Of a stretch of DNA of 64,000 nt, positions 1 through 64,000 are shown piece after piece. Location: NCBI GenBank assembly GCA_018052565.1, contig JAGPNC010000001.1, forward strand, positions 45,512 through 109,511, in the 5' to 3' direction. Made by a program: the position numbers and the translations under genes. The number at the start of each line of letters is the position of its first letter. Position 1 is the first letter of the stretch. Source of the stretch: Candidatus Shapirobacteria bacterium (GTDB lineage Bacteria > Patescibacteriota > Microgenomatia > 0-14-0-10-38-17). Below the pieces are notes generated by a model. The model was not told the origin of the DNA and made no database searches. It saw only the letters and a program-made list of their open reading frames with translations.

Positions 1-45
1 CAATTTTAACTTTTGACTTTTGACTTTTAACTTTTGATTGTCCAT

Positions 46-1752
46 CTAGTCTCTTACCACTCTCACCACTTCTTCCATCGTGCTCACTCCCTCAACCACT
101 CGTAAATAACCATCTTGCAACATGGTGACCATTCCTTCTTCTATGGCCTGCTTTTCTATTTCGCCAGCCGGTGAACGCTCCAAAATCAGTTTAACAATTT
201 TTTCGCTTACTGACAAGACCTCAAAAATACCAATACGACCGTAATAACCAGTATTATTACATTGTTCGCAGCCTTTTCCCCGAAAAAATCTAATTTCTTC
301 TTTTTTCTTCGGTAAGAACTTACCCAAAACCGCTGTCAACTCATCTAAGGTTGTCTTTTCCGGCTGATATTCTTCACGACAATTAGGACAAATCTTCCGA
401 GCGATCCGCTGGCCAACTACCAGGGAAAGAGAAGAGGCAAGTAGAAACGGTTCGGCGCCAAGATCTAAAAGCCGGGGGATTGTCCCCGCCGCCTGATTGG
501 TATGGAGGGTCGAAAAAACCAAATGGCCGGTTAGCGAAGCCTGAATGGCCAACTCCGTTGTTTCCTGATCCCGAATTTCCCCTACCATAATAATATCCGG
601 ATCTTGTCTTAAGAAGGAACGCATCGCCGAAGCAAAGGTTAGGCCCGCCTCGCGGTTTACCTGCACTTGGCTAATTCCTTTAATCTCATATTCCACCGGA
701 TCCTCGATAGTCATGATATTTACCCCGGGATTATTAATCCTGGTAATAACTGAATAAAGAGTGGTCGTTTTTCCTGAACCGGTAGGACCGCAGACAATAA
801 CGATCCCATTTGGCTTTTGAATTGCTTCCTCAACTCTTCTTAAACCTAATCCCCTTAAGCCCAATTCCGGCAGATCGGGAACGCCGCCGCTCGAGCGTAG
901 AAGTCGCATCACAATTTTCTCTCCCCAAATCGTTGGAGCCGAGGAAACCCGTAAGTCTACCTCAGCGTTTTCTACCTTAAACTTGAAGCGCCCGTCCTGG
1001 GGAACTCTTTTCTCATCAATTTTCATCCCCGATAAAATTTTGATCCGGGAAACCAAGGCCTCATGAATGGTTTTAGGAAGCAAAAGCTTCTCATGCAAAA
1101 CACCATCAATACGATAACGAACCCGTGTATTTTCTGGCTGCGGTTCGATATGGACATCGGAAGCCCGTGAGGAAACCGCAAACTCCAAGACGGTAGAAAC
1201 AACCTTGGCAATAGGGGCTTCTCTAATTACCGTCCCTAGTTGGCGAATATCAATCGCCTGCGCCTTGGGAACCGCCAGCTCTTCTTCCATTGCCTGAGAA
1301 ACTTCCGCTACCAGTGTTCCTCCATAACGCTCTTTAATTGCTCCCCCAATCTCTCCTTCTTCTGCTAAATAGGGGACAACCTCACTGCCCGTTTTTTTCT
1401 CCAAAAACTCAATCGCCTCCAAATCTAAGGGGTTAGCCATCGCCACCGCCAGCTCATTCTTCTGACGGTTAAATCGAAGAGGAATAAGACGATATGTCCT
1501 TGCCACCGCCTCAGAAACCAAAGCGACAGCTTCAGGCGAAATCGGCGTCTCGGCCAAGGAAACGAAAGGAACCCCCAACGCTTTTGCCCGCGCCCGCGCC
1601 AGTTCTTTTTTCTCGACTAAACCCCTTTCCTCAACCACCTTTTCTTCGCTCAAGCCCTTCTCGCTTGCTTCAACAACAATCTCCTCTGCTTGACCCTCGC
1701 TAAGCAAGCCCTCGCCGACCAAAATCTTCAGTAAACCATTTTTAATTGCCAT
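46..1752 (-). CDS. pilB: Type IV pilus assembly / type II secretion ATPase (GspE/PilB family)
   Basis: N-terminal T2SS-E N-domain-like segment; Walker A GPTGSGKTTT; Asp box and His box; C-terminal tetracysteine CPNC...CEQC. Confidence 0.85.
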   Translation of the reverse strand: MAIKNGLLKILVGEGLLSEGQAEEIVVEASEKGLSEEKVVEERGLVEKKELARARAKALGVPFVSLAETPISPEAVALVSEAVARTYRLIPLRFNRQKNELAVAMANPLDLEAIEFLEKKTGSEVVPYLAEEGEIGGAIKERYGGTLVAEVSQAMEEELAVPKAQAIDIRQLGTVIREAPIAKVVSTVLEFAVSSRASDVHIEPQPENTRVRYRIDGVLHEKLLLPKTIHEALVSRIKILSGMKIDEKRVPQDGRFKFKVENAEVDLRVSSAPTIWGEKIVMRLLRSSGGVPDLPELGLRGLGLRRVEEAIQKPNGIVIVCGPTGSGKTTTLYSVITRINNPGVNIMTIEDPVEYEIKGISQVQVNREAGLTFASAMRSFLRQDPDIIMVGEIRDQETTELAIQASLTGHLVFSTLHTNQAAGTIPRLLDLGAEPFLLASSLSLVVGQRIARKICPNCREEYQPEKTTLDELTAVLGKFLPKKKEEIRFFRGKGCEQCNNTGYYGRIGIFEVLSVSEKIVKLILERSPAGEIEKQAIEEGMVTMLQDGYLRVVEGVSTMEEVVRVVRD

Positions 1753-1933
1753 ACCTTCTTATAGTAAAGAAATTATGTTAGAATGTCAATCAAGGAAAGT
1801 TAAAAGTCAAAATACAAAATTCAAAATTCCAAGTTAAAATTAAAAAGCAAAACAAGAGGCGCCTAACTTTCAACCAGAAATTTCAACTTTTGAATAATTA
1901 AATTTCTTACTTTTAACTTTTGCCTTTTGAATT

Positions 1934-2581
1934 TTGCCTTTTTTTACCGTGTTTCATTCCCTCATTATCACCGGCGCCAGTAAAAAAAGAAGGGTAGGTG
2001 AGGCAGAAAAAATTCGCTCCCAATATAATTCTTGTCCGGCCGATGCCGATCCCGACTGCCTTCTTCTTGAGGAAGGCACCATTGAAGCTGTTCGCCAAGC
2101 GAAAATTTGGCTTGCCAGGAAACCATTTTCCGGCAACAAAAAAATCGTAATTATTGTTGAGGCGCAAAATCTAACCTTGCCGGCCCAAAATGCTCTTTTA
2201 AAAACCTTAGAGGAGCCACCGGCAAACTCGCGTCTTATCTTAACTATCCCTAATCCTGCCCTTCTTTTGCCAACGGTTGTTTCCCGCTGCCAGATAATTC
2301 ATCTTCAGCCAAAACAAAATATCTCCTTAAAAGAAACCTCTCCTCAACAAGAAATTTATCAAAAAAGCGCGGCAGAAAAAATTATCCTTGCCCAAGAAAA
2401 AGGGATCAACCTTGAAAGTGCTAAAAGCTGGCTGCGGGGGCAAAGAAAATTCTGGCAAGAAAAATTTCCAGAGAATTTACCCGAAGCCTCTTTTTGGCTT
2501 GAAAAAACCCTTCTTTGCGAACAAATGCTCAAGCAAAATGTCTCTCCCCGACTAGTGCTAACCTATTTTCTCCTTAAATAA
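1934..2581 (+). CDS. holB: DNA polymerase III delta-prime subunit-like protein (short, degenerate P-loop)
   Basis: KIVIIVEAQNLTLPAQNALLKTLEEPP and SRCQ motifs typical of clamp-loader delta-prime. Only 215 aa. Starts on TTG in the track. Confidence 0.55.
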   Translation: MPFFTVFHSLIITGASKKRRVGEAEKIRSQYNSCPADADPDCLLLEEGTIEAVRQAKIWLARKPFSGNKKIVIIVEAQNLTLPAQNALLKTLEEPPANSRLILTIPNPALLLPTVVSRCQIIHLQPKQNISLKETSPQQEIYQKSAAEKIILAQEKGINLESAKSWLRGQRKFWQEKFPENLPEASFWLEKTLLCEQMLKQNVSPRLVLTYFLLK

Positions 2582-2663
2582 AATGTCTTAACTTAGCAGA
2601 AACCTATGCATTGACGGATTATGCCGCTTTTTTATTGCTTAAGATAGTGGCATAATTGCTTTT

Positions 2664-2824
2664 AAATTATTCTAATTAACCTAATTATTCTAAATAAATC
2701 CCAAATACCAAAACCCAAAGAAATTTATTTTCTTTTTCAATTGGCTTTAATTTTGACAATTTGGGGTTCTGGGTATTCTTTAGGTCGATTAGGATAATTA
2801 GAGCAATTAGAATAATTTTTAGCC
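2664..2824. repeat. Palindromic MITE-like intergenic repeat, copy A
   Basis: Arms AAATTATTCTAATTAACCTAATTATTCTAAATAAATCCCAAATACC and GGTATTCTTTAGGTCGATTAGGATAATTAGAGCAATTAGAATAATTT are inverted copies of each other. A related sequence occurs at 4 other loci. Confidence 0.7.
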
Positions 2825-3048
2825 TTTTTTTTGATCTTAAACTCCCTCCGTGGCGAGGCGAGGCGGGCGAATTAAGAATGACGCCCGGAAATAATAGTTA
2901 GCAGATGATAGTTGGGGATTGGGGGGAAATATTTTTTCCTAACTACTAACCCCCAACTGTCATTTTTCCTCTGGCAGGTAATCCCCAAAATTGATATAAT
3001 AGAAATTACCCTCAAATCACGGGCAAATTTTAAATTGATTTCATTATT

Positions 3049-4965
3049 ATGACCTCTTCTAGTGACTATACAGCCGACAAAATCCAAGTTTTAGAAGGAG
3101 TTGAACCGGTGCGCCTTAGACCGGGGATGTTTATCGGTTCCACCGACACCAAAGGGCTTCACCATCTCTTAACAGAAATCATCGATAACTCGATTGACGA
3201 AGCCCTTTCCGGTAATGCCCAAAATATTTGGGTTTACCTGCAAAAAGACGGCCAGGCCCGGGTAGTTGACGACGGCCGGGGCATTCCGGTAGAAAAGCAT
3301 CCCGGGCTGGGCATCTCTGCCTTGGAAGTAGCCATGACTCGTTTGCACGCCGGGGCTAAATTTCAAAAAGGCACTTATAAAGTTTCCGGCGGCCTACATG
3401 GGGTAGGAGCGAGCGCCGTCAATGCTCTTTCCCAAAAAATGCGCGTTGAAGTTCGTCGCAATGGCAAGCTTTATTATCAAGAATACCGCCGCGGCAAGCC
3501 ATTAGCGCCTGTTAAAGAAGCACCTTTTCCTCAAGACAACCTTCCTAAAACCGGCACCCAAACCATCCTCTTGCCCGATCCGCAAATTTTTGAAGACACC
3601 AATTTCTCCCAAAAAAGAGTTGAGCAATCACTAAGAATCCGGGCCTATCTTATCCCGGGAATTTTTATTCACTTCTTTGACGAAAGAGAGAACTACCAAA
3701 AGCACTTTTATTTTGAGGGTGGCATCCGTTCTCTTTTAAAGAAAACTAACCAGGACCATAAAAAAATCAGTCCCATAATTTATATCAGCAAAAAAGACGA
3801 GAAGCTAAGCTTAGAAGCAGAAATTGCCTTCCAATACATTGACGATATTGAAGAGAATATCCAATCATTTGTCAATGTTATCCCCACTCCTGATGAAGGC
3901 ACCCATGTCGCCGGCTTTCGCTCTGGCCTCACCCGGGTAATTAATGATTACGCTCTTGAAAAAGGTCTTGTTAAAGAAGGAGAAAAATTCAGCGGCGAAG
4001 ACACAAAAGAAGGGCTGACAGCCATTATTTATGTCAAAATGCCCTCAGAAAAAATCCAATTTGAGTCGCAGACAAAAACAAAATTAAATAATAAAGAAGT
4101 GGGGATCTTTATCAACCAAATTGTCCGGGAAGAGCTAACCACTTTCTTGGAGGAACACCCTTCGGAAGGGCGTAATATTGTCGAGAAAATTAAAATTGGC
4201 CTTCAGGCGCGAATGGCCGCCAAGGCGGCTCGCCAGGCAGTATTACGAAAAAGCGCCTTAGGCAGCGGCTCCCTGCCGGGAAAGCTTGCCGATTGTCAGG
4301 TAAAAAACCCCGAGTTGGCCGAGCTTTTTATTGTTGAAGGCGATTCTGCCGGTGGCTCGGCCAAACAAGGACGCGACCGACGATTCCAGGCTATTTTTCC
4401 CCTAAGAGGAAAGCTCTTAAACACCGAGCAGGCGCGTTTAGATAAAATTATTAAGTTTGAAGAACTTAAGAATTTGGTTACCGTTCTTGGGATGGGTATT
4501 GGCGAAACTCAAAGCCCGGAAAAACTTCGTTACCAAAAGGTAATCATTATGACCGATGCCGACGTTGATGGCGAGCATATCGCCACCTTGCTTTTAACTT
4601 TTTTTTATCGCCATCTTCCTTATATCGTCGAAAATGGTTACCTTTATCTTGCCCAGCCCCCTCTTTACAAAATCAGCGCCAGCGGGAAAGACCATTATGT
4701 TTATTCCGACATTGAAAGAGAAGAGCTTTTGAAAAGCCTTGATGGCCAAAAAGTAAGAATCCAACGTTACAAGGGGTTGGGAGAAATGAATCCCGACCAA
4801 CTTTGGCAAACAACGATGGATCCAAATGTCAGAATCCTGAAAAAAATCACCATTGAGGATGCCCAAGAAGCCGACCATACTTTTGATATGCTCTTAGGCA
4901 AGGAAGTCCTGCCTCGCCGGCGTTTTATACAAGCTAATGCCAAACTGGCAGAGCTTGACGTTTAA
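3049..4965 (+). CDS. gyrB: DNA gyrase subunit B
   Basis: GHKL ATPase motifs (LHHLLTEIIDNSIDEA). Toprim EGDSAGGS. PLRGKLLN. Short form without the E. coli insertion. Lies upstream of gyrA. Confidence 0.9.
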   Translation: MTSSSDYTADKIQVLEGVEPVRLRPGMFIGSTDTKGLHHLLTEIIDNSIDEALSGNAQNIWVYLQKDGQARVVDDGRGIPVEKHPGLGISALEVAMTRLHAGAKFQKGTYKVSGGLHGVGASAVNALSQKMRVEVRRNGKLYYQEYRRGKPLAPVKEAPFPQDNLPKTGTQTILLPDPQIFEDTNFSQKRVEQSLRIRAYLIPGIFIHFFDERENYQKHFYFEGGIRSLLKKTNQDHKKISPIIYISKKDEKLSLEAEIAFQYIDDIEENIQSFVNVIPTPDEGTHVAGFRSGLTRVINDYALEKGLVKEGEKFSGEDTKEGLTAIIYVKMPSEKIQFESQTKTKLNNKEVGIFINQIVREELTTFLEEHPSEGRNIVEKIKIGLQARMAAKAARQAVLRKSALGSGSLPGKLADCQVKNPELAELFIVEGDSAGGSAKQGRDRRFQAIFPLRGKLLNTEQARLDKIIKFEELKNLVTVLGMGIGETQSPEKLRYQKVIIMTDADVDGEHIATLLLTFFYRHLPYIVENGYLYLAQPPLYKISASGKDHYVYSDIEREELLKSLDGQKVRIQRYKGLGEMNPDQLWQTTMDPNVRILKKITIEDAQEADHTFDMLLGKEVLPRRRFIQANAKLAELDV

Positions 4966-5009
4966 TTTCTAAAAAAGAACAGATTATTTTTAACTAATTG
5001 ATTTTTAAT

Positions 5010-5066
5010 AAGTAGGGTTTTGGATATTTTTTAGGTCAGTTAGGGCAATTAGAATAATTTCTAACT
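5010..5066. repeat. Partial, right-arm-only copy of the palindromic MITE-like repeat
   Basis: GGGTTTTGGATATTTTTTAGGTCAGTTAGGGCAATTAGAATAATTTCTAAC matches the right arm of copies A, C, D and E. Confidence 0.55.
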
Positions 5067-5161
5067 TGTAATAGACAATAAGCTTGCGCTGCACAAAATA
5101 TATCCCAAACGCTCAGCCCTTCTCTTGTTTAAGCCCTTTACTCATGTTAAACTAACCTTCT

Positions 5162-7792
5162 ATGGTCAAAAAACAATGGGTCTTTTCTTTTAACGCTGTT
5201 CCCAAAATTGACAAAAATTTGTTGGGCGGCAAGGGAGCCGGGTTAGCGGAGATGACTAAAATTGGCTTGCCCGTACCTCCCGGTTTTATTATTACCACAG
5301 ACGCCTGTAAAGCTTATCAAAAGAATAAAAAATTACCACCAGACCTTTGGCCACAGATTATAAGAGAACTTAAAAAATTAGAAGAAAAAACGGGAAAGAG
5401 ATTTAATGATGCTAAAAACCCTCTATTGGTCTCGGTTCGTTCCGGCGCTCCCGTTTCCATGCCCGGGATGATGGACACCGTTTTAAATTTAGGTCTAAAC
5501 GATGAAACCGCCAAAGCATTAGCTAAAAGAACAAAAAATTCCCGCTTTGCCGCTGATTCCTATCGCCGCTTTATCCAAATGTTTGCCAACATCGTTAAAA
5601 GTGTACCACTGAAAAAGTTTGAGGATGTTTTAGAACAAGAGAGAGAACGCCATGGCTTCAAAAACGATACCGAATTCAGCGCCCAGGACTTAGAAAAAAT
5701 CATCCGACGTTATCAGCAAATTTATCAAGAAGAAACGGGAGAAAAATTTCCTCAAGATCCCTTGGTTCAACTCCAAGAAGCAATTAAGGCTGTTTTCAAT
5801 TCTTGGGAAAATAAAAGAGCCATCGATTACCGCAATTTTAATAAAATCCCCCATCATTTGGGTACCGCAGTTAATGTTCAGGCAATGGTTTTTGGCAACA
5901 TGGGAGAAAAATCGGCCACGGGAGTTGCTTTTACCCGCAATCCTGCTATCGGCAAGAAAAAACTTTATGGCGAATTTCTAATCAATGCCCAAGGCGAAGA
6001 CGTTGTCGCCGGTATTCGTACTCCCCGGCCAATTAAGGAGCTGGCCAAGGCAATGCCTAAGGCTTATGAAATCTTGCAAAAAATTGCCCAAACTCTGGAA
6101 AAACATTTCCGCGACATGCAAGACATCGAATTTACTATTGAAGAGGGGAAATTTTATATTCTCCAAACCCGTAGCGGTAAACGAACTCCTGAAGCAGCAG
6201 TAAAAATTGCTTACGATATGGTTTTGGAAAAGCTTATCAGTAAAGAAGAGGCGATCATGCGTCTTGATCCTGATCAGATTAATCAATTGCTTCACCGCCA
6301 CATTGATCACGACGCCCGGCTGCAAGTTATTGCTAAAGGGCTAGCTGCCTCTCCCGGTGGCGCCAGCGGCGAGGTAGTCTTAGACGCTGATAAAGCCGAA
6401 AGCGAGGGCCAGCTTGGCAATCAGGTGATTCTTGTCCGCCCGGAAACTTCTCCTGATGATGTCCATGGTGTTATTTGGGCTCAAGGAGTTTTAACCAGCC
6501 GGGGCGGGACAACTTCTCATGCGGCCGTGGTGGCCCGGGGTTTAGGCCGACCCTGTGTTTGCGGGGCAGAGGAAATAAAAATTGATTTGGAAAAGAGCCA
6601 GTTTACTACTCGCGGCCAGACAGTTAAGGAAGGAGAAGTAATTACTCTTAACGGATCAACAGGCGAGGTCATCTTGGGTGCCGTGCCGATGGTTGAGCCA
6701 AAACTAAGCCGGGAGCTAAAGACCGTTCTTTCTTGGGCAGACGAGATAGCAAAATTAAAAGTCTATACCAACGCCGATTATCCGAGGGATGCCAAAACAG
6801 CCCGTGATTTTGGCGCCAAAGGCATTGGCCTTTGCCGAACGGAACATATGTTTATGGAGCAAGAACGACTACCACATGTCCAGAAAATGATTTTGGCGCC
6901 AAATGCTCAAAAGCGAGAAGAGCCGCTTGAAAAAATAGGTCAATTCCAAAAAGAAGATTTCGTGGGCTTATTCCGCATTATGGATGGCTCGCCGGTAATC
7001 ATTCGCCTAATTGATCCTCCTTTGCACGAATTTCTGCCAAAGGAAAAAGAAATTAAAGAAAGCTTGGAGAAGGCCAAAAGTAAAAAAGAAAAAGAGCATT
7101 GGGAGGCAATTTTAACCGCTCGCAATAATTTGCACGAGGATAACCCCATGCTGGGCTTACGCGGTTGCCGACTGGGAATTTTAATGCCCGAAATTATTAG
7201 AACACAAACCCGCGCCATCCTCGAAGCAGCCCTAAAGGTTAGAAAAGAAGGCAAAAGAGTAAAACCACAAATTATGGTGCCGCTGGTAGCCTTCAAAGAA
7301 GAGCTTGCCCTTGTTAAAAAAGAGATCATCGACGAGGCAGAAAAGGTTTTTGCTAAAGAAGGAGAGAGGCTGGAATTCAAAATTGGCACTATGATTGAAT
7401 TGCCACGCGCCGCCCTTAGAGCAGGGGAAATTGCCGAAGAAGCGGAATTTTTTTCTTTTGGCACTAATGACTTAACTCAAACCACTATTGGTATTTCCCG
7501 CGATGATGCGGAGGGAAAATTCTTAGCTTCTTATCAAAAATTAGGCATTATTAAAACTGATCCTTTCCAAACATTGGACCAAGATGGGGTAGGGGAATTA
7601 GTCGAAATAGGGACAAGAAGAGGCAGAAAAATAAACCCCGATCTTTCGGTAGGCATTTGCGGCGAGCACGGCGGCGATCCCGAAAGCATTAAGTTTTGCC
7701 ACCAAACTGGCCTAAATTATGTTTCCTGCTCTCCTTACCGTGTCCCCGCTGCCCGTCTTGTCGCCGCCCAAGCAGCAATTGGCGGGAAATGA
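5162..7792 (+). CDS. ppdK: Pyruvate, phosphate dikinase
   Basis: N-terminal ATP-grasp (GGKGAGLAEM). Central phospho-His domain (GGTTSHAAVVARGLGRPCV). C-terminal PEP-utilising TIM barrel (CGEHGGDP). 876 aa. Confidence 0.9.
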   Translation: MVKKQWVFSFNAVPKIDKNLLGGKGAGLAEMTKIGLPVPPGFIITTDACKAYQKNKKLPPDLWPQIIRELKKLEEKTGKRFNDAKNPLLVSVRSGAPVSMPGMMDTVLNLGLNDETAKALAKRTKNSRFAADSYRRFIQMFANIVKSVPLKKFEDVLEQERERHGFKNDTEFSAQDLEKIIRRYQQIYQEETGEKFPQDPLVQLQEAIKAVFNSWENKRAIDYRNFNKIPHHLGTAVNVQAMVFGNMGEKSATGVAFTRNPAIGKKKLYGEFLINAQGEDVVAGIRTPRPIKELAKAMPKAYEILQKIAQTLEKHFRDMQDIEFTIEEGKFYILQTRSGKRTPEAAVKIAYDMVLEKLISKEEAIMRLDPDQINQLLHRHIDHDARLQVIAKGLAASPGGASGEVVLDADKAESEGQLGNQVILVRPETSPDDVHGVIWAQGVLTSRGGTTSHAAVVARGLGRPCVCGAEEIKIDLEKSQFTTRGQTVKEGEVITLNGSTGEVILGAVPMVEPKLSRELKTVLSWADEIAKLKVYTNADYPRDAKTARDFGAKGIGLCRTEHMFMEQERLPHVQKMILAPNAQKREEPLEKIGQFQKEDFVGLFRIMDGSPVIIRLIDPPLHEFLPKEKEIKESLEKAKSKKEKEHWEAILTARNNLHEDNPMLGLRGCRLGILMPEIIRTQTRAILEAALKVRKEGKRVKPQIMVPLVAFKEELALVKKEIIDEAEKVFAKEGERLEFKIGTMIELPRAALRAGEIAEEAEFFSFGTNDLTQTTIGISRDDAEGKFLASYQKLGIIKTDPFQTLDQDGVGELVEIGTRRGRKINPDLSVGICGEHGGDPESIKFCHQTGLNYVSCSPYRVPAARLVAAQAAIGGK

Positions 7793-7849
7793 AGTCCAAC
7801 TAAACCAATTTTTCCCGCCAAGTAAAGAGATTTTTAGAAAACAAACCAA

Positions 7850-7968
7850 TATAAAACTAATAGAAAGTTGAAATTCGAAATTTAAAAGCAAAACAAAAAA
7901 CTTTTGACTTTTAGCTTGTCCGCCAGCTGGCGGATTGAATTTTGACTTTTTAATTTTGAATTTATTAT
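7850..7968. repeat. Oligo-A/T-tract palindrome with a central GC hairpin GTCCGCCAGCTGGCGGAT (ppdK-gyrA spacer)
   Basis: GAAAGTTGAAATTCGAAATTTAAAAGCAAAAC...CTTTTGACTTTTAGC-GTCCGCCAGCTGGCGGAT-TGAATTTTGACTTTTTAATTTTGAATTT. Confidence 0.6.
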
Positions 7969-7969
7969 C

Positions 7970-10567
7970 ATGTCTTCCTCCGATAATCAACAAATCAAAA
8001 CCGTCCCTATTGCGGGCGAAGTTAAGAAGGCTTATCTTGACTACGCCATGTCGGTCATTGTTTCCCGGGCTCTTCCCGACGTTCGCGATGGTCTAAAACC
8101 GGTTCACCGCCGTATTCTTTACGCCGCTTATCAACTCAACCTTTCCCATACTTCCCCCTTCACCAAAAGTGCCAAGTTGGTCGGCGAAGTTTTGGGAAAA
8201 TACCACCCCCATGGCGATGCCTCTGTTTACGACGCCCTCGTTCGTTTAGCCCAGGATTTTTCGATGCGCTATCCCTTAATCCAGGGGCAGGGAAATTTTG
8301 GCTCCATCGATGGCGATCCTCCCGCCGCCATGCGTTATACCGAGATAAGATTGGCAAAAATTGCCCAAGAGATGCTAAAAGATTTGGAAAAGGAAACTGT
8401 TCCCACCTTGCCAAATTTTGACGGTACTCTTGCCGAACCGCAATATTTGCCCGCTCTTCTGCCAAATCTCCTTCTTATGGGCTCAGAAGGAATTGCCGTT
8501 GGCATGGCCACCAAAATCCCTCCCCATAACTTGGGTGAAGTAGTGAGAGCTTTAATTTTAATGATCGAGAAAGGGAGAGCGACTTTCCCCCAAAGCCATC
8601 CCTTGAGCCAAAAAAATATTGGCCAGAAAGAAAAAGAAAGTTTTTATCAGAAACTTTTAGAAATGCCTTTTGAGGAAGTGGCCAATTTTTTGCCTAATTT
8701 TGAAACCGAAGCCAACCTTGATGATATTCTGACAAAGATTAAGGGGCCGGATTTTCCCACCTACGGTGCTATTTTTGGCAAAAACCAAATCCGGGAAACA
8801 TATCAAAAAGGGAGAGGAACCATCTTAGTTCGCGGTAAAGCCGACATTGAAGAATTAAGAAAAAACCGCCTGGCCATCATTATCAGCCAGTTGCCATATC
8901 AGGTTAATAAGGCGCTTTTAGTCCAAAAAATTGCCGATCTTATCCGCGAACAAAAAATAAAGGGAGTAGGGGATCTGCGCGATGAGTCCAGCCGGGAGGG
9001 AATTCGCATTGTTTTAGAACTGCAACGCCAAGCAAAACCGCAAGCCATTCTTAATAATCTTTATAAAAAAACCGAGCTGGAAACCACTTTTCCGGCGAAT
9101 TTTGTCGCCCTTTTAAACGGCGTCCCCCAAACGCTGGGCCTGCGGGAAATTCTTCTTCACTACGTGAGTCATCGCCAAGAAATTGTCTTCCGCCGCACCA
9201 TCTTTGATTTGCGTGCCGCTCAAGGACGGGCCCATATTTTAGAAGGTCTCAAAATTGCCCTAGATTATCTCGACGAAGTTATTAAAACTATCCGTAGCTC
9301 AGCCAACACCACCGAAGCCCAAAAAAACTTGATGGAAAAATTCTCTCTCAGCGCCCTGCAGAGTGAAGCCATTCTTAATATGCCTTTAAAAAGGCTCTCT
9401 AAACTCGAGCGGGAAAAAATTGAAGAAGAATATCAGCTTATCCAAAAACAAATCAAAGATTATAAAGCCACATTAAGTGAACCTGAAAAAATTCTCAACA
9501 TTATCAAAGAAGAACTTAACTATCTTTTGGAAAACTACGAGGATAGCCGCCGCACCCAAGTTTTTGCTTCTCTCCCCGGCGAGTTGGCGGAAGAAGATTT
9601 AGTGGCTGATGAACCGGTAATTATCACCATTACCAAACAAGGCTATATTAAGCGTTTGGCCAAGAACGTTTATCACGCTCAAAGACGAGGCGGCAAAGGC
9701 ATTACCGGCATGACCACCAAAGAAGAAGATGAGGTCAAGCAAGTTTTAAGCGCCCAAACCCATGACCAGATTATTTTCTTTACCAATCTTGGCCGGGCTT
9801 TCCGTCTGCCCATTTGGGAAATTCCTGAGGGCAATCGCCAAAGCCGTGGTAAAGCAGTCGTTAATTTAATTAATTTAAACGGTGAAGAAAAAGTAGAGGC
9901 CACTTTGATTATGCCCAAAGAGAAAAGCGAAGAAAAAAAATATCTAATCCTTACCACCAGAAAGGGAATGGTTAAAAAAAGTTTGCTTGAAGAATTTAAT
10001 AAAATCCGCGCCAACGGTTTGGTGGCCATTAAGCTTCGTCCCGGCGACCAACTCTGTTGGGCCAAAACCGCGGGAGAAAACGATCATCTTCTTTTGGTAA
10101 CCGCCTTTGGGCAATCGATCAGATTCCCCCAGCAAGAAATTCGCACCACTGCCCGTGACACCATCGGGGTAGGAGGCATCCGCCTCAAAAAAGGCGATTA
10201 CCTTGTTGGCGCAGAAATCATCCCCCCTAAGGTAGCCATAAAAGACCGCCGCCGCAAACCCTACCAGCGGCTTCTCCTGGTAACACAAAAGGGCTTAGGC
10301 AAGCAAACCGATCTTGATGCTTTCCCTCCTCAGCATCGTTATGGCAAAGGAGTAAAGGCTGCTAGGATTAACGAAAAAACCGGTCTCGTCTGTGAGATAA
10401 AAATCATTTACGAAAAAGATCAGGATCTAATTATCACCTCTCAAAAAGGCCACTTAATTAAACTCCCCCTGAAGAACATTCCCGTTTTGGGAAGAAACAC
10501 CCAAGGAGTTATACTGATGCGTTTTAAAAACGAGGGTGATCAAGTTGCCAGTGCGGCCATTGCCTAA
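7970..10567 (+). CDS. gyrA: DNA gyrase subunit A
   Basis: [27 protein letters not shown] with the active-site Tyr region. C-terminal beta-pinwheel repeats. Confidence 0.9.
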
Positions 10568-10837
10568 GCAGTATTCGTTGCCATCCTGAACTTACTCAGT
10601 GGACAAAATAAGATTTGGGACCTTTCTGCAATAGACAAATTTCCAAATTCCAAATCACAAATCACAAACAAATTCTAAACTCCAATTTTCATTTTCTAAG
10701 CAAGAAAAAATAAACGATCTATTTTGATAGTTTCGAATTTAGAATTTTGGTCATTAGAGATTATTTGGAATTTGTTATTTGTAATTTGAGATTTTTGGGT
10801 TTCAATTTCGCTATTCCCGTAGTGAATGCCTTTTATT

Positions 10838-11788
10838 TTATTTTTTAGCTATCTCTCTTAGGGGATGATACTTCCGGTGGGCCTTTTCGGCAAAACGATC
10901 TGAGGGATGAACATAGCGCGTCGTGGTTTCCAACGATTCATGCCCTAAAAGAATTTGAATTGCCACCGGCGAAGCGCCGCTTTCCGCCAAATAGGTAGCA
11001 AAGCCATGACGCAGAGAATGGGGAGAAACGGGAACATTAATCTTTAGCTTCTCTCGATACTCCTTAAGCTTACTCTCAACGTAATTGGGAGAAATTCTTT
11101 TTTCTTTTTTGGAAACATTAGGGCCAGAATAAGGAATAAAAAGCGCCGGCGCATCATCTTGACGAGTAGAAAGATACCGTTCGATAATTGCCTTAGCCCG
11201 CGGAGTTAAATAAACAAAACGTTCTTTTTTTCCTTTACCCAAAATAAAAATCCGACCCGAATCATCAATGTCAGCACGATTAAGATGGCAAAGCTCGGAA
11301 ATTCTCAAGCCAGTGGCAAAAAGAGTTTCCAGGATCGCCCGATTTCGTAAACCAACCTTAGCATCTTTCTCAAGAGTTGTTGGCGCCTCAATTAAACGCA
11401 CTAATTCCTCAAACTCGGCCACGCGGGGATGACGCCTTTCGGTTTTTACCAGTTTAATCGCGTCCGGCACCACCGGCACTGGCACATCGCGATCGACTAA
11501 AAATTTAAGATAGCTCCTTAGCGCTGAGAGCATCCGATTGATACTTTGTGCCGATAATTGGGCATCTTTTTTCTCTTTTTTAATTGCCGTTTGCCGGTCA
11601 CGGGAAACCAGATATGCTTTATATTCATCAATCGTTCTCTTGTTAATCTTCTCGAAGGAAGGAGTAGGGGAGGCAACCAGGTAGGCATCAAAAACTTTCA
11701 GGTCGCGTTCATAATTATAAACCGTCTCGGCAGAGTAGTTATTGGTTTTTAGCGACAATAAAAAATCGTCAAAATAAGGAAGAATCAT
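10838..11788 (-). CDS. Tyrosine site-specific recombinase, XerC/XerD family
   Basis: N-terminal SAM-like domain. Catalytic R..HxLRH..Y: HSLRHGFAT ... LGHESLETTTRYVH. Confidence 0.8.
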   Translation of the reverse strand: MILPYFDDFLLSLKTNNYSAETVYNYERDLKVFDAYLVASPTPSFEKINKRTIDEYKAYLVSRDRQTAIKKEKKDAQLSAQSINRMLSALRSYLKFLVDRDVPVPVVPDAIKLVKTERRHPRVAEFEELVRLIEAPTTLEKDAKVGLRNRAILETLFATGLRISELCHLNRADIDDSGRIFILGKGKKERFVYLTPRAKAIIERYLSTRQDDAPALFIPYSGPNVSKKEKRISPNYVESKLKEYREKLKINVPVSPHSLRHGFATYLAESGASPVAIQILLGHESLETTTRYVHPSDRFAEKAHRKYHPLREIAKK

Positions 11789-12666
11789 AAAAAATTTTTT
11801 AGATAAAGTATTTTTTCAAAAATTTATTCTTTTGGTCGGGTAGGGGAAGAAAAGAAAAATTTTCTTTCCTCAACTGAGTGTAAGAGTAATTATACTCAGT
11901 TAAGGGTCATTATAACCAAGAGCCAATTTTTTGTCAAGTTTTAGGAAATATAGCCAAAGTTAGACCTTCGCTAAATAGGCCTAAAACGGCTGAAAAAGGA
12001 AAAGACGATAAGCTGACCACCCTCTTTTTATAGAATTTGAGAACAAAATCGTCATCTTTCTCTCATCTTTCTTGAGGAAGTCCCCCGCACAAACCCTGCA
12101 GCACCTACAAGTTCACACTAACAGATATCAATCGCAGCAATTTAACAATTTTTGTTTTAAAAAAGTAAAAAAAAGGGGAAGAAAAAATAATTTCAAATTA
12201 ATATTTAAATTCTTGTAAAATAATAATCAATTATTTCGGTTAATTCCTTTAAAAATACCAAAGCCAGAAGAAGATTTGTCCTCCTCCGAAGTTTTCCACA
12301 AAAGTATATCAAACAATATCATTAGCAGCTTAAAGCTTTAATTGCTAAAAGTGTGAAAAAATGCTTTTTAATTTCGTGAAAACTATGGGATAGAAACTAT
12401 AGGGTATATTATTATGGGATAATAAGATGCGACCTGCCCTTCTCCTTCACTCCCCTACCCTAAAATTCCCCAAAATATCATTTTTATAAAAGCTATTATT
12501 AACTTAAAACTCAAAGTGCAAAAGTGAAAATTATAAGTAAAAATTTATTTTAACTTTACCTTAACTTTTGGTTTTATTTAAGGTCGGCCTAAACTGAACC
12601 CGCTATTAGCAAAAAGACCTCATCGCTACTTTATACTTAATACCTAATACCTAATACATGCTTTTT

Positions 12667-13476
12667 TCACCCTCGCCAAGAAGTCGTTAAAAAAAGCCCT
12701 AAAAACATTAAGCTTCCTACTATTAGATATTCTTGGGCTGTTCTCTTAAAAAGTCGATCCGCCCGCTGAGCACTCCCCAATCCTAAAAGCACATAAGAAA
12801 CGGTCGTTAAAAAAAGAGATCCCATTAAAATTTCTACCGGATAGAAGGAAATAATTAAAGAAAACTCTCCCGCCACTAAGGAAAAAATTAAAGCCAAAAG
12901 TAGGTCATCACGCGAGAGGCTTTCCTCTAAATTGACCGCCCAAAGCGAATGGAGAGTCAGGGGAAAAGTAAAAAAAGAGGCTAAAATCGCGTTTTTCCAA
13001 AACGAAAGCCGAAAAGAAAAAATGGCGTCATAAAGGAAAAAAAGGGAAAGTAGTGTTAACAAAAACCCTACCGCTTGCGCCGCCCGCGCTAAGGCAATCG
13101 TTCGCAGGGAAGCAACGGTAAAAATATTCTCGGTTAGAAAAATAACATACATGCCAAAGGAAAAAAGGGCAAAAATTAAAAGTTGGTAGGGCCAGGAAGA
13201 AGGAAGTAGAAAATAAAAAAGGGAAACACCCAAAGAAAAAAAGGACGGCAAAATAGGCGTCAGCAAACGCTCCACATTAAAATTAAGTCCTTCGTAAAGA
13301 GAAAAAAAATGCAAAGAGATACTTAAAATTAACAAGCCGCCAATTCCCCAATAGCGCTGAGGAAAGGGCAATTGTTGAATGAGCAGAAAAATTAACCCCA
13401 AGAAAAGGGAAGAAAAAACAAAACGAACTCTTTTACTGGCGCGCAGACGGGAGAAAAAACGAGTTAAAAAAGACAT
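12667..13476 (-). CDS. Polytopic integral membrane protein, function unknown
   Basis: About 8 hydrophobic segments, no recognisable catalytic motif. Confidence 0.4.
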   Translation of the reverse strand: MSFLTRFFSRLRASKRVRFVFSSLFLGLIFLLIQQLPFPQRYWGIGGLLILSISLHFFSLYEGLNFNVERLLTPILPSFFSLGVSLFYFLLPSSWPYQLLIFALFSFGMYVIFLTENIFTVASLRTIALARAAQAVGFLLTLLSLFFLYDAIFSFRLSFWKNAILASFFTFPLTLHSLWAVNLEESLSRDDLLLALIFSLVAGEFSLIISFYPVEILMGSLFLTTVSYVLLGLGSAQRADRLFKRTAQEYLIVGSLMFLGLFLTTSWRG

Positions 13477-13483
13477 TCACCAT

Positions 13484-14245
13484 CTAAAAGTTGCTGAAAA
13501 CGCTTTGAACATCATCATGCTCTTCGAGGCGGGAAAGAAACTCCGTTACTTTCTCTCTCTTTTGAGGATCGCTAATCATTAATGGTACTTGAGGGAGAAA
13601 GACTAACGATGAGGAAAAAACTGAAAATCCTTTTTCTTCAAGATCGGCCACGGTTCTGGCTAAAGATTCTTTCGCCACTGTCAACCTTATTTTCCCCTCT
13701 TCTTCCTCAACATCTTCGACACCGGGGAAATCCATCAGGAACAAAACCTGCTCTTCAGTTTTCTCTTCTTTCTTGGGAGCCAAAAAAATTTCCCCTACTT
13801 GGCGGAAATTATAAGAAACAGCACCGGGAGAAGCCAACGACCCGCCACTTTTTTCAAAAATATTTTTAAGCTCTTGGGTAGTCCGTTGTCGATTATCTGT
13901 GACCGCATTCACAATTACCGCCACCCCCTCGGGGCCATAGCCCTCAAATTGTAACGAAGAGAAAGAGCCGTCCTTTTTCCCCCCGGCCCGGCTAATGGCT
14001 CGTTCAATATTACTCTTGGGCATATCAGCTCCCCGTGCTTGCTCGATTGCCAAACGCAGGCGAAAGTTAGCATTGGGGTCTGTTTCCCCTCCCCCCTCAA
14101 TAACGGCCACGCTAATTGCCCGCGAGAGCTTGGAAAAAACCTGCCCGCGCTGTTTGTCCTTCGTTTCTTTTTGGTGTTTTATAGTTGCCCACTTTGAATG
14201 ACCAGACACGGCTTGAAAAAATTTAAAAATTATTACTAAATGCAA
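13484..14245 (-). CDS. yebC: YebC/PmpR family DNA-binding transcriptional regulator
   Basis: GHSKWATIKHQK...NANFRLRLAIEQARGADMPKSNIERAI are signature motifs. Confidence 0.85.
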   Translation of the reverse strand: MHLVIIFKFFQAVSGHSKWATIKHQKETKDKQRGQVFSKLSRAISVAVIEGGGETDPNANFRLRLAIEQARGADMPKSNIERAISRAGGKKDGSFSSLQFEGYGPEGVAVIVNAVTDNRQRTTQELKNIFEKSGGSLASPGAVSYNFRQVGEIFLAPKKEEKTEEQVLFLMDFPGVEDVEEEEGKIRLTVAKESLARTVADLEEKGFSVFSSSLVFLPQVPLMISDPQKREKVTEFLSRLEEHDDVQSVFSNF

Positions 14246-14340
14246 ATCTCAAAATGCAAAATGAAAAAGAAAAAATGTAAAAAGAATTTTTAAGTTTTAC
14301 ATTTTCATTTTGACTTTTGCATTTTGATTTTTTGATTTCA
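14238..14340. repeat. Oligo-A/T-tract palindrome (hairpin-forming) intergenic element
   Basis: Left arm AAATGCAAATCTCAAAATGCAAAATGAAAAAGAAAAAATGTAAAA. Right arm TTTTACATTTTCATTTTGACTTTTGCATTTTGATTTTTTGATTTC. Short loop. Confidence 0.65.
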
Positions 14341-14448
14341 AATAATTAATGCAAACTCCAATTAAGTAAGCAGAAATATACCGTTTATTTTTTTACTTAA
14401 CTGTTAAACGTCTATTATTTTACCACCAACCAACCTTGTTGGCAAAAA

Positions 14449-15162
14449 CTAACCTACTCTATTAAGAGTTAATAAAGCTTTTTTAAGCCCGTAGGGAAGT
14501 TTAGAAACAAATTCTACCCAATTATTACTTTCAGGATGATAAAAACCGATTTTCCTTGCATGAAGAAAAAGCCGCGGGCACCAACGAAGGTCTGACCTTA
14601 AACGCTTCTCCCCCACATAAAAAGAATCACTAACCAGCGGATGGCCTAGATAAGAAAAATGAACTCTAATCTGATGGGTGCGGCCGGTTTTTGGAAAAAC
14701 TGTCACGAGGCTGAAATACTCCCCCTCCGAGCCTCGATATAATTCTTTTCTTTCAAAATAAGTCAAGGATGGTTTAGCCCCTGCCATCACCCCAAACCTC
14801 TCCCTTTTCCAAGGTAAACGCCCTACCGGCATACTAATCGTTCCCCCATTTGGCACTTTTCCATGAAGAAGCGCCCAATACTCTTTCTTGACCAGATGGT
14901 TCTTAAATTGACACTGGAGATTATTAAGAATCTCCTCATTTTTAGCCACCAAAAGCAAACCACTTGTTTCCTTGTCTAAACGATGGACTATTCCTGCTCG
15001 CAAATTCGGTAAAGAAACAATCAAATAGGAAAAATTTTCCCGCAACCACTCTTCAACAGTTTTTTGCCCCTGCGTCGTTTTAGCCTGGTTTACTACCCAA
15101 CCGGCCGGTTTTTCCAACACCAGAAGACAATCGTCTTGATAAAGAACCCGGGGGGCGATCAT
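14449..15162 (-). CDS. RluA-family 23S rRNA/tRNA pseudouridine synthase
   Basis: HRLDKETSGLLLVAKNEE catalytic Asp motif. Confidence 0.8.
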   Translation of the reverse strand: MIAPRVLYQDDCLLVLEKPAGWVVNQAKTTQGQKTVEEWLRENFSYLIVSLPNLRAGIVHRLDKETSGLLLVAKNEEILNNLQCQFKNHLVKKEYWALLHGKVPNGGTISMPVGRLPWKRERFGVMAGAKPSLTYFERKELYRGSEGEYFSLVTVFPKTGRTHQIRVHFSYLGHPLVSDSFYVGEKRLRSDLRWCPRLFLHARKIGFYHPESNNWVEFVSKLPYGLKKALLTLNRVG

Positions 15163-16619
15163 TTCTTTATTCTCACCTTTGTCCCGCCAGCAGTATCTTC
15201 CAAAAGATAGCCCGCTTTTTCAATTTCCTGACGAATTTTATCCGCTTCTTCCCACCGCCTTTCCTCTCTTAGCTTCTCCCTTTCTTCCACTAATTCTTTA
15301 ATTTTTGAGTAATTTTTATTACGCGATTTTAATAACTCTTCAGCTTCATTTTTTATCTTTAAGCCAAAAATGTGATCAAAATCAACAACTAAAAATATCT
15401 TCTCCTCTCTTTTCAATTTTTTATCTTTAAAAACTTGCCAAAGCAAAGCCAGTGCACGAGGAGTATTTAGATCATTTTCCAAAAAACGGCTAAATTCTTG
15501 TTGATATTCTTCTGTTCTCCTGCTCTTCTCTTTTTTTTCTCCTTTCTCTAACAAATCAGCCATTTTTTCTATTAACCCCTGATAGGCTTTTTTTGCTCCT
15601 TCTAGGGCCTCCCAGGTAAAATTCATCTTCCTCCGATAATGCGCCGTTAAGAAAAAATAGCGAAGCGGCATCAGGTTTTTATACCCTCTTTTTGTCAAAT
15701 CACTAAGGCTATAAAAATTGCCTAAGCTCTTGCTCATTTTTTTGCCTTCGATCTCTAAAAAGGCGAAGTGTATCCAATAGTTGACAAACCTTTTTCCTGT
15801 TGCCGCCTCTGATTGAGCAATTTCATTAGTATGGTGAACGGGAATATGGTCAATGCCACCTGTGTGAATATCAATCGTCGCAAATTTTTCTGGGAAAAAC
15901 TGGCCATCAACAAAGCAGGGGGTAAGATATTTCATTGCCATTGCCGAGCATTCAATATGCCAACCCGGGAAGCTTTTTTCTCTCCAAGGGCTTTCCCACT
16001 CCATCTGCCGTTTTACCCCCCTAGGGCTGAATTTCCACAGGGCAAAATCCGTCGGATTTTTTTTGTAAGGATTGGGTTCTACCCGCGCTCCCTCTTTCAG
16101 CTTCTCCTTGGAAAGGTGGGCTAATTTACCATAATCACTTATCTTGCTGGTGTCAAAATAAATCCCATCGGGTGTTTGATAAGTAAAGCCTTTTTTCTCT
16201 AATTCTTTCACCAAAAGAATCATTTCCTGAATATTCTCTGTTGCTCTCGGCGCTATTGACGGCGGGGAGATATTTAACTTTTCCAAAACCCGAAAAAATT
16301 CTTTCTCGTAGCGCCTAGCTATTTCCCAGGCGTTTTCCTTCTTCTCCCGAGCTCTTTTCTCCAATTTGTCCTCGCCCAAATCACGATCGCCAGTAAGGTG
16401 GCCTACATCAGTGATATTCATCACCTGGAAAGGTTCAAAGCCCCAGTATTTTAGAGTCCTTAAGAGGATATCGGTATTCACATAAGTACGCATATGGCCA
16501 AGATGGGGGTGGTCATAGACAGTGGGGCCACAACTATAAATCCTCACTCTCGGCGGGAAAAGCGGCCTAAATTTTTCTTTCCTCCTACTTAGGTTATTGA
16601 AAAAAAGAAGGTCTTTCAT
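15159..16619 (-). CDS. cysS: Cysteinyl-tRNA synthetase
   Basis: HIGH-type motif (YDHPHLGHMRTYV). KMSKS. Zinc-binding Cys/His. Class I fold. Confidence 0.9.
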   Translation of the reverse strand: MKDLLFFNNLSRRKEKFRPLFPPRVRIYSCGPTVYDHPHLGHMRTYVNTDILLRTLKYWGFEPFQVMNITDVGHLTGDRDLGEDKLEKRAREKKENAWEIARRYEKEFFRVLEKLNISPPSIAPRATENIQEMILLVKELEKKGFTYQTPDGIYFDTSKISDYGKLAHLSKEKLKEGARVEPNPYKKNPTDFALWKFSPRGVKRQMEWESPWREKSFPGWHIECSAMAMKYLTPCFVDGQFFPEKFATIDIHTGGIDHIPVHHTNEIAQSEAATGKRFVNYWIHFAFLEIEGKKMSKSLGNFYSLSDLTKRGYKNLMPLRYFFLTAHYRRKMNFTWEALEGAKKAYQGLIEKMADLLEKGEKKEKSRRTEEYQQEFSRFLENDLNTPRALALLWQVFKDKKLKREEKIFLVVDFDHIFGLKIKNEAEELLKSRNKNYSKIKELVEEREKLREERRWEEADKIRQEIEKAGYLLEDTAGGTKVRIKK

Positions 16620-16637
16620 TCTTTAAATAAAACTTCT

Positions 16638-17111
16638 TTATTCTTTCTTTTTAAATTTCTCTGTTCTTTGCGGGAAAAACCCCCGCCGCGGCCTTGAAGG
16701 CGGCAGTGGCGTTTTCTCCAGCTCTGGCGGGTAATTTTCTGCCGCCACATCATTAGCGGGTAATCCATAAACTACTGGCCTATGCTCATCACTTTCTGTT
16801 AACTGATTATCGCGGATCTTTTCTTTTTCCTTTCTCTCTTTTGCTATCTGCTGCCTGGCCATCGCTAATTTTTTTTCTATATCTCTAATATTTTCTCTTT
16901 CTTTTGCTTTCTTTTTCTCTCGCTTCTTCTCTTCCCAGACAGCAGCGTTTTGTTTTTTCTTTTCTTGGTCGTTTTCAGCAGTAGCTGGAGAAACTCCCAA
17001 TTGATTCTCCAGCTCTCTCTTTAAACTATCCGTTTCTTCTTTTAGCGCCCCAAGAGCATTTTTGCCAAGATTGCTAACCGTACTGGTGATTTTCCCTTTT
17101 CCAAAAACCAT
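16638..17111 (-). CDS. Hypothetical Lys/Glu-rich coiled-coil protein
   Basis: Low-complexity charged repeats (EKKREKKKAKERE). No TM segment. An in-frame stop lies 5 codons upstream of the start. Confidence 0.35.
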   Translation of the reverse strand: MVFGKGKITSTVSNLGKNALGALKEETDSLKRELENQLGVSPATAENDQEKKKQNAAVWEEKKREKKKAKERENIRDIEKKLAMARQQIAKERKEKEKIRDNQLTESDEHRPVVYGLPANDVAAENYPPELEKTPLPPSRPRRGFFPQRTEKFKKKE

Positions 17112-17214
17112 CCAAAAACTAATTTATTTTATGGCTAAAAGCAAATCATCGCTCAATTATTATAAAATTCCAAATAACCCGCCTGCCCCACACTGTATAA
17201 GGCGGGGCCGGCTG

Positions 17215-17412
17215 GCCCTGTACCAAAATGGTACGGGGCTGGCGGATTGAATTTTAACATTTAACATATAGTCCTGTCTACTGTGGGCAGGTTTGCGATT
17301 TGCGTTTTGAATCCATTTATAATTTTGACTTTTGGCTTTTTCCGCCAGAGGCGCAGGCCAGAGGCCTGTCAGCCTTGGGCAGAGACCCGCCTTGGGCGGG
17401 AACTTTTAAATT
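17215..17412. repeat. Cluster of GC-rich hairpin modules within A/T repeats (hypothetical-recR spacer)
   Basis: GGCCGGCTGGCCCTGTACC-AAAATG-GTACGGGGCTGGCGGATTGAATTTTA, then CCGCCAGAGGCG, GGCCAGAGGCC, CCCGCCTTGGGCGGG. The last module is identical to the one at 53745-53792. Confidence 0.6.
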
Positions 17413-17418
17413 TCTTTT

Positions 17419-18042
17419 TTAGTATTCTCTCCTTCCCTCCAGCGCTCGTTCTAAGGTCAGCTCATCAGCATACTCCAAATCCGCCCCTACCGGCAATCCC
17501 TGCCCTACTCGGCTCACCCTCACTTTATCAACCCTCTCAGCATTAACTTTCTCTAACTCTTTCTTAATATACATCGCGGTGGCTTCTCCTTCCAAAGAAG
17601 AGCCTGTCGCCAAAATAACCTCTCTTATCGTCTCATTTTCCCTTACTCTTCTAATTAGTTCGGCAATCTTAATCTCCTCGGCGCTAATATTTTGCAAGGG
17701 ATTAATTACCCCTCCCAAAACATGATAAACCCCTCGATAATGGTTCGTCCGCTCCAAAGAGAGAATATCCAATGGTTGTTCCACCGCGCAAATAATACTC
17801 TGGTCTCGGCTCAAATCAGCGCAAATTTCGCACGGATCCGTTTCTCCAATGTTATGGCAAACAGAGCACTCTTTGGTTTCCTTTTTCAAATTTACCACTG
17901 TTTCGCCAAATTGTTCCAAAAACTCCTGAGGAGTATGCAAAAGATAAAAGGTAAGTCGCGCCGCTGTTTTGGGACCAATGCCTGGTAATTGCTCAAAAGC
18001 CTCAATAAGATTATTAATCGCCTTAGGAATTTTCATTTTCAA
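17419..18042 (-). CDS. recR: Recombination protein RecR
   Basis: HhH (LPGIGPKTA). C4 zinc finger (CSVCHNIGETDPCEIC). Toprim domain. Part of the classic dnaX-ybaB-recR cluster. Confidence 0.9.
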   Translation of the reverse strand: MKMKIPKAINNLIEAFEQLPGIGPKTAARLTFYLLHTPQEFLEQFGETVVNLKKETKECSVCHNIGETDPCEICADLSRDQSIICAVEQPLDILSLERTNHYRGVYHVLGGVINPLQNISAEEIKIAELIRRVRENETIREVILATGSSLEGEATAMYIKKELEKVNAERVDKVRVSRVGQGLPVGADLEYADELTLERALEGRREY

Positions 18043-18043
18043 A

Positions 18044-18319
18044 CTAAAAATTCATCTTCCCCATCAATTTTTCGGCAACAAGGCGTTGAACTTCATCCAA
18101 GGCTTTATTAATAACTTGCGTTATCTCCTCCCCGCTTACTCCCTCTTTAAAACTTAATGACTTAAGCCGCGGTTGCCCAGAAACAACCACCTTAACGCCC
18201 CTTTCCTCTACTGTCAGCTCTTCTTTAGCCAATTGCTTTTGCAAGTCTCTCGCTTGCTTCTGCATTTTTGCTAAATCACCTAACTGTTTAAACTGATCAA
18301 ACATTTTCCTCACCTCCAA
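18044..18319 (-). CDS. ybaB: Nucleoid-associated protein YbaB/EbfC
   Basis: 91 aa, MQKQARDLQKQL... Conserved position between dnaX and recR. Confidence 0.85.
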   Translation of the reverse strand: MEVRKMFDQFKQLGDLAKMQKQARDLQKQLAKEELTVEERGVKVVVSGQPRLKSLSFKEGVSGEEITQVINKALDEVQRLVAEKLMGKMNF

Positions 18320-19805
18320 AAATTTTTTCTGCCAAGCCTAGTAGGTCTTCTTCTTTGTCTTCAACTTTTTCTTCGCTTCCTTTCACTTGCCTTCGCTTGA
18401 ATTTGGGTGAAAGTTTGAAAAAAACTTTTGCTTTTATCCCCAAAACTTCCTCCACTGCTTTTTCTACAATTCGCCGATTTAATTCCTTTTCCAAGCATTC
18501 TTTGTGAAAGGAATAGTAAACGCCAATCGTTAAAGACTGCTTGTCAAAAGAAAGCGGTTGTGCTGATTTTAAAAAAGCTTCTACCGAGTGGTTTTGTGGC
18601 CGTACTTTAGTTAAAATATCCTGCCAAATCTTATCATCGATGCTAATCCCCTTCTCCTCATCAGTGTTTTCTTCCTTTTTTTTGTCTTTATTTGCTCCTT
18701 TTTTTTCTTCCTTTTCTTTGAAATTTTTAAAAGAAGAGTCATCGCCTTCTTTTGCTCCCAAAAGCGACGCTGCCTTTCCTACTGCCACCTCAAGGGCCAA
18801 AATCGGGACGTTCGTTTGTTTTGCCTGCCTTAAGGCTTGAGAAAAAATATCAACCAACGAAAAAAGCTGATCAGAAGAAAAAGTGCTTTTTTTGCCATCA
18901 GGCAATCCCCAAAGTCCGTGGAGTAAAAGACGCAACTCCCTTAAAAGTTGTTCCAAATAAGCCTGAATATCTAAACCCCTTTGACTGATTTCTTCAACCA
19001 TTGATACTGCCTCCCCAAGTTTCCCTGCCGCTAAAAAATCAAGAAGCAATGTTGGCGCCAAAGAGTCTTCCATGCCAATTATCCTTTCCACCATCTGTCG
19101 GTCAATTTTTGGACCAAAAAAAGAAAGTTCCTCTAAGAGCTTTTGAGCATCCCGAAAGCTCCCGTCTGCCAACCGAACAATTTCTTCCAGAGCTTCTTCT
19201 TCAATTACCAATTTTTCCCCCTCTGCTGCTTTTTTTAAAGCGCCCATCACTTCTTCCGCCGTTGCCCTATTAAAATTAATCCGTACGCAACGGGAAAGAA
19301 TTGTTTCCGGTAGTTTCTCGGGGTTAGTAGTGCAAAGAATAAAAATCACTTTTTCCGGCGGTTCTTCCAGCGTTTTCAAAAGGGCATTAAAAGCCTCGGG
19401 AGTAAGCATGTGCACTTCATCAATAATATAAACTTTATACTTGCCTCGACTTGGAGCTAAATTAACCTTCTCCTTGAGATCACGAATATCGTCAATCCCC
19501 CGGTTAGAAGCGGCATCAATTTCTAAAACATCCAAAAAATCCCCCCTCGCAATCGCTTGGCAAACCTCACATTGACCACAAGGTTCTCCTTTTTTAGCAT
19601 TGGGGCAATTCAGGCTTTTGGCCACCAACCGTGCCATCGACGTTTTTCCCACCCCTCGTGGCCCCGCGAATAAAAAGGCATGAGGGAGATGATTAGACTG
19701 CAAAATCCTCCCTACCTTATCGCGTACCTCTACTAGGTCAAAATCGGCAATTTTTTGGGGACGATATTTCAGGTAAAAAGCCATAAAGAAAGTATTAAGT
19801 ATCAA
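18297..19805 (-). CDS. dnaX: DNA polymerase III subunit gamma/tau
   Basis: Walker A GPRGVGKTS. Zn module CPNAKKGEPCGQCEVC. DEVHML. SRC. Confidence 0.9.
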   Translation of the reverse strand: MILNTFFMAFYLKYRPQKIADFDLVEVRDKVGRILQSNHLPHAFLFAGPRGVGKTSMARLVAKSLNCPNAKKGEPCGQCEVCQAIARGDFLDVLEIDAASNRGIDDIRDLKEKVNLAPSRGKYKVYIIDEVHMLTPEAFNALLKTLEEPPEKVIFILCTTNPEKLPETILSRCVRINFNRATAEEVMGALKKAAEGEKLVIEEEALEEIVRLADGSFRDAQKLLEELSFFGPKIDRQMVERIIGMEDSLAPTLLLDFLAAGKLGEAVSMVEEISQRGLDIQAYLEQLLRELRLLLHGLWGLPDGKKSTFSSDQLFSLVDIFSQALRQAKQTNVPILALEVAVGKAASLLGAKEGDDSSFKNFKEKEEKKGANKDKKKEENTDEEKGISIDDKIWQDILTKVRPQNHSVEAFLKSAQPLSFDKQSLTIGVYYSFHKECLEKELNRRIVEKAVEEVLGIKAKVFFKLSPKFKRRQVKGSEEKVEDKEEDLLGLAEKIFGGEENV

Positions 19806-20067
19806 GTATTATTTATTAAGTATAATTCAAAAGCTAGAATAAAAAAAAGATAAAATTACCGAATTGCTCCTCCTAGGCGGGATATCTCGAAAGGAGATTG
19901 CGAGTGATGTGTCACCGTCATCCTGACGAAAGCCAAGATCTTTCCTAAAACCAAGGAGAAACAAATTCTGAAATTTTCATTAGAATAACAAACCCCAAAA
20001 AACAACACCTGCTGTTAACCCCTAGCAATTTGGCCTGCCTGCGGCAGATCTCCCGCAGGGAGATAAT

Positions 20068-20454
20068 TTAGTTATCCCCTTCCATAATTCTCCCCAATCC
20101 GTGCTCCACAAAATCCCAAATCGCCTCATCAATTGTTTCCTGAAAATATAGCGCTTCTTTTTGGGCTCGGGGATAGCAAACAACAATATCACCCAACAAG
20201 AGCAGCCCCCCTTCAATTGGTCTTTCGTTTTGGGGAAACGCTAAAACATCACTAGCCAAATCTTTGTCGCGAAAGTCCCGATTCAGCTGACGCATTTTCC
20301 GCTCGCCGACCACAGCAACACTCACTTCCACTTCCCCCACTCCCCTCTCTCGGAAGAATTTCTTTATTCTTTCTCTTAATAATTTTTTATCAAAAGAATA
20401 ATAAGAGCGGGAGGAGATGCCAATTTCGATCATAGGCGCCATTGTAAACACCAA
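20068..20454 (-). CDS. ybeY: YbeY-like endoribonuclease (rRNA maturation factor) with degenerate metal-binding motif
   Basis: SDVLAFPQ and LGDIVVCYP motifs align with the YbeY family. The expected H-x3-H-x5-H motif reads HGLGRIMEGDN, so only the first His is kept. Confidence 0.7.
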   Translation of the reverse strand: MVFTMAPMIEIGISSRSYYSFDKKLLRERIKKFFRERGVGEVEVSVAVVGERKMRQLNRDFRDKDLASDVLAFPQNERPIEGGLLLLGDIVVCYPRAQKEALYFQETIDEAIWDFVEHGLGRIMEGDN

Positions 20455-20489
20455 AAATAAACAAATCTATAATTTGGAATTAAAACAGA

Positions 20490-20680
20490 GGGCAGGACAA
20501 AAAAATCAAAAGTTAAAAGTCAAAAGCTAAAAGTTCCCGCCCGAGACGGATCCGCCGTTTTGGGCGAATAGATTTAAGCTTTGAGATTTGACATTCGAGA
20601 TTTCAGCTCGGCTCGGCATTTGCGTTTTGAGGCCCCTGTGTGACATTCAAGATTTGAGCTCTTTTAATCACCGCAAAGCT
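20490..20680. repeat. Composite A-tract/GC-hairpin intergenic repeat (ybeY-yqeY spacer)
   Basis: AAAAATCAAAAGTTAAAAGTCAAAAGCTAAAAGTT-CCCGCCCGAGACGGATCCGCCGTTTTGGGCG ... repeated GAGATTTGACATTCGAGATTTCAGCTCGG / GACATTCAAGATTTGAGCTC units. Confidence 0.5.
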
Positions 20681-21122
20681 CATCGTTCCCTTCAGCCATT
20701 ATCTCCTTTACTTTCCTCGCCGCAATTTCTCCACTTACTTTTCCCCGTAATTCTTTCATCACCGCTCCCATTATCTGGCCAAAATTTTGATCTTTTCCCT
20801 CTTCTAGCACCCCCTTAATTACCTTTTCTATTTCTTCTTCCGTTAATGGCGGCGGCAAGAGACTTTTAAGAAAACAAATTTCTCCTTCCGCTTTTTTAAC
20901 TAAATCCTCTCGCCCTCCCTTTTTGAAAAACTCGATTGCTTCCTCTCGCTGCTTAATTTCCTTCTGAATAAGAGAAAAAATTTCTTCCTCCTCAAGCTCT
21001 CTTTGTTTTTCAATTTCTTCCTTTTCTATTGCCGCCAAAAGAAGACGCAACACTGATACTTTTTCTGCCTCTTTCTTTTTTAATGCTTCTCTTAGAAATT
21101 GTTGGATTACTTCTTTTTTCAT
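20664..21122 (-). CDS. yqeY: GatB/YqeY domain protein
   Basis: 152 aa helical protein (LRLLLAAIEKEE...FGQIMGAVMKELRGK). Sits immediately downstream of rpsU as in Firmicutes. Confidence 0.7.
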   Translation of the reverse strand: MKKEVIQQFLREALKKKEAEKVSVLRLLLAAIEKEEIEKQRELEEEEIFSLIQKEIKQREEAIEFFKKGGREDLVKKAEGEICFLKSLLPPPLTEEEIEKVIKGVLEEGKDQNFGQIMGAVMKELRGKVSGEIAARKVKEIMAEGNDELCGD

Positions 21123-21322
21123 TTTCCTCTACCTCGCCGCATTTCTTGATTGTGCCGATGCCTTCTCGCCGAAGGCTTTTCATAGCGCTGCTTTTCTTTT
21201 AAGCTTATCACTAAGTTTTCGGCCATAATTTGCCGTCGAAAAGAGGAAATAAGTTGGTCATCGCTCTCGCCTGGTTGTTTCTTGACAATAATTGCCATGG
21301 GATCATAAAACACCTCCTTCAA
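21119..21322 (-). CDS. rpsU: 30S ribosomal protein S21
   Basis: 67 aa basic protein (SFRRQI...YEKPSARRHRHNQEMRRGRGK). Confidence 0.7.
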   Translation of the reverse strand: MKEVFYDPMAIIVKKQPGESDDQLISSFRRQIMAENLVISLKEKQRYEKPSARRHRHNQEMRRGRGK

Positions 21323-21383
21323 AACACATTACCTTATATATTATATTAAGATAAATTATAACCGAAAAGAACGCTGGTGGCAA

Positions 21384-22511
21384 CTAGCGAAGGCGCCTGA
21401 TATCACTTATTGTCACCAAAATCATTAATAGCAACAAGATAAAAAAGCCAATCTGATTAGCCCACATCTCAATTTTTTGGCGTCGCTTTGGGCCCAAAAC
21501 TTTTTCCGCCAAAACAAAAAAAACCCGCCCCCCGTCTAGAGCCGGAAAGGGGAAAACATTCAAAATGGCCAAATTTACCGAAAGAACTCCTGCGAATTGA
21601 GCTAGCGGCCAAAAACCATTAGCGGCAATTTCCCCCGTTGCCTGATAAATGCCTACAGGGCCGGCAACGTCAAAAGCCATTTTTTCTCCCCTCAAGACTC
21701 CCTTAACTAAATTGACTAAACTTGCCACAATTTCCTCTCCCCAAAAGAAAGCTTCCGAAAAGCCATTATAAATTGCCTTCGGAATCATCTGATAAAAAGG
21801 ATAAAATTGAATTTTAGTATCCGAGATAACTATCCCTAAGGGGCCTTCACCCTCTGGAGGCGTTTCCCGAGGAACTACCACTGCCAAAAATCTGCCGTCT
21901 TGGCAATAAGAATAACTTTTTTTCTCCCCTCCCTGCCCTCCCAAGATTTCTTTTTGGCAAGGATTACCCTCTTGCCGACCAATCTCTAAATTAATAGGCC
22001 GTCCGAGCGATCCGTTGACGCGCTCTAAGAATTCTTCATTGCTCGTTATCTTTTCTCCCCCAAAAGACAAAATTAAATCTCCTTCAGCTAAACCCGCCTC
22101 CAAAGCAGGAGAACCAGGCAAAACTTTAACAATCCTTACTTCATTCGCTTTTTCCGGAATGCCCAAAAACGAATAAACTAAAGTAAAAATGACCACCGCC
22201 AAGATAAGATTCATTAACACCCCCGCCAGCAAAATTCCCAAACGCTTTTTCTTGTCTTTATGACTAAAGGCGCGTTCTTTATTCTTGTTTACACTAGTTT
22301 CTTCGCCATAAAGTCGGACAAAACCACCAAATGGCAAAAGATTAAGAGAATAAACAGTTTCTCCTCTCTTTATTCCTAAAAGGCGTGGAGGCAAACCAAA
22401 ACCAAATTCTTCTACCAAAACCCCTGCCTTTTTAGCTGCTAAAAAATGTCCCCCTTCATGGACTAAAACTAACACCGAAAGCAACAGAAAAAAAGTAATA
22501 ATTGTGGGCAC
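21384..22511 (-). CDS. rseP: RseP-like site-2 zinc metalloprotease (M50 with PDZ)
   Basis: HEGGHF zinc motif in the first TM. PDZ-like central region. C-terminal LDGG motif (ALDGGRVF). Confidence 0.8.
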   Translation of the reverse strand: MPTIITFFLLLSVLVLVHEGGHFLAAKKAGVLVEEFGFGLPPRLLGIKRGETVYSLNLLPFGGFVRLYGEETSVNKNKERAFSHKDKKKRLGILLAGVLMNLILAVVIFTLVYSFLGIPEKANEVRIVKVLPGSPALEAGLAEGDLILSFGGEKITSNEEFLERVNGSLGRPINLEIGRQEGNPCQKEILGGQGGEKKSYSYCQDGRFLAVVVPRETPPEGEGPLGIVISDTKIQFYPFYQMIPKAIYNGFSEAFFWGEEIVASLVNLVKGVLRGEKMAFDVAGPVGIYQATGEIAANGFWPLAQFAGVLSVNLAILNVFPFPALDGGRVFFVLAEKVLGPKRRQKIEMWANQIGFFILLLLMILVTISDIRRLR

Positions 22512-22516
22512 AAGGA

Positions 22517-22716
22517 AAATGCAAAACTTAAAAATTAAAAAGCAAAATGAAAGAGAAAAAATGCAAAATTAAAAGTCAGCAACTCGTAACATGTTAAAAA
22601 CAAAGATGGAACTACTCTCTAATTACAAGTTACCAGTTATCGGTTATAACTTGCTAGTCTTTTTACATTTTAAATTTTCATTTTTACTTTTGAGATTTGC
22701 ATTTCGATCTAACTAC
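22517..22716. repeat. Oligo-A/T-tract inverted repeat pair with a 90-bp spacer (upstream of rseP)
   Basis: AAAATGCAAAACTTAAAAATTAAAAAGCAAAATGAAAGAGAAAAAATGCAAAATTAAAAGTC ... TTTTTACATTTTAAATTTTCATTTTTACTTTTGAGATTTGCATTTCG. Confidence 0.55.
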
Positions 22717-22860
22717 TCGCTCTCAGCATTCAGCAAACAAAAATCTAAGCACTTCCGCAAAAATAAATATAACCCAGTATTGCTATTTTACCACCAATTA
22801 GGACATCACGAGAAAGATAGGCTCTTAAAAAGGCAAGTGCCTTTTACAAAAAAGAGGACT

Positions 22861-23412
22861 TTAAACCTGACGAAGATCTTTTTCCTTATTTTCTCCCAGA
22901 AGATCAATTTCGCCAATAAATTCATTCGTCAGTTTTTGCAATTCTTCTTCTTGGAAAAAAGCCTCATCTTCGCTTATTTCTCCCTTCTCCTTTGCTTCCC
23001 TGATCTCAGCTCTTCTCTCTGCCCGCAAGCGCCTAATCATCACTCGTGAGGCCTCTAACTTATTTTTTAGCAAGCAGACATATTCTTCTCGCCTTTCTGT
23101 AGATAGAGGGGGAACTTGTATCCGTACTAAATTACCGCTGACCATTGGCGTTAAACCCATTTCCGCCTCATTTATCGCCTTAACAATTTTTTTGATTACC
23201 CCCGCATCCCACGGTTGAATTAAAATAGTTCCTCCTCCTTCGGCGGTAATAGTCGCCAGCTCTTTAAGCTTCAAGGGGGCACTTCCTTCATAAGCCCCAA
23301 CAGTAATGTTCTCCACCAGTGAAGGGGTAGCTTGGGAGGTGCGCATCAGGGCTAAATCTTCCCTTAACATTACTAACACCGCGGTCATCTTTTTTCTCGT
23401 TTCCTCATGCAT
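22861..23412 (-). CDS. frr: Ribosome recycling factor
   Basis: 183 aa. Family-typical core VGAYEGSAPLKLKELATITAEGGGTILIQPWD. Confidence 0.9.
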   Translation of the reverse strand: MHEETRKKMTAVLVMLREDLALMRTSQATPSLVENITVGAYEGSAPLKLKELATITAEGGGTILIQPWDAGVIKKIVKAINEAEMGLTPMVSGNLVRIQVPPLSTERREEYVCLLKNKLEASRVMIRRLRAERRAEIREAKEKGEISEDEAFFQEEELQKLTNEFIGEIDLLGENKEKDLRQV

Positions 23413-23455
23413 CTTCCTTTTTATTCAATCATTTTCCCTTCTCTTTTGTCAAGCT

Positions 23456-23911
23456 CTAAACTTCAAGCCTTACAAATTCTCTTACCTGAATATTTTCCCC
23501 TATTTCCCCTGCCGTCTGGGCAATTAATTCTCCCACCTTAATCTGCGGATCACGAATATATTCTTGGGTAAGCAGCTCCTCAACTGAAACGGGCGCCATG
23601 GCTGCTACTTGCATCGCCAACTCATAGGCCAATTTCTTAAATTCTTCTGTTCGAGCCACAAAATCAGTCTCACACAAAAGAGCCACCATTGCCCCAATTT
23701 TTTGATTGGCATGGACATAAGCTACCACTGCCCCTTCTCCCGTCTCTCTTTCCGACTTTTTCGCGGCTATTTCCTGACCCTGTTGACGGAGAATTGCTAG
23801 CGCTTTCTTAATATCGCCGTTGGCTTTTTCTAGGGCTTTCTGACAATCACTAACCCCTGCCCTACACAAAGAACGCAATTCTCTCACCAAAGCCAAATTA
23901 TTTTTTTCCAT
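23456..23911 (-). CDS. tsf: Elongation factor Ts (short form)
   Basis: N-terminal UBA-like LVRELRSLCRAGVSDCQKALEKANGDIKKAL. 151 aa. Downstream of rpsB. Confidence 0.85.
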   Translation of the reverse strand: MEKNNLALVRELRSLCRAGVSDCQKALEKANGDIKKALAILRQQGQEIAAKKSERETGEGAVVAYVHANQKIGAMVALLCETDFVARTEEFKKLAYELAMQVAAMAPVSVEELLTQEYIRDPQIKVGELIAQTAGEIGENIQVREFVRLEV

Positions 23912-23946
23912 ACTTAATTAATACTTAATTAGTCTAATTAATCTTA

Positions 23947-24660
23947 CTATTTCTTTAACGATTCGATAATTTTACCCAAAAGATAAGCGATACTCTTTTG
24001 AGCATCATCGTTAGCGGGAATTATATAATCGATTGGCCGAGGATCGGTGTTGGTGTCAACAATCGCTACTACCGGCACCCTCATTTTCTTTGCTTCCGCT
24101 ACCGCCGTTTTTTCTTTTTTCGGGTCCACAATAAAAAGAGCCGCCGGGATTCCCCTAAGATCAGCTACTCCTTCGTAATCTTTTTTCAGCCGCAGATACT
24201 CTCTTTTAAGTATCTCTTGTTCATATTTTGTTCTTCCTTCTTCTCTCTTCTCTACTTGCCTCTCGAGTTTTTTAAGCTTCTTTAAGTTATTTTTTTTAAT
24301 TTCCTCAAAATTAGTCAAAAGCCCCCCGACCCAACGCGTCGTAATGTAAGGCATACCTAATTGTTGAGCTGTTTGCTGAACAAAAGGAGCCGCCTGCCTC
24401 TTTGTCCCCACAAAAATAACCTGATTCAATGGGTTAGCCAAAACTTCTTGTAAAAAAGAAATTGCTTCTTTAAGTTTCTCCCGCGTTTTTACTAAATCAA
24501 AAATATGAACTCCCTCCCGCGCCATAAAAATATATTCTCTCATCTTGGGATGAACCTTCGCCACCATGTGACCAAAATGACAACCCGCTTCCAAAAGCTC
24601 CTCGAGGGGAATTTCCAAACTTGCCTTTTTCTTTGAAGTCTTTTTCGCTGTTTTCGCCAT
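23947..24660 (-). CDS. rpsB: 30S ribosomal protein S2
   Basis: CHFGHMVAKVHPKMREYIF, flavodoxin-like fold motifs. Confidence 0.9.
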   Translation of the reverse strand: MAKTAKKTSKKKASLEIPLEELLEAGCHFGHMVAKVHPKMREYIFMAREGVHIFDLVKTREKLKEAISFLQEVLANPLNQVIFVGTKRQAAPFVQQTAQQLGMPYITTRWVGGLLTNFEEIKKNNLKKLKKLERQVEKREEGRTKYEQEILKREYLRLKKDYEGVADLRGIPAALFIVDPKKEKTAVAEAKKMRVPVVAIVDTNTDPRPIDYIIPANDDAQKSIAYLLGKIIESLKK

Positions 24661-24769
24661 TATTCTGCCTCCTTTTTTTCTTCACCTATTTTAAAATTAT
24701 GCAAATCAGGAGGAATAAAATAGGTGCCAGTGATAATAACCGTTATTTTAACGGCTTTCCCTTAAAAAA

Positions 24770-25600
24770 TCAATGGGAAACTAAATCATAAAAATTAAAA
24801 AGCAGGGAAACAACCGTTATTGGTCCCACGCCGCCGGGAACAGGAGTAATAAAAGAAGCCAAGGGGGCAACTTCAGAAAAATCAACATCCCCGGCGGGAG
24901 CACCCGCGTCAATAACCACCGCCCCTTTTTTAATCATTTTCCTTCTGATCAAGCCTTTTTCTCCCGTCGCGCTTATCAAAAGATCAGCTTTCTTAGTAAA
25001 AGAGGCAACGTTTTTTGCCCCGTGACTCAAAACTGTCACCGTTGCCCCTTTATTTATTAGCAATACAGCTAATGGCTTGCCAACAATATTTGATTTTCCC
25101 AATATACAGGCATTTTTGCCAATCAGGTATTTTTGGCCTAAACCAGCAAAGGATAAAATCTCGGCTATTCCCCTAACAGTAGCGGGTAAAAGACGTGGTC
25201 TGCCCATCATTAAAAAACCTAAATTGGCAGCCGTCAGGCAATCAACATCTTTGTCGGGGAGAATAGTGTTAACAATCTCTGTCTCTGCCGGCCTTAGAAT
25301 ATCAGGCAAGGGAAGTTGCATCATTATCCCCCCTACCCTTTCATCGTTATTTAAATCATTAATTTTTGCCATCACCTCTTTCTTAGTTAAACTACCTGGC
25401 CATAAATACTCCTTAAAATTAATACCCACACGATGGGCCGCCCTTTTTTTAAGATCTAAATAAATCTTGCCCGCTTTGCTTTCGCCGATTAAAATATCCA
25501 CCAGTTCTTTGTTTTTCTTTTCTCCCAAATCTCGCCACTTTCTGCGCAAAATTTCCTCTTTCTCTAAAGCCACCCGCTGGCCGTTAAAAATAGTTGTCAT
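24770..25600 (-). CDS. folD: Bifunctional methylene-THF dehydrogenase / methenyl-THF cyclohydrolase
   Basis: Rossmann GKNACILGKSNIVGKP. PGGVGPITV C-terminal motif. Confidence 0.85.
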   Translation of the reverse strand: MTTIFNGQRVALEKEEILRRKWRDLGEKKNKELVDILIGESKAGKIYLDLKKRAAHRVGINFKEYLWPGSLTKKEVMAKINDLNNDERVGGIMMQLPLPDILRPAETEIVNTILPDKDVDCLTAANLGFLMMGRPRLLPATVRGIAEILSFAGLGQKYLIGKNACILGKSNIVGKPLAVLLINKGATVTVLSHGAKNVASFTKKADLLISATGEKGLIRRKMIKKGAVVIDAGAPAGDVDFSEVAPLASFITPVPGGVGPITVVSLLFNFYDLVSH

Positions 25601-26853
25601 AAAGCCTCCCGAGAATAAATAGGAAAACGAAGAGTTAACTTCTTAACTTCTTTTTTCACTTGCCCCACTTCTTGAGGAGAACTGATAACCTTTTCTATCA
25701 ATTCGGCAATTTTTCCCATTTCCTCCTCTTTCATCCCTCGCGTCGTTAACGCTGGTGTCCCCAATCTTATTCCTGAAGGCCGAAATGGCGGCCGGGGATC
25801 ATGGGGAATACTATTCGCGTTAACGATAATGCCTGCTTTTTCTAAAATCACCGCTGCTTTCTTGCCATTAATATTCTTGTTGCGCAAATCAACCAAAATC
25901 AAATGATTATCAGTACCACCGGAAACCAAATTAAAACCTTTCTCTTGAAGAGCATCGGCTAGGCGGCATGCATTTTTTACCACCCGATAAGCATATTGTC
26001 TAAACGACTCTTTTTCTGCCTCTTTTAAAGCTACCGCCATCGCCGCAATCGTGTTCTCGTGGGGGCCACCCTGAAGACCAGGAAAAACAGCCCGATCAAT
26101 TTTTTTGGCCATTAGCGGCTCCTTTTTTAACCCCTTTCCGGTTACCATAACCATTGCTCCTCGAGGCCCGCGAAGAGTCTTGTGAGTGGTAGTGGTTACT
26201 ACATGAGCGTATGGCACCGGCGAGGGGTGAGCGCCTGCCGCCACCAACCCCGCGATATGGGCAATATCCGCCAAAAGATAAGCGCCCACCCTATCAGCAA
26301 TTTGGCCAAATTTTTTAAAGTCTAAAATTCGCGGATAAGCGGTGGTACCCGCCACAATGATTTTTGGCTTCTTTCTTATTGCCTCTTTTTCGATTTTTTC
26401 ATAATCCAGAAGTCCGTCTTCCCCAACTTCGTAAGGAACCCCTTGAAAATAGCGGCCAGAAAAAGTAATTTTAGGATGACCATGAGTTAAGTGCCCTCCT
26501 GACAAAAGTGAAAGCCCCATAATTTTATCCCCAGGCTCAAGGAGAGCAAAATAAACCGCCGCATTTGCCGGTGAGCCAGAATATGGCTGAACGTTAACAT
26601 GGGAGACGCCAAAAATTTTTTGCGCCCTTTTTTGAGCTAAAATTTCGATTTTGTCGATAAATTCGTTACCCTGATAATAACGTTTTCCCGGATAACCCTC
26701 CGCATATTTATTTTGTACTACTGAGCCCAACGCCGCCAAAACTGCTGGCGAGGCATAATTTTCCGAGGGGATCATCATCAGTGTTTCTTCCTGGCGCTTT
26801 TTTTCCCTCTCAATCAACCTAAAAATAGTCGGGTCAGTCTTTGTAAGAGACAT
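25597..26853 (-). CDS. glyA: Serine hydroxymethyltransferase
   Basis: PLP-lysine region TTTTHKTLRGPRG. YSGSPANAAVY. Confidence 0.9.
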   Translation of the reverse strand: MSLTKTDPTIFRLIEREKKRQEETLMMIPSENYASPAVLAALGSVVQNKYAEGYPGKRYYQGNEFIDKIEILAQKRAQKIFGVSHVNVQPYSGSPANAAVYFALLEPGDKIMGLSLLSGGHLTHGHPKITFSGRYFQGVPYEVGEDGLLDYEKIEKEAIRKKPKIIVAGTTAYPRILDFKKFGQIADRVGAYLLADIAHIAGLVAAGAHPSPVPYAHVVTTTTHKTLRGPRGAMVMVTGKGLKKEPLMAKKIDRAVFPGLQGGPHENTIAAMAVALKEAEKESFRQYAYRVVKNACRLADALQEKGFNLVSGGTDNHLILVDLRNKNINGKKAAVILEKAGIIVNANSIPHDPRPPFRPSGIRLGTPALTTRGMKEEEMGKIAELIEKVISSPQEVGQVKKEVKKLTLRFPIYSREAL

Positions 26854-26968
26854 AAATTTTTTGACAAAAGATAAACTTTAAATCGATAAGCCCTCATTCT
26901 GACACCATCTCCCTTTACAAAAGTAGAATTCAAAAGCTAAGAGTTTTTTACTTTACTTTTGACTTTTA

Positions 26969-27694
26969 TTATACCCCCCCTCTTCTTTTTCTTAACTTGG
27001 CGCCGGGAATCTTTTGCCAACGCCCACAAGACATCTCGCCCTCCCAGCAAATCCTCTCCGTTTGACAACTCGGACCGGCAGCGGCAAAAAGTGTTGGCGC
27101 CACCTTTTTAACTAACCTTAACATTTCCCAAGCTAAATTCCGAATTTCCCATTGTGCCCGCTGGCAACAGCGCAAGCGAAAAAAATTATGCAACTCCCGC
27201 GCATTCATTGTCACTACTATTTTTGTTTCGCAAGCATTAGGTAAAACAAAACGCGCGTCCTCTTTTTCGATACCAGCGTTAACTAACTGCTGATAGGAAG
27301 CTTTTGCCCTCTCTAAACTTTTAAGGAAAATCTTTCTGGCCTCAGAATTCCTCTTAATATGGGGAGGAATAATATAAGGGAGAGGCCCTGCTATCTTTAC
27401 ATATCTCTGAGATTGCTGCGAGTATGAAGCCAAACGATGCCGCACCAACTGATGGGAACAAGCCCGAGAAATCCCTTCAATTGCAAAGGTGAAAGAAGCA
27501 TGCTCAATGGTAGAAGTATGCCCGGAAGAAATAATTTGTTCAATCAATCTTTCTCTTGTCTCCCGAGTAGTTTTTTCCAAAAGGTCCTCTGCCCCGACAG
27601 GGCTATAGCACTGCCGAATAGCCGCCACCACCACTTCTTCTGGCTTTTTAGTATAAGACAAAAGAACAACCTTGAGTTTTTGTTCCTTAAGCAT
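26969..27694 (-). CDS. thyX: Flavin-dependent thymidylate synthase ThyX
   Basis: ThyX signature RHRxxxxxS (VRHRLASYSQQSQRY). Confidence 0.85.
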   Translation of the reverse strand: MLKEQKLKVVLLSYTKKPEEVVVAAIRQCYSPVGAEDLLEKTTRETRERLIEQIISSGHTSTIEHASFTFAIEGISRACSHQLVRHRLASYSQQSQRYVKIAGPLPYIIPPHIKRNSEARKIFLKSLERAKASYQQLVNAGIEKEDARFVLPNACETKIVVTMNARELHNFFRLRCCQRAQWEIRNLAWEMLRLVKKVAPTLFAAAGPSCQTERICWEGEMSCGRWQKIPGAKLRKRRGGV

Positions 27695-27791
27695 TTATTT
27701 ACATTAAAACTTCTTTCTTCTTGCCTTAGTTTTTCCTCACTCTACCCATTAAAGCACAAACGTTACCTCTTCGGGGCAAAAAGAATGTCCG

Positions 27792-29306
27792 TTAATTTTT
27801 TAGCTTCGCTGTTTGCCCATCAGTAGAAACCCAAATTCCCAGTTTTAAAAAAATACTCTGCTCGGCAGCAGATAACTCATGAGTGGTATGCATAAAACAT
27901 CCTCTTAGCGCACCCAAAAATCCTTGGGCCTTTTGTGCCACGGGGTTGATCTGAGAAGAAATTGCCAAGGCCAAAAGGGTTTCGGTGCAATTAAGACTGG
28001 TTGATTTTTCCCTAATCTGCCTTTTCAGTTTATTAATCTGCTTAATAATCGCTGGCGAAATTAAATCAAGATTATCAGGAATCCTGCCTAAAACTTTGAT
28101 CGCGCTTAAAACTACGGCCGCCTCCGCATGAAGAAGGGGAGAGTTTTTCCCGCTGATAATTCTACCATCAGGAAGCTCAATCGCCGCGCCGCAATAAATC
28201 CCCCCTTCTCCTTTCCCTCTTTTTCTCATTGCTTCTTTTCTTGCCTGCCGTGCGGCGGGCACTATTTTAAGATATTCCTCACTTATCCCCAACCGTTTTA
28301 TAATCGTTTCCACTCTTTCTACCGTCTTCCCATCAACTAACCCCTTTTTATATTCCTGCCGGTAACGAAAAAGATAAAAAATAATTTCTTTTTTAGCCGC
28401 CTCGCAAACAATATTTTCATCAACAATCCCCTGGCTTAAAACATTGAGCCCCATATCAGTAGGAGAGCGGTAAGAACGAGAAAAATTTTTTTCGCTTAAA
28501 ATTTTCTCAAAAATAGCTTTGATAATCGGGAAGGCTTCCACATCACGGTTATAATTAACCGCTATTTTCTGGTAGGCCTGAAGATGAAAAGGATCAATAA
28601 GATTAAAATCGCCTAAGTCAGCGGTGGCGGCTTCATAGGCAAGATTAACCGGATGATCAAGCGGTAAGTCCCAAACAGGAAAGGTTTCAAACTTAGCATA
28701 ACCAGAATTAATTCCCTTCTTCGCGTCAAGGTATATCTGCCCCAAGCAGGTTGACAATTTCCCTGCTCCTGGCCCCGCTCCCCAAACCGCAATCAGGCGC
28801 TTTTTAGTTTTGAGATCTTCGTCTCGGCCATAGCCGTGGGTATTTAAAATATTCTCAAGATTATGGGGGTAGTTATCAATTTCGTAGCGCTTAAAAACTT
28901 TTACTCCCATTCGCTTAAGCCTTTTTTCTAAGATTTTGGCCTTGCCTTCTCCCCCAAAGCGATTAATCACCACTCCCGCTACCGTCAAGCCAATTGTCTC
29001 TAGTTCTTCTAAAGCTTTAATAGTGGCTAGATCATAGCCCATCCCCCAATCACCACGAATTTTACCATTGGCTAATTGTTTGGCAGAGACACAATAAAGC
29101 ACCTCCAAATCCTGATGCAGGCTTTTAAGCAAGCGAACCTTAGCATCAGGATCGTAACCTGGGAGCGTCCGCGCGGCATGAAAATCGGCCATTAATTTCC
29201 CCCCAAATTCTAAATAAAGCCGGCCAGAAAATTTGGCTAATCGCTCTCTAATAGCTTTCTCTTGGGCAACTAGATATTTTTTAGTGTCAAAACCTCTTTT
29301 AGCCAT
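27792..29306 (-). CDS. DUF1846 / UPF0371 family protein
   Basis: About 500 aa. N-terminal GFDTKKYLVAQEKAIRERL...LYLEFGGKL is characteristic of UPF0371. Confidence 0.6.
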   Translation of the reverse strand: MAKRGFDTKKYLVAQEKAIRERLAKFSGRLYLEFGGKLMADFHAARTLPGYDPDAKVRLLKSLHQDLEVLYCVSAKQLANGKIRGDWGMGYDLATIKALEELETIGLTVAGVVINRFGGEGKAKILEKRLKRMGVKVFKRYEIDNYPHNLENILNTHGYGRDEDLKTKKRLIAVWGAGPGAGKLSTCLGQIYLDAKKGINSGYAKFETFPVWDLPLDHPVNLAYEAATADLGDFNLIDPFHLQAYQKIAVNYNRDVEAFPIIKAIFEKILSEKNFSRSYRSPTDMGLNVLSQGIVDENIVCEAAKKEIIFYLFRYRQEYKKGLVDGKTVERVETIIKRLGISEEYLKIVPAARQARKEAMRKRGKGEGGIYCGAAIELPDGRIISGKNSPLLHAEAAVVLSAIKVLGRIPDNLDLISPAIIKQINKLKRQIREKSTSLNCTETLLALAISSQINPVAQKAQGFLGALRGCFMHTTHELSAAEQSIFLKLGIWVSTDGQTAKLKN

Positions 29307-29337
29307 CTTTGCTACTCCCTATATTATGCATCATCCA

Positions 29338-31314
29338 CTACGCCGTTGGCTTTCGCCATGAGGCCCACGAACACCGCGGGTAATTAGCGCAGCCATAAAA
29401 GCGTCTCCCTTTCTTGCTTCTTCTAACCACCACTTCGCCGCCGCATTTTGGACATTTTATCCCCAGTCTCTCATTATAAGCAGCAGTATATTTGCATTCC
29501 GGAAATCGGGAGCATGATAAAAATTTGCCAAAGCGCCCCGTTCTTACCACCATCTTTCCCTGGCCGCACTGGGGGCAAGCTTCTCCCGTTTCCTCAACTG
29601 GCACGGCGGTTCGTGGCGCTTCCTTGTCTACCTTTACTAATTTCTGAGAGAAAGGTTGATAAAAATGCTTGATTAAGTCCGTCCAACGCCTTTTGCCGTT
29701 AGCTACTTCATCAAGACCTTCCTCCATTTGCGCTGTAAAGGGTAAATCAACGATTTCGGGAAAATAATTTACTAAAAAATCGTTAACAGCTTCCCCTAAT
29801 GCCGTTGGCCTAAATATTCCTTCTTCCTTCTCAACATAATAACGATTTTCAACAGTGGTAATAATCGGCGCATAGGTTGAGGGGCGGCCAATCCCTTCTT
29901 TTTCTAAAACTGCAATCAAGCTTGCCTCGTTATAACGAGGCGGAGAATTAGTTTCTAACCTAATGGGGCTAAAACAAAAAGGGAAGATCTTTTCTCCTTT
30001 CTTTAAATCGGGAAAATTTGAATCTAAAAATTCCTTCCCCAAAATTTGGCGAAAGCCGGGAAAAATTAACTTTTGGCCAGAAGTTTCGAATAAATATAAT
30101 CCCCCTTTAATTTTGGCCGTTACCTTCTCAAAAATAGCCGGCGTCATTTGCGAGGCTACCGCTTGCCTCCAAATTAATTGATAAAGCTTCTCTTCCTGCC
30201 CGCCAAGATTAATTCCTTGACGATAAATATCAGTAGGACGAATCGCTTCGTGAGCCTCCTGCGCCACCCGGCTACGCGTTTTATAAACAACCGCCTCAGA
30301 AGGAAGAAAATTAGCGCCGTATTTTTCTAAAATTAAGGCTCTTATCTTTTCCACCGCCTCCTTGGCCAAGGTACTCGAATCGGTACGATGATAGGTAATT
30401 AAGCCTTGCTCGTAAAGATGTTGCGCTAACCTCATTGTTTGTGCGGAGGAAAAACCTAAAAGACGATTTGCGGCTTGTTGCATCGTCGAAGTAATCAAGG
30501 GAGGGGGAGGATAACGACGGCTTTCTTTTTTAATCACCTCTTCTACCCAAAAAGAGGAGTCAAAACAACTGCTCATAATTTCTAATACTTCCCTCTCGTT
30601 TTTAATCTTGCTGGAAGAAAAAGTATAATCACCCGCAAAAAGGGAAATTTTATGACGCTCTTCAATCTTCTCATCCTTAATAGCCACCAGTGAGGCGGGA
30701 AAAATCTCCCCGTCCTTTTTAAAACCACCCTCAAGCCGCCAATATTCTTGAGAAGAAAAATTCTTAATTTCTCTTTCTCGCTCGACAATCAAACGCACCA
30801 CGACTGATTGAACTCGGCCTGCCGATAAACCTCGTCTTATTTTTTTCCATAAAACTGGTGAAAGCTTATACCCCACTAACCGGTCCAAAACCCGCCGGGC
30901 CGTTTGGGCGTCAACAAGGGCAAGATTAATTTCGCCTGCTTGTTTAATCGCTCCCCTCACCGCCTCGGAAGTAATCTCATGAAAACTAACCCGGGCAAAG
31001 CTCTTCGCTTTATCGCCGGGCGGTTGGCACAACACCATTACCTGGTAGGCAATTGCCTCTCCCTCCCGATCCGGATCAGAAGCCAGAAAAACCTTTTCTG
31101 CCTTTTTGGCGCTCTTTTTAATCTCGCCAATAATTTTTTCCTTGCCGGGAAGAATTTCATATTGAGGAGCAAAACCATTCTCAACATCTACTCCTAATTT
31201 ACTTTTAGGTAAATCACGAAGATGGCCTTTAGTGGCCAAAACCTGGTATTCCTTCCCTAAAAAGCGCTCCAGCGTCCGCGCCTTGGTCGGTGACTCAACA
31301 ATAATAAGATTCAT
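29338..31314 (-). CDS. topA: DNA topoisomerase I
   Basis: Toprim MNLIIVESPTKARTLERFLG. Active-site region. C-terminal Cys4 zinc ribbons (CPQCGQG, CPKCGG). Confidence 0.9.
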   Translation of the reverse strand: MNLIIVESPTKARTLERFLGKEYQVLATKGHLRDLPKSKLGVDVENGFAPQYEILPGKEKIIGEIKKSAKKAEKVFLASDPDREGEAIAYQVMVLCQPPGDKAKSFARVSFHEITSEAVRGAIKQAGEINLALVDAQTARRVLDRLVGYKLSPVLWKKIRRGLSAGRVQSVVVRLIVEREREIKNFSSQEYWRLEGGFKKDGEIFPASLVAIKDEKIEERHKISLFAGDYTFSSSKIKNEREVLEIMSSCFDSSFWVEEVIKKESRRYPPPPLITSTMQQAANRLLGFSSAQTMRLAQHLYEQGLITYHRTDSSTLAKEAVEKIRALILEKYGANFLPSEAVVYKTRSRVAQEAHEAIRPTDIYRQGINLGGQEEKLYQLIWRQAVASQMTPAIFEKVTAKIKGGLYLFETSGQKLIFPGFRQILGKEFLDSNFPDLKKGEKIFPFCFSPIRLETNSPPRYNEASLIAVLEKEGIGRPSTYAPIITTVENRYYVEKEEGIFRPTALGEAVNDFLVNYFPEIVDLPFTAQMEEGLDEVANGKRRWTDLIKHFYQPFSQKLVKVDKEAPRTAVPVEETGEACPQCGQGKMVVRTGRFGKFLSCSRFPECKYTAAYNERLGIKCPKCGGEVVVRRSKKGRRFYGCANYPRCSWASWRKPTA

Positions 31315-31371
31315 AAAAAATAAGACTTGTTTTAAACTTTTTACTTTTGACTTTTGGCCTTTAATTATTAT

Positions 31372-32601
31372 CTATCCCCTTCCCCATTTGCCTCCACCTA
31401 AATTCTTAGCCATCCCTTTGATCTCTAATAGCCCCAAAACAGCATTAACTTTTTCTGCCGGCCAAGCCGCCTTTTTAATTATCTCATCAACCGTCAAATT
31501 TTCCCGCCAAAGAAAATCAATAATTATTTTTTCATCGGGAGATAAATTTTCGGAAGTAATTTTTTTCAAAGGCTTTTTCCCTTTTAAATTAAATTCCTCT
31601 AAAACATCCTCGGCACTGCTAACTAATTTTGCCCCATTCTTCAGAAGAAAAAGTGGGCCAGCGCAAAGAGGATAAGTAATTGGGCCAGGGACAGCAAACA
31701 CTTCCCGCCCAAAATCAGCTGCCAGAGAAGCAGTGATTAATGACCCCGACTGCCGCGCTCCTTCGGTCACCAAAACCCCCTCTGATAAACCGGCGATAAT
31801 TCGATTTCGGGAAGGAAAATTGCCCGGCAAGGGCGGCATTCCTGCCGGAAATTCGGAAATAATCAAGCCTTTTTGGGCAATTTCTTCGCTTAACTGATAA
31901 GCTTGGGGGGGATAAATCATATCAATACCACAGCCTAAAACGGCAATTGTTTTCCCTCCTCTTTTTAAAGCCGTCTGATGAGCCAAAGAATCAACTCCCC
32001 AAGCTAACCCCGAAACAATCACCAAACCTGCTTCCGCTAGCTCTTGAACCAATAAGCTTGTTACCTGCCGACCATAAGCAGTTATCCTCCTAGTTCCTAC
32101 CACCCCTAAGGAAGGCCAAGAAAAAAAATCTTTCTTCTCAAAAACTTCACTTTGTCGTCCTTTAAGATAAATTAAAAAAGGGGGCGAATCAATTTCTTTC
32201 AAAAGAGGAGGATAAAATTCATCTGCCAAGGTTAAGGGCCAAACTGGTTTATTTGCTTCTCTTAAATACTCGCCTTTCCTTTTAACCCAAGAGTAATCTT
32301 TCTCCTGCTCTTGATTATTAAAACCAAATTTTTCTCCCTGCCACAATTTGCCCAAGATTAATTTCTCAAAATATTCTTCGGGGGAAAAATGCCGACGAAA
32401 GTCTAAAAATCGTCTCGTTAGCTTCTCTCCTAAATTAAGCCGCCACCATTCTTCCTCTCTGGCTTTCCACGCCAAACGCGCTTGGCCAAAGTAACGCAAA
32501 ATAACCAAAAACTTTTGGGGTCCAATCCCCTGAAAAACATTAAAAGCGACCCAATAGGGACGATCCTCATTAATACTAATTTCTTTAAAATCAAGTGTCA
32601 T
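31372..32601 (-). CDS. dprA: DNA processing protein DprA/Smf with N-terminal extension
   Basis: Rossmann-like core LGVVGTRRITAYGRQVTSLLVQELAEAGLVIVSGLAWGVDSLAHQTAL. Classic dprA-topA adjacency. Confidence 0.8.
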   Translation of the reverse strand: MTLDFKEISINEDRPYWVAFNVFQGIGPQKFLVILRYFGQARLAWKAREEEWWRLNLGEKLTRRFLDFRRHFSPEEYFEKLILGKLWQGEKFGFNNQEQEKDYSWVKRKGEYLREANKPVWPLTLADEFYPPLLKEIDSPPFLIYLKGRQSEVFEKKDFFSWPSLGVVGTRRITAYGRQVTSLLVQELAEAGLVIVSGLAWGVDSLAHQTALKRGGKTIAVLGCGIDMIYPPQAYQLSEEIAQKGLIISEFPAGMPPLPGNFPSRNRIIAGLSEGVLVTEGARQSGSLITASLAADFGREVFAVPGPITYPLCAGPLFLLKNGAKLVSSAEDVLEEFNLKGKKPLKKITSENLSPDEKIIIDFLWRENLTVDEIIKKAAWPAEKVNAVLGLLEIKGMAKNLGGGKWGRG

Positions 32602-32792
32602 TGCTGTAATACTACCATCTTGGCCAAAATTGAAATCAAATAATCTTAATTAAAAAGTCAAAATTTTTAGTGCAAAATGCAAATAGCAAAGAGCAAAACC
32701 TAGATCAAAGTTCAAAAATGTTCTAAAGTTTTGGTCTTTGAGCTTGGTTTTGCATTTTGATTTTTTTATTGCACTTGATATTTAATACTTTT

Positions 32793-34406
32793 TTATTTTT
32801 CTCCAAAGTATTCTGCTAAAATCTCGCGAGCGATGGGAGCGGCTTGCTTTGAACCTTCTCCCCCTTCTTCTAAAAAGACAGTAACTGAGATTTCTGGTTT
32901 ATCCACTGGAGCAAAAACAGCAAACCAAGCGTGGGTGCTTTCTTCGCCCATCTCTGCTGTTCCTGTTTTGCAGGCAACTTTGTTTTCTTCTCCCCTTACT
33001 TTAAAATCAAAAAAAGGATAGGCCGTACCTCCTACTCCATCAGCCGATAAGGCGGGAGAGCAGGCTTCTCTCATTCCTTCAACAACCAAGTCAAGGTTCT
33101 CTTTTTTTAGAGAAAGAGGGGAGCATTTTTTTTCAACCGGTGGTTCTCCTTCTTTCTCCATGACCACGTGCGGCACACAAAGATTACCGCCGTTAGCAAA
33201 AACATTGGTCATCGTATTTACCTGAAGGGGGGTAAGCGCCAAATCCCCTTGGCCAATAGCAAAATGATAAGTGTTTCCTAAAAACCAATCTTCTCCTTTG
33301 GTTTCTTTCTTCCACTGCGGCGAGGGTACTAGACCGGCAACCTCCGCAGGTAAATCAATTCCCGTTTGTCGGTCAAGATTAAAATTTTTAGCCCAAAAGG
33401 AAAGCTTTTCTGCCCCTAATTTTTCTCCCACTCTATAGAAAAAAACATCATTTGACCGCTTTATGGCGGTGATAAGATCAATTGCTCCCTCTTTTTTGCC
33501 ATACTGTAAAAAATACCAATTAGCATAACGAAAATTACCAACTTCAATTACCCCCGTATCCTCAATTTTTGTCTGGCCATCAATTACTCCTTCTTCTAGG
33601 GCCGCCACCGCCGTTACCAATTTAAAAATAGATCCCGGCGGAAAACGCGCCGAAATGGCACGATTCAAGAAGGGATTACGGCTATCATCCAAAAGCGCCT
33701 CAATTCTTCCCTCATCTCGTTTATAAGTAAAAAGGTTAGGATCGAAAGAAGGGGAAGAAACTAAAGCCAACACCTCCCCATTTTGGGGATTAGTTACCAC
33801 TATTGCTCCCCTTTTTTCTCCTAAGAGAGAAGCTGCTTTTTTCTGAAGTTTTGAAGAAATAGCCAGAACGAGATCTTTGCCAGGCTTTGCTTCTTGCCGG
33901 CCAATTTCTCGCAAGTTGTTTCCCTTTATATCAGTTTCTACCAAGCGTTTTCCCGCTTCACCTCTTAACCAACATTCATACTCTTCCTCCACGCCTCCTC
34001 TCCCTCTCCAATCATCAGGGGAATAAGAACCACAGTCCTTATTCCCCTTCAACTCTTCTTTGCTTACCGGCCCTAAATACCCCAAAAGATGAGCAAAAGA
34101 GGGCCCGAGAGGATAGTAGCGCCGGTAAACTAATCTTGTTTCCTGGTTATTTATCTTACTCTTTAGGTACTCTTCCCGACTAATTACCATTTCTCTCCGA
34201 AAATATTGAGGGGAATCAATTGCCAAAGGTTCGCGATCGCGATCAAAAATTATCCCGCGCGGAGGGGGAATTTCTTCCATCACTAAGCGATTTTCTTCGG
34301 CCATAGTCTGGTATTTCCCCCTCAAAACAATAGTGAGATAAAAAAGGCGGCCTATTAAAAGAAAGAGCAAACCAAAAATTAAAAAGCGTAAGACCTTTTT
34401 AGCCAT
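32793..34406 (-). CDS. mrdA: Penicillin-binding protein 2 (class B transpeptidase)
   Basis: N-terminal TM. SxxK (SIFKLVT). KTGT motif (ACKTGTAEM). Downstream of mreBCD. Confidence 0.8.
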   Translation of the reverse strand: MAKKVLRFLIFGLLFLLIGRLFYLTIVLRGKYQTMAEENRLVMEEIPPPRGIIFDRDREPLAIDSPQYFRREMVISREEYLKSKINNQETRLVYRRYYPLGPSFAHLLGYLGPVSKEELKGNKDCGSYSPDDWRGRGGVEEEYECWLRGEAGKRLVETDIKGNNLREIGRQEAKPGKDLVLAISSKLQKKAASLLGEKRGAIVVTNPQNGEVLALVSSPSFDPNLFTYKRDEGRIEALLDDSRNPFLNRAISARFPPGSIFKLVTAVAALEEGVIDGQTKIEDTGVIEVGNFRYANWYFLQYGKKEGAIDLITAIKRSNDVFFYRVGEKLGAEKLSFWAKNFNLDRQTGIDLPAEVAGLVPSPQWKKETKGEDWFLGNTYHFAIGQGDLALTPLQVNTMTNVFANGGNLCVPHVVMEKEGEPPVEKKCSPLSLKKENLDLVVEGMREACSPALSADGVGGTAYPFFDFKVRGEENKVACKTGTAEMGEESTHAWFAVFAPVDKPEISVTVFLEEGGEGSKQAAPIAREILAEYFGEK

Positions 34407-34408
34407 TT

Positions 34409-34693
34409 TTACTCCGGTAACCTTAAACGATCGCTTCCCTTTCCCCTACTAAGATTTCCTCTTAAAAAAACCACAAAAAAAGCAATCGCCAAATTAATTA
34501 GCGCCCACTTCCCCAAGTGGCCCATTAGCAAAAAATCCAAAAGAAGACCCGCCCAAAAAGCAGCGGCAATGATTTTCTCCCCCTGAAAATAGGCCAAAAT
34601 TGCCACGAAAATTGGCAGCAAAAGCTTTCCTCCCCAAATAACCTCAAGCAGAGTTATTAAAAATAAAATTAAGAACCGAACAAGGCTAATCAT
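34409..34693 (-). CDS. mreD: MreD-like small membrane protein
   Basis: 94 aa with 3 TM segments. Position between mreC and mrdA. Confidence 0.45.
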   Translation of the reverse strand: MISLVRFLILFLITLLEVIWGGKLLLPIFVAILAYFQGEKIIAAAFWAGLLLDFLLMGHLGKWALINLAIAFFVVFLRGNLSRGKGSDRLRLPE

Positions 34694-35445
34694 TTGATCA
34701 CAAAAACATAAACTATTTCTGTCAAAGGAGTTTCCCTCTTAACTCTGGCTTCCTTAAAAACTTTATCTTGACTTTCTTTCACTTCCGCTACTTCCCCCAA
34801 CAAAATGCCATTTGGGCCGCCAAGAAGGGAGATCAAATCGCCGCTCTCTACTACCTCTTCTCTTAAAATTTCCTTAATTACTCCTCCTTTCAAAACCCCC
34901 TTCCCCTTTTGGCAGGTATCCTCAATGCCATCCTGCCCCAAACAGCTGCCCTTATTAGCAAAAATCAAAACCGGCACAATAAACCGAGAAGAATCTGACC
35001 GCAAAACTTGACTCCGTTTCTTCTCAACCTTAAAAACTTTACCCACTAAAAAATTATCCGCCAAAACCAATTGTTCATTTTTGATCCCCGCCTCTTCTCC
35101 TTTATCAATAATGAAAAAATCCTCCTCTTGGCTAATTACTTTGGCATCAATAAAACCTAAATCTTCCGGCAAAGGGAGCTGGAGAAGACGACGAAGCCGG
35201 CGGTTCTCTCCCTCAAGCTGTTCTTGGCCTAGAAGCTGGCTCTGACAAAAAGCTAATTTCTGGCGAAATTCCTGCTCTTCTTTAGGCAGAGTTAATTTTT
35301 GCTTTTCCTGTCTAAAACCACCCAAGAGGGGGTTAAAAAAAGAGGCAGAAAAATTCTTCGCTGGCTGAAAAATAGGCGTAAAATCCAAAATAAAGATCGC
35401 TGCCGTGATAATCAATATCAGGTATTTCTGTTTCTCCTTCCTCAT
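34690..35445 (-). CDS. mreC: Rod shape-determining protein MreC
   Basis: N-terminal TM, coiled-coil, beta-rich C-terminal domain. Operon position after mreB. Confidence 0.6.
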   Translation of the reverse strand: MRKEKQKYLILIITAAIFILDFTPIFQPAKNFSASFFNPLLGGFRQEKQKLTLPKEEQEFRQKLAFCQSQLLGQEQLEGENRRLRRLLQLPLPEDLGFIDAKVISQEEDFFIIDKGEEAGIKNEQLVLADNFLVGKVFKVEKKRSQVLRSDSSRFIVPVLIFANKGSCLGQDGIEDTCQKGKGVLKGGVIKEILREEVVESGDLISLLGGPNGILLGEVAEVKESQDKVFKEARVKRETPLTEIVYVFVIK

Positions 35446-35494
35446 TGCTTAATTTTTTATAAAGTTATCTTAGCTTAAGACAAACACTGTCTTT

Positions 35495-35640
35495 TGAATT
35501 ATTCTAATTATCCTAATTAATCTAATTTCCAAAAGAAATCCCAAATGCTAAAATCCCAAATCCAAAATGGTTTCTTAACCTTCTTTTTTTTAGGGTTTTG
35601 GTTTTGGGTATTTTTTAGGTCAATTAAAATAATTTGAAAC
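35495..35640. repeat. Palindromic MITE-like intergenic repeat, copy C (between mreB and mreC)
   Basis: GAATTATTCTAATTATCCTAATTAATCTAATTTCC...GGTTTTGGGTATTTTTTAGGTCAATTAAAATAATTTG. Confidence 0.65.
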
Positions 35641-35756
35641 AACTTTTGTCCTAATTACTAATTACTTATTACGAGTCACAAACTACCGGCTACGAGTTAC
35701 TTGCTACACTACTCTTTTAATCTAATCTCGTAATCTAATAATCTAGTGGCTTTCGC

Positions 35757-36794
35757 CTATAGTTCTATTTTTACCCGCTCTCTTAACTTAGGGTTATCTA
35801 GTAATTTCGCTCCCCCCAAAACTACCGCCGCTTGGGGATCGGGGGCAACAAAAACTGGCATTTTAATTTCTTGAGAAAAAAAGTTGGCTATACGAGAAAG
35901 CCCAGCCACTCCCCCGCACAAGGTAACTCCTCGCTCCAAAAAATCATCCATTAATTCCGGAGGCGATTCTTCAATCACTTCGCTTATTTGGCCGGCAATC
36001 TGATTAAGTACCGGCGCAATCGCCTCTCGCACCTCTTCCGAGCTAACCTTAACCGAAAGAGGCAAGCCAGTTTCTAAGCTTCGCCCGCGCACTACCATCA
36101 GCCTCTCTTTCTCTAAGGGTAAGGCGCTCCCTATGTTAATTTTAATCTCCTCCGCTGTTGTCTCGCCAATTAAAAGAGAGTATTTTAGTCTCAAGAAATT
36201 GACTAACGCCTTATCCATTCTATAGCCCGCTGTCCTTAAAGAGCGGTTTAAAACAATCCCCCCTAAAGAAATAACCGCAATTTCCGTTGTTCCTCCGCCA
36301 ATATCACAAATCAAAACCCCCCCGGGTTGCTCTACCGGCAAATCCGCCCCTATTGCTGCCGCCAATGGTTCTTCTATCAAAAAGCAGTTTCCTGCTCCTG
36401 CCTCAAGAGTGGCCTCCAAAACCGCCCGCCTTTCTACTTCGGTGGAGCCTGAGGGAGTTCCCACTACCACCAAAGGCTTAAAAAAAGCGTGCCAAATTTT
36501 TCCCTCCGGAGTTAATTGTTCTAAATAGTAGCTAATCATTGCCCGAGCGGCGTCAAAATCAGCGATCACCCCTTCATGTAAAGGATAAAATGCTTCGATT
36601 GTTTGGGGAGTCTTACCAATCATTTTTTTTGCCTCTTCCCCAACAGCCACAATCGCACCATCCCTTTTCTGTCTCGCTACTACCGAAGGCTGGCGAAAAA
36701 CAATCCCCTTCCCTTTTTGATAAACTAAAGTATTCGCCGTCCCTAAATCAATCGCTAATTTTTGTGAAAAACGGTCTTTTAAAAAGCTGAGCAT
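35757..36794 (-). CDS. mreB: Rod shape-determining actin homologue MreB
   Basis: LAIDLGTANTLVY phosphate-1 motif. DIGGGTTE phosphate-2 motif. Confidence 0.9.
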   Translation of the reverse strand: MLSFLKDRFSQKLAIDLGTANTLVYQKGKGIVFRQPSVVARQKRDGAIVAVGEEAKKMIGKTPQTIEAFYPLHEGVIADFDAARAMISYYLEQLTPEGKIWHAFFKPLVVVGTPSGSTEVERRAVLEATLEAGAGNCFLIEEPLAAAIGADLPVEQPGGVLICDIGGGTTEIAVISLGGIVLNRSLRTAGYRMDKALVNFLRLKYSLLIGETTAEEIKINIGSALPLEKERLMVVRGRSLETGLPLSVKVSSEEVREAIAPVLNQIAGQISEVIEESPPELMDDFLERGVTLCGGVAGLSRIANFFSQEIKMPVFVAPDPQAAVVLGGAKLLDNPKLRERVKIEL

Positions 36795-36915
36795 TATATA
36801 AAGTATAGCATCGGAAAGAAGAAGTAAGAAATGGTATAATTAACTATAAACAATCGCCAAGTGCTTTTTCGACAAAAATTATGATTTTTCTAATACTTAA
36901 TTTTGTCTACTAGCA

Positions 36916-37008
36916 GAAAATTCAAAAGTTAAAATTCAAAATTAAAACAGAAACTTTTAACTTTTTACTTGGAATTTTACATTTTCATTTTTGAATTTTG
37001 AATTTTTC
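36916..37008. repeat. Oligo-A/T-tract palindrome upstream of tRNA-Ala
   Basis: AAAATTCAAAAGTTAAAATTCAAAATTAAAAC ... TTTTACATTTTCATTTTTGAATTTTGAATTTTTC. Confidence 0.65.
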
Positions 37009-37052
37009 ATCATACTTAATACCTAATACTTAATACTTGATACTTTTTTTCT

Positions 37053-37129
37053 GGGCCCGTAGCTCAGTTGGCTAGAGCGTCCGCATGGCATGCGGAAGGT
37101 CAGGGGTTCAACTCCCCTCGGGTCCACCA
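37053..37129 (+). tRNA. tRNA-Ala (GGC)
   Basis: Cloverleaf: acceptor GGGCCCG/CGGGTCC with the G3:U70 Ala identity pair. Anticodon loop ATGGCAT. T-arm GGGGTTCAACTCCCC. Encoded CCA. Confidence 0.9.
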
Positions 37130-37317
37130 CATAAAGAAACAAAAGGTATTGCCAAATAGCCTTCCAAACTAGCTGATATCCTCTATAAAAAATGATAAAG
37201 CTAAGGATAGGCAGTAATTACCGACCTCCAATTAACATAATAACTTCGGGGGGCAAACAGGATCTTCCTTCCGTGCTGTTGTTGACGATTTTTATTAAAA
37301 AATTGTAGAATAAGTTT

Positions 37318-38376
37318 ATGAACGATTATAGCGACTACAAAGAAAGAAAATATTTATCTTCTACAGAAGCAGCAAGATATTTAGATATCTCTGTAGGAAT
37401 GTTACATAATTTGGTCAGGGTAAATAAGATTAAATGTTTTATCGCCGGAAGTGGGCAAAAACGCTTTAATCTAAAGAATTTAAAAAAATATGAAACGAGT
37501 AAACCAAATAAAAAAGTAAAAGAGAAAAAAAAAGAAATATTAATAGAAAATATAGTCAACATTAATAATACTACTCAGAAAATCTTTATTAAAAATGCGA
37601 TGGATATGAGTGAACTAAAAGATGACTCTGTCCATTTAATGATTACTTCGCCTCCTTATTTTGACGCAAAAATGTACACCAAAAAACCTATTAAAAATGA
37701 TTTAGGCAATATACATAATCTTGATGAATGGTTTAAAAAAATTGGCATTGTTTGGAAAGAAGTTTTTAGAGTTTTACAACCGGGGAGAAAAGCATTTATA
37801 AATATTATGAATTTGCCTATAAGAGATAATGGCGGTTTTAAATCTCTAAATTTAGTCGGTAGGACAATAGATACAATGGAAAAAATAGGTTTTATTTTCA
37901 AACGAGATATTGTGTGGCACAAAACAAACGGGGTGAGAGCAAATTTCGGGACCTATCCATACCCTGGCGGTATTCTAATAAATAATATGCATGAGTTTGT
38001 TCTGGAATTTAATAAACCAAACAAGAAAGGATTTAATAAATATGGACATTTGACAAAAGAGCAAAAAGAAGCATCCAGGCTCGATAAAGAATTTTGGCTT
38101 TCTATAAAAAACACTGATGTCTGGTTAATGAAGCCGCGAAACAGTGGAGATAGCCGAACCCATGTTGCTCCGTTTCCTTACGAGTTACCATATAGAATCA
38201 TCAAGGCGTTTACTTTTATCGGAGAAGTGGTCTTAGATCCGTTTCTTGGCAGTGGCACCTCGCTAGAAGTAGCCGCAGATTTAAAAAGAAATGGCATAGG
38301 ATATGAAATTGTCCCTGAAATTGCTGAAACTGCAATTAAAAATTTGAATCAACATCAGAATAAACTATTTACTTAA
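37318..38376 (+). CDS. DNA methyltransferase (beta-class N4-C/N6-A, SPPY motif) with N-terminal excisionase-type HTH
   Basis: Motif IV TSPPYFDAK is followed much later by motif I DPFLGSGTSLEVA, the beta-class order. N-terminal residues 14-60 resemble an HTH_17/MerR-like DNA-binding domain. About 30% GC, so AT-rich. Confidence 0.8.
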   Translation: MNDYSDYKERKYLSSTEAARYLDISVGMLHNLVRVNKIKCFIAGSGQKRFNLKNLKKYETSKPNKKVKEKKKEILIENIVNINNTTQKIFIKNAMDMSELKDDSVHLMITSPPYFDAKMYTKKPIKNDLGNIHNLDEWFKKIGIVWKEVFRVLQPGRKAFINIMNLPIRDNGGFKSLNLVGRTIDTMEKIGFIFKRDIVWHKTNGVRANFGTYPYPGGILINNMHEFVLEFNKPNKKGFNKYGHLTKEQKEASRLDKEFWLSIKNTDVWLMKPRNSGDSRTHVAPFPYELPYRIIKAFTFIGEVVLDPFLGSGTSLEVAADLKRNGIGYEIVPEIAETAIKNLNQHQNKLFT

Positions 38377-38390
38377 TTAATAATAAAAAT

Positions 38391-39515
38391 ATGGTAATCG
38401 ATGCAAAAACAATATATGCCCAATCGAGTGATATTAAATCTAGAACATATCTAGAGTATCGCAAAGATATGAAACAAAAAGCTATTGCTGAGTTAGAAGT
38501 TTTACCGTGGCTTAAGAAAAAAATTCGCCAAAAGGATAAAAAAGCCGTTGTTGAAAAATTCGGAGGCGATAAGTTTATTTGGTTTTTAAGAAAAGGGGGA
38601 ATTACGAGAGAACCAGATTTTGTGGCAAAATATTCAAATAAGGAAACTAAATACGTTGAATTTCAATACGCAAAAAAAGAATTAAGCGCTTATGATTTTA
38701 AGATTTCTAAAATTGCTCCAAAAAACAGAACACTAAACAAGAGGGCCCCTAAAGACGATACAGAAATTTTATATGTCGTTAAGCCAACCTATGAGTTCGC
38801 AATTTTAAGTCCTGACTGGATAATTAAGAATTCAAAACAAGCTATTGCTTCTGCTTGGGGTAATGCTCCGGTATTCAGGGTACCAAAAGAAAAATTTAAA
38901 AAAGTTTTACAGAAAGATAAAGAATTGAAAGCTGTTTGTGACTTTATAGATAAAAAAATTTCGATCTTGGATTTCCAACATAAAACCATTGAAATGGAAG
39001 AGAACAAGCTTTCTTATCTTTTGCAACAAGTTATAGATGAAGAGAAAATCCTAAAAATAATTCCAAAAACCATAGATGGATTTTTTAAAGTTTGCTTTAT
39101 GCTCGACCACATCGAAAAGATTCCAACTAATGCAAATTTGTGGCTAGTATATATTTTATCCTTTTTAGACCAAAGTTTAAATTCTTATGAACTCTTTCGG
39201 TTAATTTATAGCTTAGATTTTCTTTATCAAAAAGTTGAATTAAAAACAAATGAACTTAGCAGATTAGTAAGGGGATTAAAAGAAATTAATAAGCAAGTTG
39301 AACGATTTTCAAATCCCGATGGTTCTTTTCGGTCAGATAAAACCATCGCTCCTCTGGAAGATACAAGATATTCACTTTTCATAATAAATATCCTTGAAGA
39401 TTTGACCCAAGATGTTCTGTATTACTATGGGAACAATATCAACCTAAGACCTATCACTAGGATATACCAAACCGTTCCGCAAATAAATAAAACTTTTCAA
39501 TTCGTCATGCAATAA
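38391..39515 (+). CDS. Uncharacterised protein, candidate restriction endonuclease partner of the upstream methyltransferase
   Basis: Starts 14 bp after the MTase stop on the same strand, with the same AT-rich composition. Possible PD-x9-ETK (PD-(D/E)xK-like) segment REPDFVAKYSNKETKYVEF. No other recognisable domain. Confidence 0.35.
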   Translation: MVIDAKTIYAQSSDIKSRTYLEYRKDMKQKAIAELEVLPWLKKKIRQKDKKAVVEKFGGDKFIWFLRKGGITREPDFVAKYSNKETKYVEFQYAKKELSAYDFKISKIAPKNRTLNKRAPKDDTEILYVVKPTYEFAILSPDWIIKNSKQAIASAWGNAPVFRVPKEKFKKVLQKDKELKAVCDFIDKKISILDFQHKTIEMEENKLSYLLQQVIDEEKILKIIPKTIDGFFKVCFMLDHIEKIPTNANLWLVYILSFLDQSLNSYELFRLIYSLDFLYQKVELKTNELSRLVRGLKEINKQVERFSNPDGSFRSDKTIAPLEDTRYSLFIINILEDLTQDVLYYYGNNINLRPITRIYQTVPQINKTFQFVMQ

Positions 39516-39659
39516 ATTCGCCAAGAGGGGAAAGATATCGAGAAAATTATAAAAGAGAATAGTCATAAAATAAAATAGACCCAAGCTTAGCGTTTTAACA
39601 TCGATTCGACAAGTTCTGTAATTTTTTATCCTTAATACAATGCAAACATCACTAAGCTC

Positions 39660-41738
39660 ATGCCAAAAAAAATTACCAAAATAAACCAAAAATTTTCTTT
39701 AATTATTAACATCTCTTTTTTCCTTCTTTTCTTCTTTGTCCCACTTTTCTTCATCCCTCTAAATTCCGAAATTTTTGAAATTAATAAGATGCTCCTGAGC
39801 TTCGCCTTGGGGGCCACTATTTTTTGGGCTTGGACCAGCAAGGCCCTTTTGGGGGAAAACAAAAATTTTGAAAAAACACCTCTTTTCTTACCATTGCTTT
39901 CCTTTTGGCTTTCCCAACTCTTGGCCACCGTTTTCTCAATTCACCCCCGCACTTCCCTTCTCGGCTATTATACTCGCCTTAACGGCGGGCTTTTATCTCT
40001 CACTCTTTATCTTTTCCTTTATTTTGCCTTTGTCAACAATAGTGACGATGAGAAGACAAAAAGACTTTTTCTTCGAGCAAACCTCGGCGCCCTCTTTCTT
40101 GTTTGCTCCTATGGTATTCTGCAACACTTCGGTATTGATGACCAATTTTGGGCACAGGATGTCAAGCGCCGTGTTTTTTCAACCTTAGGCCAACCGAACT
40201 GGTTGGCCGCTTGGATTGACGCCTTAATCTTTCTCCCTCTTTTTTTTGCCTCAAACAAAAGTTTTTCCAAAAATAAACGCCTAAAGGCAAGCCTTCTTTT
40301 TATTATCAGCTTTATTTGCCTTCTTTTTACCCGCTCTCGTTCTGGTCTTCTATCTTTCTTGTTCATTTACCTTCCTTTTTGGCTTATTTTCTCATGGCTT
40401 AAGCCAAGACAGGAAAGAAAAGAACTCCTTCTTCCTTTTCTTCTCTTTAGTCTCTGTATTACCTTTTTAATCTTGATTATCGAACCGACATTAATAAAAG
40501 AAACCTTTTCGCCTTTCTTCCCTGCCACGGTTTCTTCTCCTCCTGAAAAAATCCCTTCAGTTGAGCAAGGAGGGAGCCCCTCAGAAGAAATTCGTAAAGT
40601 CGTTTGGCGAGGAGCGATAGAACTGGGGAAAAAATATCCCCTTTTAGGAACGGGGCCAGAAACCTTTGCCTGCTCTTATTATTGGGTAAGGCCCAAAGAG
40701 CATAACCTTTTATCAGAGTGGGATTTTCTCTATAATAAAGCCCATAACGAATATCTTAATTTTTTCGCCACGAGCGGCTGGTTTGGTCTCCTTACCTACC
40801 TGGGGTTCATCATCGCCTTCGTGATTATTTATTTTCAAAAAATTAGCCAACAGAAGAAGAACTTTTCTCAAAACGAAAATTTATTTTTAACCCTCGCTCT
40901 TTTTTGCGGCTTTTTAACAATTCTCATCACTAATTTCTTTGGTTTTTCTGTCGTTACCATAAACCTCCTTTTTTATCTCATCCCCGCCTTTATCTTCTCT
41001 CTTTTTAAAAAAAACCAAAATACCAACCAAAATAACTTATCAAAAACAAAAGATAATTTTGAGCCCAAAGCGCTCTTTTTTCTCCTTATTATTCCTCTTC
41101 TCTTTTCCTATTTTTTAATTATTAATTATTGGCTGGCAGATTACCATTTCGCTAAGGCAGAAAAATACGCTAACCAGCGCCAATATCTTTTGGCCAAAAA
41201 GGAATATGACCGCGCAAGGGGGAAAAACCCCCATGAGCCTCTTTACCAAAGTAATGCCGCTATAAATGCTGCTTATCTTACCGTAATTTCTAAAGAACAG
41301 GGGGAAGAAAAATTAGCTCAACAATTTGCCCAAGAAGCCCTAAGTCTAAGCCAAAAAGCAATCAAAAATAATCCTTACCACCTAAATTTTTATCGCCAAA
41401 GCGCCCAAACCCTCTTTCTATTAAGCCAAATTAATCCTCAATATCTTTCTCCCTTGGAAAAGGTTTTGCTTACCGCTCAAAAGCTTGCCCCCACTGACCC
41501 TAAACTTACTTATAACCTAGGAGTTTTAGCCTCAAGGGAAGGAAAATCCCAGGAAGCCATCAGCTGGCTGAAAAAAACAATCGAACTTAAACCAAACTAT
41601 GAAGCCGCTAGGCTCTCTTTGGCAAAAATTTATCAAGAAACAGGCGAAGAAAAAAGAGCTAAAGAGCAATTAGAATATTTGCTAGAATTTATTAATCCTA
41701 AAGATGAGGAGGCCCAAAAATTGCTTCAAGAGTTATAA
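39660..41738 (+). CDS. O-antigen ligase (Wzy_C)-like polytopic membrane protein with C-terminal TPR repeats
   Basis: At least 10 TM segments. Wzy_C-like loop GTGPETFACSYY...YNKAHNEYLNFFATSGWFG. C-terminal TPR-like helices. Confidence 0.6.
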   Translation: MPKKITKINQKFSLIINISFFLLFFFVPLFFIPLNSEIFEINKMLLSFALGATIFWAWTSKALLGENKNFEKTPLFLPLLSFWLSQLLATVFSIHPRTSLLGYYTRLNGGLLSLTLYLFLYFAFVNNSDDEKTKRLFLRANLGALFLVCSYGILQHFGIDDQFWAQDVKRRVFSTLGQPNWLAAWIDALIFLPLFFASNKSFSKNKRLKASLLFIISFICLLFTRSRSGLLSFLFIYLPFWLIFSWLKPRQERKELLLPFLLFSLCITFLILIIEPTLIKETFSPFFPATVSSPPEKIPSVEQGGSPSEEIRKVVWRGAIELGKKYPLLGTGPETFACSYYWVRPKEHNLLSEWDFLYNKAHNEYLNFFATSGWFGLLTYLGFIIAFVIIYFQKISQQKKNFSQNENLFLTLALFCGFLTILITNFFGFSVVTINLLFYLIPAFIFSLFKKNQNTNQNNLSKTKDNFEPKALFFLLIIPLLFSYFLIINYWLADYHFAKAEKYANQRQYLLAKKEYDRARGKNPHEPLYQSNAAINAAYLTVISKEQGEEKLAQQFAQEALSLSQKAIKNNPYHLNFYRQSAQTLFLLSQINPQYLSPLEKVLLTAQKLAPTDPKLTYNLGVLASREGKSQEAISWLKKTIELKPNYEAARLSLAKIYQETGEEKRAKEQLEYLLEFINPKDEEAQKLLQEL

Positions 41739-41811
41739 TTAGTAATAGGGGCCTTAATCTGCCGATGGCAGGCTCCATCTTTAATCGGGACAATTTTGAA
41801 AATATCACTTT

Positions 41812-42348
41812 ATGATTAAAGTCCTCACCGCCCCCCATCCAATATTGGCAAAAAAATCAAAACCGGTAAACGATTTCGGGCAGAAAACAAAAGACTTTTG
41901 CCGCCTCTTATCAGAGACTTTGTTGTCCTGCCAAAATCCGTCCGGCATTGGTCTCGCCGCACCTCAAGTGGGAAAAAACTGGCAAATTTTTGTTATCGCC
42001 CTGCCAGGAGAAAAACCAACCATCTTTATTAACCCAAAAATCATTAGCCATTCTAAAGAAAAGGCTTACTTTCTGCTAGAAAACGGAAAAAGCAAAAACA
42101 AGGAACCCTTCTTGGAGGGTTGCCTTTCTTTACCTAATATTTTTGGCGCTGTTAAGCGCTGGCCAGAAATTGAAGTAGAATATTCCCGCCCCGACGGAAA
42201 AAAACAAAAAGCCAGGCTAAAAAACCTTCCCGCCATTGTTTTTCAACACGAACAAGACCATCTCCAGGGGATCCTTTTTACCCAAAGAATCATCAAACAA
42301 AGAGGAGAAATTTTTCAAGATAAAAATGGCCAGCTGGAAAAAATCTAA
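41812..42348 (+). CDS. def: Peptide deformylase
   Basis: GIGLAAPQVG, EGCLS and QHEQDHLQG, the three PDF motifs. Confidence 0.9.
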   Translation: MIKVLTAPHPILAKKSKPVNDFGQKTKDFCRLLSETLLSCQNPSGIGLAAPQVGKNWQIFVIALPGEKPTIFINPKIISHSKEKAYFLLENGKSKNKEPFLEGCLSLPNIFGAVKRWPEIEVEYSRPDGKKQKARLKNLPAIVFQHEQDHLQGILFTQRIIKQRGEIFQDKNGQLEKI

Positions 42349-43243
42349 ACCTTCCTTTTCTTTGGTCTTCTTTGGCTCGTCGGAGCATTCCAATCAAATC
42401 CTGGAAGCACTTCTCGGCGTAAAACTTTGCAAAGTTGTTCTCACAGTTACTCAACCACCTAAACCGGCAGGTCGCCATAAAACACCTAAACCATCGCCAG
42501 TAGCCATTTTTAGTCGTAAGAAAAAAATCCCCTTTTTAGAAACAAATAAGCTTAACAACGAAACAATTAAAATTATCAAAAACAATAATCCCGATGTCGG
42601 AGTAATTGCCGCCTACGGACAAATTATCCCCCAAACTCTAATCGATATTTTCCCCGCCGGTATCATCAATTTTCACCCCTCCTATCTTCCCGAGCTTCGT
42701 GGCCCAAGCCCCGTCCAAAGTGCCATTTTGCAAAACAAAAAAACTACCGGTATCTCTTTAATCTTAATTGACAAGAAAATTGATCATGGCCCTATCTTAG
42801 CGCAAAAAAAAATAGCCATTTTCCCTAATGATAATCAAGCTACCCTTTCCCAACGTCTTTTTAAAGAAGGCGCAAAATTAATAGGAAAAACTTTGCCTCA
42901 ATACCTAAGGGGGGAAATTAAACCCTGCCCCCAAGATCATCGCCGCGCCACCTACACGCCACTTCTTTCTCGCAATGACGGTTTTATTAAACCAGAAGAG
43001 TTAAAAGAGGCAGTTAAGGATGATGGGGAAAAAGCAAGCTTAATTGAAAGAAGGTGGCGTGCTTATCATCCTTGGCCTGGCATCTATACTTTTCTTGCCT
43101 TACCGCCAAAGCCTCCCCAAAGAGTAAAGATTCTCTCGCTCCATCTTGAAGGCAAAAAACTAATCCTGGATCAAGTGCAATTTGAAGGGAGAAAACCCAT
43201 TTCTTGGGATAAAAACTTAAACAAAATCTATTTCGGGGAATGA
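42326..43243 (+). CDS. fmt: Methionyl-tRNA formyltransferase
   Basis: LVFFGSSEHSNQILEAL N-terminal Rossmann. IINFHPSYLPELRGPSPVQSAIL formyltransferase motif. Start reset to the in-frame ATG at 42326. The track start at 42236 would overlap def by 113 nt. Confidence 0.85.
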   Translation: MASWKKSKPSFSLVFFGSSEHSNQILEALLGVKLCKVVLTVTQPPKPAGRHKTPKPSPVAIFSRKKKIPFLETNKLNNETIKIIKNNNPDVGVIAAYGQIIPQTLIDIFPAGIINFHPSYLPELRGPSPVQSAILQNKKTTGISLILIDKKIDHGPILAQKKIAIFPNDNQATLSQRLFKEGAKLIGKTLPQYLRGEIKPCPQDHRRATYTPLLSRNDGFIKPEELKEAVKDDGEKASLIERRWRAYHPWPGIYTFLALPPKPPQRVKILSLHLEGKKLILDQVQFEGRKPISWDKNLNKIYFGE

Positions 43244-44196
43244 AAAAAAGAATTTTCATTTTTTTAATACCTCTTTTAACCCTTAGCCTTACTGCTTTTA
43301 TTTTTTCCCAAAGAAAAAAGAACCAATCATCGCCTATTATTTCCCCCCTTATTATAAAAGAAGATATTTTTTCCCAAGGGAATAAAGAACTAACTTGGCG
43401 CCCAGAAAAACAACCTGATTTTTTGAATGAAGACAAAATCCTCATCGAAGCCAAGTCAGCTCTTACTATTGACTGGACCACCAACCAAATTCTTTTTGCC
43501 AAAAACGCCAACCAAGCCCTACCTATTGCTTCTCTTACCAAGCTGATGACCGCCTTGGTGGCTCAAGAAATTGCCCCTCTTGAAACAAAACTAATCGTTT
43601 CCCAAGAGGCGGTTAAAGATGGTGAGGCAAGCATGGGGCTATTACCATACGAAAAACTAACTTTAAAAGAACTCCTTTATGGCCTTTTACTTGTTTCCGG
43701 TAATGATGCCGCTAATGTTATCGCCGAAAACTTAGGCGGCCGAGAACAAACTTTTGTCGCCATAATGAATCAAAAGGCCAAACAGTTAGGGCTGGAAAAA
43801 ACTATCTTTTATAATCCCCATGGCCTAGATGAAGAAAATCGCCCTCCCAATCAAAGCAGTGCCTACGAATTAGCCATCCTTACCCGTGCCCTACTGGATC
43901 AATTCCCCGAAACGCGAGAAATTGTTAAAACAGCGGAAATTGTCTTGCCCGCTAATGAAGATCATCAAGAATATCGCCTTAAGAACGTTTTAGGCCTTGA
44001 AGAAACTTATCCCGGTATGCTCGGTGTTAAACCCGGAAATACTTTCAGCGCCGGCTATTGCTTGGTCGGCCTGGCTCAAAAAGATAACCATGAAGTTCTT
44101 GCCATTCTTCTTAACTCGCCTAGCCCCAAAAAAGAGGTTCAAAAATTATTCGACTTTAGCTTTGGCCAAATTTCCCTTTCCCCCATTCCCCACTAG
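43240..44196 (+). CDS. D-alanyl-D-alanine carboxypeptidase (peptidase S11, PBP5/6-like)
   Basis: Signal/TM N-terminus. SxxK active site IASLTKLMT. SGN motif (LVSGNDAAN). KPG motif (GVKPGNT). Confidence 0.75.
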   Translation: MKKRIFIFLIPLLTLSLTAFIFSQRKKNQSSPIISPLIIKEDIFSQGNKELTWRPEKQPDFLNEDKILIEAKSALTIDWTTNQILFAKNANQALPIASLTKLMTALVAQEIAPLETKLIVSQEAVKDGEASMGLLPYEKLTLKELLYGLLLVSGNDAANVIAENLGGREQTFVAIMNQKAKQLGLEKTIFYNPHGLDEENRPPNQSSAYELAILTRALLDQFPETREIVKTAEIVLPANEDHQEYRLKNVLGLEETYPGMLGVKPGNTFSAGYCLVGLAQKDNHEVLAILLNSPSPKKEVQKLFDFSFGQISLSPIPH

Positions 44197-44397
44197 CTTT
44201 CCTTCCTTTTTTAATTTCTTCAAGCAACCAGTACACACTCTTATTTTTTTCTCCTCCCCCTTTTCTAAAATTGTCGCTTTCTGCAAATTTGGCATCCGCC
44301 GCACCTCTACCCTTTTTTTGATCCACTTGCCAGTACCGGTACGAATAATCCTCTTTCCCTTTGCTGGCCCTTTACCACAAATTTGACATCGTGCCAT
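44146..44397 (-). CDS. rpmB: 50S ribosomal protein L28
   Basis: MARCQICGKGPAKGKRIIRTGTGKWIKKRVEVRR...CTGCLK, an L28 zinc-ribbon-like pattern, with a Lys-rich tail. Confidence 0.8.
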   Translation of the reverse strand: MARCQICGKGPAKGKRIIRTGTGKWIKKRVEVRRMPNLQKATILEKGEEKKIRVCTGCLKKLKKEGKLVGNGGKGNLAKAKVE

Positions 44398-44501
44398 AGC
44401 GTTATTTTTTTTAAAAATTTAAAAACTGCCTATTAATTTTCTCTAATTCTTCTGTGCTATACTAACACAGTAAACCTAAATTATCAATTGTCTGATCAAA
44501 A

Positions 44502-45152
44502 GTGCTTGCTTATCTTTTTGCTGACCCCCTTTCTTTCTTCCTCTTCTTAATGGCTTTGTTTTTGGCACTTTCTATCCACGAGGCTTCTCACGCCTGGGCA
44601 GCTGACCGTTTAGGTGATCCTACCGCTCGCTTTTCTGACCGGCTCACTCTTAACCCCCTTGCTCATCTTGATCCCCTCGGAACCCTAATGCTCCTTCTTT
44701 TCGGTTTCGGCTGGGGAAAGCCTGTACCCATCGACTCTTTTAATCTCCGCCATCCTCGCCGCGACACGGCTCTTATTTCTCTCGCCGGTCCCCTCTCAAA
44801 TCTTACCTTAGCAATTCTGGTTTCTCTTCTTTGGCATTTGACGGCCTTTCTTTATCCAGCGGCCACTCATTTTCTCTCTTTATTCCTCTCCCCCCTTCTC
44901 CAACTAAATCTAATGTTGGGTATTTTTAATCTTCTTCCCCTTCAACCTTTGGACGGGGAAAAAATTTTAACCGGCCTTCTCCCTTCCCCCCAAGCAGAAA
45001 AGGTAGCCACCTTTTTAGAAAATTATAGCCTCTTTCTTCTTATCCTCCTTTTCCTTCCCTTGTTCCGCGGCTACTCTCTTCTTGATTTTCTCATTACACC
45101 ACTCGTTAATTTTTTGGAAAATTTCCTTGCTCCTACCCCTTCTCTCCTTTAA
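44502..45152 (+). CDS. M50-family membrane zinc metalloprotease (SpoIVFB-like)
   Basis: HEASH zinc motif inside a TM helix. Downstream LDGG-like motif (LQPLDGEKI). 216 aa, no PDZ. Confidence 0.7.
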   Translation: MLAYLFADPLSFFLFLMALFLALSIHEASHAWAADRLGDPTARFSDRLTLNPLAHLDPLGTLMLLLFGFGWGKPVPIDSFNLRHPRRDTALISLAGPLSNLTLAILVSLLWHLTAFLYPAATHFLSLFLSPLLQLNLMLGIFNLLPLQPLDGEKILTGLLPSPQAEKVATFLENYSLFLLILLFLPLFRGYSLLDFLITPLVNFLENFLAPTPSLL

Positions 45153-45538
45153 AGCTAAAAAAATAGTCCTGCCTTGAGGTTTAAACAAGAAGTGTTCCCC
45201 GGAAAAACGTCCAGGTGGGTTCCCGTCTGCTCTCCAAAGAGAGCAGAACTTCGGATCCCTACACTCATTGTTGGTGAGGAAGACTCTCTTGCTTTGCTTC
45301 CCCTCGTCAGCAGGACTAATTAAAGAATAACAAAAATAAACTTTCTTGTCAACACCGCTCTTTTCTGCTAAAATCAAATTCACCAGATGAGGCAACACTT
45401 TAACGCTTAATATTTCAGAATCATTAATTGTTGTCCTTGCCTTCTTGGCTTAATAGCAAAGTAACTGTCTTTTACCAGAGATATCCTGCCAAATTTGATA
45501 AAATTTAATGGAGCCTAGGAATACCGTAAAAGCGGCTT

Positions 45539-45613
45539 GCCGGGGTAACTCAGTGGCAGAGTAGCTGTTTTGTAAACAGCAAGTCGTGGGTTCAAATCCC
45601 ACCTCCGGCTCCA
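45539..45613 (+). tRNA. tRNA-Thr (TGT)
   Basis: Acceptor GCCGGGG/CTCCGGC. Anticodon stem GCTGT/ACAGC, loop TTTGTAA. T-arm GTGGGTTCAAATCCCAC. CCA encoded. Confidence 0.85.
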
Positions 45614-45633
45614 AAAAGGAAAGTTAGAAATAT

Positions 45634-45706
45634 GCCTGGGTAGCTCAGTTGGCAGAGCGCGTCTTTGGTAAAGACGAGGTCTCGGGTTCGATCCCCGACT
45701 CAGGCT
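45634..45706 (+). tRNA. tRNA-Thr (GGT)
   Basis: Acceptor GCCTGGG/CTCAGGC. Anticodon stem CGTCT/AGACG, loop TTGGTAA. T-arm TCGGGTTCGATCCCCGA. Resembles E. coli thrV. Confidence 0.85.
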
Positions 45707-45930
45707 CAGGGATGACTTTTTGAAAAAAATAGGTTAAAATAAAGAAGATGAGCCAAAAAGCGAAAAAGAAAAATGTCAATTTTCAAGCAAAGCCAAAGCA
45801 GAGTGGTTTTTACCAGCAATTACTAGCTTATTTTGAAACTAAAAGGCTCAAGACTTTGGGAAAAATAAAATTTCAAAATCCCCACTGGTGGCAATTAAAA
45901 GACAGAAGTAGTAAAAATAAAAAATAGAAT

Positions 45931-46104
45931 ATGGCAAAAAAGGGCGCGCGGCAGTTTATTGGTTTGGTCTGTTCTGTTTGTGGTCACCAAAACTACACAA
46001 GCCAGAAAAACAAAACCAATAGCCCGGAAAAAGTCACCATCAAAAAATACTGCTCTTCCTGCCACAAGACTACTGACCACAAGGAGACGAGCAAATTGAA
46101 GTAA
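45931..46104 (+). CDS. rpmG: 50S ribosomal protein L33 (not in the ORF track because it is under 60 aa)
   Basis: Translation MAKKGARQFIGLVCSVCGHQNYTSQKNKTNSPEKVTIKKYCSSCHKTTDHKETSKLK. Cys4 zinc ribbon. Canonical position between tRNA-Thr and tRNA-Trp. Confidence 0.85.
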   Translation: MAKKGARQFIGLVCSVCGHQNYTSQKNKTNSPEKVTIKKYCSSCHKTTDHKETSKLK

Positions 46105-46111
46105 AAATTAA

Positions 46112-46187
46112 AGGGACGTAGCTCAACTGGTAGAGCCGCGGTCTCCAAAACCGCAGGTTAGAGGTTCAAGCCCTCTCGTCCCTGCCA
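46112..46187 (+). tRNA. tRNA-Trp (CCA)
   Basis: Acceptor AGGGACG/CGTCCCT. Anticodon loop CTCCAAA. T-arm GAGGTTCAAGCCCTC. CCA encoded. Canonical location after rpmG. Confidence 0.9.
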
Positions 46188-46191
46188 AAAA

Positions 46192-46827
46192 CTAGCGACT
46201 CTCCTGGTACAAAATCCAATCAGTACTATTGACCACCCCATCTCTATTAATATCAAATTCCTCATTGCTCGTGCCAAAAACCCTTTTAAAATCATCTAGG
46301 GTATATTCTCCTGGAGAAATGGTAGGCGATGAACTCGGAGACAAACTCTTTGTGGGCTCCACTGTCACCGATGAGGGGACACTGGTGGGCAAAACAGGAG
46401 AAACTGCCGGTGAAATCTCCAAGGGCACTTTTGCCGCAGATTCCTTGGTAGTAAAAGAATAAGGGGCACCATTATCATCATAAACTTCTTCTCCTGCTCG
46501 AAGACGAAAATAATAAATTGTTTCTGGTAGGAGTGGCGAAAGAACAACGCTATGGTTAGTAGTTTCAGCCGTTTCTGTTGCCCGCAATAAAAAACTTCCT
46601 GGCGTCGTTCCATATTCTATTTGCCCAATCGTTGGCTCCGCTGTTTGCCAAGAAACCGTCGCGCTATTAGCGGTAATATTGGCCACTCGCACGCCCTGAG
46701 GTTTCACTTCTCCCGTTGCTCCTCCCAAAAAAGTTCTTATCGTACCCATCTGCCAGATTACTATTCCCACTGCCACCAGCCCCAAAATCCCTCCGCCCGC
46801 CATCAAAACTATTTTTTTATTCTTCAT
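46192..46827 (-). CDS. Membrane-anchored fibronectin-III domain protein with C-terminal dockerin-like repeat
   Basis: N-terminal TM anchor. FN3-like segment VRVANITANSATVSWQTAEPTIGQIEYGTT...IYYFRLRA. Ser/Pro linker. C-terminal DINRDGVVNSTDWILY matches the dockerin Ca-binding repeat D-x-N-x-DG-x-VN-x-xD. Confidence 0.55.
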   Translation of the reverse strand: MKNKKIVLMAGGGILGLVAVGIVIWQMGTIRTFLGGATGEVKPQGVRVANITANSATVSWQTAEPTIGQIEYGTTPGSFLLRATETAETTNHSVVLSPLLPETIYYFRLRAGEEVYDDNGAPYSFTTKESAAKVPLEISPAVSPVLPTSVPSSVTVEPTKSLSPSSSPTISPGEYTLDDFKRVFGTSNEEFDINRDGVVNSTDWILYQESR

Positions 46828-46841
46828 CTCTCAACTCAATT

Positions 46842-47519
46842 TTAGGCGAGACTATTTTCTCTTTTTTTGAAAAACCAAGCTAAACCTCCTGCCGCAAGGA
46901 AAAAGCCTATCCCTAAAAGTTCCCCTGTTAATTCAAACACACCCGTCTTGGGCAAGGCGGTTGAGGTTGCTTCACTGGTTGGCGTTACCCCTCCTTCCAC
47001 CCCCGTCGTTGCCGCCGTAATCGTGTAAGAACCAGTTCCATTAGCACTGCACAAAATCACGTCAATCTGCCCCTCGTTTATGTTAGAATCTGCTGTTGAA
47101 CCGCTTTGGCAACTAAAGGTGAGCCTGGCTGTTCCTGCTTTTTTTGCTCTAAAATTAATTGTTGCAAGCGTCCCTGTTCCTGTTTTAGGGGCATTACTAT
47201 CAGCAATACCATAAATTTTTATTTCTCCCAGAACACTGGTATCGCTGGTTGTAGTTGGGAAAAAAAGTCCCTCTCCAACGCTGATTACTTCTAAAAGGCC
47301 ACTATCAAACGCTATTACCGCATCGGCGCTATTAATATTTTTGCCACCGGTGTTAATTTCTACCACTACAGCTAATGTCTCCCCTACTTTTATGGTGGTA
47401 GCGGCGGGAGAAAAAGAAAAATGAGGTGACGAAGTTTGTGCCCATACTGCGCCTTCCCCCAACAAGACGCCCGCATACGCTACTGTGATAAAGGAAAAGA
47501 AAAGTTTCCGAATACTCAT
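46842..47519 (-). CDS. Secreted cohesin-like domain protein with LPXTG sortase sorting signal
   Basis: Signal peptide. Cohesin-like strand pattern VGETLAVVVEINTGGKNINSADAVIAFDSGLLEVISVGEG. C-terminal LPKTG, hydrophobic helix and KKRE tail, the classic sortase substrate. Confidence 0.55.
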   Translation of the reverse strand: MSIRKLFFSFITVAYAGVLLGEGAVWAQTSSPHFSFSPAATTIKVGETLAVVVEINTGGKNINSADAVIAFDSGLLEVISVGEGLFFPTTTSDTSVLGEIKIYGIADSNAPKTGTGTLATINFRAKKAGTARLTFSCQSGSTADSNINEGQIDVILCSANGTGSYTITAATTGVEGGVTPTSEATSTALPKTGVFELTGELLGIGFFLAAGGLAWFFKKRENSLA

Positions 47520-47656
47520 TTCCTAACCATCTTATAATAACAAAACTCCCGATGTCAAGGAGAAAATTTTTCCTAAAATTAGGAATAATAGGTATGGCTT
47601 ATTACCTTCTACCAAAAAAACACAAGGGGAAAAAGCAAAATCAAACAAAAAAAATG

Positions 47657-48403
47657 TTACACCGCTACGTTTATGCCCGGTCCTATGGTGGCACAAATTG
47701 TCACTTTTTTGATATTTTCCTTCCCCACTCCCTCAATCACCGCTTGCAAATTCTTTTGCAATTCTGCCTCTGGCTGACTAACTTGACCAAAAACCAGATG
47801 AACTAGAGGGGCTTTCTTTTCTGTCCGCACTACCACTACCCCCTTTCCCATCTCTTCTGCTACCTTCTGGGGGTTTTGCACTAAAGTGCCATTTTTCGGG
47901 TTAGGCATTAAACCCGCGGGCCCTAGAATTTTCGCATAAGGCAAAAGAGCAGGCATTACTTGAGGACTAGCGAGAAGGATATCAAAATCAATTTGCCCTT
48001 TTTTAATCTTTCCGACTACGGCAGGATCATCGGCAATAGCAATTTTCTTCTGCTTACCCGTTGGATAGGGAAAGTTTACCCTCGCCGTCAAACCTACCCT
48101 CTTTACCACTAAATGAGCTTCTGCTTTTCCTTCAAAATGACTAATTGAAGTCTTCTTTAATAAAGCCACCGCCTCTTTGGGGGAATACTTTTTTCCTCTC
48201 TCTAAAAAAGCTGCTACCTGCCGGTACTTTTTTCCCCTTTCTTTTCTTTTCAGTGCTTTTTTGCCTTGATCCTTCTCGCCCTTTTCCTGTTTATTAGCCA
48301 CCTTTCTCCTTTTTAATGTTTTTCCCTCTCTTTCTTCAACTTTCCTCTCCGCCTCTTCCTTTTTTTGATTTTTGCCAACTAAGGTAATTCTTTTTTTACC
48401 CAT
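47657..48403 (-). CDS. rplA: 50S ribosomal protein L1
   Basis: L1 fold motifs (PLVHLVFGQVS...TIGPGINV) with a Lys-rich N-terminal extension. Confidence 0.9.
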   Translation of the reverse strand: MGKKRITLVGKNQKKEEAERKVEEREGKTLKRRKVANKQEKGEKDQGKKALKRKERGKKYRQVAAFLERGKKYSPKEAVALLKKTSISHFEGKAEAHLVVKRVGLTARVNFPYPTGKQKKIAIADDPAVVGKIKKGQIDFDILLASPQVMPALLPYAKILGPAGLMPNPKNGTLVQNPQKVAEEMGKGVVVVRTEKKAPLVHLVFGQVSQPEAELQKNLQAVIEGVGKENIKKVTICATIGPGINVAV

Positions 48404-48420
48404 AATAAAATTAAATTTTT

Positions 48421-48846
48421 TTAGCCGGTTACCTCTATTCCCATGCTTCGCGCCGTTCCCGCCACAATCTTCTTTGCTTTTTCTAGGTCAGTCGTATTAA
48501 AATCCTCTCTCTTTGCCCGAGCAATTTTCTCTATTTGTGTCGTTGTCAATTTGCCAATAATATTTTTCCCCGCCTCCATTGAACCTTTCTTTATCCCTAT
48601 CTCTTTTTTAATTAAATCCGTCACCGGCGGCAATTTAGTCACAAAATCAAAACTATGATCCTCATAAACAGTGATTACGGCCGGGATAATCATTCCTTTT
48701 CTCTCCGCTGTTTGCGCATTGTATTCTTTCACAAAATCCATAATGGGGACGCCATGTTGCCCTAAAATCGGTCCCACCGGTGGCGCTGGGGTTGCCTCTC
48801 CTGCCGGTAAATTAATTTTAATCTTGGCAATAATTTTTTTAGCCAT
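48421..48846 (-). CDS. rplK: 50S ribosomal protein L11
   Basis: [33 protein letters not shown]. Confidence 0.9.
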
Positions 48847-48855
48847 TAGAGTTAT

Positions 48856-49455
48856 TTAAACTTTTCTTGCTTGCAAAAAGTCCAATTCTACCGGTGTTTC
48901 CCGGCCAAAAATAGAAACCATCACCTTGAGTTTTCCCTTTTCTTCATCAACTTCGTCAACAGTGCCTAAGAAATCCGCGAAAGGGCCTTCTGTAATTTTT
49001 ACCGCTTCTCCCGGCGAAAATTTTACCTTAAACTTTGGCTTCTCTGTCGCCAAATACTTCTCAATTACCCTCACTTCTTCTTCAGAAACCGGTGTGGGCT
49101 GATTACCGCCAATCCCCACAAAACCAGCCACTCCCCAAGTTTCCCGCGCTACCGCCCACGAAGCATCATCTAAAATCATCTTCACAAAAACATAGCCCGG
49201 AAAAAGAACTTCTTTTTTTGAAAACCGTTTTCCTCCTCTAATTTTTAGCCTTTCCTCTTTTGGAACTAAAATCTCCCAAAACTTATCCTCTTGCTTAAAC
49301 GATTTAATCCTTTGCAAAAGCATTTTAACCACCTTGTCTTCCTGGCCAGAATAAGTATGAACAATATACCACTGGGCTTGGGGGTTTTGGTCTTCCCTTA
49401 GAATCCAATAATTTTCATCTCCGTTCTTTTTCTTTGTTTTTTTAATTTTAGTCAT
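48856..49455 (-). CDS. nusG: Transcription termination/antitermination factor NusG
   Basis: NGN domain WYIVHTYSGQEDKV. KOW motif GEAVKITEGPFADFLGTVDEVD. Confidence 0.9.
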   Translation of the reverse strand: MTKIKKTKKKNGDENYWILREDQNPQAQWYIVHTYSGQEDKVVKMLLQRIKSFKQEDKFWEILVPKEERLKIRGGKRFSKKEVLFPGYVFVKMILDDASWAVARETWGVAGFVGIGGNQPTPVSEEEVRVIEKYLATEKPKFKVKFSPGEAVKITEGPFADFLGTVDEVDEEKGKLKVMVSIFGRETPVELDFLQARKV

Positions 49456-49480
49456 CGCGCAAAATTATAAAATGATAAAA

Positions 49481-49660
49481 TCATAAAATTAAATTAATAA
49501 ACTGATTAAATAAGAAATCAATACCCGCAAAAAATAATCCTAAACCAAGGCAGACGCTTATTACTAAAAGAGTCAAATAAATCACTTCCTCTCGCGCTGG
49601 CCAAGTCACTCTCTTTAACTCCCCCCCTGCCTCTTTAATAAACTTATCTATCTTGCTCAT
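49481..49660 (-). CDS. secE: Preprotein translocase subunit SecE (not in the ORF track because it is under 60 aa)
   Basis: Reverse-strand translation MSKIDKFIKEAGGELKRVTWPAREEVIYLTLLVISVCLGLGLFFAGIDFLFNQFINLIL. Conserved VTWP motif plus a single TM. Immediately upstream of nusG. Confidence 0.8.
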   Translation of the reverse strand: MSKIDKFIKEAGGELKRVTWPAREEVIYLTLLVISVCLGLGLFFAGIDFLFNQFINLIL

Positions 49661-49697
49661 GGCTTTATTTTACCATAAGAAACCCTCCTGTCGCTTA

Positions 49698-50090
49698 TTA
49701 CTTTAATTCTACTTTCGCTCCCGCCGCCTCCAGTTTCTTTTTTGCTTCCTCCGCCTCTTCTTTCTTTACCTCTTTCAAAATTTCTGCGGGTGCGCCTTCA
49801 ACTAAATCTTTAGCTTCCTTAAGCCCCAACGCCTGGTTGACTTCTCTTACCGACTTAATAACGGCAATTTTATTTGCTCCCGCATCGGTTAAAACCAAAT
49901 TATATGAAGACTTTTCTTCCTGAGGCTCTTCTGTGGAGACGCTTGCTGCAGGAGTAGCCATCACCGTAGGTGAAACGCCAAATTTTTCCTCTAAGGCCTT
50001 CACCAGTTCCGCCAATTCTAATACTGAAAGCTTAGAAATTGACTCAATAATTGCTTCTACTGATTGAGAATTTTTCTTTTCTTCCATCAA
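49698..50090 (-). CDS. rplL: 50S ribosomal protein L7/L12
   Basis: N-terminal dimerisation helix, flexible hinge, C-terminal domain ...[12 protein letters not shown]...[20 protein letters not shown]. Confidence 0.9.
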
Positions 50091-50647
50091 TTTTCACCTC
50101 CCTTAATTTCTTCCTTTCGATTAATTTCTTTGAGAACAAGAATAAAATCGCCAAGCAACTTCGATAAAACTAATTGCATTTTTACCAACGGGCCTTCTAT
50201 CCCTAAAATTGTTTTACCGATCAACTCTTCAAAAGTGGGGAGATTAGCTAATCTCCCCACCTCTTCTCCTTTTAAAACTAATGGCTCCTCTTTGCTTAAA
50301 AGCGCCCCTCCCTTAAAATTTGCCCCTACTCCTTCTCCTCTTAAAGCCTCAGAAACTTTCTTCAGTGCCTCAATTTCTTTTTCATGACCAAAAATACATG
50401 CCGTTGGACCCGTCAGGGATCTCTCCTCGCCCAACTTAATTCCCCGCTCTGCTAAAGCTCTGTTTAAAAGGCTATTTTTGACTACCAAAAAATCTCCTCC
50501 TGAATTTTTTGCTTCCCGGCGTAACCTGTTCATTAAACCAGCCTTAACCCCATTAAAATCAACTAAGAAAAAACTCTTCGCCTCCTCTATTTTTCTTCCC
50601 AAATCTTCCACCTGGCGAACTTTATTTTGATTAACCATTTTCTCCAT
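50087..50647 (-). CDS. rplJ: 50S ribosomal protein L10
   Basis: [35 protein letters not shown]. Precedes rplL. Confidence 0.9.
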
Positions 50648-50800
50648 AAAAAAACACCTCTTGCCGAGGTGTCTTATCTAAGCTTCAATAAAGCTTAAAG
50701 CTCTCGCCTCGGCAGGAAATTAAGCTTTCTGTCTCAAAGCACCTGCTGTCTTCGGTCTCTCTTATCTTCCTTAGTTTTTACCATAAATACCTCTCAATGT
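50648..50800 (-). promoter_or_regulatory. Putative rplJ 5' leader (L10 autoregulatory leader candidate)
   Basis: About 150-nt untranslated leader on the minus strand containing the inverted repeat AGCTTAA...TTAAGCT around CCTGCCGAGGCG. Bacterial rplJ operons usually carry an L10(L12)4-binding leader. Confidence 0.3.
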
Positions 50801-50830
50801 CAATAACTGCCACCTAAACCCTACCATTAT

Positions 50831-50860
50831 TTGACAACTTAACTAATATTTTGATATACT
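50831..50860 (+). promoter_or_regulatory. Sigma70-like promoter candidate for the HTH gene at 50872
   Basis: TTGACA at 50831-50836, an 18-nt spacer, then TATACT at 50855-50860, about 11 nt before the ATG. Confidence 0.35.
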
Positions 50861-50871
50861 CCTGAATACAA

Positions 50872-51114
50872 ATGACAAATAATAACCATCTTTCCCCCCT
50901 AGGCAAACCAAGGCTCTCCCTTGAAAATTTACCTGACCTTCTGACGGTACGGGAAGTAGCAGAAATTTTGCGCGTTTCCCCCCTAACTATCAAGCGCTGG
51001 GGCAAAAGAGGCAAATTACCCGCTATCAGGATTAACGCCCGGGGCGACCGGCGCTATCGTAAAGAACAAGTGCTCTGGCTCTTGGGTATGGAAGAAAAAA
51101 ACAAAAATCTCTAA
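50872..51114 (+). CDS. Excisionase/MerR-like helix-turn-helix DNA-binding protein (HTH_17-like)
   Basis: LLTVREVAEILRVSPLTIKRWGKRGKLPAIRI...RRYRKEQV. 80 aa. Confidence 0.6.
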   Translation: MTNNNHLSPLGKPRLSLENLPDLLTVREVAEILRVSPLTIKRWGKRGKLPAIRINARGDRRYRKEQVLWLLGMEEKNKNL

Positions 51115-51115
51115 T

Positions 51116-52147
51116 TTATTTTAGAGAATGCTGATATAAATCAATATTCTCAAGGGCCACTCCTATCCCCTTAATAACACAAAAAAGGGGATCAGGGGCA
51201 ACAAAGCAAGGTACTCCTGTCTCTTGGGTAATGAAACGATCAAGGTTAGCAAGAAGACTGGTACCCCCGCTGATAACCATTCCCCGATCAATAATATCCC
51301 GAGAAATTTCCGGTGGCGTTTCCTCAAACACCTCCTTAATCCCCTTAACGACCTGATGCAACACAGGCATTATCGCCTCCTTAACTTCACTGCTAGTAAG
51401 ATTAATCAATCGGGGCAAGGCCGTTAAGGAATCTCTCCCCTTAATCTCCATTGTTTTCTCCCCTTTTCCTTCTATCGCGCTACCGATCGTAATTTTAATT
51501 TCCTCTGCCGTTTGCTCGCCCACAATCAGGCCGTAATTTTTCCGCAAGTAAGAAGCAATTGCCTCGTCCAATTTACTCCCCCCCACCCGCAATGACTGAT
51601 GAGCCACAACACCTCCCAAGGCGATAACGGCGATTTCTGCTGCTCCGCCGCCAATATCAACAATCATATTTCCCGAGGCTTCGGCAATAGGCATTTGGCT
51701 GCCGATTGCTGCCGCCAATGGCTCATCAATAAGGTAAACTTTGCGAGCGCCAGCAGAAAGTGCCGCTCCAATCACCGCTCTCCTTTCTACCTGAGTGGCT
51801 CCTGCAGGGATACACACCATTATCTCCGGCTTAAAAAAGTGAGTTCCCAAAGATTTCTTGATAAAATAACGAATAAGTGCTTCGGTAACTCTATAGTTAG
51901 CCACCACCCCTTCTTTCAAGGGTCTTAAAATAGTGATATTTTGAGGGGTTTTGCCTAACATTTTTTTTGCCTCGTGACCAATAGCAATCACCCGATTATC
52001 CTTATAGGTGATGGCTACTACCGTCGGCTCATTTAAAATGATTCCCTTTCCTTTGAGATAAACCAAAGAATTAGCTGTTCCTAAGTCAATCCCCAAAGCG
52101 GGAAAAGAAAATTTTCTGGTAAAAAATTCCGCTACCCCCTTTTTCAT
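51116..52147 (-). CDS. Second MreB/Mbl actin-like paralogue
   Basis: ALGIDLGTANSLVYLKGKGIILNEPTVVAI. DIGGGAAEIAV. Confidence 0.85.
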   Translation of the reverse strand: MKKGVAEFFTRKFSFPALGIDLGTANSLVYLKGKGIILNEPTVVAITYKDNRVIAIGHEAKKMLGKTPQNITILRPLKEGVVANYRVTEALIRYFIKKSLGTHFFKPEIMVCIPAGATQVERRAVIGAALSAGARKVYLIDEPLAAAIGSQMPIAEASGNMIVDIGGGAAEIAVIALGGVVAHQSLRVGGSKLDEAIASYLRKNYGLIVGEQTAEEIKITIGSAIEGKGEKTMEIKGRDSLTALPRLINLTSSEVKEAIMPVLHQVVKGIKEVFEETPPEISRDIIDRGMVISGGTSLLANLDRFITQETGVPCFVAPDPLFCVIKGIGVALENIDLYQHSLK

Positions 52148-52238
52148 ATCAGTTTATATTCTAGTCGTTCTCATTATATAACAATAACCTCACTTCATCC
52201 TGCTTACTTTCCAAGAATCTTTAAATGTATTATAATAA

Positions 52239-52371
52239 GTGGCTGGGACATAATCCCAAGTATTGTTGCAAATTTAACCCAACGCCATCCTGAACCTAAT
52301 ACAGAATCTGTCCTGTTGTCAAAGCGGCGATCCCGACTTTCGTTAGGATGATGAATCATGTCCTATCCGCT
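52239..52371. mobile_element. Small TIR element (MITE-like), copy 1, with 9-bp target-site duplication
   Basis: Left TIR AGTGGCTGGGACATAAT and degenerate right TIR ATCATGTCCTATCCGCT. Flanked by direct repeats TATAATAAG at 52232-52240 and 52372-52380. Confidence 0.6.
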
Positions 52372-52391
52372 ATAATAAGCATAATTTAAAA

Positions 52392-53657
52392 ATGACCCGT
52401 TCTCAAAAAAGAGTCGCCATTAGTCTTTTAACTTTTTTCTTTGTTGTCAGCGGCACAATTTTAATCAGTCTTTTGGCCCGTGGCTATCGTCCTGACTTCC
52501 AAGAAAAAGGGCTTAAGCCTACCGGCTTGCTCGTCGTTAATTCTCTCCCCAAAGGAGCCCAAGTTTTTATTAACGGCCAATTAACCACCGCCACTAATCA
52601 AACTATTAACTTACCGCCCGGAGAATATAGGGTAACTATCAAAAAACCAGGCTATTCTTCTTGGGAAAAAAACATTATTTTGGAAAAGGAAGTGGTCACC
52701 AATATCGACGCTTATCTTTTCCCCCTTGCGCCCGACCTTAAAGCTCTCACCTTTTCTCCCACCTTAAATCCTCTTCTTTCACCAGACGGAACGAAGCTAA
52801 TTTACTTTTCTCCCGGAGGGGAAGAAGATCCCCAAAACCAAAACGCTACTCAAACGGCCCCTCTTCTCCCTCAAGAAAAAGGGGGTGTTTGGCTTATTGA
52901 CTTGACAGAAAAACCTCTTGGCCGCTCTCTCCAGCCGCGGGTTCTAGTCAAAACGCCTAAAGACTTACCCATTGAGCAAATTGAGACTGAATGGTCACCA
53001 GACTCAAGGCAAATTCTTCTTACTATCAACTCAAAAGACGAAAAGAGTAAGCAATATTTTCTTCTCGAAATTAATCAAGTTTACGACTTCACCCTCTCTC
53101 CTCTTATCAGCACTCCAACTGCCCAAGTGATAACTACTCTTGATTTGTGGGAAAAACAAAAAAATCAACAAAATAAAGCTCTTCTAAAAAGATTGCCCGA
53201 AGAAATACAAAAATTTCTTGAAGAAAAAGTTGCCAGCTTTTCCTTCTCTCCCGACGAGAGCAAAGTGCTTTATCAAGCAGGAAGTGATTTCCAAATTAAA
53301 GAAAAACTCTTATCCCAAGAAATTATTGGCGCTTCAACCCAAAAAGAAGAAAGGGCAGTCAAAAAAAATCAATGGTATGTTTATGATCTCAAAGAAGATA
53401 AAAACTTTCTTGTCCTTGATAATAAAGAAGCTACCAAAATTAGCTGGTTTCCCACTTCTCTCCATCTTCTTTTAATAAAAGAGGGCAAAGTAGAAATCGA
53501 AGATTACGATGGCAAGATGCGGACTACCGTTTATGCCGGCCCTTTTGATAATGGATTTGTTTTCCCCCTCCCTTCCGCTAAAGGGTTGCTGATCCTTACT
53601 TCCTTAAATAACAATACCGATTCTGCCCCCAACCTTTATTCTATTAATTTTTATTAA
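52392..53657 (+). CDS. PEGA domain membrane-anchored protein with beta-propeller-like C-terminal repeats
   Basis: N-terminal TM. PEGA motif LPKGAQVFINGQ...LPPGEYRVTIKKPGY. Repeated SPDG/SPDS segments. Confidence 0.55.
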   Translation: MTRSQKRVAISLLTFFFVVSGTILISLLARGYRPDFQEKGLKPTGLLVVNSLPKGAQVFINGQLTTATNQTINLPPGEYRVTIKKPGYSSWEKNIILEKEVVTNIDAYLFPLAPDLKALTFSPTLNPLLSPDGTKLIYFSPGGEEDPQNQNATQTAPLLPQEKGGVWLIDLTEKPLGRSLQPRVLVKTPKDLPIEQIETEWSPDSRQILLTINSKDEKSKQYFLLEINQVYDFTLSPLISTPTAQVITTLDLWEKQKNQQNKALLKRLPEEIQKFLEEKVASFSFSPDESKVLYQAGSDFQIKEKLLSQEIIGASTQKEERAVKKNQWYVYDLKEDKNFLVLDNKEATKISWFPTSLHLLLIKEGKVEIEDYDGKMRTTVYAGPFDNGFVFPLPSAKGLLILTSLNNNTDSAPNLYSINFY

Positions 53658-53744
53658 TTTTTATTGACCGTTCTTTTTCTCCTACTAACCAAGGATTAAT
53701 AAAAATAAGGCGGGGCCAGAAGCAGACCCTCTTGAGAGTGGGAA

Positions 53745-53792
53745 TTTTTAACTTTTTCCGCCAGAGGCGGACCCGCCTTGGGCGGGAAATTT
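53745..53792. repeat. GC-rich hairpin module (CCGCCAGAGGCGG + CCCGCCTTGGGCGGG) flanked by A/T tracts
   Basis: Same module occurs at 17340-17410. Related cores at 61391-61405 and 20538-20560. Confidence 0.6.
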
Positions 53793-53804
53793 TAACTTTT
53801 GACT

Positions 53805-53875
53805 TTTTTAAAGTGCCTCTACCAGGAATTGAACCTGGATCAACCGCTTAGGAGGCGATTGCTCTTTCCGTTGAG
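53805..53875 (-). tRNA. tRNA-Arg (CCT), atypical (6-nt T-loop)
   Basis: Reverse complement folds as acceptor GCCTCTA/TAGAGGC, D-arm, and anticodon stem ATCGC/GCGGT with loop CTCCTAA. The T-arm CCAGG-TTCATT-CCTGG has only 6 loop nt, so it may be a pseudogene or a 1-nt indel. Confidence 0.55.
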
Positions 53876-53945
53876 CTATAGAGGCTAACTTTATTTGAAT
53901 TTTATCATCTTTTAGGCTAAAATAGAAAACAGGAGGCTAAAAATG

Positions 53946-54018
53946 CGGAGCGTGGCCTAATGGCTAAGGCGCCAGCTTCGGGTGCTGGAGATTCCGGGTT
54001 CAAATCCCGGCGCTCCGA
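53946..54018 (+). tRNA. tRNA-Pro (CGG)
   Basis: Acceptor CGGAGCG/CGCTCCG. Anticodon stem CCAGC/GCTGG, loop TTCGGGT. T-arm CCGGGTTCAAATCCCGG. No encoded CCA. Confidence 0.85.
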
Positions 54019-54343
54019 CTGAAAGAGAAAAAAAGCTCTTTGAGTCCGAGGCACTCCATGCACCACCGCTCGCACGAAGCGTCGCAAAGCCCCTTTTATA
54101 TTCTACCGAGAGCTGCCAGATATAAAAGAAGGAAGAAAAACACAAAAATTTTAAAGATCTTTTTATAATAATTGATGGCATACCCGTTGCAACCAGTTAG
54201 GAATCTCTTCCAACTAACGAGTGCGCCATCAAAAAAAGAGATTCGTAAAAACTGGTTGCTAAATAAATATACCAAAGTCTGAAATAACTATTCAAGCCTT
54301 ATTCGCAACATGCCTTTATCCAATTCAAAATTTTAGATATAAT

Positions 54344-55477
54344 GTGAACAATATGATTTATTCAAAACCATCGCTAACAGAAATTAGGACACACCAACTA
54401 AAAGCGCAATCAGTTGACCTTCATACTTACACAAGGGAGGCAAGCCTAAGAAGAATTCCCGATACTCGAATCATAAAAGAAGGAGATAATGAATTCATTG
54501 AGTTTTCATTTAATGGTTTTAAAGTTATAACTGACACTTCCGAAGAAAGTGTCGAGTTTTCCGAAGAAGGAGACCCCCAAAATAAATATTTTCGTATTCG
54601 AAAATTTTTAGTGAATTTTCAAGGAAAAGATGTTGATCTTCTTGATAATGAAGTTGCTAAACTCTGTGATCACTTTATGTCTTTCCGAGTAAGTAGAATT
54701 GGCTCACATTTTAATAGACAGGTAGTGGTTGTTAACAATGAAGGTCAAGAAATTAAAAGACTTAAGAGCAATATCGTAATTTATGTTCCAACAAACGAAG
54801 AGAGGACAGACTACGATGCAGAAGAAATGCTATATCACTGGGTACATGAGTTCGGTCACGCTCTCGATCTGATTGACGTAGTAAGAAGATTCCGCAGGGT
54901 AAGTACTAAAGGAGAAAAGTATGAACGAGTAAGCAACGAAGAATTAAATGATGTCAAAGCAGAAAGAGACGCCCATGCAATTGGATTAAAAATCCTTAGG
55001 TGGATTCGCAGATTATATGGACCACAACCAAGTATTTCCGAAGAACGATATATCAATAACGTGGTCGAACCGGCATTACACTCCCGCCAGTTAGTTAGAA
55101 TGGACTTTCGTTCTGCTTATTCTAATCAAGACCGAGCATTATTCAGAGAAGAAGAAATAGAAATAAGAAAGATGGGTATAGCCGAAGAGGTAGATAGAGA
55201 AAGATTCCAAATAAAATTTAGGCGAGATAAAAATATTTCTTTACTATCAGAAAGACTTGGAGAAAGAGCACAAGAAATGTATGATTCTTTAGTCCAGGCA
55301 TGGGTAGATGAAAATATCGATAAGATGGTAAAATTAAATCAAATTTTTGCTAAAAGCGGCTTAGAAGAACATAAAACAAGAGAAGAATTGATTATGGACT
55401 TAGAGCTTGATTACCACTCGGCAATTTTAAGAAAACACGGAATACCATGGGAACAATTTTCAAGTTTATTAAAATAG
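54344..55477 (+). CDS. Uncharacterised HEXXH zinc-metallopeptidase-like protein (zincin motif HEFGH)
   Basis: YHWVHEFGHALD is the only recognisable motif. AT-rich (about 33% GC) with atypical codon usage. Lies immediately after tRNA-Pro. Confidence 0.5.
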   Translation: MNNMIYSKPSLTEIRTHQLKAQSVDLHTYTREASLRRIPDTRIIKEGDNEFIEFSFNGFKVITDTSEESVEFSEEGDPQNKYFRIRKFLVNFQGKDVDLLDNEVAKLCDHFMSFRVSRIGSHFNRQVVVVNNEGQEIKRLKSNIVIYVPTNEERTDYDAEEMLYHWVHEFGHALDLIDVVRRFRRVSTKGEKYERVSNEELNDVKAERDAHAIGLKILRWIRRLYGPQPSISEERYINNVVEPALHSRQLVRMDFRSAYSNQDRALFREEEIEIRKMGIAEEVDRERFQIKFRRDKNISLLSERLGERAQEMYDSLVQAWVDENIDKMVKLNQIFAKSGLEEHKTREELIMDLELDYHSAILRKHGIPWEQFSSLLK

Positions 55478-55500
55478 TATTTGAATATTGATAATATTGA

Positions 55501-55519
55501 GCGATTGTTCTGCAATCGC
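55501..55519 (+). terminator. Stem-loop GCGATTG-TTCT-GCAATCGC 24 nt after the stop of the HEXXH gene
   Basis: Perfect 7-bp stem. No downstream T-tract, so it is hairpin-only. Confidence 0.3.
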
Positions 55520-55749
55520 AAAATCGCGCGCGCAAAAAATAACGGAGGCGCGGCGGCGGCGCCCGACGCGCCGGAGTTGCGAGCGGAGCGAAGTGAGCCA
55601 ACAACCTTGAAATTTGGTTCTAAATTTTTCGTAAATCTCAAACCGCAACAAATTACCCCCCTTACTTTTCACGTGATGAAACACCTTGCTGGCTTTCGTG
55701 AGAGCCACTTCATATTTCCTCTAGAAGACAGCTTAGAAGGGCAAACAGG

Positions 55750-56298
55750 TTAATAGGAAAAAATCTCTTCCTCTTTAAACCAAAGTTGTTTTTCTAATTT
55801 TGCCTCCTCCTTGCTTCCCGAAGCATGAACTAAATTATGAACAGATCTTTTTTCTCGATTTGACAGGGAAGGCGAATCTAAACCAAAATCCCCCCTGATT
55901 GTCCCCGGTGGCGCCGTTAAGGGATAAGTAGGACCAATAATTTTACGGACGACCTCTATCGCCGCTGGCCCCTCCCAAACCATTGCTAAAATAGGTCCTT
56001 CGGTTAGATACTCTACATTCCATTTTTGAACTAATTCTCCTATCTCACGGTTAGTCAATTTGGAAAATTCCTCTCCCTTGTCTAGGCCTTCCTGCTGATA
56101 AAATTCCTTCACTTTTCGGCCAACATTCTCAAACCACTCATCATTATAACCATAATGTTTTGTCGCCAGCTCGGGTTTCACTACCACCAATTTTGCCGCC
56201 ACCATTTTCAATCCTGCTTTCTCAAAACGAGAAATAATTTCGCCAACTAAGCCGCGCTTCACCCCATCAGGCTTAATTAAAACTAAAGTTTGTTCCAT
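55750..56298 (-). CDS. ndk: Nucleoside diphosphate kinase (with C-terminal extension)
   Basis: LVLIKPDGVKRGLVGEIISRFEKAGLKMVA. NLVHASGS active-site His region. Confidence 0.85.
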   Translation of the reverse strand: MEQTLVLIKPDGVKRGLVGEIISRFEKAGLKMVAAKLVVVKPELATKHYGYNDEWFENVGRKVKEFYQQEGLDKGEEFSKLTNREIGELVQKWNVEYLTEGPILAMVWEGPAAIEVVRKIIGPTYPLTAPPGTIRGDFGLDSPSLSNREKRSVHNLVHASGSKEEAKLEKQLWFKEEEIFSY

Positions 56299-56332
56299 TT
56301 TTTCACCTCCTTCTTGTTATTTATTATTATTT

Positions 56333-57547
56333 TTAGCCAACGATTACCTCTCCTACATTGTTAGGAGTAAAAATTTTCTCCCCTGCTTCTATTACTTCAG
56401 CTAATTTTACCTTTTTTATTTTCTTAACAACACCCTCCGGTTCGACTATTTTTTCCTCCAAAAGAATTTGTTTACCATAAAATAAGGCTTGAGCAAGAGA
56501 ATCTTCCAAAGAAAGCGCTAACTGGCCTTGAAAATAGTTCTTTGCCTTTGCTAACTCCGCCGCCCTAATATTATTAATATCTTTAAGCTCTTTTTTAATT
56601 TTTCCCAACCCTTCTTCTACCTTCTCCCTATTTAAACCCGCGCTTATTAGAAAAACTCCCGTATCTGCTAAAGCTTCCACTTCTGACTTTACCGAATAAG
56701 CTAAACCATCCTCCTCTCTAATCCGCTGAAAAAGACGCGACGACATTCCTTGGCCTAAGATAATATTTAAAAGTGTTTGCGGAAAACGTTGGCGGGAAAA
56801 ATAGGAAAAAGCTCGCCCCCCTAATGACAAATGAGCTTGATCTGTTTTCCTTTTTACCATTTTATTTGCTACTTTTTTAATAGGCAAAACGGGAGCAAAC
56901 TCTTTTGGCTCTCCTGCTTTCATACCGGCAAAGTAATTTTCTACCATTTTCTTAGCTTCATTTTTTAGGAAATTACCGGCTATCACCAAAACGGTTTTAT
57001 CAGCGGTATAAAAGCTCTGCTGAAAATTTAAAAAATCTTCTCGCTTAATCTTTTCTATTGTTCGAGGGGAACCAACACCTGTTTTCCCCAAGGGATGACG
57101 AGGATAAAGCAATTTCATTATCTCCATTTCTGCCTTATATTGAGGCACGTCTTCGTACATATGAAGCTCTTCTAAAATAATCTTTCTCTCAACGGCAAGG
57201 CTTTCTTCCGCTAAAAGAGGCTCCGTCAAAAGTTGTGAAACAATTTCCAAAGATTGTTGAAAGTAAATCGTGGCGCTTTTAACATAATAAAAAGTATATT
57301 CTTGAGCCGTAGCGCCGTTATATTCTGCTCCCATCCTATCAACTGTCAAGGCAAGTTCTTTTTTAGTGGGATATTTTTTAGTCCCCCGAAAAACAAGATG
57401 TTCATAAAAATGAGCCAATCCCTCTGTTTCCGTCCCATCATAACGAGAGCCGGTTTTTACCAATCCTACCACGGAAACACTCGCCAGCTCAGGAAGAGGC
57501 AACAGGACCAGACGCAGTTGATTTTTAAGCTGGTAAATGTTAATCAT
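56333..57547 (-). CDS. M16-family (insulinase/pitrilysin-like) zinc peptidase
   Basis: Inverted zinc motif HxxEH: GLAHFYEHLVFRGT. Confidence 0.8.
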   Translation of the reverse strand: MINIYQLKNQLRLVLLPLPELASVSVVGLVKTGSRYDGTETEGLAHFYEHLVFRGTKKYPTKKELALTVDRMGAEYNGATAQEYTFYYVKSATIYFQQSLEIVSQLLTEPLLAEESLAVERKIILEELHMYEDVPQYKAEMEIMKLLYPRHPLGKTGVGSPRTIEKIKREDFLNFQQSFYTADKTVLVIAGNFLKNEAKKMVENYFAGMKAGEPKEFAPVLPIKKVANKMVKRKTDQAHLSLGGRAFSYFSRQRFPQTLLNIILGQGMSSRLFQRIREEDGLAYSVKSEVEALADTGVFLISAGLNREKVEEGLGKIKKELKDINNIRAAELAKAKNYFQGQLALSLEDSLAQALFYGKQILLEEKIVEPEGVVKKIKKVKLAEVIEAGEKIFTPNNVGEVIVG

Positions 57548-57657
57548 TTTTTTATTTTACCATCATTTTCCTGTTTTTAAACAGAAAACCAAACCATAAT
57601 AAGTATCGGAGCTGGGAATCTGTTATCCTCGCCCCATAAATGTTGTTCACGGCAGAG

Positions 57658-57842
57658 CAAATTATTCTGATTAACCTAATTATTCTGAATAAATCCCAAA
57701 TGCCAATCCGCCAGCTGAGCCCGTACTATTTCGCTACGGGGCTGGCGGATCAGATAATTTTCATTAGTTAATTAATTTTGGAGTTGTGGCTTGGATTTTT
57801 TTAGGTCAATTAGAATAATTTAGAATAATTAGAACAATTTTT
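57658..57842. repeat. Palindromic MITE-like intergenic repeat, copy D, with a central GC hairpin
   Basis: AAATTATTCTGATTAACCTAATTATTCTGAATAAATCCCAAATGCC, then hairpin ATCCGCCAGCTGAGCCCGTAC...GTACGGGGCTGGCGGAT, then GGATTTTTTTAGGTCAATTAGAATAATTTAGAATAATTAGAAC. Confidence 0.7.
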
Positions 57843-57987
57843 TAAATTTTCTCGCGTTTCAAATCTCCGCACCATACGATTGAAACTATTTAAATAGTTA
57901 AATCCGGGGGCGAGAAGATAAATTTCTTGGGGAAAGATAGCATTACCCCTACTCTAACAGATTATTTCCCAATCGTAGGGAAAAAAT

Positions 57988-59310
57988 ATGATAAAATTGA
58001 AAAGCTGTCTTTTTCAATTAAATTTTTTCATGTTCAATCCCTCTGCTTTAAAAATTATTCCCAAGGAAAAAACAGAGATAGTCCTTCCCCGCTACCAAGA
58101 TTACTGTTTCGCCAATCTTCCCTCAACTATCCTTAAATTATTTGGTTGCCAGCACTCTCGTTCTGTTCTCCCCCAGAATACCCTCCCCTATGTCCAAAAA
58201 TATCAATATGTTATTCTTATCCTCATTGACGCTTTTGGCTTTCAAAGCTTAAAAAATCAGCAAGGTCAATTTCGCTTTCTTACCAAAAACGCCATTGTTT
58301 CCCCCCTTACCACTATTTTCCCCAGCACCACCGCGGCCGCTCTCTCCACTCTTCAAACCGGCGTTTTGCCCAAAAAGCATGGTCTTCTTGAGTGGCACCT
58401 TTACCTGCCAGAAGTGGGTCAGGTGATTGAAACTCTTCCCTTTTCTCTTCCATCATCTTCTCAGGATGAACTTCTGGTAAAAGGTTTCTCCCCAAAATTG
58501 CTCTTAGACCAAAAAACCATTTTCCAAATTCTTTCTCAAGAAAGAGGCGTGCATTCCTTTACCTTTATAAAAAGAGAGTATGCTCATAGCGCTTATAGCA
58601 AAATATCCCAGAAAGGAGCCAAAAACATCGCCTATCAGGGGTTAACGGACCTTTTCGTTAATCTTAAAAATGCCTTCCAGTACCAAACCAAGAAATCTTC
58701 TCCTACCTATTTCTATGCTTATATTGATTCTCTGGATTCTCTGGGTCACCAGTATGGTCCCCAAAGTGAAGCTTATCAGGAAGAGGTCAAAAGAATCGCC
58801 TGGTCTTTAAAAAACATCTTTTTAGCAAATCTCTCTCCTCAAGAAAGGAAAAAAGCACTTCTTATTATCACTGCCGATCATGGCCAAATAGCGATCGACC
58901 CCCAGCAAAATTTTTCCCTCAATCGTTTTTTAAAACTTAAAAAAAATCTAAAAACCAATCCTGCGGGGGAGAAAATTCTTGCTACTGGAGGACGACGAGA
59001 CATCTTTCTTCATGTTAAAAAAGAAGAGGCCCCCTCCACCCTCCTCTACCTACAAAAAAAATTAAGCGAGACAGCGTGGGTTTATTCTCTAAAAAAAGCT
59101 CAAGAAATTGGTCTTTTTGGGCCAGGAAAAGCCTCCAAAAGATTCCAACAACGCGCCGGTGATATTCTCATTCTTCCCCGTGGCAAAGCTATTTTTTGGC
59201 TGGAGAAACAAAGAAGAAAAAAACCGCCAAAATTAGGTCATCATGGCGGCCTCTCCCCCGAGGAAATGCTTATCCCCTTAATCGTGGCCGACCTTTCACA
59301 TCTTTCGTAA
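57988..59310 (+). CDS. Alkaline-phosphatase-superfamily phosphodiesterase/nucleotide pyrophosphatase-like enzyme
   Basis: N-terminal metal site VILILIDAFGFQ. C-terminal LIITADHGQ. Both are typical of PF01663-type enzymes. Confidence 0.6.
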   Translation: MIKLKSCLFQLNFFMFNPSALKIIPKEKTEIVLPRYQDYCFANLPSTILKLFGCQHSRSVLPQNTLPYVQKYQYVILILIDAFGFQSLKNQQGQFRFLTKNAIVSPLTTIFPSTTAAALSTLQTGVLPKKHGLLEWHLYLPEVGQVIETLPFSLPSSSQDELLVKGFSPKLLLDQKTIFQILSQERGVHSFTFIKREYAHSAYSKISQKGAKNIAYQGLTDLFVNLKNAFQYQTKKSSPTYFYAYIDSLDSLGHQYGPQSEAYQEEVKRIAWSLKNIFLANLSPQERKKALLIITADHGQIAIDPQQNFSLNRFLKLKKNLKTNPAGEKILATGGRRDIFLHVKKEEAPSTLLYLQKKLSETAWVYSLKKAQEIGLFGPGKASKRFQQRAGDILILPRGKAIFWLEKQRRKKPPKLGHHGGLSPEEMLIPLIVADLSHLS

Positions 59311-61047
59311 AACTTCAATCCCCAAAAGACCCAATCCTTCTTCTAAAATTTTTACCGTTAAAGCAGTTAAACCCAGACGAAGGTTCTCTCTTTCTTCGCT
59401 TTCTCCCAAGATTCGGTCTTGATTATAAAAATAATTATACTTTTGGGCTAATTGGTATAAAAAATCAGCCACGAGGTTTGGCGAAAATTTCTTCGCCGCT
59501 TCAAAAATTACTTCATCCCAATGGCAGGAAAACCTAATAATTGCTAATTCTTCTTCATTTAGGCTAATTTCCGGCAATTTTTTAAAATTTTTCTTTCCGC
59601 TTCTCTTGAGAACAGAAAAACATCGCGCCGCTGTATACTGAAGATAAGGGCCGGAATTTCCTGTCAAGGTCAGCATTTTCTCCCAATTAAAAACAACATC
59701 TCTACGAGGATTCTGCTTTAAGTCATTATATTTAACTGCTCCTATGCCAATGGCCTGAACTGCTCTTTTCTGGTCTTTTGGAGAAAGAGTTTTCACTATT
59801 CCTGCTTCTTGGGTTAATTTCTCTGCCTTTCTAATTGCTTCCTTCAAAACTTCTTCTAAATAAATTGTCTTGCCGCGCCGGGTAGAGAATTTGCCCTCTA
59901 TCCCTAAAATCATTCCATGAGACACGTGAACCACATTTTCTACTGAGCAATATCCTAAAAGCGAGGCCACCGAAAAAAGTTGCTGAAAATAAAAAGTTTG
60001 GTCTACTCCCACCTCATAGATAATTAGGTAGGGTTGCCAGCGCTTCTGCCGATATTTAATCGTGGCTAAATCGCGCAAAAGATAGGTCGTCGCCCCATCT
60101 GATTTAACAAGCATCGCCGGTGTTTCCTGGCGGGGAAGAAAAATTACCTTTGCTCCCTGACTCTCGCGAAGCAGCCCCTTTTTCTGAGCATCTGAAATTA
60201 CTGTCTTCATTTTATCTTGGTAAAAGCTTTCCCCCAAAGAAACATCAAAAGAAACTCCCAACATTTTATAAATCCGATCAAACTCTCTCGTTGATACATC
60301 CACAATTGCCTGCCAAATTACCCTTGCTTCCGGATCGCCCGCCTCAAGCTTTTTAAACCATTTTCTTGCCTCTTTTTTAAGACTTGGCTTTTTTTCTGCT
60401 TCCTGATGAAAAGCAACATAAAGCTTTTCTAGGTCGCTAATGGTTAGATTTTTTAAAGTTTCTTCTCCGCCCTTTTCCTTCCGACGCTTAACGCAGCCCT
60501 GAGGCAAGTCTTGCCGTTTAACCTGGAAAAGTAGCACTCCAAATTGCGTTCCCCAATCCCCTAAGTGATTATCGCCAATCACCTGATAGCCCAAAAAATA
60601 ATAAAGATTATAAAGCGCTTGACCAATAATCGTCGATCGTAAATGCCCTACACCAAAGGGTTTGGCAATATTAGGCGAAGAATAGTCAATAATCACTATT
60701 TTCCCTTTCCCTATTTTAGAAATTGGCCTTTTTTCTAAAGAAATAATTTCCTCGTTTGCCTTCAAAAGAAAATCTGGTTTTAAATAAAAATTAATAAAGC
60801 CGGGAGAGACAACCTTAATTTCCTCAACAAACGATAAGGGTGCCAAGAGATTAATTTTTTCCTTAAATTCCCGGGCAAAACGAAGGGGATTTTTGCCTAA
60901 TTTCTTTCCGGCCACCATTGCCACGTTGGTAGCATAATCACCATGGGAAGAAAGCTGGGGCGCCTCTAGGGAGAAATTGACTTCTGATATGCCAATAGAG
61001 GCTAATGTTTTCCTAATTGCGCTGGCTAATTTTTCTCGCGCTTCCAT
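59296..61047 (-). CDS. argS: Arginyl-tRNA synthetase
   Basis: N-terminal Arg-add domain. HIGH-like PNIAKPFGVGHLRSTIIG. DALR anticodon-binding C-terminus. Confidence 0.9.
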   Translation of the reverse strand: MEAREKLASAIRKTLASIGISEVNFSLEAPQLSSHGDYATNVAMVAGKKLGKNPLRFAREFKEKINLLAPLSFVEEIKVVSPGFINFYLKPDFLLKANEEIISLEKRPISKIGKGKIVIIDYSSPNIAKPFGVGHLRSTIIGQALYNLYYFLGYQVIGDNHLGDWGTQFGVLLFQVKRQDLPQGCVKRRKEKGGEETLKNLTISDLEKLYVAFHQEAEKKPSLKKEARKWFKKLEAGDPEARVIWQAIVDVSTREFDRIYKMLGVSFDVSLGESFYQDKMKTVISDAQKKGLLRESQGAKVIFLPRQETPAMLVKSDGATTYLLRDLATIKYRQKRWQPYLIIYEVGVDQTFYFQQLFSVASLLGYCSVENVVHVSHGMILGIEGKFSTRRGKTIYLEEVLKEAIRKAEKLTQEAGIVKTLSPKDQKRAVQAIGIGAVKYNDLKQNPRRDVVFNWEKMLTLTGNSGPYLQYTAARCFSVLKRSGKKNFKKLPEISLNEEELAIIRFSCHWDEVIFEAAKKFSPNLVADFLYQLAQKYNYFYNQDRILGESEERENLRLGLTALTVKILEEGLGLLGIEVLRKM

Positions 61048-61318
61048 AACGAAAATATTTTAAATTACTAATCTGTTAATTAAATTGTTATCGGTAACTC
61101 AATCGTCATCCTGATGAAAATTAGGACCTGTCTTTGAGTGCTTCTGTCATTCTAACAGAAGTTAGAATCTATTTTCCTATTGACCTTAAACAGGTTCCGA
61201 ATCCTGCCCCGCACTGCACCATGCGTTACGGGGCCCCGCCGGCAGGTGTAGGTGAACTCAAAATGACGAAATACGAATCATTTATCTATGACTCTTGCAG
61301 TTTTTATACTTAATACCT

Positions 61319-61441
61319 AGTGGCTGGGACATAATTCTTTTTTTGTCATTCTGAAGGAGCGTGAGCGACTGAAGAATCTCATACAAGAGGATTCTCCCCC
61401 CGCCCAAGGCGGGCCCAGAATGACGTTTATGTTCCAGCCTC
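61319..61441. mobile_element. Small TIR element (MITE-like), copy 2, with about 10-bp target-site duplication
   Basis: TIRs AGTGGCTGGGACATAAT and TTTATGTTCCAGCCTC. Flanked by direct repeats (C)TTAATACCTA. Interior carries the inverted repeat GTCATTCTG...CAGAATGAC and a CCCGCCCAAGGCGGG hairpin. Confidence 0.6.
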
Positions 61442-61484
61442 TTAATACCTAATACATAATACTAAATACATCTCTATTCTACTA

Positions 61485-62405
61485 CTACTCTTCTACCCAC
61501 CAGCGCCGGCCGTCGCTGACCACCACCACATCACCATCTTGATCGGTCCGCTTTATCAACAGACCTTCTTTTTTAAGCTGCTCTCTTAGAATCTGATGAG
61601 GATGCCCCCAGGGATTTTTCCCTACGGAAATAATCGCTAGAAGAGGTTGCGCCATTCCTAAAAACTCGTCCGTAAAAGCATATTTTGAACCATGATGAGC
61701 TACTTTTAAAACTTCAGCCGGCGAAAAAGAAGTTGTGGCCAAAATTTCCGGCTGAATCCGGCTGTCAGCATCGCCGGTCAAAAGCAAATCAAATTTACCA
61801 AAAGAAATCCTAGCCACTAAAGAAAAATCATTTAAGGAAGCGTCTGGGGCTAAGACTTGATCTACTAAGATATCCCCTGATCGATAAAGATCGGTTTTCA
61901 CAACACTGATGGCTGATAGTTTTTCAAAGAACCAATCTTTTTGGGGCCAAAGAAATAAAAAATTTATCCCATCGAGGGAAATTTTATCCCCCTGCCAAGG
62001 AATTATTAATTTTGTCTTGCCCCTACTAACTAAATCCGATAGTTGACTAAATAATTTGTTTTCTCTTACTAAAGGGCTTTTAACAAAATAGCTTGCTCGG
62101 TATCTTTCTATAACCGAAGCAAGGCCACCAAAATGATCTTTTTCCGGATGAGTTAAAATTACCATTTCCAAGCGACGGTCCCAAAAGGGCATGTATTTGC
62201 CCAGACAAGTTAAAACTGCTTCATTCTCTCCACCATCTACGAGAATCTGGCTTTCCCCTCGCGTTAATAAAATCGCATCACCCTGTCCTACATTACAAAA
62301 AATTACCCGTAAATTATCATCCGGCTGCTGCCAAAGAAAAAGAAAAACTACTCCAAAAATAATTAGCGCTAAGGTAGGCAATAATTTCCGTGGTGTTAGT
62401 TCCAT
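61485..62405 (-). CDS. comEC: ComEC/Rec2 C-terminal metallo-beta-lactamase domain protein, separate ORF with its own signal anchor
   Basis: MBL motifs VIFCNVGQGDAILL, HPEKDHFGG, VAHHGSKYA. Start reset to the ATG at 62405 (MELTPRK... then a TM). The 39 codons upstream in the track ORF run through a repeat element. Confidence 0.7.
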   Translation of the reverse strand: MELTPRKLLPTLALIIFGVVFLFLWQQPDDNLRVIFCNVGQGDAILLTRGESQILVDGGENEAVLTCLGKYMPFWDRRLEMVILTHPEKDHFGGLASVIERYRASYFVKSPLVRENKLFSQLSDLVSRGKTKLIIPWQGDKISLDGINFLFLWPQKDWFFEKLSAISVVKTDLYRSGDILVDQVLAPDASLNDFSLVARISFGKFDLLLTGDADSRIQPEILATTSFSPAEVLKVAHHGSKYAFTDEFLGMAQPLLAIISVGKNPWGHPHQILREQLKKEGLLIKRTDQDGDVVVVSDGRRWWVEE

Positions 62406-62420
62406 ATTCTTTATATTTTT

Positions 62421-62714
62421 AGTGACTGGGGCATAATTCGTTATCATAACCCCGCCGGTAGCGGGGTAAATTATTCTAATTATTCTAATTAACCGAATTT
62501 CTAAATAAATCCCAAATACCAAACCCCAACCCGCCCGGGGCGGATTATTTTTAGTTGATTCTAATTTTGGGAATTGGGATTTGGGTGTTCTTTAGGTCAA
62601 TTAGAATAATTAGAGCAATTAGAATAATTTTTAACCTTTTTTGACCCTAAATTTAATTTAGGATAACGTTGAATTAAATTTACAATGGCATTGGGAATTA
62701 TGTTCCAGCCACTT
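62421..62714. mobile_element. Composite TIR element, copy 3, carrying a nested palindromic MITE-like repeat, with about 10-bp TSD
   Basis: TIRs AGTGACTGGGGCATAAT and ATTATGTTCCAGCCACT. Flanked by direct repeats TTATATTTTT. Interior carries the hairpin CCCCGCCGGTAGCGGGG and the 170-bp palindromic repeat at 62468-62636. Confidence 0.6.
62468..62636. repeat. Palindromic MITE-like intergenic repeat, copy E (nested in TIR element copy 3, between the comEC halves)
   Basis: AAATTATTCTAATTATTCTAATTAACCGAATTTCTAAATAAATCCCAAATACC...CCCGCCCGGGGCGG...GGGTGTTCTTTAGGTCAATTAGAATAATTAGAGCAATTAGAATAATTTTTAACC. Confidence 0.7.
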
Positions 62715-62721
62715 TATATTT

Positions 62722-63954
62722 TTAATACCAAATTTTTGGCCTTTTAAAAATCACCGTTGCCCAAAAACCAAAATAACCTATCAATAGCCACCAGGGCAGG
62801 GAAAAAGAAAAGAAAGGCAAAATATGACCCCAAAAGCTAACTCCCTCCACAAAAATCTTACTTGGCAAAAAAACAAGCCAAGAAAAAGGTTGAGCCAAAA
62901 ATGGCAAAAAGGGGCCAATAATTATCAAAATCATCCCCAAAAGCATAATCGGCGAAATAAGCCAAAGCAGAGTGGCGTTGGCTAAAAAAGAAAACGGCGA
63001 AAACTGGCCAAAAGAAATTAGCAAAAGCGGGGTGGTAAAAATCTGCGCCGCTAAAGTGGTCAATAAATCATCTTTAAAAGAACCAAAAGTCGGCAACCAA
63101 GAGAAAAAATTTCCCAAACGGTTTTTAAAAAAAATAATGCCGGCGCTGGAAGCAAAAGAAAGTTGAAAGCCAAGGTCAAAGATCATCCCCGGATCAAATA
63201 GGGCCAGCAAAACTCCTGCCAAAGCCAAGCCGCGCCAGCTTTCCTTCTGGCGGCCGAAAAAAGTGCCACCAATAGAAAAGCTAGCCATTATCGCCGCCCG
63301 AAGTAAAGGAGGTTCTGCTCCACACAGGAAAACATAAAACCAAATTGCTGGCAGGGTTAAAAGAAGGGCCCGGCGACGATTAAAAAATCGGTTCAGAAGA
63401 GGCAAAACAAATGAACTTACCAAAACGACATTTGTCCCCGAGGCAACCACCACATGAAGCATCCCCGTTTTAACTAAATTTTGATAAAAGTCTGAGGGGA
63501 GGGTGCTTTTAACCCCCAAAAGCACCCCTGACACTAGGGAGGCTGTTGGCTCCGGCAAAAGGCTTTCAAAAAAAAGCACCACTTTTTGCCGAAGGGAAAA
63601 AATAGTTCGGCCAAAGCCCCTCGCCGCTGAAGGGTTCAGTAAATTGACCGAGGGATAGTTCAACCAAAGTTCTTTCTTGCCATCTTTTGTCAGCGATTGC
63701 TCTACTTTGCCGACAATCTCTACCCGATCCCCATAATGAAGAACTGGCTCTCTTGCTGTTTTAACCTTAAGCCCTTCAAGACTGAATGTCTGAGTCTGGC
63801 TAAAGGATTGCGGTTCTTTTTTTAAAACACCCTCAATTTTTACTTCCTGCCCTATTAATTCTTCTCTTGGGAAAGAAGTTGTTTTCTGCCAGCGGTAAAA
63901 CCAAAGACTGCCTAACGCGAAAAGAAAAAAAAGATAAGAGAAAAACCTTTTCAC
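62722..63954 (-). CDS. comEC: ComEC/Rec2 N-terminal part (OB/DUF4131 plus polytopic competence channel domain)
   Basis: N-terminal TM plus OB-like region. Competence-domain signature GVLLGVKSTLPSDFYQNLVKTGMLHVVVASGTNV. Many TM segments. No MBL domain in this ORF. Confidence 0.7.
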   Translation of the reverse strand: MKRFFSYLFFLFALGSLWFYRWQKTTSFPREELIGQEVKIEGVLKKEPQSFSQTQTFSLEGLKVKTAREPVLHYGDRVEIVGKVEQSLTKDGKKELWLNYPSVNLLNPSAARGFGRTIFSLRQKVVLFFESLLPEPTASLVSGVLLGVKSTLPSDFYQNLVKTGMLHVVVASGTNVVLVSSFVLPLLNRFFNRRRALLLTLPAIWFYVFLCGAEPPLLRAAIMASFSIGGTFFGRQKESWRGLALAGVLLALFDPGMIFDLGFQLSFASSAGIIFFKNRLGNFFSWLPTFGSFKDDLLTTLAAQIFTTPLLLISFGQFSPFSFLANATLLWLISPIMLLGMILIIIGPFLPFLAQPFSWLVFLPSKIFVEGVSFWGHILPFFSFSLPWWLLIGYFGFWATVIFKRPKIWY

Positions 63955-64000
63955 TTTTAATTAACACTAATCAGATCTTTTATTTTTTCAAAAGTTTTTT

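Follow-up and report, generated by a model that had tools for sequence, protein, structure and literature searches.

Tandem repeats with a unit of seven nucleotides are named STRR (short tandemly repeated repetitive) sequences in cyanobacteria, where the unit reads CCCCAGT. For Calothrix PCC 7601, three tandem repeats of this length are cited in a later study of such repeats (PMC4692102), and the bacterial heptameric long simple-sequence repeats of Mrazek et al. 2007 are cited both there and in a second study (PMC4692102, PMC4679880). Heptamers have been described as the most over-represented class of long simple-sequence repeats, for which an origin by slippage was proposed, and convergent inverted pairs of heptamers, variable between close relatives, have been documented (PMC4679880, PMC4692102). 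In Xanthomonas and Nostoc, the repeats (GGGANTN)n and GGGGA(C/T)T consist of heterogeneous units with an invariant run and variable positions (Rehm et al. 2015, PMC4692102). Their arrays typically have four units, are 89-93% intergenic and are mostly transcribed, and the figures for Xanthomonas are 16% for convergent and 7-8% for divergent spacers (PMC4692102). Two convergent arrays are often found together, making stem-loops possible; slippage was again proposed as the origin, and no function was found for the repeats even though they were tested (PMC4692102). The TAACTGA repeats of marine Beggiatoaceae, which also occur in cyanobacteria and Bacteroidetes and are patchy across phyla (MacGregor 2015, PMC4679880), comprise 2-6 units and lie mostly a few nucleotides before starts without a Shine-Dalgarno sequence; binding of S1, Csp or CsrA has been proposed, and the repeats are direct except for one inverted set among 170 (PMC4679880).

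These heptameric intergenic simple-sequence repeats (STRR, Xanthomonas GGGAATC and Beggiatoaceae TAACTGA) are the closest known relatives of the elements described here, which lie in a window of 64 kb, the whole stretch of DNA that was analysed, from the genome of an uncultured Candidatus Shapirobacteria bacterium. The elements constitute a real, non-random and fast-evolving heptamer repeat family, of a kind already known from other bacteria. Traits of the LSSR/STRR class that the window shows are 7-nt tandem units, an excess over composition, a bias to non-coding DNA and frequent inverted pairs. Heptameric intergenic repeats are over-represented in many bacteria and unexplained, and the window adds an example from the Candidate Phyla Radiation.

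The heptad unit and its inverted arrays

The intervals between starts of A-runs in the intergenic DNA of the window peak at 7, 14 and 21 nt, with 51, 37 and 30 pairs compared with roughly 9-22 at other distances, and T-runs behave likewise (42, 28 and 19 pairs at the same distances); such peaks are absent from the coding DNA of the window. With arrays defined as at least four (or at least five) units spaced 6-8 nt apart, the 9.9 kb of intergenic DNA contains 21 arrays of at least four units, against 0.88 ± 0.87 (maximum 4) in dinucleotide shuffles, and 11 of at least five, against 0.10, while the 54 kb of coding DNA contains a single array of at least four units and none of at least five. Arrays of period 7 and period 14 are also reported by Tandem Repeats Finder. 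The unit itself, given as 5-7 nt in a preliminary description of this DNA, is in fact a heptamer: 72 of 112 units are 7 nt long, whereas 6-nt units number 20 and 8-nt units number 7. Its consensus is AAAA-[G/T]-[T/G]-[C/T] (AAAAKKY, AAAAGTC-like), with the T-rich complement on the opposite arm, and conservation is limited to the A-run and, at position 7, a slight preference for pyrimidines (C in 40 of 72). Adjacent units resemble each other more than they resemble the units of other arms (Hamming distance 1.83 vs 2.39), and this likeness, along with higher-order periods of 14 and 21 nt in the arrays, bears the signature of tandem duplication.

The period has a direct bearing on an idea of the preliminary description, in which phased A-tracts were taken to bend the DNA. 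The phase coherence of the tracts is 0.57-1.00 at a period of 7.0 and only 0.09-0.37 at the helical 10.5 bp, so that each bend would be turned by about 240 degrees relative to the one before, and three consecutive units would sum to no net bend; intrinsic curvature is therefore rejected, as the tract bends do not add up. A wider version, in which curved DNA or UP-element-like A/T tracts would stimulate nearby promoters, can draw on the pilB arm, whose position is directly 5' of a TTGACA-17-TACTAT promoter match, and on the general preference for A/T tracts ahead of promoters. Most pairs, however, are situated downstream of a promoter box and one lies in a convergent spacer, and together with the low coherence at 10.5 bp this leaves the proposal highly improbable.

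Inverted repeats with at least 19 of 24 matches and a loop of at most 120 nt are present in 10 of 30 spacers, compared with 0.22 ± 0.45 (maximum 2) in shuffles. Shuffled controls had been set beforehand as the refuting test, and the excess over them is real. Nine of the 12 loci listed in the preliminary description consist of an A-type arm followed by a T-type arm, as the palindromes claimed there would require. The remaining three are single arms: 1-45 and 31325-31365 are single arrays, and 53780-53800 is a tail behind GC hairpins. The list lacked the arrays at 12506-12533, 17288-17420 and 49461-49505. Single arms occur at 31336, 17288-17420 and 49461 (Table 1). Arm lengths of 24-68 nt and a single centre of about 90 nt (22575-22657) are as first described; the arrays comprise 4-9 units and are found in both orientations.

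The pairing of the arms is less exact than the term palindrome implies. Paired arms are 72-88% complementary, several alternative registers, offset by 7 nt, give pairing of about the same quality, and cognate arms score only marginally higher than arms taken from other loci (HSP score 13.9 vs 12.0, p about 0.05). Locus-specific palindromes are rejected on this marginal difference: each arm is an array of a single degenerate unit, inverted with respect to its partner, and the small cognate advantage does not clearly point to selection for pairing. No outer terminus is common to the arms, and both arm lengths and centres vary.

The order of the arms is fixed. All 10 window spacers that hold both array types have the A-type array first and the T-type array second (p=0.002), as do 4 of 4 in the sister genome (L001, with about 80% coding identity to the window). 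The same polarity prevails by 20 to 3 across 774 kb of unrelated metagenomic contigs (p=5e-4), which brings the total for the window, sister genome and contigs to 34 vs 3. Only with this order does the hairpin of a transcript from either strand have a U-rich 3' arm and a U-rich tail after it, and the order also holds at sites without a following start codon. A-type arrays of the metagenomic sample stand right after the end of a same-strand ORF in 41 cases against 12 (p=8e-5), and the paired elements there comprise 9 in co-directional, 2 in convergent and 0 in divergent spacers; the bias of the Xanthomonas repeats towards convergent over divergent spacers runs the same way. The layout of array, centre and inverted array recurs across many phyla at GC contents of 0.21-0.66, and in Cyanobacteria-like contigs AAAAGTC arrays lie beside CCCCAGT arrays; no close relative of the window was present among the 120 metagenomic loci. 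Three points had escaped the preliminary description: that the order of A before T is fixed, that the unit has 7 nt, and that heptameric intergenic simple-sequence repeats are a known class to which the elements can be linked.

A DNA-level reading of this architecture would have the arrays serve as operators for a polymerising small protein that places one dimer on each heptad, in the manner of omega, or for a nucleoid-associated protein, yielding a two-fold symmetric complex. The contiguous 7-bp spacing (coherence 0.57-1.0), the arrays of 4-9 units in both orientations, the polarity about a centre and the presence of elements in every type of spacer agree with it, and specific complementarity between cognate arms would not be required. 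It is nevertheless improbable: the unit conserves nothing beyond the A-run and the weak pyrimidine, 27 of 112 units are 6 or 8 nt long, and the unrelated units found elsewhere would each call for another protein, a difficulty not shared by self-complementarity and slippage, which are independent of sequence.

Table 1. Heptamer arrays, GC hairpins and promoter boxes in the 64-kb window
Position	Strand	Feature	Context
1..39		Single T-type array, 5 exact heptads (TTTTAAC/TTTTGAC), truncated by window edge	A-type on pilB sense strand, 7 nt past pilB stop (46-48); any partner arm would fall outside window
1776-1784		Rightward extended -10 box TGTTAGAAT	Arm 1796..1855 just downstream
1796..1855		A-type arm, 8 units	pilB/holB spacer
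1898..1942		T-type arm, partner of 1796..1855	7 nt before probable holB start (GTG 1949)
7864..7898		A-type arm	ppdK/gyrA spacer
7918..7935	+	GC hairpin module GTCCGCCAGCTGGCGGAT	Between the ppdK/gyrA-spacer arms
7935..7966		T-type arm	Ends about 4-7 nt before gyrA ATG (7970), without Shine-Dalgarno
10637..10690		A-type arm, CAAATCA/CCAAATT flavour	Convergent gyrA/xerC-like spacer
10719..10808		T-type arrays, ATTTGGA/ATTTGTA flavour	Pair with 10637-10690
12506..12533		Single A-type array, 4 units	
14238..14282	+	A-type arm; U-rich 3' arm on sense (-) strand	Ends 29 nt before yebC start (GTG 14209)
14285..14338	+	T-type arm; A-rich 5' arm on sense strand	
14425-14417	-	Conserved extended -10 box TGGTAAAAT	Whole 14238-14338 element downstream
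17259-17251	-	Extended -10 box TGTTAAAAT	After element 17288..17420
17288..17420		GC hairpins 17341-17400 between T-type arrays 17288-17341 and 17401-17420	A-type on sense (-) strand, straight after gene end
20501..20535		A-type arm, AAAAGTY x5	yqeY/ybeY spacer
20536-20566		GC hairpin	Follows arm 20501..20535
20569-20610		Degenerate T-type arm (AGATTTN units)	Follows GC hairpin 20536-20566
22516..22574		A-type arm, ~8-9 units, 21-nt higher-order period	Adjoins M50 protease start (22511 or 22484)
22658..22704		T-type arm	83-nt centre (22575-22657) between it and A arm
22793-22785	-	Conserved TGGTAAAAT box	Element 22516-22704 downstream
26918..26968		Short pair: 26918-26941, 26944-26968	Directly past thyX stop
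26973-26968	-	Conserved TATAAT box	Pair 26918..26968 behind
31336..31362		Single array, 4 units, A-type on sense (-) strand	57-nt dprA/topA spacer
32650..32717		A-type arm, GCAAAAN flavour	PBP/dprA spacer
32729..32776		T-type arm, partner of 32650..32717	Element 32650-32776 lies, on sense strand, between PBP stop and dprA box TGGTAGTAT, which ends 7 nt before dprA ATG
36832-36840		Conserved rightward box TGGTATAAT	Arm 36917..36950 downstream
36917..36950		A-type arm	Between mreB and tRNA-Ala
36952..37010		T-type arm	Then ATACTTA repeats, then tRNA-Ala (37053)
49461..49505		Single array, 8-nt period, AAAATGAT x6.6	T-type on sense (-) strand, reaches nusG start (49455)
53757..53800	+	Two GC hairpins 53757-53787, then 2-3-unit T-type tail TTTTAACTTTTGACTTTTTT	Looks like a conventional terminator 3' of the PEGA-domain gene ending 53657

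Predicted hairpins, promoters and start codons

The preliminary description expected very long A:U hairpins in RNA, and five of the eight elements tested are indeed predicted to fold far better than shuffles (z -3.2 to -5.4). These are 7864-7966 (-31.5 kcal/mol, z -5.4), 14238-14338 (-28.3 kcal/mol, z -4.6, with U5AAAU6 following), 32650-32776 (-32.8 kcal/mol, z -4.1), the element at 10637 (z -3.7, for a stretch that spans only part of the T arm 10719..10808) and the 26918..26968 pair (z -3.2). The other three fold poorly, with z-scores of -0.5 (1796 pair), -1.15 (36917 pair) and -1.4. Convergent, tandem and divergent occurrence, all of which had been claimed, are all seen, but the two cases counted as divergent, which are those with z -0.5 and -1.15, make poor hairpins and are leader insertions behind a rightward promoter. 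Where stems form they are mostly A:U with internal mismatches, and U-rich sequence comes after them.

GC hairpin cores lie exactly between the arms at 7918, at 20536 and at three sites of the sister genome. The core TCCGCCAGCTGGCGGATTGA is nested between arms in 3 of 3 copies, from two genomes, and the module at 7918 is also found within heptad palindromes at two non-orthologous sites of the sister genome; this nesting supports the notion of an A/T shell that houses GC-hairpin modules. A scan with a terminator consensus returned 26 matches against 30.0 ± 6.4 expected and 31 against 24.2 ± 5.0, i.e., no enrichment, and all matches fall inside ORFs except 7918-7935, the only intergenic canonical terminator-like match in 1-20 kb. 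Conventional terminators were rejected as a general description of the elements, with the scan at shuffle level and 7918-7935 alone flagged among them, and since the matches are neither enriched nor placed in spacers, the heptad hairpins are the only conspicuous structures there. Rfam covariance models reached gathering scores in the window only for six tRNAs and an L10 leader, and for none of the elements. A literature search on terminators and promoters of Patescibacteria gave no results.

As to location, the elements, most of them quasi-palindromes, lie in what would be transcribed spacers, some as 3' trailers that follow stop codons and others as 5' leaders behind conserved extended -10 promoters. 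Positions compatible with a terminator are those at 10637, in the convergent spacer, at 32650, upstream of the dprA box, and at 17288-17420 and 53757-53800. Five pairs (1796, 14238, 22516, 26918 and 36917) occupy positions at odds with a terminator downstream of a transcription unit, being downstream of extended -10 or TATAAT boxes, four of which are conserved in relatives; from these boxes it follows that the pairs belong to the 5' leaders of holB, yebC, the M50 protease gene, glyA and tRNA-Ala. The view that the elements are not only terminators thus holds. An efficient terminator in the leader of a housekeeping gene would shut that gene off, so any termination must be weak or conditional.

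Taken together, the explanation rated best, and one that is put forward tentatively, is that of slippage-born heptamer arrays acting as leaky terminator or insulator hairpins. According to it, replication slippage would lengthen and shorten the arrays, and copying from spacer to spacer would spread them. In RNA, a pair would fold back into an extended A:U hairpin with imperfections, topped in some cases by a GC module, with U-rich sequence after it; such a hairpin and its U-rich tail could constitute a bidirectional but leaky intrinsic terminator or attenuator, partly stopping or insulating read-through between adjacent transcription units, and the U-rich 3' arm could double as the leader, devoid of a Shine-Dalgarno sequence, of the gene that follows. 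Both the slippage origin and any activity in termination or insulation are what we infer from the arrays. Should the elements terminate or insulate, they would offer a candidate mechanism for setting transcription units apart in a genome nearly devoid of conventional terminators.

The proximity of T-type arrays to start codons would fit a different role. These arrays end about 4-7 nt from the starts of gyrA, holB and nusG, and possibly also of the M50 protease gene; these four genes and yebC have no Shine-Dalgarno sequence, which only about 12 of 55 genes possess. In a reading centred on the 5' leader, the U-rich array would be a landing site for the ribosome, S1 or a cold-shock protein and the A-rich array an anti-leader, with the duplex tuning translation or RNase III setting the 5' end. 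Stems of 30-45 bp would suit RNase III. The abutment of T arrays on gyrA, holB and nusG, the array 29 nt from yebC, its retention in the window and in two relatives (L129 and L130), and the pairs downstream of conserved promoters all speak for this reading, as do the TAACTGA repeats of Beggiatoaceae, just upstream of starts without ribosome-binding sites (PMC4679880). It conflicts with the predicted folds, in which the last 18-29 nt before the start codon stay unpaired, with the pairs found in the convergent spacer (10637) and upstream of a promoter (32650), with other phyla, in which the array next to start codons is of the A type, and with the persistence of the polarity at sites without a following start. 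We regard it as unlikely.

Two further observations concern promoters. In 15 of the 55 genes a TANNNT motif precedes the start by 5-9 nt; the background count is 8.8 (maximum 14), and the excess, which would hint at leaderless mRNAs, is suggestive only. In addition, TTGACT, TTGCAT and TTGAAT in T-type arms resemble -35 boxes, and a -10 box at the corresponding spacing is plausible for pilB, yebC and the M50 protease gene and impossible for gyrA and holB.

Turnover among relatives

Comparison of the window with the sister genome shows that the presence, absence or size of elements differs at 5 of 7 orthologous spacers. The 22516-22704 element is absent from the orthologous spacer, the 36917-37010 pair is absent as well, the spacer of the 26918 pair carries, in the sister genome, an element of 270 nt that includes a GC module, and dprA and topA, separated by 57 nt in the window, abut there with a single base between the aligned blocks. 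At yebC, the T array is kept in the window, L129 and L130, and the A arm is seen in the window only: L130 is without it, and the L129 contig is cut there. Since elements are absent from a relative of about 80% identity, and since L130 has the yebC T array alone, each copy is dispensable. Copying between spacers is seen in one clear subfamily: the arms at window 14238-14338, at L001rc 560-700 and at window 22658-22704 are closely alike (29/29 and 34/38 identities), although they occupy three different spacers, while most other elements are similar at the unit level only. A MITE was rejected upon inspection of ends and of empty and filled sites, as there are no common termini, and target-site duplications were found neither in the flanks nor between empty and filled sites of the window and the sister genome. 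What had been said of a genome-wide family with REP-like behaviour is supported, in that the elements are scattered, form hairpins, vary from one relative to another and have been copied to other spacers.

Such turnover is also what would be expected of neutral or mildly selfish simple-sequence repeats with no dedicated function, made by slippage with 7 nt as the favoured unit, copied by template switching at quasi-palindromes and by recombination, and persisting in leaders and trailers where they do little harm. The polarity would then stem from earlier constraints, with U-rich sequence required at starts without a Shine-Dalgarno and A-rich sequence located after stops, or old terminators would have seeded the arrays in their A- and T-tracts. 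This neutral or selfish reading is judged nearly as likely as the leaky terminator or insulator, although it too falls short of being probable. In its favour are the rapid gain and loss at about 80% coding identity, with every examined copy dispensable; the degenerate units, variable arms and centres and the lack of conserved termini; cognate arms that pair barely better than non-cognate ones; the recurrence of the layout with unrelated units in Shapirobacteria and many phyla; the contig of a relative that ends inside an array; and the Xanthomonas and Nostoc heptamers, without a function despite testing (PMC4692102). A purely neutral process would lead one to expect neither the near-absolute precedence of A over T in different phyla (34 vs 3) nor the orientation bias to upstream ORF ends (41 vs 12); nor does it account for the array hairpins that recur in yebC leaders, or for a subfamily that is 85-100% identical across genomes with about 80% coding identity. 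If the elements are functionless, they would represent a clean case of slippage-driven growth of spacers in a reduced genome. In practical terms, the arrays can break metagenome assemblies, as in L129, whose contig ends inside one.

The yebC leaders deserve closer consideration. Other Shapirobacteria have the layout of array, centre and inverted array with unrelated units (ATTGCT-type in L006, GTAACTA in L004), and at yebC a conserved TG(G/A)TAAAAT box is followed by an array-flanked hairpin made of AAAAKKY units in the window, of GTAACTA with a GC hairpin in L004, and of ATTGCT-type units in L006 and L007. In total, four or five lineages have array-bearing hairpins in the yebC leader, with unrelated units and sequences that share nothing. 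On the basis of these leaders, one may conceive of array, centre and inverted array as a sequence-independent structural leader device, repeatedly rebuilt from simple repeats, a conjecture considered unlikely. Were selection to keep the structure and not the sequence, this would be a new kind of evolvable regulator, at the RNA or DNA level, in reduced genomes, with the A-then-T polarity as its functional signature. It might serve as an adjustable attenuator or insulator, or offer a docking platform to a protein that recognizes periodicity. The near-absolute polarity, the position relative to promoters and to starts without a Shine-Dalgarno, and sister genomes that differ in single elements are features that can be put to the test.

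Comparison with described systems

The REP/BIME sequences of enterobacteria and pseudomonads have documented effects on mRNA 3'-end stability and termination (PMC2817692). The window elements are like them in being dispersed, extragenic, hairpin-forming, probably transcribed and variable between relatives, and unlike them in structure, REPs being single conserved palindromes of 20-40 nt with a RAYT transposase. Membership in the REP/BIME class was rejected, as the window elements are built from repeated 7-nt units, their arms measure 24-68 nt and a conserved core is lacking; no RAYT or IS200-like transposase was detected among the 20 window ORFs scanned against Pfam. With bidirectional intrinsic terminators the elements share the order of A-tract, hairpin and T-tract, a U-rich end on either strand and, at 7918 and 20536, a GC core; they differ in their long (24-68 nt), periodic and mostly A:U mismatched stems and in that several lie inside 5' leaders.

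The ribbon-helix-helix omega protein of inc18 plasmids recognizes contiguous 7-bp heptad iterons, direct and inverted, in arrays of 7-10. The omega heptads have a base-specific consensus and are located at few plasmid promoters. The window arrays are likewise contiguous at 7 bp and both direct and inverted, whereas their units conserve only the A-run and they are distributed chromosome-wide.

The heptameric intergenic repeats come closest. As in STRR, dispersed, many-copy tandem heptamers lie in intergenic DNA with several unit families per genome. STRR arrays are more uniform in unit sequence than those of the window, and no description of a fixed A-then-T palindromic polarity was found for STRR in the literature. 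Like TAACTGA repeats, T-type arrays of the window adjoin start codons (gyrA, holB, nusG and yebC), but in the window inverted pairs dominate. With the Xanthomonas and Nostoc heptamers the elements have in common heterogeneous 7-nt units, an intergenic location, convergent pairs and variation between relatives. They depart from them in an A/T-rich unit, AAAAKKY, that is not G-rich and hence gives no G-quadruplex, in a host from the Candidate Phyla Radiation, in the GC hairpin modules nested in the centre, and in that several elements are closer to the downstream start than to the upstream stop, behind conserved promoters.

Census and anatomy of the heptad arrays

The window, chromosomal DNA of a Candidatus Shapirobacteria bacterium (Microgenomates, Candidate Phyla Radiation) with a G+C content of about 41% and a coding share of about 85%, carries ordinary housekeeping genes, and its Rfam matches comprise only six tRNAs and the L10 leader, with none for the heptad elements. 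In the 9.9 kb of intergenic sequence, the spacing of A-runs (at least 3 A), measured from start to start, has maxima at 7, 14, and 21 nt (51, 37, and 30 pairs, as against about 9-22 at other distances), and that of T-runs has the same maxima (42, 28, and 19 pairs), while the profile of coding DNA is flat. When runs spaced 6-8 nt apart are counted as an array, chains of at least four runs number 21 in intergenic DNA versus 0.88 +/- 0.87 in dinucleotide-preserving shuffles, and chains of at least five number 11 versus 0.10, with the 54 kb of coding DNA holding one and none, respectively. Inverted repeats (at least 19/24 matches, loop of at most 120 nt) are present in 10 of 30 spacers versus 0.22 +/- 0.45 in shuffles, the control that the preliminary description had set as its refutation; this places its A/T-tract palindromes above chance. 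Nine of its 12 listed loci hold paired arms, an A-rich (A-type) array followed by a T-rich (T-type) one, and the other three proved to be single arrays.

Coordinates of heptad arrays, promoter boxes, and surveyed starts in the window, with predicted RNA folding where it is far beyond shuffles
Feature	Coordinates	Context	Folding
A/T pair	1796/1898		
A/T pair	7864/7935		-31.5 kcal/mol, z -5.4
A/T pair	10637/10719-10808	convergent spacer	z -3.7
A/T pair	14238/14285	rluA/yebC spacer	-28.3 kcal/mol, z -4.6; then U5AAAU6
A/T pair	20501/20569		
A/T pair	22516/22658		
A/T pair	26918/26944		z -3.2
A/T pair	32650/32729		-32.8 kcal/mol, z -4.1
A/T pair	36917/36952		
Single array, truncated at window edge	1-39	7 nt past pilB stop	
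Single array	31336-31362	57-nt dprA/topA spacer	
Single array, short tail	53779-53800		
Arrays absent from the preliminary description	12506; 17288-17420; 49461		
Extended -10 / TATAAT boxes, (-)	14425-14417, 22793-22785, 26973-26968, 17259-17251, 32617-32609, 36810-36802, 57562-57554		
Extended -10 boxes, (+)	36832-36840, 1776-1784		
Example starts, Shine-Dalgarno/TANNNT survey	1752(-), 36794(-), 32601(-), 37318(+), 57547(-), 54353(+), 49455(-)		

The heptad consensus is AAAA-[G/T]-[T/G]-[C/T], most frequently AAAAGTT, AAAAGTC, AAAATTC, and AAAATGC, and the unit, previously put at 5-7 nt, is exactly 7 nt long in 72 of 112 cases, 6 nt in 20, and 8 nt in 7. Tandem Repeats Finder also detected higher-order periods of 14 and 21 nt, and adjacent units are more alike (Hamming distance 1.83) than units of different arms (2.39), both of which are expected from tandem duplication. 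The arms first described as reverse complements are indeed inverted, but their complementarity is just 72-88%, with several 7-nt-shifted registers pairing about equally, and an A arm scores only slightly better against its own T arm than against that of another locus (HSP score 13.9 versus 12.0; 12 loci, p about 0.05). Given these interchangeable registers and the near-equal cross-locus pairing, the "palindromes" are inverted arrays of one unit family, whose locus-specific flavour is merely faint. Element 22516/22658 has an 83-nt centre (22575-22657) with short-period repeats of its own (CAAGTTA CCAGTTA TCGGTTA TAACTTG).

In some elements a GC hairpin module is seated precisely between the arms (7918-7935, 20536-20566), in line with the earlier idea of such modules within an A/T shell, and the module TCCGCCAGCTGGCGGATTGA also lies within two heptad palindromes of L001, the syntenic sister genome, at non-orthologous sites. 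TCCGCCAGCTGGCGGATTGA is a dispersed repeat over the two genomes (window 7918-7938, 17201-17250, 57706-57750; in L001, L001rc 6152-6171, 8338-8357), whose full copies (window 7918, L001rc 6152, 8338) are all nested between heptad arms; in window copies 17201-17250 and 57706-57750 the stem CCGCCAG...CTGGCGG is interrupted by an inserted GC-rich hairpin. A second module family, CCGCCAGAGGCGGACCCGCCTTGGGCGGGAA and its relatives (53757-53787, 17341-17400, 20536-20566; 88-100% identity over 18-42 nt), is bordered by heptad arrays.

Turnover among relatives and other repeat families

L001, a Patescibacteria MAG with an 83% identical TopA and syntenic coding DNA about 80% identical, carries like elements (14 arrays in 22 kb), mostly in other spacers than the window. 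It lacks elements 22516-22704 and 36917-37010 as well as the 57-nt spacer bearing array 31336, so that its dprA and topA directly abut, and its M50/yqeY spacer contains a large element that has no counterpart in the window; in the thyX/glyA and PBP/dprA spacers both genomes have elements of diverged sequence. Both arms of window 14238-14338 (rluA/yebC) match L001rc 560-700 (M50/yqeY), at 29/29 and 34/38, and the T arm 22658-22704 resembles both, so that, judged by sequence, this subfamily has clearly been copied between spacers; neither common termini nor target-site duplications were seen at element ends and flanks, including those compared between window and L001 spacers. Of two close relatives, L130 (YebC 83% identical) retains only the T array in its yebC leader, running to the ATG (L130 407-532), and the contig of L129 (YebC 85% identical) terminates within this array, 44 nt ahead of yebC (L129 1-44). 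Heptad arrays may break up this lineage's metagenome assemblies; the contigs that carry the close relatives identified here are only about 1.2-1.6 kb long.

In more distant Shapirobacteria (55-60% protein identity), where AAAA-type arrays are few, the array-centre-inverted-array layout recurs with other units (ATTGCT-type in L006 and L007, GTAACTA with a GC hairpin in L004, AATTTCT in L008), as it does within the window in the AATTATTCT/AAATCCC and ATACTTA families. The former is laid out as in the heptad pairs (AATTATTCT x3, AAATCCC x3, centre, inverted ATTAGAATA x3), with copies at 2659-2830, 35491-35745, 57659-57842, and 62469-62642 (90-94% identity over 35-61 nt). The latter (ATACTTA/ATACCTA/TAATACA heptamers; 12633-12657, 19790-19823, 37012-37045, 61441-61471) has two copies directly ahead of dnaX and tRNA-Ala that come after a T-type arm, and the junction TTTTGAATTATACTTAATA is identical in window 19814-19832 and L001rc 675-693. 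L004 also has two copies of a ~130-nt GC-rich, apparently structured repeat starting TTTCAAGATAGG (9860-9990 and 15440-15570, in the frr/M50 and recR-side spacers), a motif also found ahead of start codons in L004 and L006 (L006 17830-17850). In metagenome loci of other phyla (L104, L124, L033, L036, L100), AAAAGTN arrays and heptamer arrays of other units lie nested in inverted pairs, the other units being GGAGTTA/TAACTCC, ATGGTAA/TTACCAT, GCCTTTT, and cyanobacterial CCCCAGT. The layout seems widespread and unit-independent. The window's lowest-G+C stretch (33%, region 37130-39677), with a DNA methylase gene (37318-38376) and a 374-aa ORF (38391-39515) not in the otherwise syntenic L001, is probably an inserted restriction-modification cassette beside tRNA-Ala.

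Polarity, placement, and possible role

When a spacer contains A-type and T-type arrays together, the A-type one leads on the + strand, in 10/10 cases in the window (p=0.002) and in 4/4 in L001, an arrangement that is symmetric and hence reads in the same order on the - strand. A scan for (AAAAGTN)3AAAA in a metagenome sample (at least 120 contigs, 774 kb, G+C 0.21 to 0.66) gave, among the matches listed, 20 A-then-T versus 3 T-then-A neighbours (p=5e-4), A-type arrays adjoining a same-strand ORF at its end in 41 cases and an opposite-strand ORF in 12 (p=8e-5), lone arrays of co-directional spacers that are A-type on the sense strand in 13 cases versus 3, and paired elements in 9 co-directional, 2 convergent, and 0 divergent spacers. 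This polarity is the strongest clue to mechanism, since only A-then-T gives a U-rich 3' arm and tail on either strand, the layout of a bidirectional intrinsic terminator. It tentatively favours a reading in which the paired arms would form leaky terminator, attenuator, or insulator hairpins and the U-rich arm would double as the Shine-Dalgarno-less leader of the next gene; slippage would have generated the arrays, probably starting from A- and T-tracts present in simpler terminators. The long A:U hairpins proposed earlier are predicted for 5 of the 8 elements tested, the folds of 20501 (z -1.4), 36917 (z -1.15), and 1796 (z -0.5) being not far better than shuffles. Consensus GC-rich terminators are not above shuffles (26 versus 30.0 +/- 6.4; 31 versus 24.2 +/- 5.0; 40 kb), and by position all matches save 7918-7935 are inside ORFs.

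Extended -10 boxes (TGnTAnWnT) cluster in spacers, with 38 of 102 matches in the 15% of sequence that is intergenic, and are often TGGTAAAAT. Several are conserved, namely TG(G/A)TAAAAT right past the rluA stop (window, L130, L004, L006, L007) and, in the window and L001, TGGTAAAAT past the frr stop, TG(G/A)TATAAT ahead of tRNA-Ala, and GGTATAAT at the thyX stop; the lineage may use -35-independent promoters widely. Pairs 14238, 22516, 36917, and 26918 are downstream of conserved boxes and pair 1796 is behind TGTTAGAAT at 1776, a box found in the window only, which places them within the 5' leaders of yebC, the M50 protease gene, tRNA-Ala, glyA, and holB. This agrees with the preliminary view that the elements are not only terminators, but their occurrence in divergent spacers is nominal, the two cases being leader insertions behind a rightward predicted promoter. 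Outside leaders lie 10637-10808 (convergent spacer), 32650-32776 (past the PBP stop, ahead of the dprA promoter box), and 17288-17420 (past a gene end, ahead of the promoter box that follows).

It has to be noted that efficient termination in these five housekeeping-gene leaders is implausible, which is the main objection to the terminator reading. Because, in addition, each examined copy is dispensable and selection for arm pairing is not clear, a neutral or selfish origin, with the polarity imposed by other constraints, is nearly as likely as leaky terminator hairpins. T-type arrays end about 4-7 nt from the starts of gyrA, holB, and nusG, which have no Shine-Dalgarno sequence; a like sequence is present in just about 12/55 genes, and a TANNNT box ends 5-9 nt ahead of the start in 15/55 genes versus 8.8 in the background (maximum 14), which suggests that many mRNAs would be leaderless or very short-leadered. 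A leader device acting through translation or RNase III was ranked lower and is unlikely.

The proposal that phased A-tracts bend the DNA did not hold, as tract coherence is 0.57-1.00 at a period of 7.0 versus 0.09-0.37 at 10.5 bp; at 7-bp phasing, successive bends are offset by about 240 degrees, so that they cancel out over each 21 bp. Curved DNA is thus ruled out as an account of the elements in general, and a protein array acting at the DNA level was ranked as improbable. What is well supported is that the heptad arrays are a lineage-specific, fast-turnover family of heptameric simple-sequence arrays, mostly quasi-palindromes of fixed polarity in transcribed leaders and trailers.

Relation to known heptameric repeats

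The heptanucleotide repeats of Calothrix go by the name STRR. They are also cited in PMC4692102. As summarised there and in PMC4679880, Mrazek et al. (2007) reported that in many bacteria no class of long simple-sequence repeats is as over-represented as heptamers, and proposed polymerase slippage as the cause. Heterogeneous (GGGANTN)n arrays, typically of four units and 89-93% intergenic, number about 185 in Xanthomonas and Nostoc, and 70-75 of them form convergent inverted pairs; they are more frequent in convergent (16%) than in divergent (7-8%) spacers, vary between close relatives, and are mostly transcribed, with no function assigned (PMC4692102). The TAACTGA repeats of Beggiatoaceae closely precede start codons that have no ribosome-binding site (PMC4679880). 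No account of such repeats in Patescibacteria was found in the literature. The window elements show all features of this class that were testable, and the heptad arrays are a solid, quantifiable feature, newly described here as an addition to a known, unexplained class of repeats.

Follow-up and report, generated by a model that had tools for sequence, protein, structure and literature searches.

A dispersed family of AT-rich palindromic repeats with modular arms in the intergenic spacers of CPR bacteria

Several families of small, non-coding, palindromic repeats have been described in the intergenic DNA of bacteria. The Correia elements of Neisseria (NEMIS/CREE) measure 100-160 bp, have inverted arms of about 25-40 bp, and occur in tens to hundreds of copies at gene boundaries within one genus; they are co-transcribed as hairpins, carry no transposase of their own, are flanked by a TA duplication and contain an IHF site. 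The BOX repeats of Streptococcus pneumoniae are modular intergenic repeats in which the outer modules are partly complementary and the number of inner modules varies, and their mobilising enzyme is not known. The ERIC/IRU elements of Enterobacterales and Vibrio are imperfect palindromes of about 127 bp in transcribed intergenic DNA, that share a consensus across genera, while their copy number differs strongly from genome to genome. The STRR repeats of heterocystous cyanobacteria, another phylum, are plain tandem arrays of heptamers with no known two-arm architecture. The genomes of CPR bacteria are tiny and tightly packed, and are thought to be poor in mobile elements.

We analysed a 64-kb window (the whole stretch of DNA under study), whose GyrB is 100% identical to a Candidatus Shapirobacteria protein (Microgenomates, CPR), a match that led us to reject the cyanobacterial origin suggested by GC content and heptamers, and describe here a repeat family that can be set beside each of these systems. 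Like Correia elements, its members are small, non-coding, placed at gene boundaries, equipped with inverted arms and devoid of a transposase of their own; unlike them, the CPR family spans classes, no target-site duplication (TSD) was found, and its arms consist of four 9-bp modules, whereas Correia arms are non-modular. It shares with BOX a modular, intergenic and palindromic build, but BOX modules measure 45-59 bp and belong to one species, against modules of 7-9 bp and a maximum of four per arm here, and the two are set apart by description. As with ERIC/IRU, an imperfect intergenic palindrome keeps a consensus across hosts; ERIC is found in related families, whereas the CPR family is found in class-level lineages (Microgenomates, Parcubacteria groups, Doudnabacteria, Berkelbacteria and Saccharibacteria-labelled MAGs). 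The REP/REPIN-RAYT system offers extragenic palindromic doublets, no TSD and genome-specific subfamilies; its REPs are GC-rich 20-40-mers accompanied by a RAYT gene, in contrast to the AT-rich arms found here, the pairing of which is not conserved and which have no RAYT among the scanned ORFs. MITEs derived from insertion sequences (e.g. of the IS630/Tc1 type) are likewise small, with terminal inverted repeats, presence/absence polymorphism, nesting and decay, but the two traits that define them, a TSD and a parent IS with the same ends, were not found here. The STRR repeats recall the inner parts of our elements, and a second palindrome class of the window, in being intergenic runs of 7-nt tandem units. 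TIGR arrays are tandem units of about 36 nt beside a tas gene, as opposed to dispersed elements made of 9-nt modules, and were set aside.

In working terms the element, being small, palindromic, intergenic, co-transcribed and non-coding, resembles Correia, ERIC and BOX elements and IS-derived MITEs; it does not qualify for membership in any of these groups. What is distinctive is the build of the arms from four short modules, the indifference of their variable bases to pairing, and the near-identity of the arms across class-level CPR lineages. In the literature that could be searched, neither strings of the sequence nor topical queries brought up the repeat or any account of the family, and an Rfam scan of the whole window returned nothing at the elements, whether at gathering or at E-value thresholds; the best sub-threshold match on copy E was a plant miRNA precursor (23 bits vs a 94-bit threshold).

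The five AT-rich palindromic repeats of the window are real and form one family. Their limits were set from the outermost AATT of each arm, and the boundaries rest on motif chains and predicted folds. Copy A (2665-2817; left arm 2665-2713, right arm 2760-2817) is full and lies between holB (1934-2581) and gyrB (3049-4965). Copy B (5010-5059), a half copy made of the right arm alone, lies in the gyrB/ppdk spacer, where a candidate vestigial left module, AATTTCTAAA (4964-4973, within the region 4964-4983), overlaps the gyrB stop codon. Copy C (35497-35634), full with a shortened right arm, separates mreC (34690-35445) from mreB (35757-36794), both on the - strand. The full copy D (57660-57839) occupies the spacer of two divergent genes, an M16 peptidase (56333-57547, -) and a phosphodiesterase (57988-59310, +). 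Copy E (62469-62629), also full and with the best-paired arms of the window copies, lies between a metallo-beta-lactamase ORF (61485-62447, -) and a ComEC 'Competence'-domain ORF (62722-63954, -). All five are given on the + strand.

These are the four full copies and the half copy that a sequence-only reading of the window had reported as always intergenic; indeed, a profile HMM trained on over 100 right arms recovered the five sites and no others in the 64 kb, and comparison with the ORFs placed five of the five between genes. The 21-mer TTTAGGTCAATTAGAATAATT, with up to three mismatches, has 11 matches in the window, every one of them within the five sites, where shuffles predict 0.02. Moreover, identity reaches 94% over 48 nt between the left arms of A and D, and 91% over 67 nt between the right ends of A and E; the A/E similarity continues for about 25 nt beyond the right arm, with the sequence TTTTTARCCTTTTTT..GAYCYTAAA, as far as about position 2843 in A and 62654 in E. 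The resemblance between copies thus goes beyond AT-richness. Two points of the first description have to be amended: the refined limits give sizes of 138-180 bp instead of 160-190 bp, and the arms, which are inverted as described, form an imperfect palindrome (71-90% complementarity) and not a near-perfect one. The arms of the window copies contain stop codons in at least two reading frames.

The cores of D and E were rightly described as holding GC-rich hairpins. The one in the centre of D is a palindrome, ATCCGCCAGC...GCTGGCGGAT (57706-57750), which belongs to a separate repeat family also present at 17207-17247; the one in E is a short hairpin, CCGCCCGGGGCGG (62531-62543). Two small GC-rich palindrome families are seen in the window, TCCGCCAGC...GCTGGCGGAT (7926-7935, 17207-17247 and 57706-57750) and GACCCGCCTTGGGCGGG (17384-17400, 53770-53786 and 62528-62544); they stand alone, beside heptamer arms or nested in D and E, and occur also in the related loci L106 and L109. 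The heptamer arms belong to a second class of intergenic palindromes, in which (AAAAGTC/AAAATGC)n forms the left side and (GACTTTT/GCATTTT)n the right side; a GC hairpin is enclosed by some of them. Such palindromes lie at 1797-1946, 14238-14340, 22517-22704, 32636-32773 and 36914-37010, and also at 7926-7971, 17238-17344, 31331-31373 and 53770-53818, and the holB-gyrB spacer of L106 has one of the same type. By appearance this class may consist of extended terminators that work in both directions, or it may be one more repeat family.

The anatomy of the element was read from the whole family. Each module joins an invariant core of 6 bp (CTAATT in the left arm, AATTAG in the right) to 1-3 variable bases; the modules, up to four per arm, read AATTnnnCT in the left arm and AGnnnAATT in the right arm. 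From left to right, up to four (AATTnnnCT) units are followed by AAAtAAATCCCAAT-type heptamers (CCCAAAT) and by a variable centre with a median of 49 nt; then come (nATTGGn) heptamers (ATTGGGn), ATTTA, and the right arm, TTTAGGTCA with up to three (ATTAGnnnA) units, closed by ATT. The modules measure 9 nt in 443 and 7 nt in 113 of 567 cases, and the arms 36-39 bp. Arms never exceed four modules and exactly four are present in 64 of 95 right arms; this cap indicates arms of defined length and not open-ended microsatellites. The median element spans about 160 bp by its fold. Its centre is free to vary and takes in other small palindromes.

A point absent from the first description is that the family is not specific to one genome and is common to several CPR classes. 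A bait scan with TTTAGGTCRATTARRATAATT in a collection holding one genome per species, with taxon labels as in the deposited records, matched at least 103 stretches in at least 67 assemblies, nearly all of them Patescibacteria/CPR and from several classes; we estimate from base composition that at most a few tens of matches would be expected by chance in the whole collection. Among the matches listed, carriers of the Microgenomates type are Roizman-, Levy-, Gottesman- and Shapirobacteria, and the others include Yanofsky-, Zambryski-, Wolfe-, Taylor-, Falkow-, Uhr-, Magasanik-, Doudna- and Berkelbacteria, together with Paceibacterota and Saccharibacteria-labelled MAGs. The whole layout beyond the bait is also common to the CPR loci listed, whereas a match in a Methanobacteriaceae MAG (L081) lacks the family architecture and looks like a chance match. 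The right arms of copy A and of a copy from a Saccharibacteria-labelled genome (L002) are alike at about 40 of 41 bases, and the element keeps the same AT-rich sequence in hosts of 31-52% GC.

The density of the family is uneven. The baited loci contain 133 sites in 764 kb and have an extra element about every 25 kb; the window, with its 5 sites in 64 kb, has one every 13 kb. Elements are found in a small minority of spacers, just a few per cent. The arm HMM (E <= 0.01) detected no element in the Microgenomates loci retrieved through protein homology (246 kb), and manual inspection of the same loci found one degenerate copy (L111). The 21-mer had 0 matches in 2.9 M viral contigs, blastn against phage and plasmid collections gave no match, and a looser three-module pattern matched 120 viral loci, which are unrelated tandem repeats, with 0 arm-HMM matches in the 1.04 Mb that these loci represent. 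Carriage by phages or plasmids as vectors was therefore rejected for the collections searched.

Several element-bearing MAGs are labelled Gammaproteobacteria, Pseudomonadales or Nevskiaceae (loci L003, L005, L013, L021, L026, L027, L036, L037, L042, L043, L048, L052, L079, L101 and L103; protein P0045). Their syntenic proteins are 60-82% identical to those of an unclassified MAG, WY2.bin75, which has seven copies of the element; a 'Nevskiaceae' GyrB of 631 aa shows 63% identity to the Shapirobacteria GyrB, and one contig of these MAGs, at 835 kb, is as large as a CPR genome. Judging from such comparisons, these labels are probably wrong.

Comparison with related genomes reveals that the element comes and goes. 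Exact-protein matches for GyrB, L10 and MreB, sought for strain-level relatives, gave none, and the relatives available for sites A and B have 92-93% GyrB identity (three genomes), with two outgroup Shapirobacteria (L256 and L258) at 70% GyrB identity and in identical gene order; for sites D and E the flanking proteins are 73-85% identical. The gyrB-ppdk spacer measures 196 bp in the window; in each of L104, L105 and L106 it has 48 bp, and in the outgroups 38 bp (L256) and 89 bp (L258). The block 4966-5113 around copy B is missing in the relatives. Copy A is missing from the holB-gyrB spacers of L105, L106, L256 and L258; those of the three closer relatives contain other palindromes and cannot be aligned to the window or to one another. 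At site D the spacer is 440 bp long, against about 100 bp without the element in L107, L108 and L109, and at site E 274 bp, against about 105 bp without the element in L109. Insertion polymorphism between related genomes is thus seen at four sites (A, B, D and E), the contigs of the relatives being short. As the outgroup spacers are also short, the long spacers of the window represent the derived state.

Copy E, as had been proposed for one copy, is nested in another, older inverted repeat, GTGACTGGGGCATAATTC / GAATTATGTTCCAGCCAC (62422-62439 / 62695-62712), and L109 has the same repeat without E. This inverted repeat lies exactly between the ORF with the ComEC DUF4131 and Competence domains and the metallo-beta-lactamase ORF, so that comEC appears split, and the same repeat and the same split are found in L109. 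Degraded sequence of this kind had also been suspected on both sides of copy A; it is present on the left, as the related half-site GTGGCATAATTGC at 2648-2660, but was not borne out on the right. Decay is evident as well: half copies and solo arms adjoin housekeeping genes, the copy in L111 is degenerate, and the outgroups contain short arm fragments of the AGAAATT type. Outside the bait, right-arm identity averages 0.63 within assemblies and 0.45 between them.

Other spacers of the window also differ from those of its relatives. The metallo-beta-lactamase ORF/argS spacer (61048-61484) measures 437 bp, vs about 25 bp in L107, L109 and L110, and is filled by inverted repeats of the GTCATTCTGA... 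type and by TAATACC heptamers. In the conserved block pilB-holB-gyrB-ppdk-gyrA-xerC (1753-12666) every spacer is much longer than in L256 and L258, and the gyrA-xerC spacer has 270 bp vs 6-46 bp in the outgroup Shapirobacteria. An ORF-free gap of about 830-880 bp, conserved in length, follows the xerC-like gene (11789-12666 in the window, 18366-19193 in L258) and might hold unannotated RNA or small genes. The region 36000-40000 has a GC content of 33-37% vs about 41-44% elsewhere in the window, and may be an island of different origin.

Elements lie outside genes throughout the family, with 0 of 107 instances inside one. They are mostly found within about 15 nt of stop or start codons, often occupy the entire spacer, and the upstream ORF often terminates within the left arm. 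Among 91 elements with oriented flanking genes, 34 are in the ++ and 33 in the -- configuration, 13 lie between divergent (-+) and 11 between convergent (+-) genes. Loci with orthologous genes carry the element at differing places, and conservation of its position was therefore rejected; so was a replication-linked orientation, since the instances split 54 to 53 relative to GC skew.

How could such a family arise? We favour, with a probability of about 0.55, a CPR-wide family of non-autonomous, MITE-like mobile DNA elements that would be moved in trans. This reading draws on the multi-copy intergenic occurrence of the elements, their turnover, nesting and decay, the genome-specific subfamilies, the lack of orientation preference, the fit of the arms to recognition sites, and the constancy of the sequence across host GC. 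We infer both a trans-acting enzyme and a transposition event. The arms would be multi-site terminal inverted repeats, that is, four-module arrays for recognition by a protein; a putative transposase or recombinase acting in trans would bind the repeated cores of both arms, and would move or copy the element into AT-rich DNA at gene boundaries. After insertion, the spacer would be lengthened, the stop codon of the upstream gene would often be supplied by the element, and decay would follow, while effects on transcripts, such as a read-through RNA hairpin that may be a substrate of RNase III, would be a by-product.

Against the mobile reading stand the lack of a demonstrated TSD, of an autonomous copy, of a transposase in the scanned ORFs and of copies in vectors. 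Comparison with the one clean empty site, that of copy B, revealed no tidy duplication. Among 95 elements, a TA is present on both sides in 10, which is the expectation for independence; direct-repeat matches of at least 3 nt occur in the flanks of 5, with exact termini ambiguous; no flanking tetranucleotide is conserved, and the sole biases are towards A at -1 (64%) and T at +1 (60%). When the 1,292 ORFs of 103 loci were clustered all against all, no recurrent linked protein emerged, since every family was limited to 8 loci or fewer, and no autonomous parent with the same ends was found in about 1 Mb of CPR loci and the window. Six pairs of left and right arms are separated by 0.4-3.7 kb. Between them lie a PGK, a deaminase, an epimerase-like ORF, an ORF of unknown type and a 23S-IVP four-helix-bundle ORF, but no transposase, and the pairs were rejected as autonomous copies. 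The pair at L018 (2789-4090), with arms 1.2 kb apart around an unknown ORF of 227 aa and a 23S-rRNA-IVP four-helix-bundle ORF of 122 aa, is the sole one with non-housekeeping cargo and shows no transposase domain. A scan of 30 window ORFs against Pfam found no transposase either; the sole recombinase there is a Xer-like tyrosine recombinase, conserved in synteny. Features of integron attC sites were also sought and not found: the element ends in AATT...AATT, no intI was seen, and the neighbours are housekeeping genes (gyrB, mreB, mreC, argS, comEC). The initial label of MITE-like element therefore stands as to dispersal, intergenic position, non-coding nature, inverted arms and empty sites in relatives, but not as to a parent transposon, and no TSD could be demonstrated.

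A selfish repeat would not usually have arms that stay almost identical from one class-level lineage to another, and a conserved host function could be the reason instead. A more novel reading, to which we give limited credence, is that the four-module arms dock a conserved CPR protein, which may be a DNA-binding protein that has been domesticated or else a transposase or recombinase of a new type. The arms and their protein would then have been inherited as a pair since early CPR or exchanged between class-level lineages, and would constitute a superphylum-wide mobile or host system with an active part in reshaping the minimal intergenic space of reduced genomes.

Could the palindrome be selected by the host as RNA? 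An AU-rich hairpin formed on read-through would terminate transcription, offer a processing site to RNase III or stabilise the mRNA. The window copies fold at -37 to -57 kcal/mol (z = -3.5 to -4.8), with 0 of 200 dinucleotide shuffles as good; folding surpasses that of shuffles on either strand, copies are close to stop and start codons, and runs of T follow the right arm in A, D and E. Correia and ERIC elements are known for secondary effects of this kind on transcripts. However, the signature of a selected helix is missing. Family-wide, no left-right covariation was detected at the variable positions of the modules. In the predicted folds, the constant AATTAG cores are paired in 85-90% of the elements but the variable bases in just 35-60%. 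The left-right duplex energy is -19.2 kcal/mol with the arm's own partner vs -20.9 with permuted partners, and 32% of the variable positions can pair with the own partner vs 36-37% with the arms of other genomes. An arm thus pairs no better with its own partner than with a foreign one, which makes the palindrome a by-product of the inverted 6-bp cores and not the outcome of compensatory change; the window copies are better paired than the family average. The two strands fold alike (-39.4 vs -38.5 kcal/mol, with the given strand favoured in 53 of 102), and a strand-specific RNA was rejected for this reason. Furthermore, the arms have no GC-rich stem, an intrinsic terminator scan found none in A or D and flagged in E the nested GC hairpins alone, and the 13 of 91 elements between divergent genes would have no terminator role there. 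The element is also confined to a few per cent of spacers and absent from the orthologous spacers of relatives. These observations weaken the role as cruciform, terminator or small-RNA source first suggested for the repeats, and we consider a host-selected RNA element unlikely. The arms fit protein-read sites better than a selected RNA or DNA helix.

A protein could also read the arms for the benefit of the host. The element would then serve either as an array of binding sites for some conserved CPR protein, for instance of the nucleoid or of regulation, or as a portable promoter cassette facing outward. The four inverted AATTAG cores per arm at fixed 9-bp spacing, their maintenance against a varying host GC and the absence of arm covariation are all consistent with a binding array, and the arms contain weak outward sigma-70-like matches (TTGGTA or TTGGCA, 16 nt, AATAAT). 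These matches are, however, not above chance (3 vs a shuffle expectation of 1.4 +/- 1.2), and they lack the extended -10, TGnTATAAT, that precedes gyrB both in the window and in the outgroups. Relative to gene starts, the elements show random orientation and context, and their presence is patchy among close relatives, both of which speak against either role. Moreover, AATTAG occurs 35 times and CTAATT 57 times in the 64 kb without clustering outside the five elements, and multi-module runs in the window are confined to the elements. As the hexamers are not enriched elsewhere, a DNA uptake sequence was rejected and any role resembling an uptake signal is disfavoured. We hold a host-used array or promoter to be improbable.

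A different mode of mobility, in which the whole palindrome takes up its fold on single-stranded DNA and a Y1 (HUH) transposase, for instance a RAYT, moves it, as for REPINs and IS200/IS605-type elements, would account for the missing TSD. It would agree with the strong hairpin formed by copy E as single-stranded DNA (z = -5.8), with the extragenic confinement and with the subfamilies within genomes. But systems that depend on a hairpin should keep its pairing and the arms do not covary; neither RAYT nor TnpA was found in the scanned window ORFs or between arms; and neither a conserved flanking tetranucleotide nor a bias relative to GC skew, taken as a proxy for the replication strand, is present. 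We regard this explanation as very doubtful. Finally, a chance resemblance of AT-rich, low-complexity spacers, suggested by the short units and by the unrelated viral tandem repeats that a generic three-module pattern matches, is already refuted by the excess of 21-mer matches over the 0.02 expected, by a multi-part architecture outside the bait that recurs in at least 67 assemblies, and by the silence of the arm HMM in the viral loci and in those of the relatives.

Returning to the preferred reading of a non-autonomous mobile family, the finding as first stated was ordinary, and its interest for specialists lies in the CPR-wide distribution and in the reader protein or inter-class transfer that this implies. 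In practice, the family can serve to mark contigs as CPR by sequence, it probably causes breaks in assemblies, and it exposes probable taxonomic mislabels among public MAGs; if its enzyme were found, it could become a genetic tool for organisms that are largely without one. The elements of this genome, with other small palindromes, make spacers 2- to 40-fold longer than in sister lineages, and so contribute measurably to genome change. The near-identical arms of 36-39 bp in distant CPR classes, in turn, point to either an exchange of DNA between lineages or a conserved protein that reads the arms.

Follow-up and report, generated by a model that had tools for sequence, protein, structure and literature searches.

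The closest described counterparts of the locus analysed here are the classical Type II (IIP-like) restriction-modification (R-M) systems with a beta-class N4-cytosine methyltransferase (MTase), such as PvuII and BamHI. These are compact, AT-rich, horizontally mobile modules in which the MTase and the endonuclease are encoded by two separate, adjacent genes, the MTase carries an SPPY motif IV and an FxGxG motif I, the endonuclease has a PD-(D/E)xK fold, and a C gene accompanies the pair. A second set of relevant systems, of the SsoII, Ecl18kI, MspI and EcoRII type, is known for MTases that autoregulate through an N-terminal helix-turn-helix (HTH) (PMC2760811, PMC3978073). The HTH of the SsoII/Ecl18kI-type systems is fused to a C5-cytosine MTase, their R and M promoters are divergent or convergent, and a long palindromic operator lies in the intergenic region.

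The 64,000-nucleotide stretch of Candidatus Shapirobacteria DNA that we analysed (the window) contains two co-directional open reading frames between a tRNA-Ala gene and a Wzy_C/TPR gene (Table 1). The original prediction had described them as a candidate novel R-M or defence pair. The architecture turns out to be that of a classical Type II R-M system, with separate and adjacent M and R genes, motif I (SAM binding) and motif IV (catalysis) in the first product, and a predicted nuclease fold with a conserved catalytic constellation in the second; the novelty lies in the family of the putative endonuclease, which is new and unannotated. Drawing on domain content, predicted fold, conserved residues, near-obligate linkage, spread over phyla and the insertion itself, we propose, with a probability of roughly 0.82, that the pair is a self-contained, acquired Type II R-M module that works as follows. 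The MTase would methylate a specific sequence in the host chromosome, probably yielding N4-methylcytosine, and the 374-aa protein would be a Mg2+-dependent PD-(D/E)xK endonuclease that cuts this sequence where the methylation is missing, for instance in phage or plasmid DNA entering the cell. A single promoter immediately before the MTase ATG probably drives both genes, so that the MTase would be produced ahead of the nuclease or simultaneously with it, and this promoter may in turn be subject to feedback by the MTase's N-terminal HTH.

Table 1. Features of the M-R module and its borders (nucleotide positions in the window; residues in the respective protein).
Feature	Position (nt)	Residues (aa)	Strand	Remarks
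tRNA-Ala(ggc)	37053-37129		+	ARAGORN; left edge of the insertion, 3' end toward the module
Left spacer, 188 nt	37130-37317		+	Holds the top-scoring sigma-70-like promoter of the region
Sigma-70-like promoter	TTGACG 37282-37287; 18 nt; TAGAAT 37306-37311			Promoter scan, 10/12 matches; ends 6 nt before the ATG
DNA methyltransferase, 352 aa	37318-38376		+	Matches in Pfam, NCBIfam and PADLOC
HTH_17 domain of the MTase	37351-37494	12-59		E 1.4e-5, 25.7 bits, just below the 27-bit cut-off
Beta-class N6_N4 MTase domain, PF01555	37630-38337	105-340		E 7.6e-41
Motif IV SPPY of the MTase	37648-37659	111-114
Motif I FLGSGTS of the MTase	38242-38262	309-315
Putative Type II restriction endonuclease, 374 aa	38391-39515		+	Start lies 14 nt beyond the stop codon of the MTase
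N-terminal PD-(D/E)xK domain (predicted)	38448-38915	~20-175
Invariant residues of the 374-aa protein	38490; 38616; 38658; 38664; 38694; 38700; 38709	E34; D76; E90; Q92; D102; K104; K107
All-helical C-terminal domain	38922-39512	178-374
Right spacer, 144 nt	39516-39659		+	Precedes the native Wzy_C/TPR gene
Wzy_C/TPR gene, native	39660-41738			Downstream of the module

The drop in GC content that had been reported right after the tRNA gene is pronounced: the two ORFs contain 31.4% GC compared to 41.5% in the remainder of the window, and they constitute the minimum among 2.2-kb stretches of the 64 kb (z = -3.8; such a low value occurs in 0.16% of sliding windows). A close relative of the host, L089, provides the empty site. 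Its tRNA-Ala (positions 146-220) is identical, and 134 nt separate it from the same downstream gene, compared to 2,530 nt in the window. Because this site is empty, the M-R pair is horizontally acquired, as had been proposed, and the inserted foreign DNA amounts to about 2.4 kb. The genes that flank the pair in the window are absent from every other module locus, and the island is not one that related genomes share in synteny and with matching GC. DNA similarity to other module copies extends over exactly the two ORFs (37325-39518, with the right-hand end at 39502-39518), and the right spacer from about 39561 onwards aligns collinearly, although weakly, with the native spacer of L089. No integrase gene is present between the tRNA-Ala and the next native gene, and direct repeats (att) between the left and right spacers are not significant, as a score this high arises in 650 of 1000 shuffles. 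The segment 37288-37313 is similar to positions 302-327 of L089, promoter-like native sequence at the empty site (22/26 positions identical, a score reached by 2/1000 shuffles), a likeness that is at most suggestive of a capture or duplication of native promoter text. A tRNA gene lies within about 1.1 kb of the module in 10 other loci, and in all 11 tRNA-near sites, the window included, the tRNA 3' end faces the module. Besides the M-R pair, no defence genes accompany the insertion in the window.

The order of motifs in the 352-aa protein, with motif IV N-terminal to motif I, is that of the beta class, in agreement with the original prediction, and the PADLOC MTase_II profile matches it at 1.8e-56. 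SPPY is invariant in the partner MTases of the family (85/85), in which the FxGxG motif I is also conserved. The association of SPPY and DPPY motifs with the target base has been treated previously (PMC10406627), and because motif IV is SPPY and not DPPY, the enzyme is probably N4-cytosine specific. The predicted HTH fusion at the N-terminus was likewise recovered as an HTH_17 domain that falls just under the bit-score cut-off; the TIGR01764 excisionase profile gave a score of 0.011, and most partner MTases possess an HTH_17 domain. This fusion sets the window MTase apart from PvuII- and BamHI-type enzymes. It is shared with the SsoII/Ecl18kI-type systems, also of Type II, whose enzymes are, however, C5-cytosine MTases, whereas that of the window is an amino-MTase of the beta class whose HTH_17 is excisionase/MerR-like. 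The nearest solved relative of the catalytic domain, and the best PDB match (E 1.1e-35, aa 97-340), is TTHA0409 of Thermus thermophilus HB8 (PDB 2zie), a putative DNA methylase that is, like the window enzyme, of the beta class, and is dimeric. The match is limited to the catalytic domain (chain residues 33-274 of TTHA0409), and the HTH region of the window MTase lies outside it. The papers citing TTHA0409 give no target sequence and so do not help in predicting that of the window MTase, and the names of MTases in public sources are generic, without specificity. A search for palindrome avoidance in the window plus about 540 kb of DNA flanking the module in 66 host loci, performed with no control set, yielded no single candidate recognition site: GATC, GGCC, ACGT, CTAG and GTAC were all depleted. 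Depletion of such palindromes is seen in many prokaryotes.

The 374-aa ORF had been described as starting after a 14-nt gap and as belonging to no recognisable family, and both points held. Searches of Pfam, NCBIfam, PADLOC and PHROGs at E<=0.01 gave no match, nor did PDB sequences at E<=10; 18 members of its family matched nothing in Pfam at E<=10, and phmmer and family-profile searches of the PDB established no link to a known nuclease. No confident homology to a non-nuclease family emerged either. In contrast to PvuII- and BamHI-type endonucleases, the protein thus shows no detectable sequence similarity to described restriction endonuclease families. The nuclease assignment rests on a predicted structure and moderately strong fold similarity; a Foldseek search of the PDB returned nothing below E 0.18. 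The predicted N-terminal domain contains the alpha-beta-beta-beta-alpha-beta core of PD-(D/E)xK enzymes (DSSP: helix 20-48, strands 53-56, 77-80, 86-94, and so on), and its structural matches are Hjc, RecU, D212, VRR_NUC and a PD(D/E)XK endonuclease domain protein. Hjc (an archaeal Holliday-junction resolvase), RecU and D212 are minimal PD-(D/E)xK nucleases and the top matches; they share with the 374-aa protein the order of a glutamate in helix 1, an aspartate in strand 2 and a glutamate in strand 3. Sequence identity to them is 10-14%, with no profile-level relationship. Unlike them, the 374-aa protein is linked to an MTase, has a further domain at its C-terminus and a conserved tail at its N-terminus, and carries glutamine instead of lysine at the third motif position.

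E34, D76 and the E90-x-Q92 pair occupy the canonical positions in helix 1, at the beginning of strand 2 and in strand 3, respectively. D76 and E90 of the D...(D/E)-x-K signature are invariant, and the third position is Q92 rather than the lysine of the E-x-K found in PvuII/BamHI-type enzymes; two invariant lysines, K104 and K107, are found one strand or helix beyond it. E-x-Q variants occur in active enzymes, for example BglII. The proposed active site would be composed of E34, D76 and E90-x-Q92, with D102-x-K104 and K107 nearby. The PD-x9-E-T-K segment that had been put forward earlier survives in part: P75-D76 is (nearly) invariant, whereas E85, T86 and K87 vary among homologues in a 42-sequence alignment, and E85-T-K87 was therefore given up as the active-site motif for D76 and E90-x-Q92 (with D102-x-K104 and K107).

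The second half of the protein, a helical domain of about 200 residues that has no equivalent in PvuII/BamHI-type systems, is strongly conserved and contains the invariant residues W251, Y254, D276, Y279, E336-D337 and Q340-D341. Short relatives that lack this domain occur and are paired, as in locus L096, with a 70%-identical MTase. It is conceivable, though in our judgement unlikely, that in the long form the C-terminal domain gates cleavage in a regulatory or sensing role, or that the family recognises a sequence beyond those of characterised enzymes. Gating could proceed via long-range communication between sites, interaction with the MTase or activation triggered by phage. If true, either possibility would bring something new, be it a mechanistic sub-type or a specificity. 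The absence of an assigned role for this large domain, together with Gln92 in place of the canonical lysine and the lack of any family or nuclease HMM match, could also be taken to mean that the 374-aa protein is catalytically inactive and serves in DNA binding, regulation or scaffolding, the MTase then being in effect an orphan with an epigenetic role. We consider this very improbable, as E34, D76, E90, D102, K104 and K107 do not vary across bacteria and archaea, even in relatives that are only 20-27% identical, and as R-M modules, unlike regulators, typically show low GC and a patchy distribution.

The genomic surroundings of the family bear on its function. An N6_N4 MTase gene is located immediately upstream and on the same strand in 78 of 80 genome loci, usually at a distance of 6-30 nt, and in the two remaining loci the contig ends less than 100 nt before the nuclease gene; the co-occurrence anticipated for the pair is hence borne out. 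The upstream MTase is 58-88% identical to the window enzyme in 77/78 loci, and only 26% identical in one (L053). Two distant relatives that consist of the nuclease domain alone also lie beside DNA MTases, in other arrangements: P0221 adjoins a C5 methylase and an HhH-GPD glycosylase, and P0223 lies in convergent orientation to an MTase that shares 70% identity with the window enzyme. A 203-aa ORF without a Pfam match lies between M and R in L003, and a 376-aa ORF in the same position in L024, considered as a nuclease paralogue, was found to be a TPR protein. Strict linkage to MTases, in the 78 loci and in the two other arrangements, would have no reason if the 374-aa protein, instead of restricting DNA at specific sequences, were a structure-specific or repair nuclease (a resolvase like Hjc or RecU, or an enzyme that processes damage) carried along with the MTase. 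Its top matches do include resolvases, but the Hjc core is the minimal PD-(D/E)xK fold and is to be expected as the top match of any small member, and locus L092 already has a separate HhH-GPD glycosylase in a repair role beside its C5 MTase; a repair function is extremely unlikely. Considering (i) the PD-(D/E)xK fold, (ii) the conserved residues, and (iii) the linkage to MTases, it is very probable that the 374-aa protein represents an unannotated family of Type II restriction endonucleases, in line with the possibility raised originally.

The MTase-nuclease pair is found in bacterial and archaeal loci of more than 20 phyla, with 52-82% identity between bacterial and archaeal modules, and GC content is lower in the module than in its flanks in 65 of 70 loci. 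Along with the absence of the window's flanking genes from the other loci and the neighbours seen elsewhere, this indicates that the module is horizontally mobile. The family comprises about 600 sequence clusters, which carry the label 'hypothetical' and go undetected in Pfam, NCBIfam and PADLOC; the more than 20 phyla they come from are mostly uncultured. OZ251471 and OZ241921 are examples of complete genomes with the module. A tblastn search of the annotated records of 72,556 plasmids and 50,697 phages produced no match. A unit that is bounded exactly by two ORFs, has spread over many phyla, arrived in the window with no further defence genes and shed there the C-protein regulator of its nearest relatives might be mainly a selfish addiction module that persists by post-segregational killing and is not an effective phage defence of its host. 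Such a role is compatible with defence and does not exclude it, and elsewhere the pair has ThsB-TIR, SIR2-STAND and DarT defence genes, as well as transposases and recombinases, as neighbours; as an alternative to the defensive R-M module, we regard it as improbable.

As the sigma-70-like promoter ends 6 nt before the MTase ATG, the M-R transcript is predicted to be leaderless or nearly so. The window contains no C gene (an XRE/HTH_3 controller), nor a remnant detectable by tblastn, whereas PvuII, BamHI and the closest relatives of the module (L001, L010, L011, L014 and L098; XRE-type) carry one. Judged by sequence, the window copy has lost the C-protein regulator that its nearest relatives kept. 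The promoter-like site directly before the MTase start recalls the SsoII/Ecl18kI-type arrangement, in that a bound MTase could occlude RNA polymerase there. However, the genes are co-directional, M to R, and 14 nt apart, and the upstream regions of 67 HTH-bearing loci share no conserved palindrome or other inverted repeat and no k-mer beyond AT-rich noise. A palindrome considered as an operator, AAATACAATTGT..., was rejected, for it sits within the stretch that encodes the C protein in four related loci. Of the SsoII-type autorepression envisaged originally, the N-terminal HTH fusion stands and the operator was not found, which makes the comparison an analogy only.

Type II restriction enzymes evolve fast, and many of them escape homology searches. 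When a nuclease is not recognised, annotation pipelines would score its partner MTase as an orphan. In surveys of CPR genomes, MTases are reported to outnumber restriction enzymes by far (bioRxiv 10.64898/2026.07.13.738296), and part of this excess may correspond to undetected nucleases. The window pair leaves the general understanding of R-M systems unchanged; an HMM built from its nuclease family would, however, improve the annotation of defence systems, and the family is a candidate source of new enzyme specificity. For the organism, the comparison with the empty site documents a minimal two-ORF R-M cassette acquired beside a tRNA in a reduced CPR genome, in which the loss of the C-protein regulator represents a small natural experiment in R-M regulation.

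The original prediction of a two-gene, low-GC stretch after tRNA-Ala was confirmed by ARAGORN, by the ORF coordinates (see the table) and by base composition: the GC content of the two ORFs is 31.4% against 41.5% in the remaining window, and the stretch has the lowest GC of any 2.2-kb sliding window across the 64 kb (z = −3.8). Database entries with 100% identity derive from a Candidatus Shapirobacteria MAG (CPR/Patescibacteria). Between mreB and the tRNA gene (36917–37042) lie AT-rich inverted repeats with 31-nt arms that are 81% complementary, as well as tandem TACTTAATAC-like repeats; as similar text precedes tRNA-Ala in an empty-site relative, these repeats are native and lie outside the island.

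Features of the module in the window and near its copies in other genomes (L numbers denote contigs or loci in other genomes).
Feature	Location	Position	Strand and remarks
tRNA-Ala(ggc)	window	37053–37129	+; ARAGORN
Spacer	window	between tRNA-Ala and first ORF	188 nt
First ORF, MTase, 352 aa	window	37318–38376	+; co-directional with second ORF
Second ORF, 374 aa	window	38391–39515	+; 14 nt after first ORF
ThsB-TIR near module	L001	7530–8021	
SIR2 + STAND NTPase fusion near module	L005	6157–8649	
DarT near module	L006	9323–9754	
Controller-like (C) gene	L001	4721–4939	
Controller-like (C) gene	L098	1–132	
Controller-like (C) gene	L010		
Controller-like (C) gene	L011		
Controller-like (C) gene	L014		

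The first ORF encodes a beta-class MTase fused to an N-terminal HTH, as had been proposed. Its residues 105–340 match PF01555 N6_N4_Mtase (Pfam, E = 7.6e-41), and PADLOC Type II MTase models are matched at 1.8e-56; the N-terminus carries HTH_17 (aa 12–59, E = 1.4e-5, slightly below the gathering score) and also matches the excisionase domain TIGR01764 (0.011). The SPPY motif (aa 111–114) precedes FLGSGTS (aa 309–315), which is the beta-class order, and the nearest solved structure is that of the putative methylase TTHA0409 (2zie, 1.1e-35). SPPY is unchanged in 85/85 recovered partner MTases. Because SPPY marks N4-cytosine and DPPY N6-adenine enzymes of the beta class (PMC10406627; PMC7544214), the product of the MTase, judged from this motif alone, would be m4C.

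The 374-aa partner has no match in Pfam, NCBIfam, PADLOC or PHROGs and none among PDB sequences, by single sequence or by profile, and nothing emerged when 18 family members were run against Pfam at a permissive threshold. Its 593 homologues (90% clustering), which are 52–82% identical along their entire length, occur in CPR, WOR-3, Zixibacteria, Bdellovibrionales, Altiarchaeales and Parvarchaeota, and every named one is ‘hypothetical’. Only 155 clusters came out when 1.84 billion representatives were searched exhaustively with a profile, and tblastn of plasmid and phage records (72,556 plasmids, 50,697 phages) found no homologue.

A 42-sequence alignment gave a confident AlphaFold2 model of this protein (pLDDT 85.8, pTM 0.85), which displays a long helix (aa 20–48), a β-sheet core that extends to about aa 175 and an all-helical domain (aa 178–374). 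R18, E34, W40, D76, E90, Q92, D102, K104 and K107 are invariant in an alignment that includes relatives with 20–27% identity. On the model, E34 maps to helix 1, D76 to the beginning of strand 2 and E90-x-Q92 to strand 3. The order is the canonical one, E / D / (D/E)xK, except that Lys is replaced by Gln, a variant that also occurs in active enzymes, BglII among them. Of the PD-x9-E-T-K segment proposed earlier, the aspartate (D76) is invariant, and E85-T-K87 was rejected as the motif since its positions vary among homologues. The first 26 residues (window 38391–38471 encodes aa 1–27) are strongly conserved (D4, Y9-A-Q-S12, I15, R18, L21, Y23, R24) although the model shows them as disordered (pLDDT below 50). 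M27, which is invariant, is the first residue of several database entries, a pattern that suggests a functional N-terminal arm or an alternative start.

The co-occurrence of MTase and partner holds in other genomes. An exact-protein look-up placed an HTH_17-N6_N4 MTase immediately 5′ of the putative nuclease gene in five independent contexts, and when 185,579 species-representative genomes were scanned, 80 loci turned up, spread over more than 20 phyla of bacteria and archaea. An N6_N4 MTase lies directly upstream on the same strand in 78/80 loci (tblastn), usually 6–30 nt away, and 77 of these 78 enzymes are 58–88% identical to that of the window; in the remaining two loci, the contig starts less than 100 nt before the nuclease gene. 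One sub-clade of the linked MTases has no HTH, and an Altiarchaeal variant combines an MTase without HTH with an extra 203-aa ORF. In the 78th of these loci, on a Dehalococcoidales contig (L053:1352–1789), the upstream MTase-like match is partial and only 26% identical, and this partner may be different or decayed. In two lineages, an unrelated gene separates M from R: in L024:4858–5988 and L023 it encodes a 376-aa TPR protein, and in L003:3744–4355 it is an ORF of 203 aa that has no match in Pfam.

Distant relatives (214–274 aa) comprise the nuclease domain only. Those of 214–230 aa are convergent to other MTases. One of them, P0221 (L092:4001–6437, L093), is convergent to a C5 DNA methylase and an HhH-GPD glycosylase in an element that carries a phage integrase and a 709-aa ResIII-like protein; another, P0223 (L096:177–1863), is convergent to an HTH_17-N6_N4 MTase with 70% identity to the window enzyme over its whole length. 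Three different MTase arrangements thus accompany one nuclease domain, as expected for the catalytic domain of a restriction endonuclease and hard to reconcile with the 374-aa protein being a resolvase or a regulator. We consider the locus to be a Type II R-M module, with a probability of roughly four in five; the original reading as an R-M or defence pair is supported overall, its one wrong motif aside.

The module is compact and horizontally acquired, and the proposed acquisition of a tRNA-adjacent island is borne out by an empty site, low GC and flanks that are not shared. The decisive result is the empty site in metagenome contig L089, in which the Wzy_C/TPR gene (79% protein identity to that of the window) starts 134 nt after an identical tRNA-Ala(ggc); in the window, the two are 2,530 nt apart. 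DNA similarity to the nearest module copies (75–79%) is confined to 37325–39518, i.e. the two ORFs. The GC content of the module is below that of its flanks in 65/70 loci (median difference −7.7 points), including hosts with about 60% GC, and the flanking genes of the window (mreB, mreC, the Wzy_C/TPR gene, def) are absent from every other locus with the module. In other genomes the module has ThsB-TIR, SIR2-STAND, DarT, transposases and a recombinase among its neighbours, and the first three indicate that it often lands in defence islands. Neither an integrase nor a significant flanking repeat was found at the window module. A tRNA lies within ~1.1 kb of the module in 10 of roughly 70 other loci scanned and, with the window counted, its 3′ end faces the module in 11/11 such sites (rough estimates, P ~0.004 for enrichment and ~0.0005 for orientation), so tRNA 3′ ends look like recurrent landing sites.

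A different restriction gene occupies the same neighbourhood in a more distant Candidatus Shapirobacteria CG09 contig (PEZH01000009.1; L091:1–323), where the orthologue of window gene 39660–41738 is closely preceded by a PF09568 RE_MjaI restriction-enzyme gene and clpP. Avoidance analysis aimed at the recognition sequence of the module picked up no more than the usual depletion of GATC, GGCC, ACGT, CTAG and GTAC. In host DNA (1–37129 and 39560–64000), several 4-bp palindromes are strongly under-represented, with observed/Markov expectation ratios of 0.53 for TGCA, 0.54 for CTAG, 0.56 for ACGT, 0.62 for GTAC and 0.69 for GGCC, a sign that other restriction systems may exert pressure.

Of the sigma-70-like sites in the region, the best is TTGACG-18-TAGAAT (37282–37311); only 6 nt separate its end from the ATG of the MTase downstream, which predicts a transcript that is leaderless or nearly so. 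No terminator-like site was found between the two genes. Positions 37288–37313 are identical in 22/26 nucleotides to promoter-like text before the native gene at the empty site, a score reached by 2/1000 shuffles; host-derived sequence may thus drive the module, although this is suggestive only. The HTH of the MTase could act in autoregulation by analogy with SsoII/Ecl18kI (PMC2760811); those systems, however, have C5 MTases, and in them a long palindromic operator lies between genes that each have their own promoter, and no conserved palindrome was found upstream of 67 HTH-bearing MTases. In the closest module relatives, a 72-aa XRE/HTH_3 controller-like gene ends a few nucleotides before the MTase ATG, so that their MTase is accompanied by a separate C-like protein in addition to the HTH fused to it; the C gene is wholly absent from the window copy, with no remnant.

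The Type II R-M reading is not conceptually surprising. The nuclease family is widespread and is missed by current annotation and defence-finding libraries; it is of use for annotation, possibly represents a new specificity, and bears on the apparent ‘orphan’ MTases of CPR genomes.
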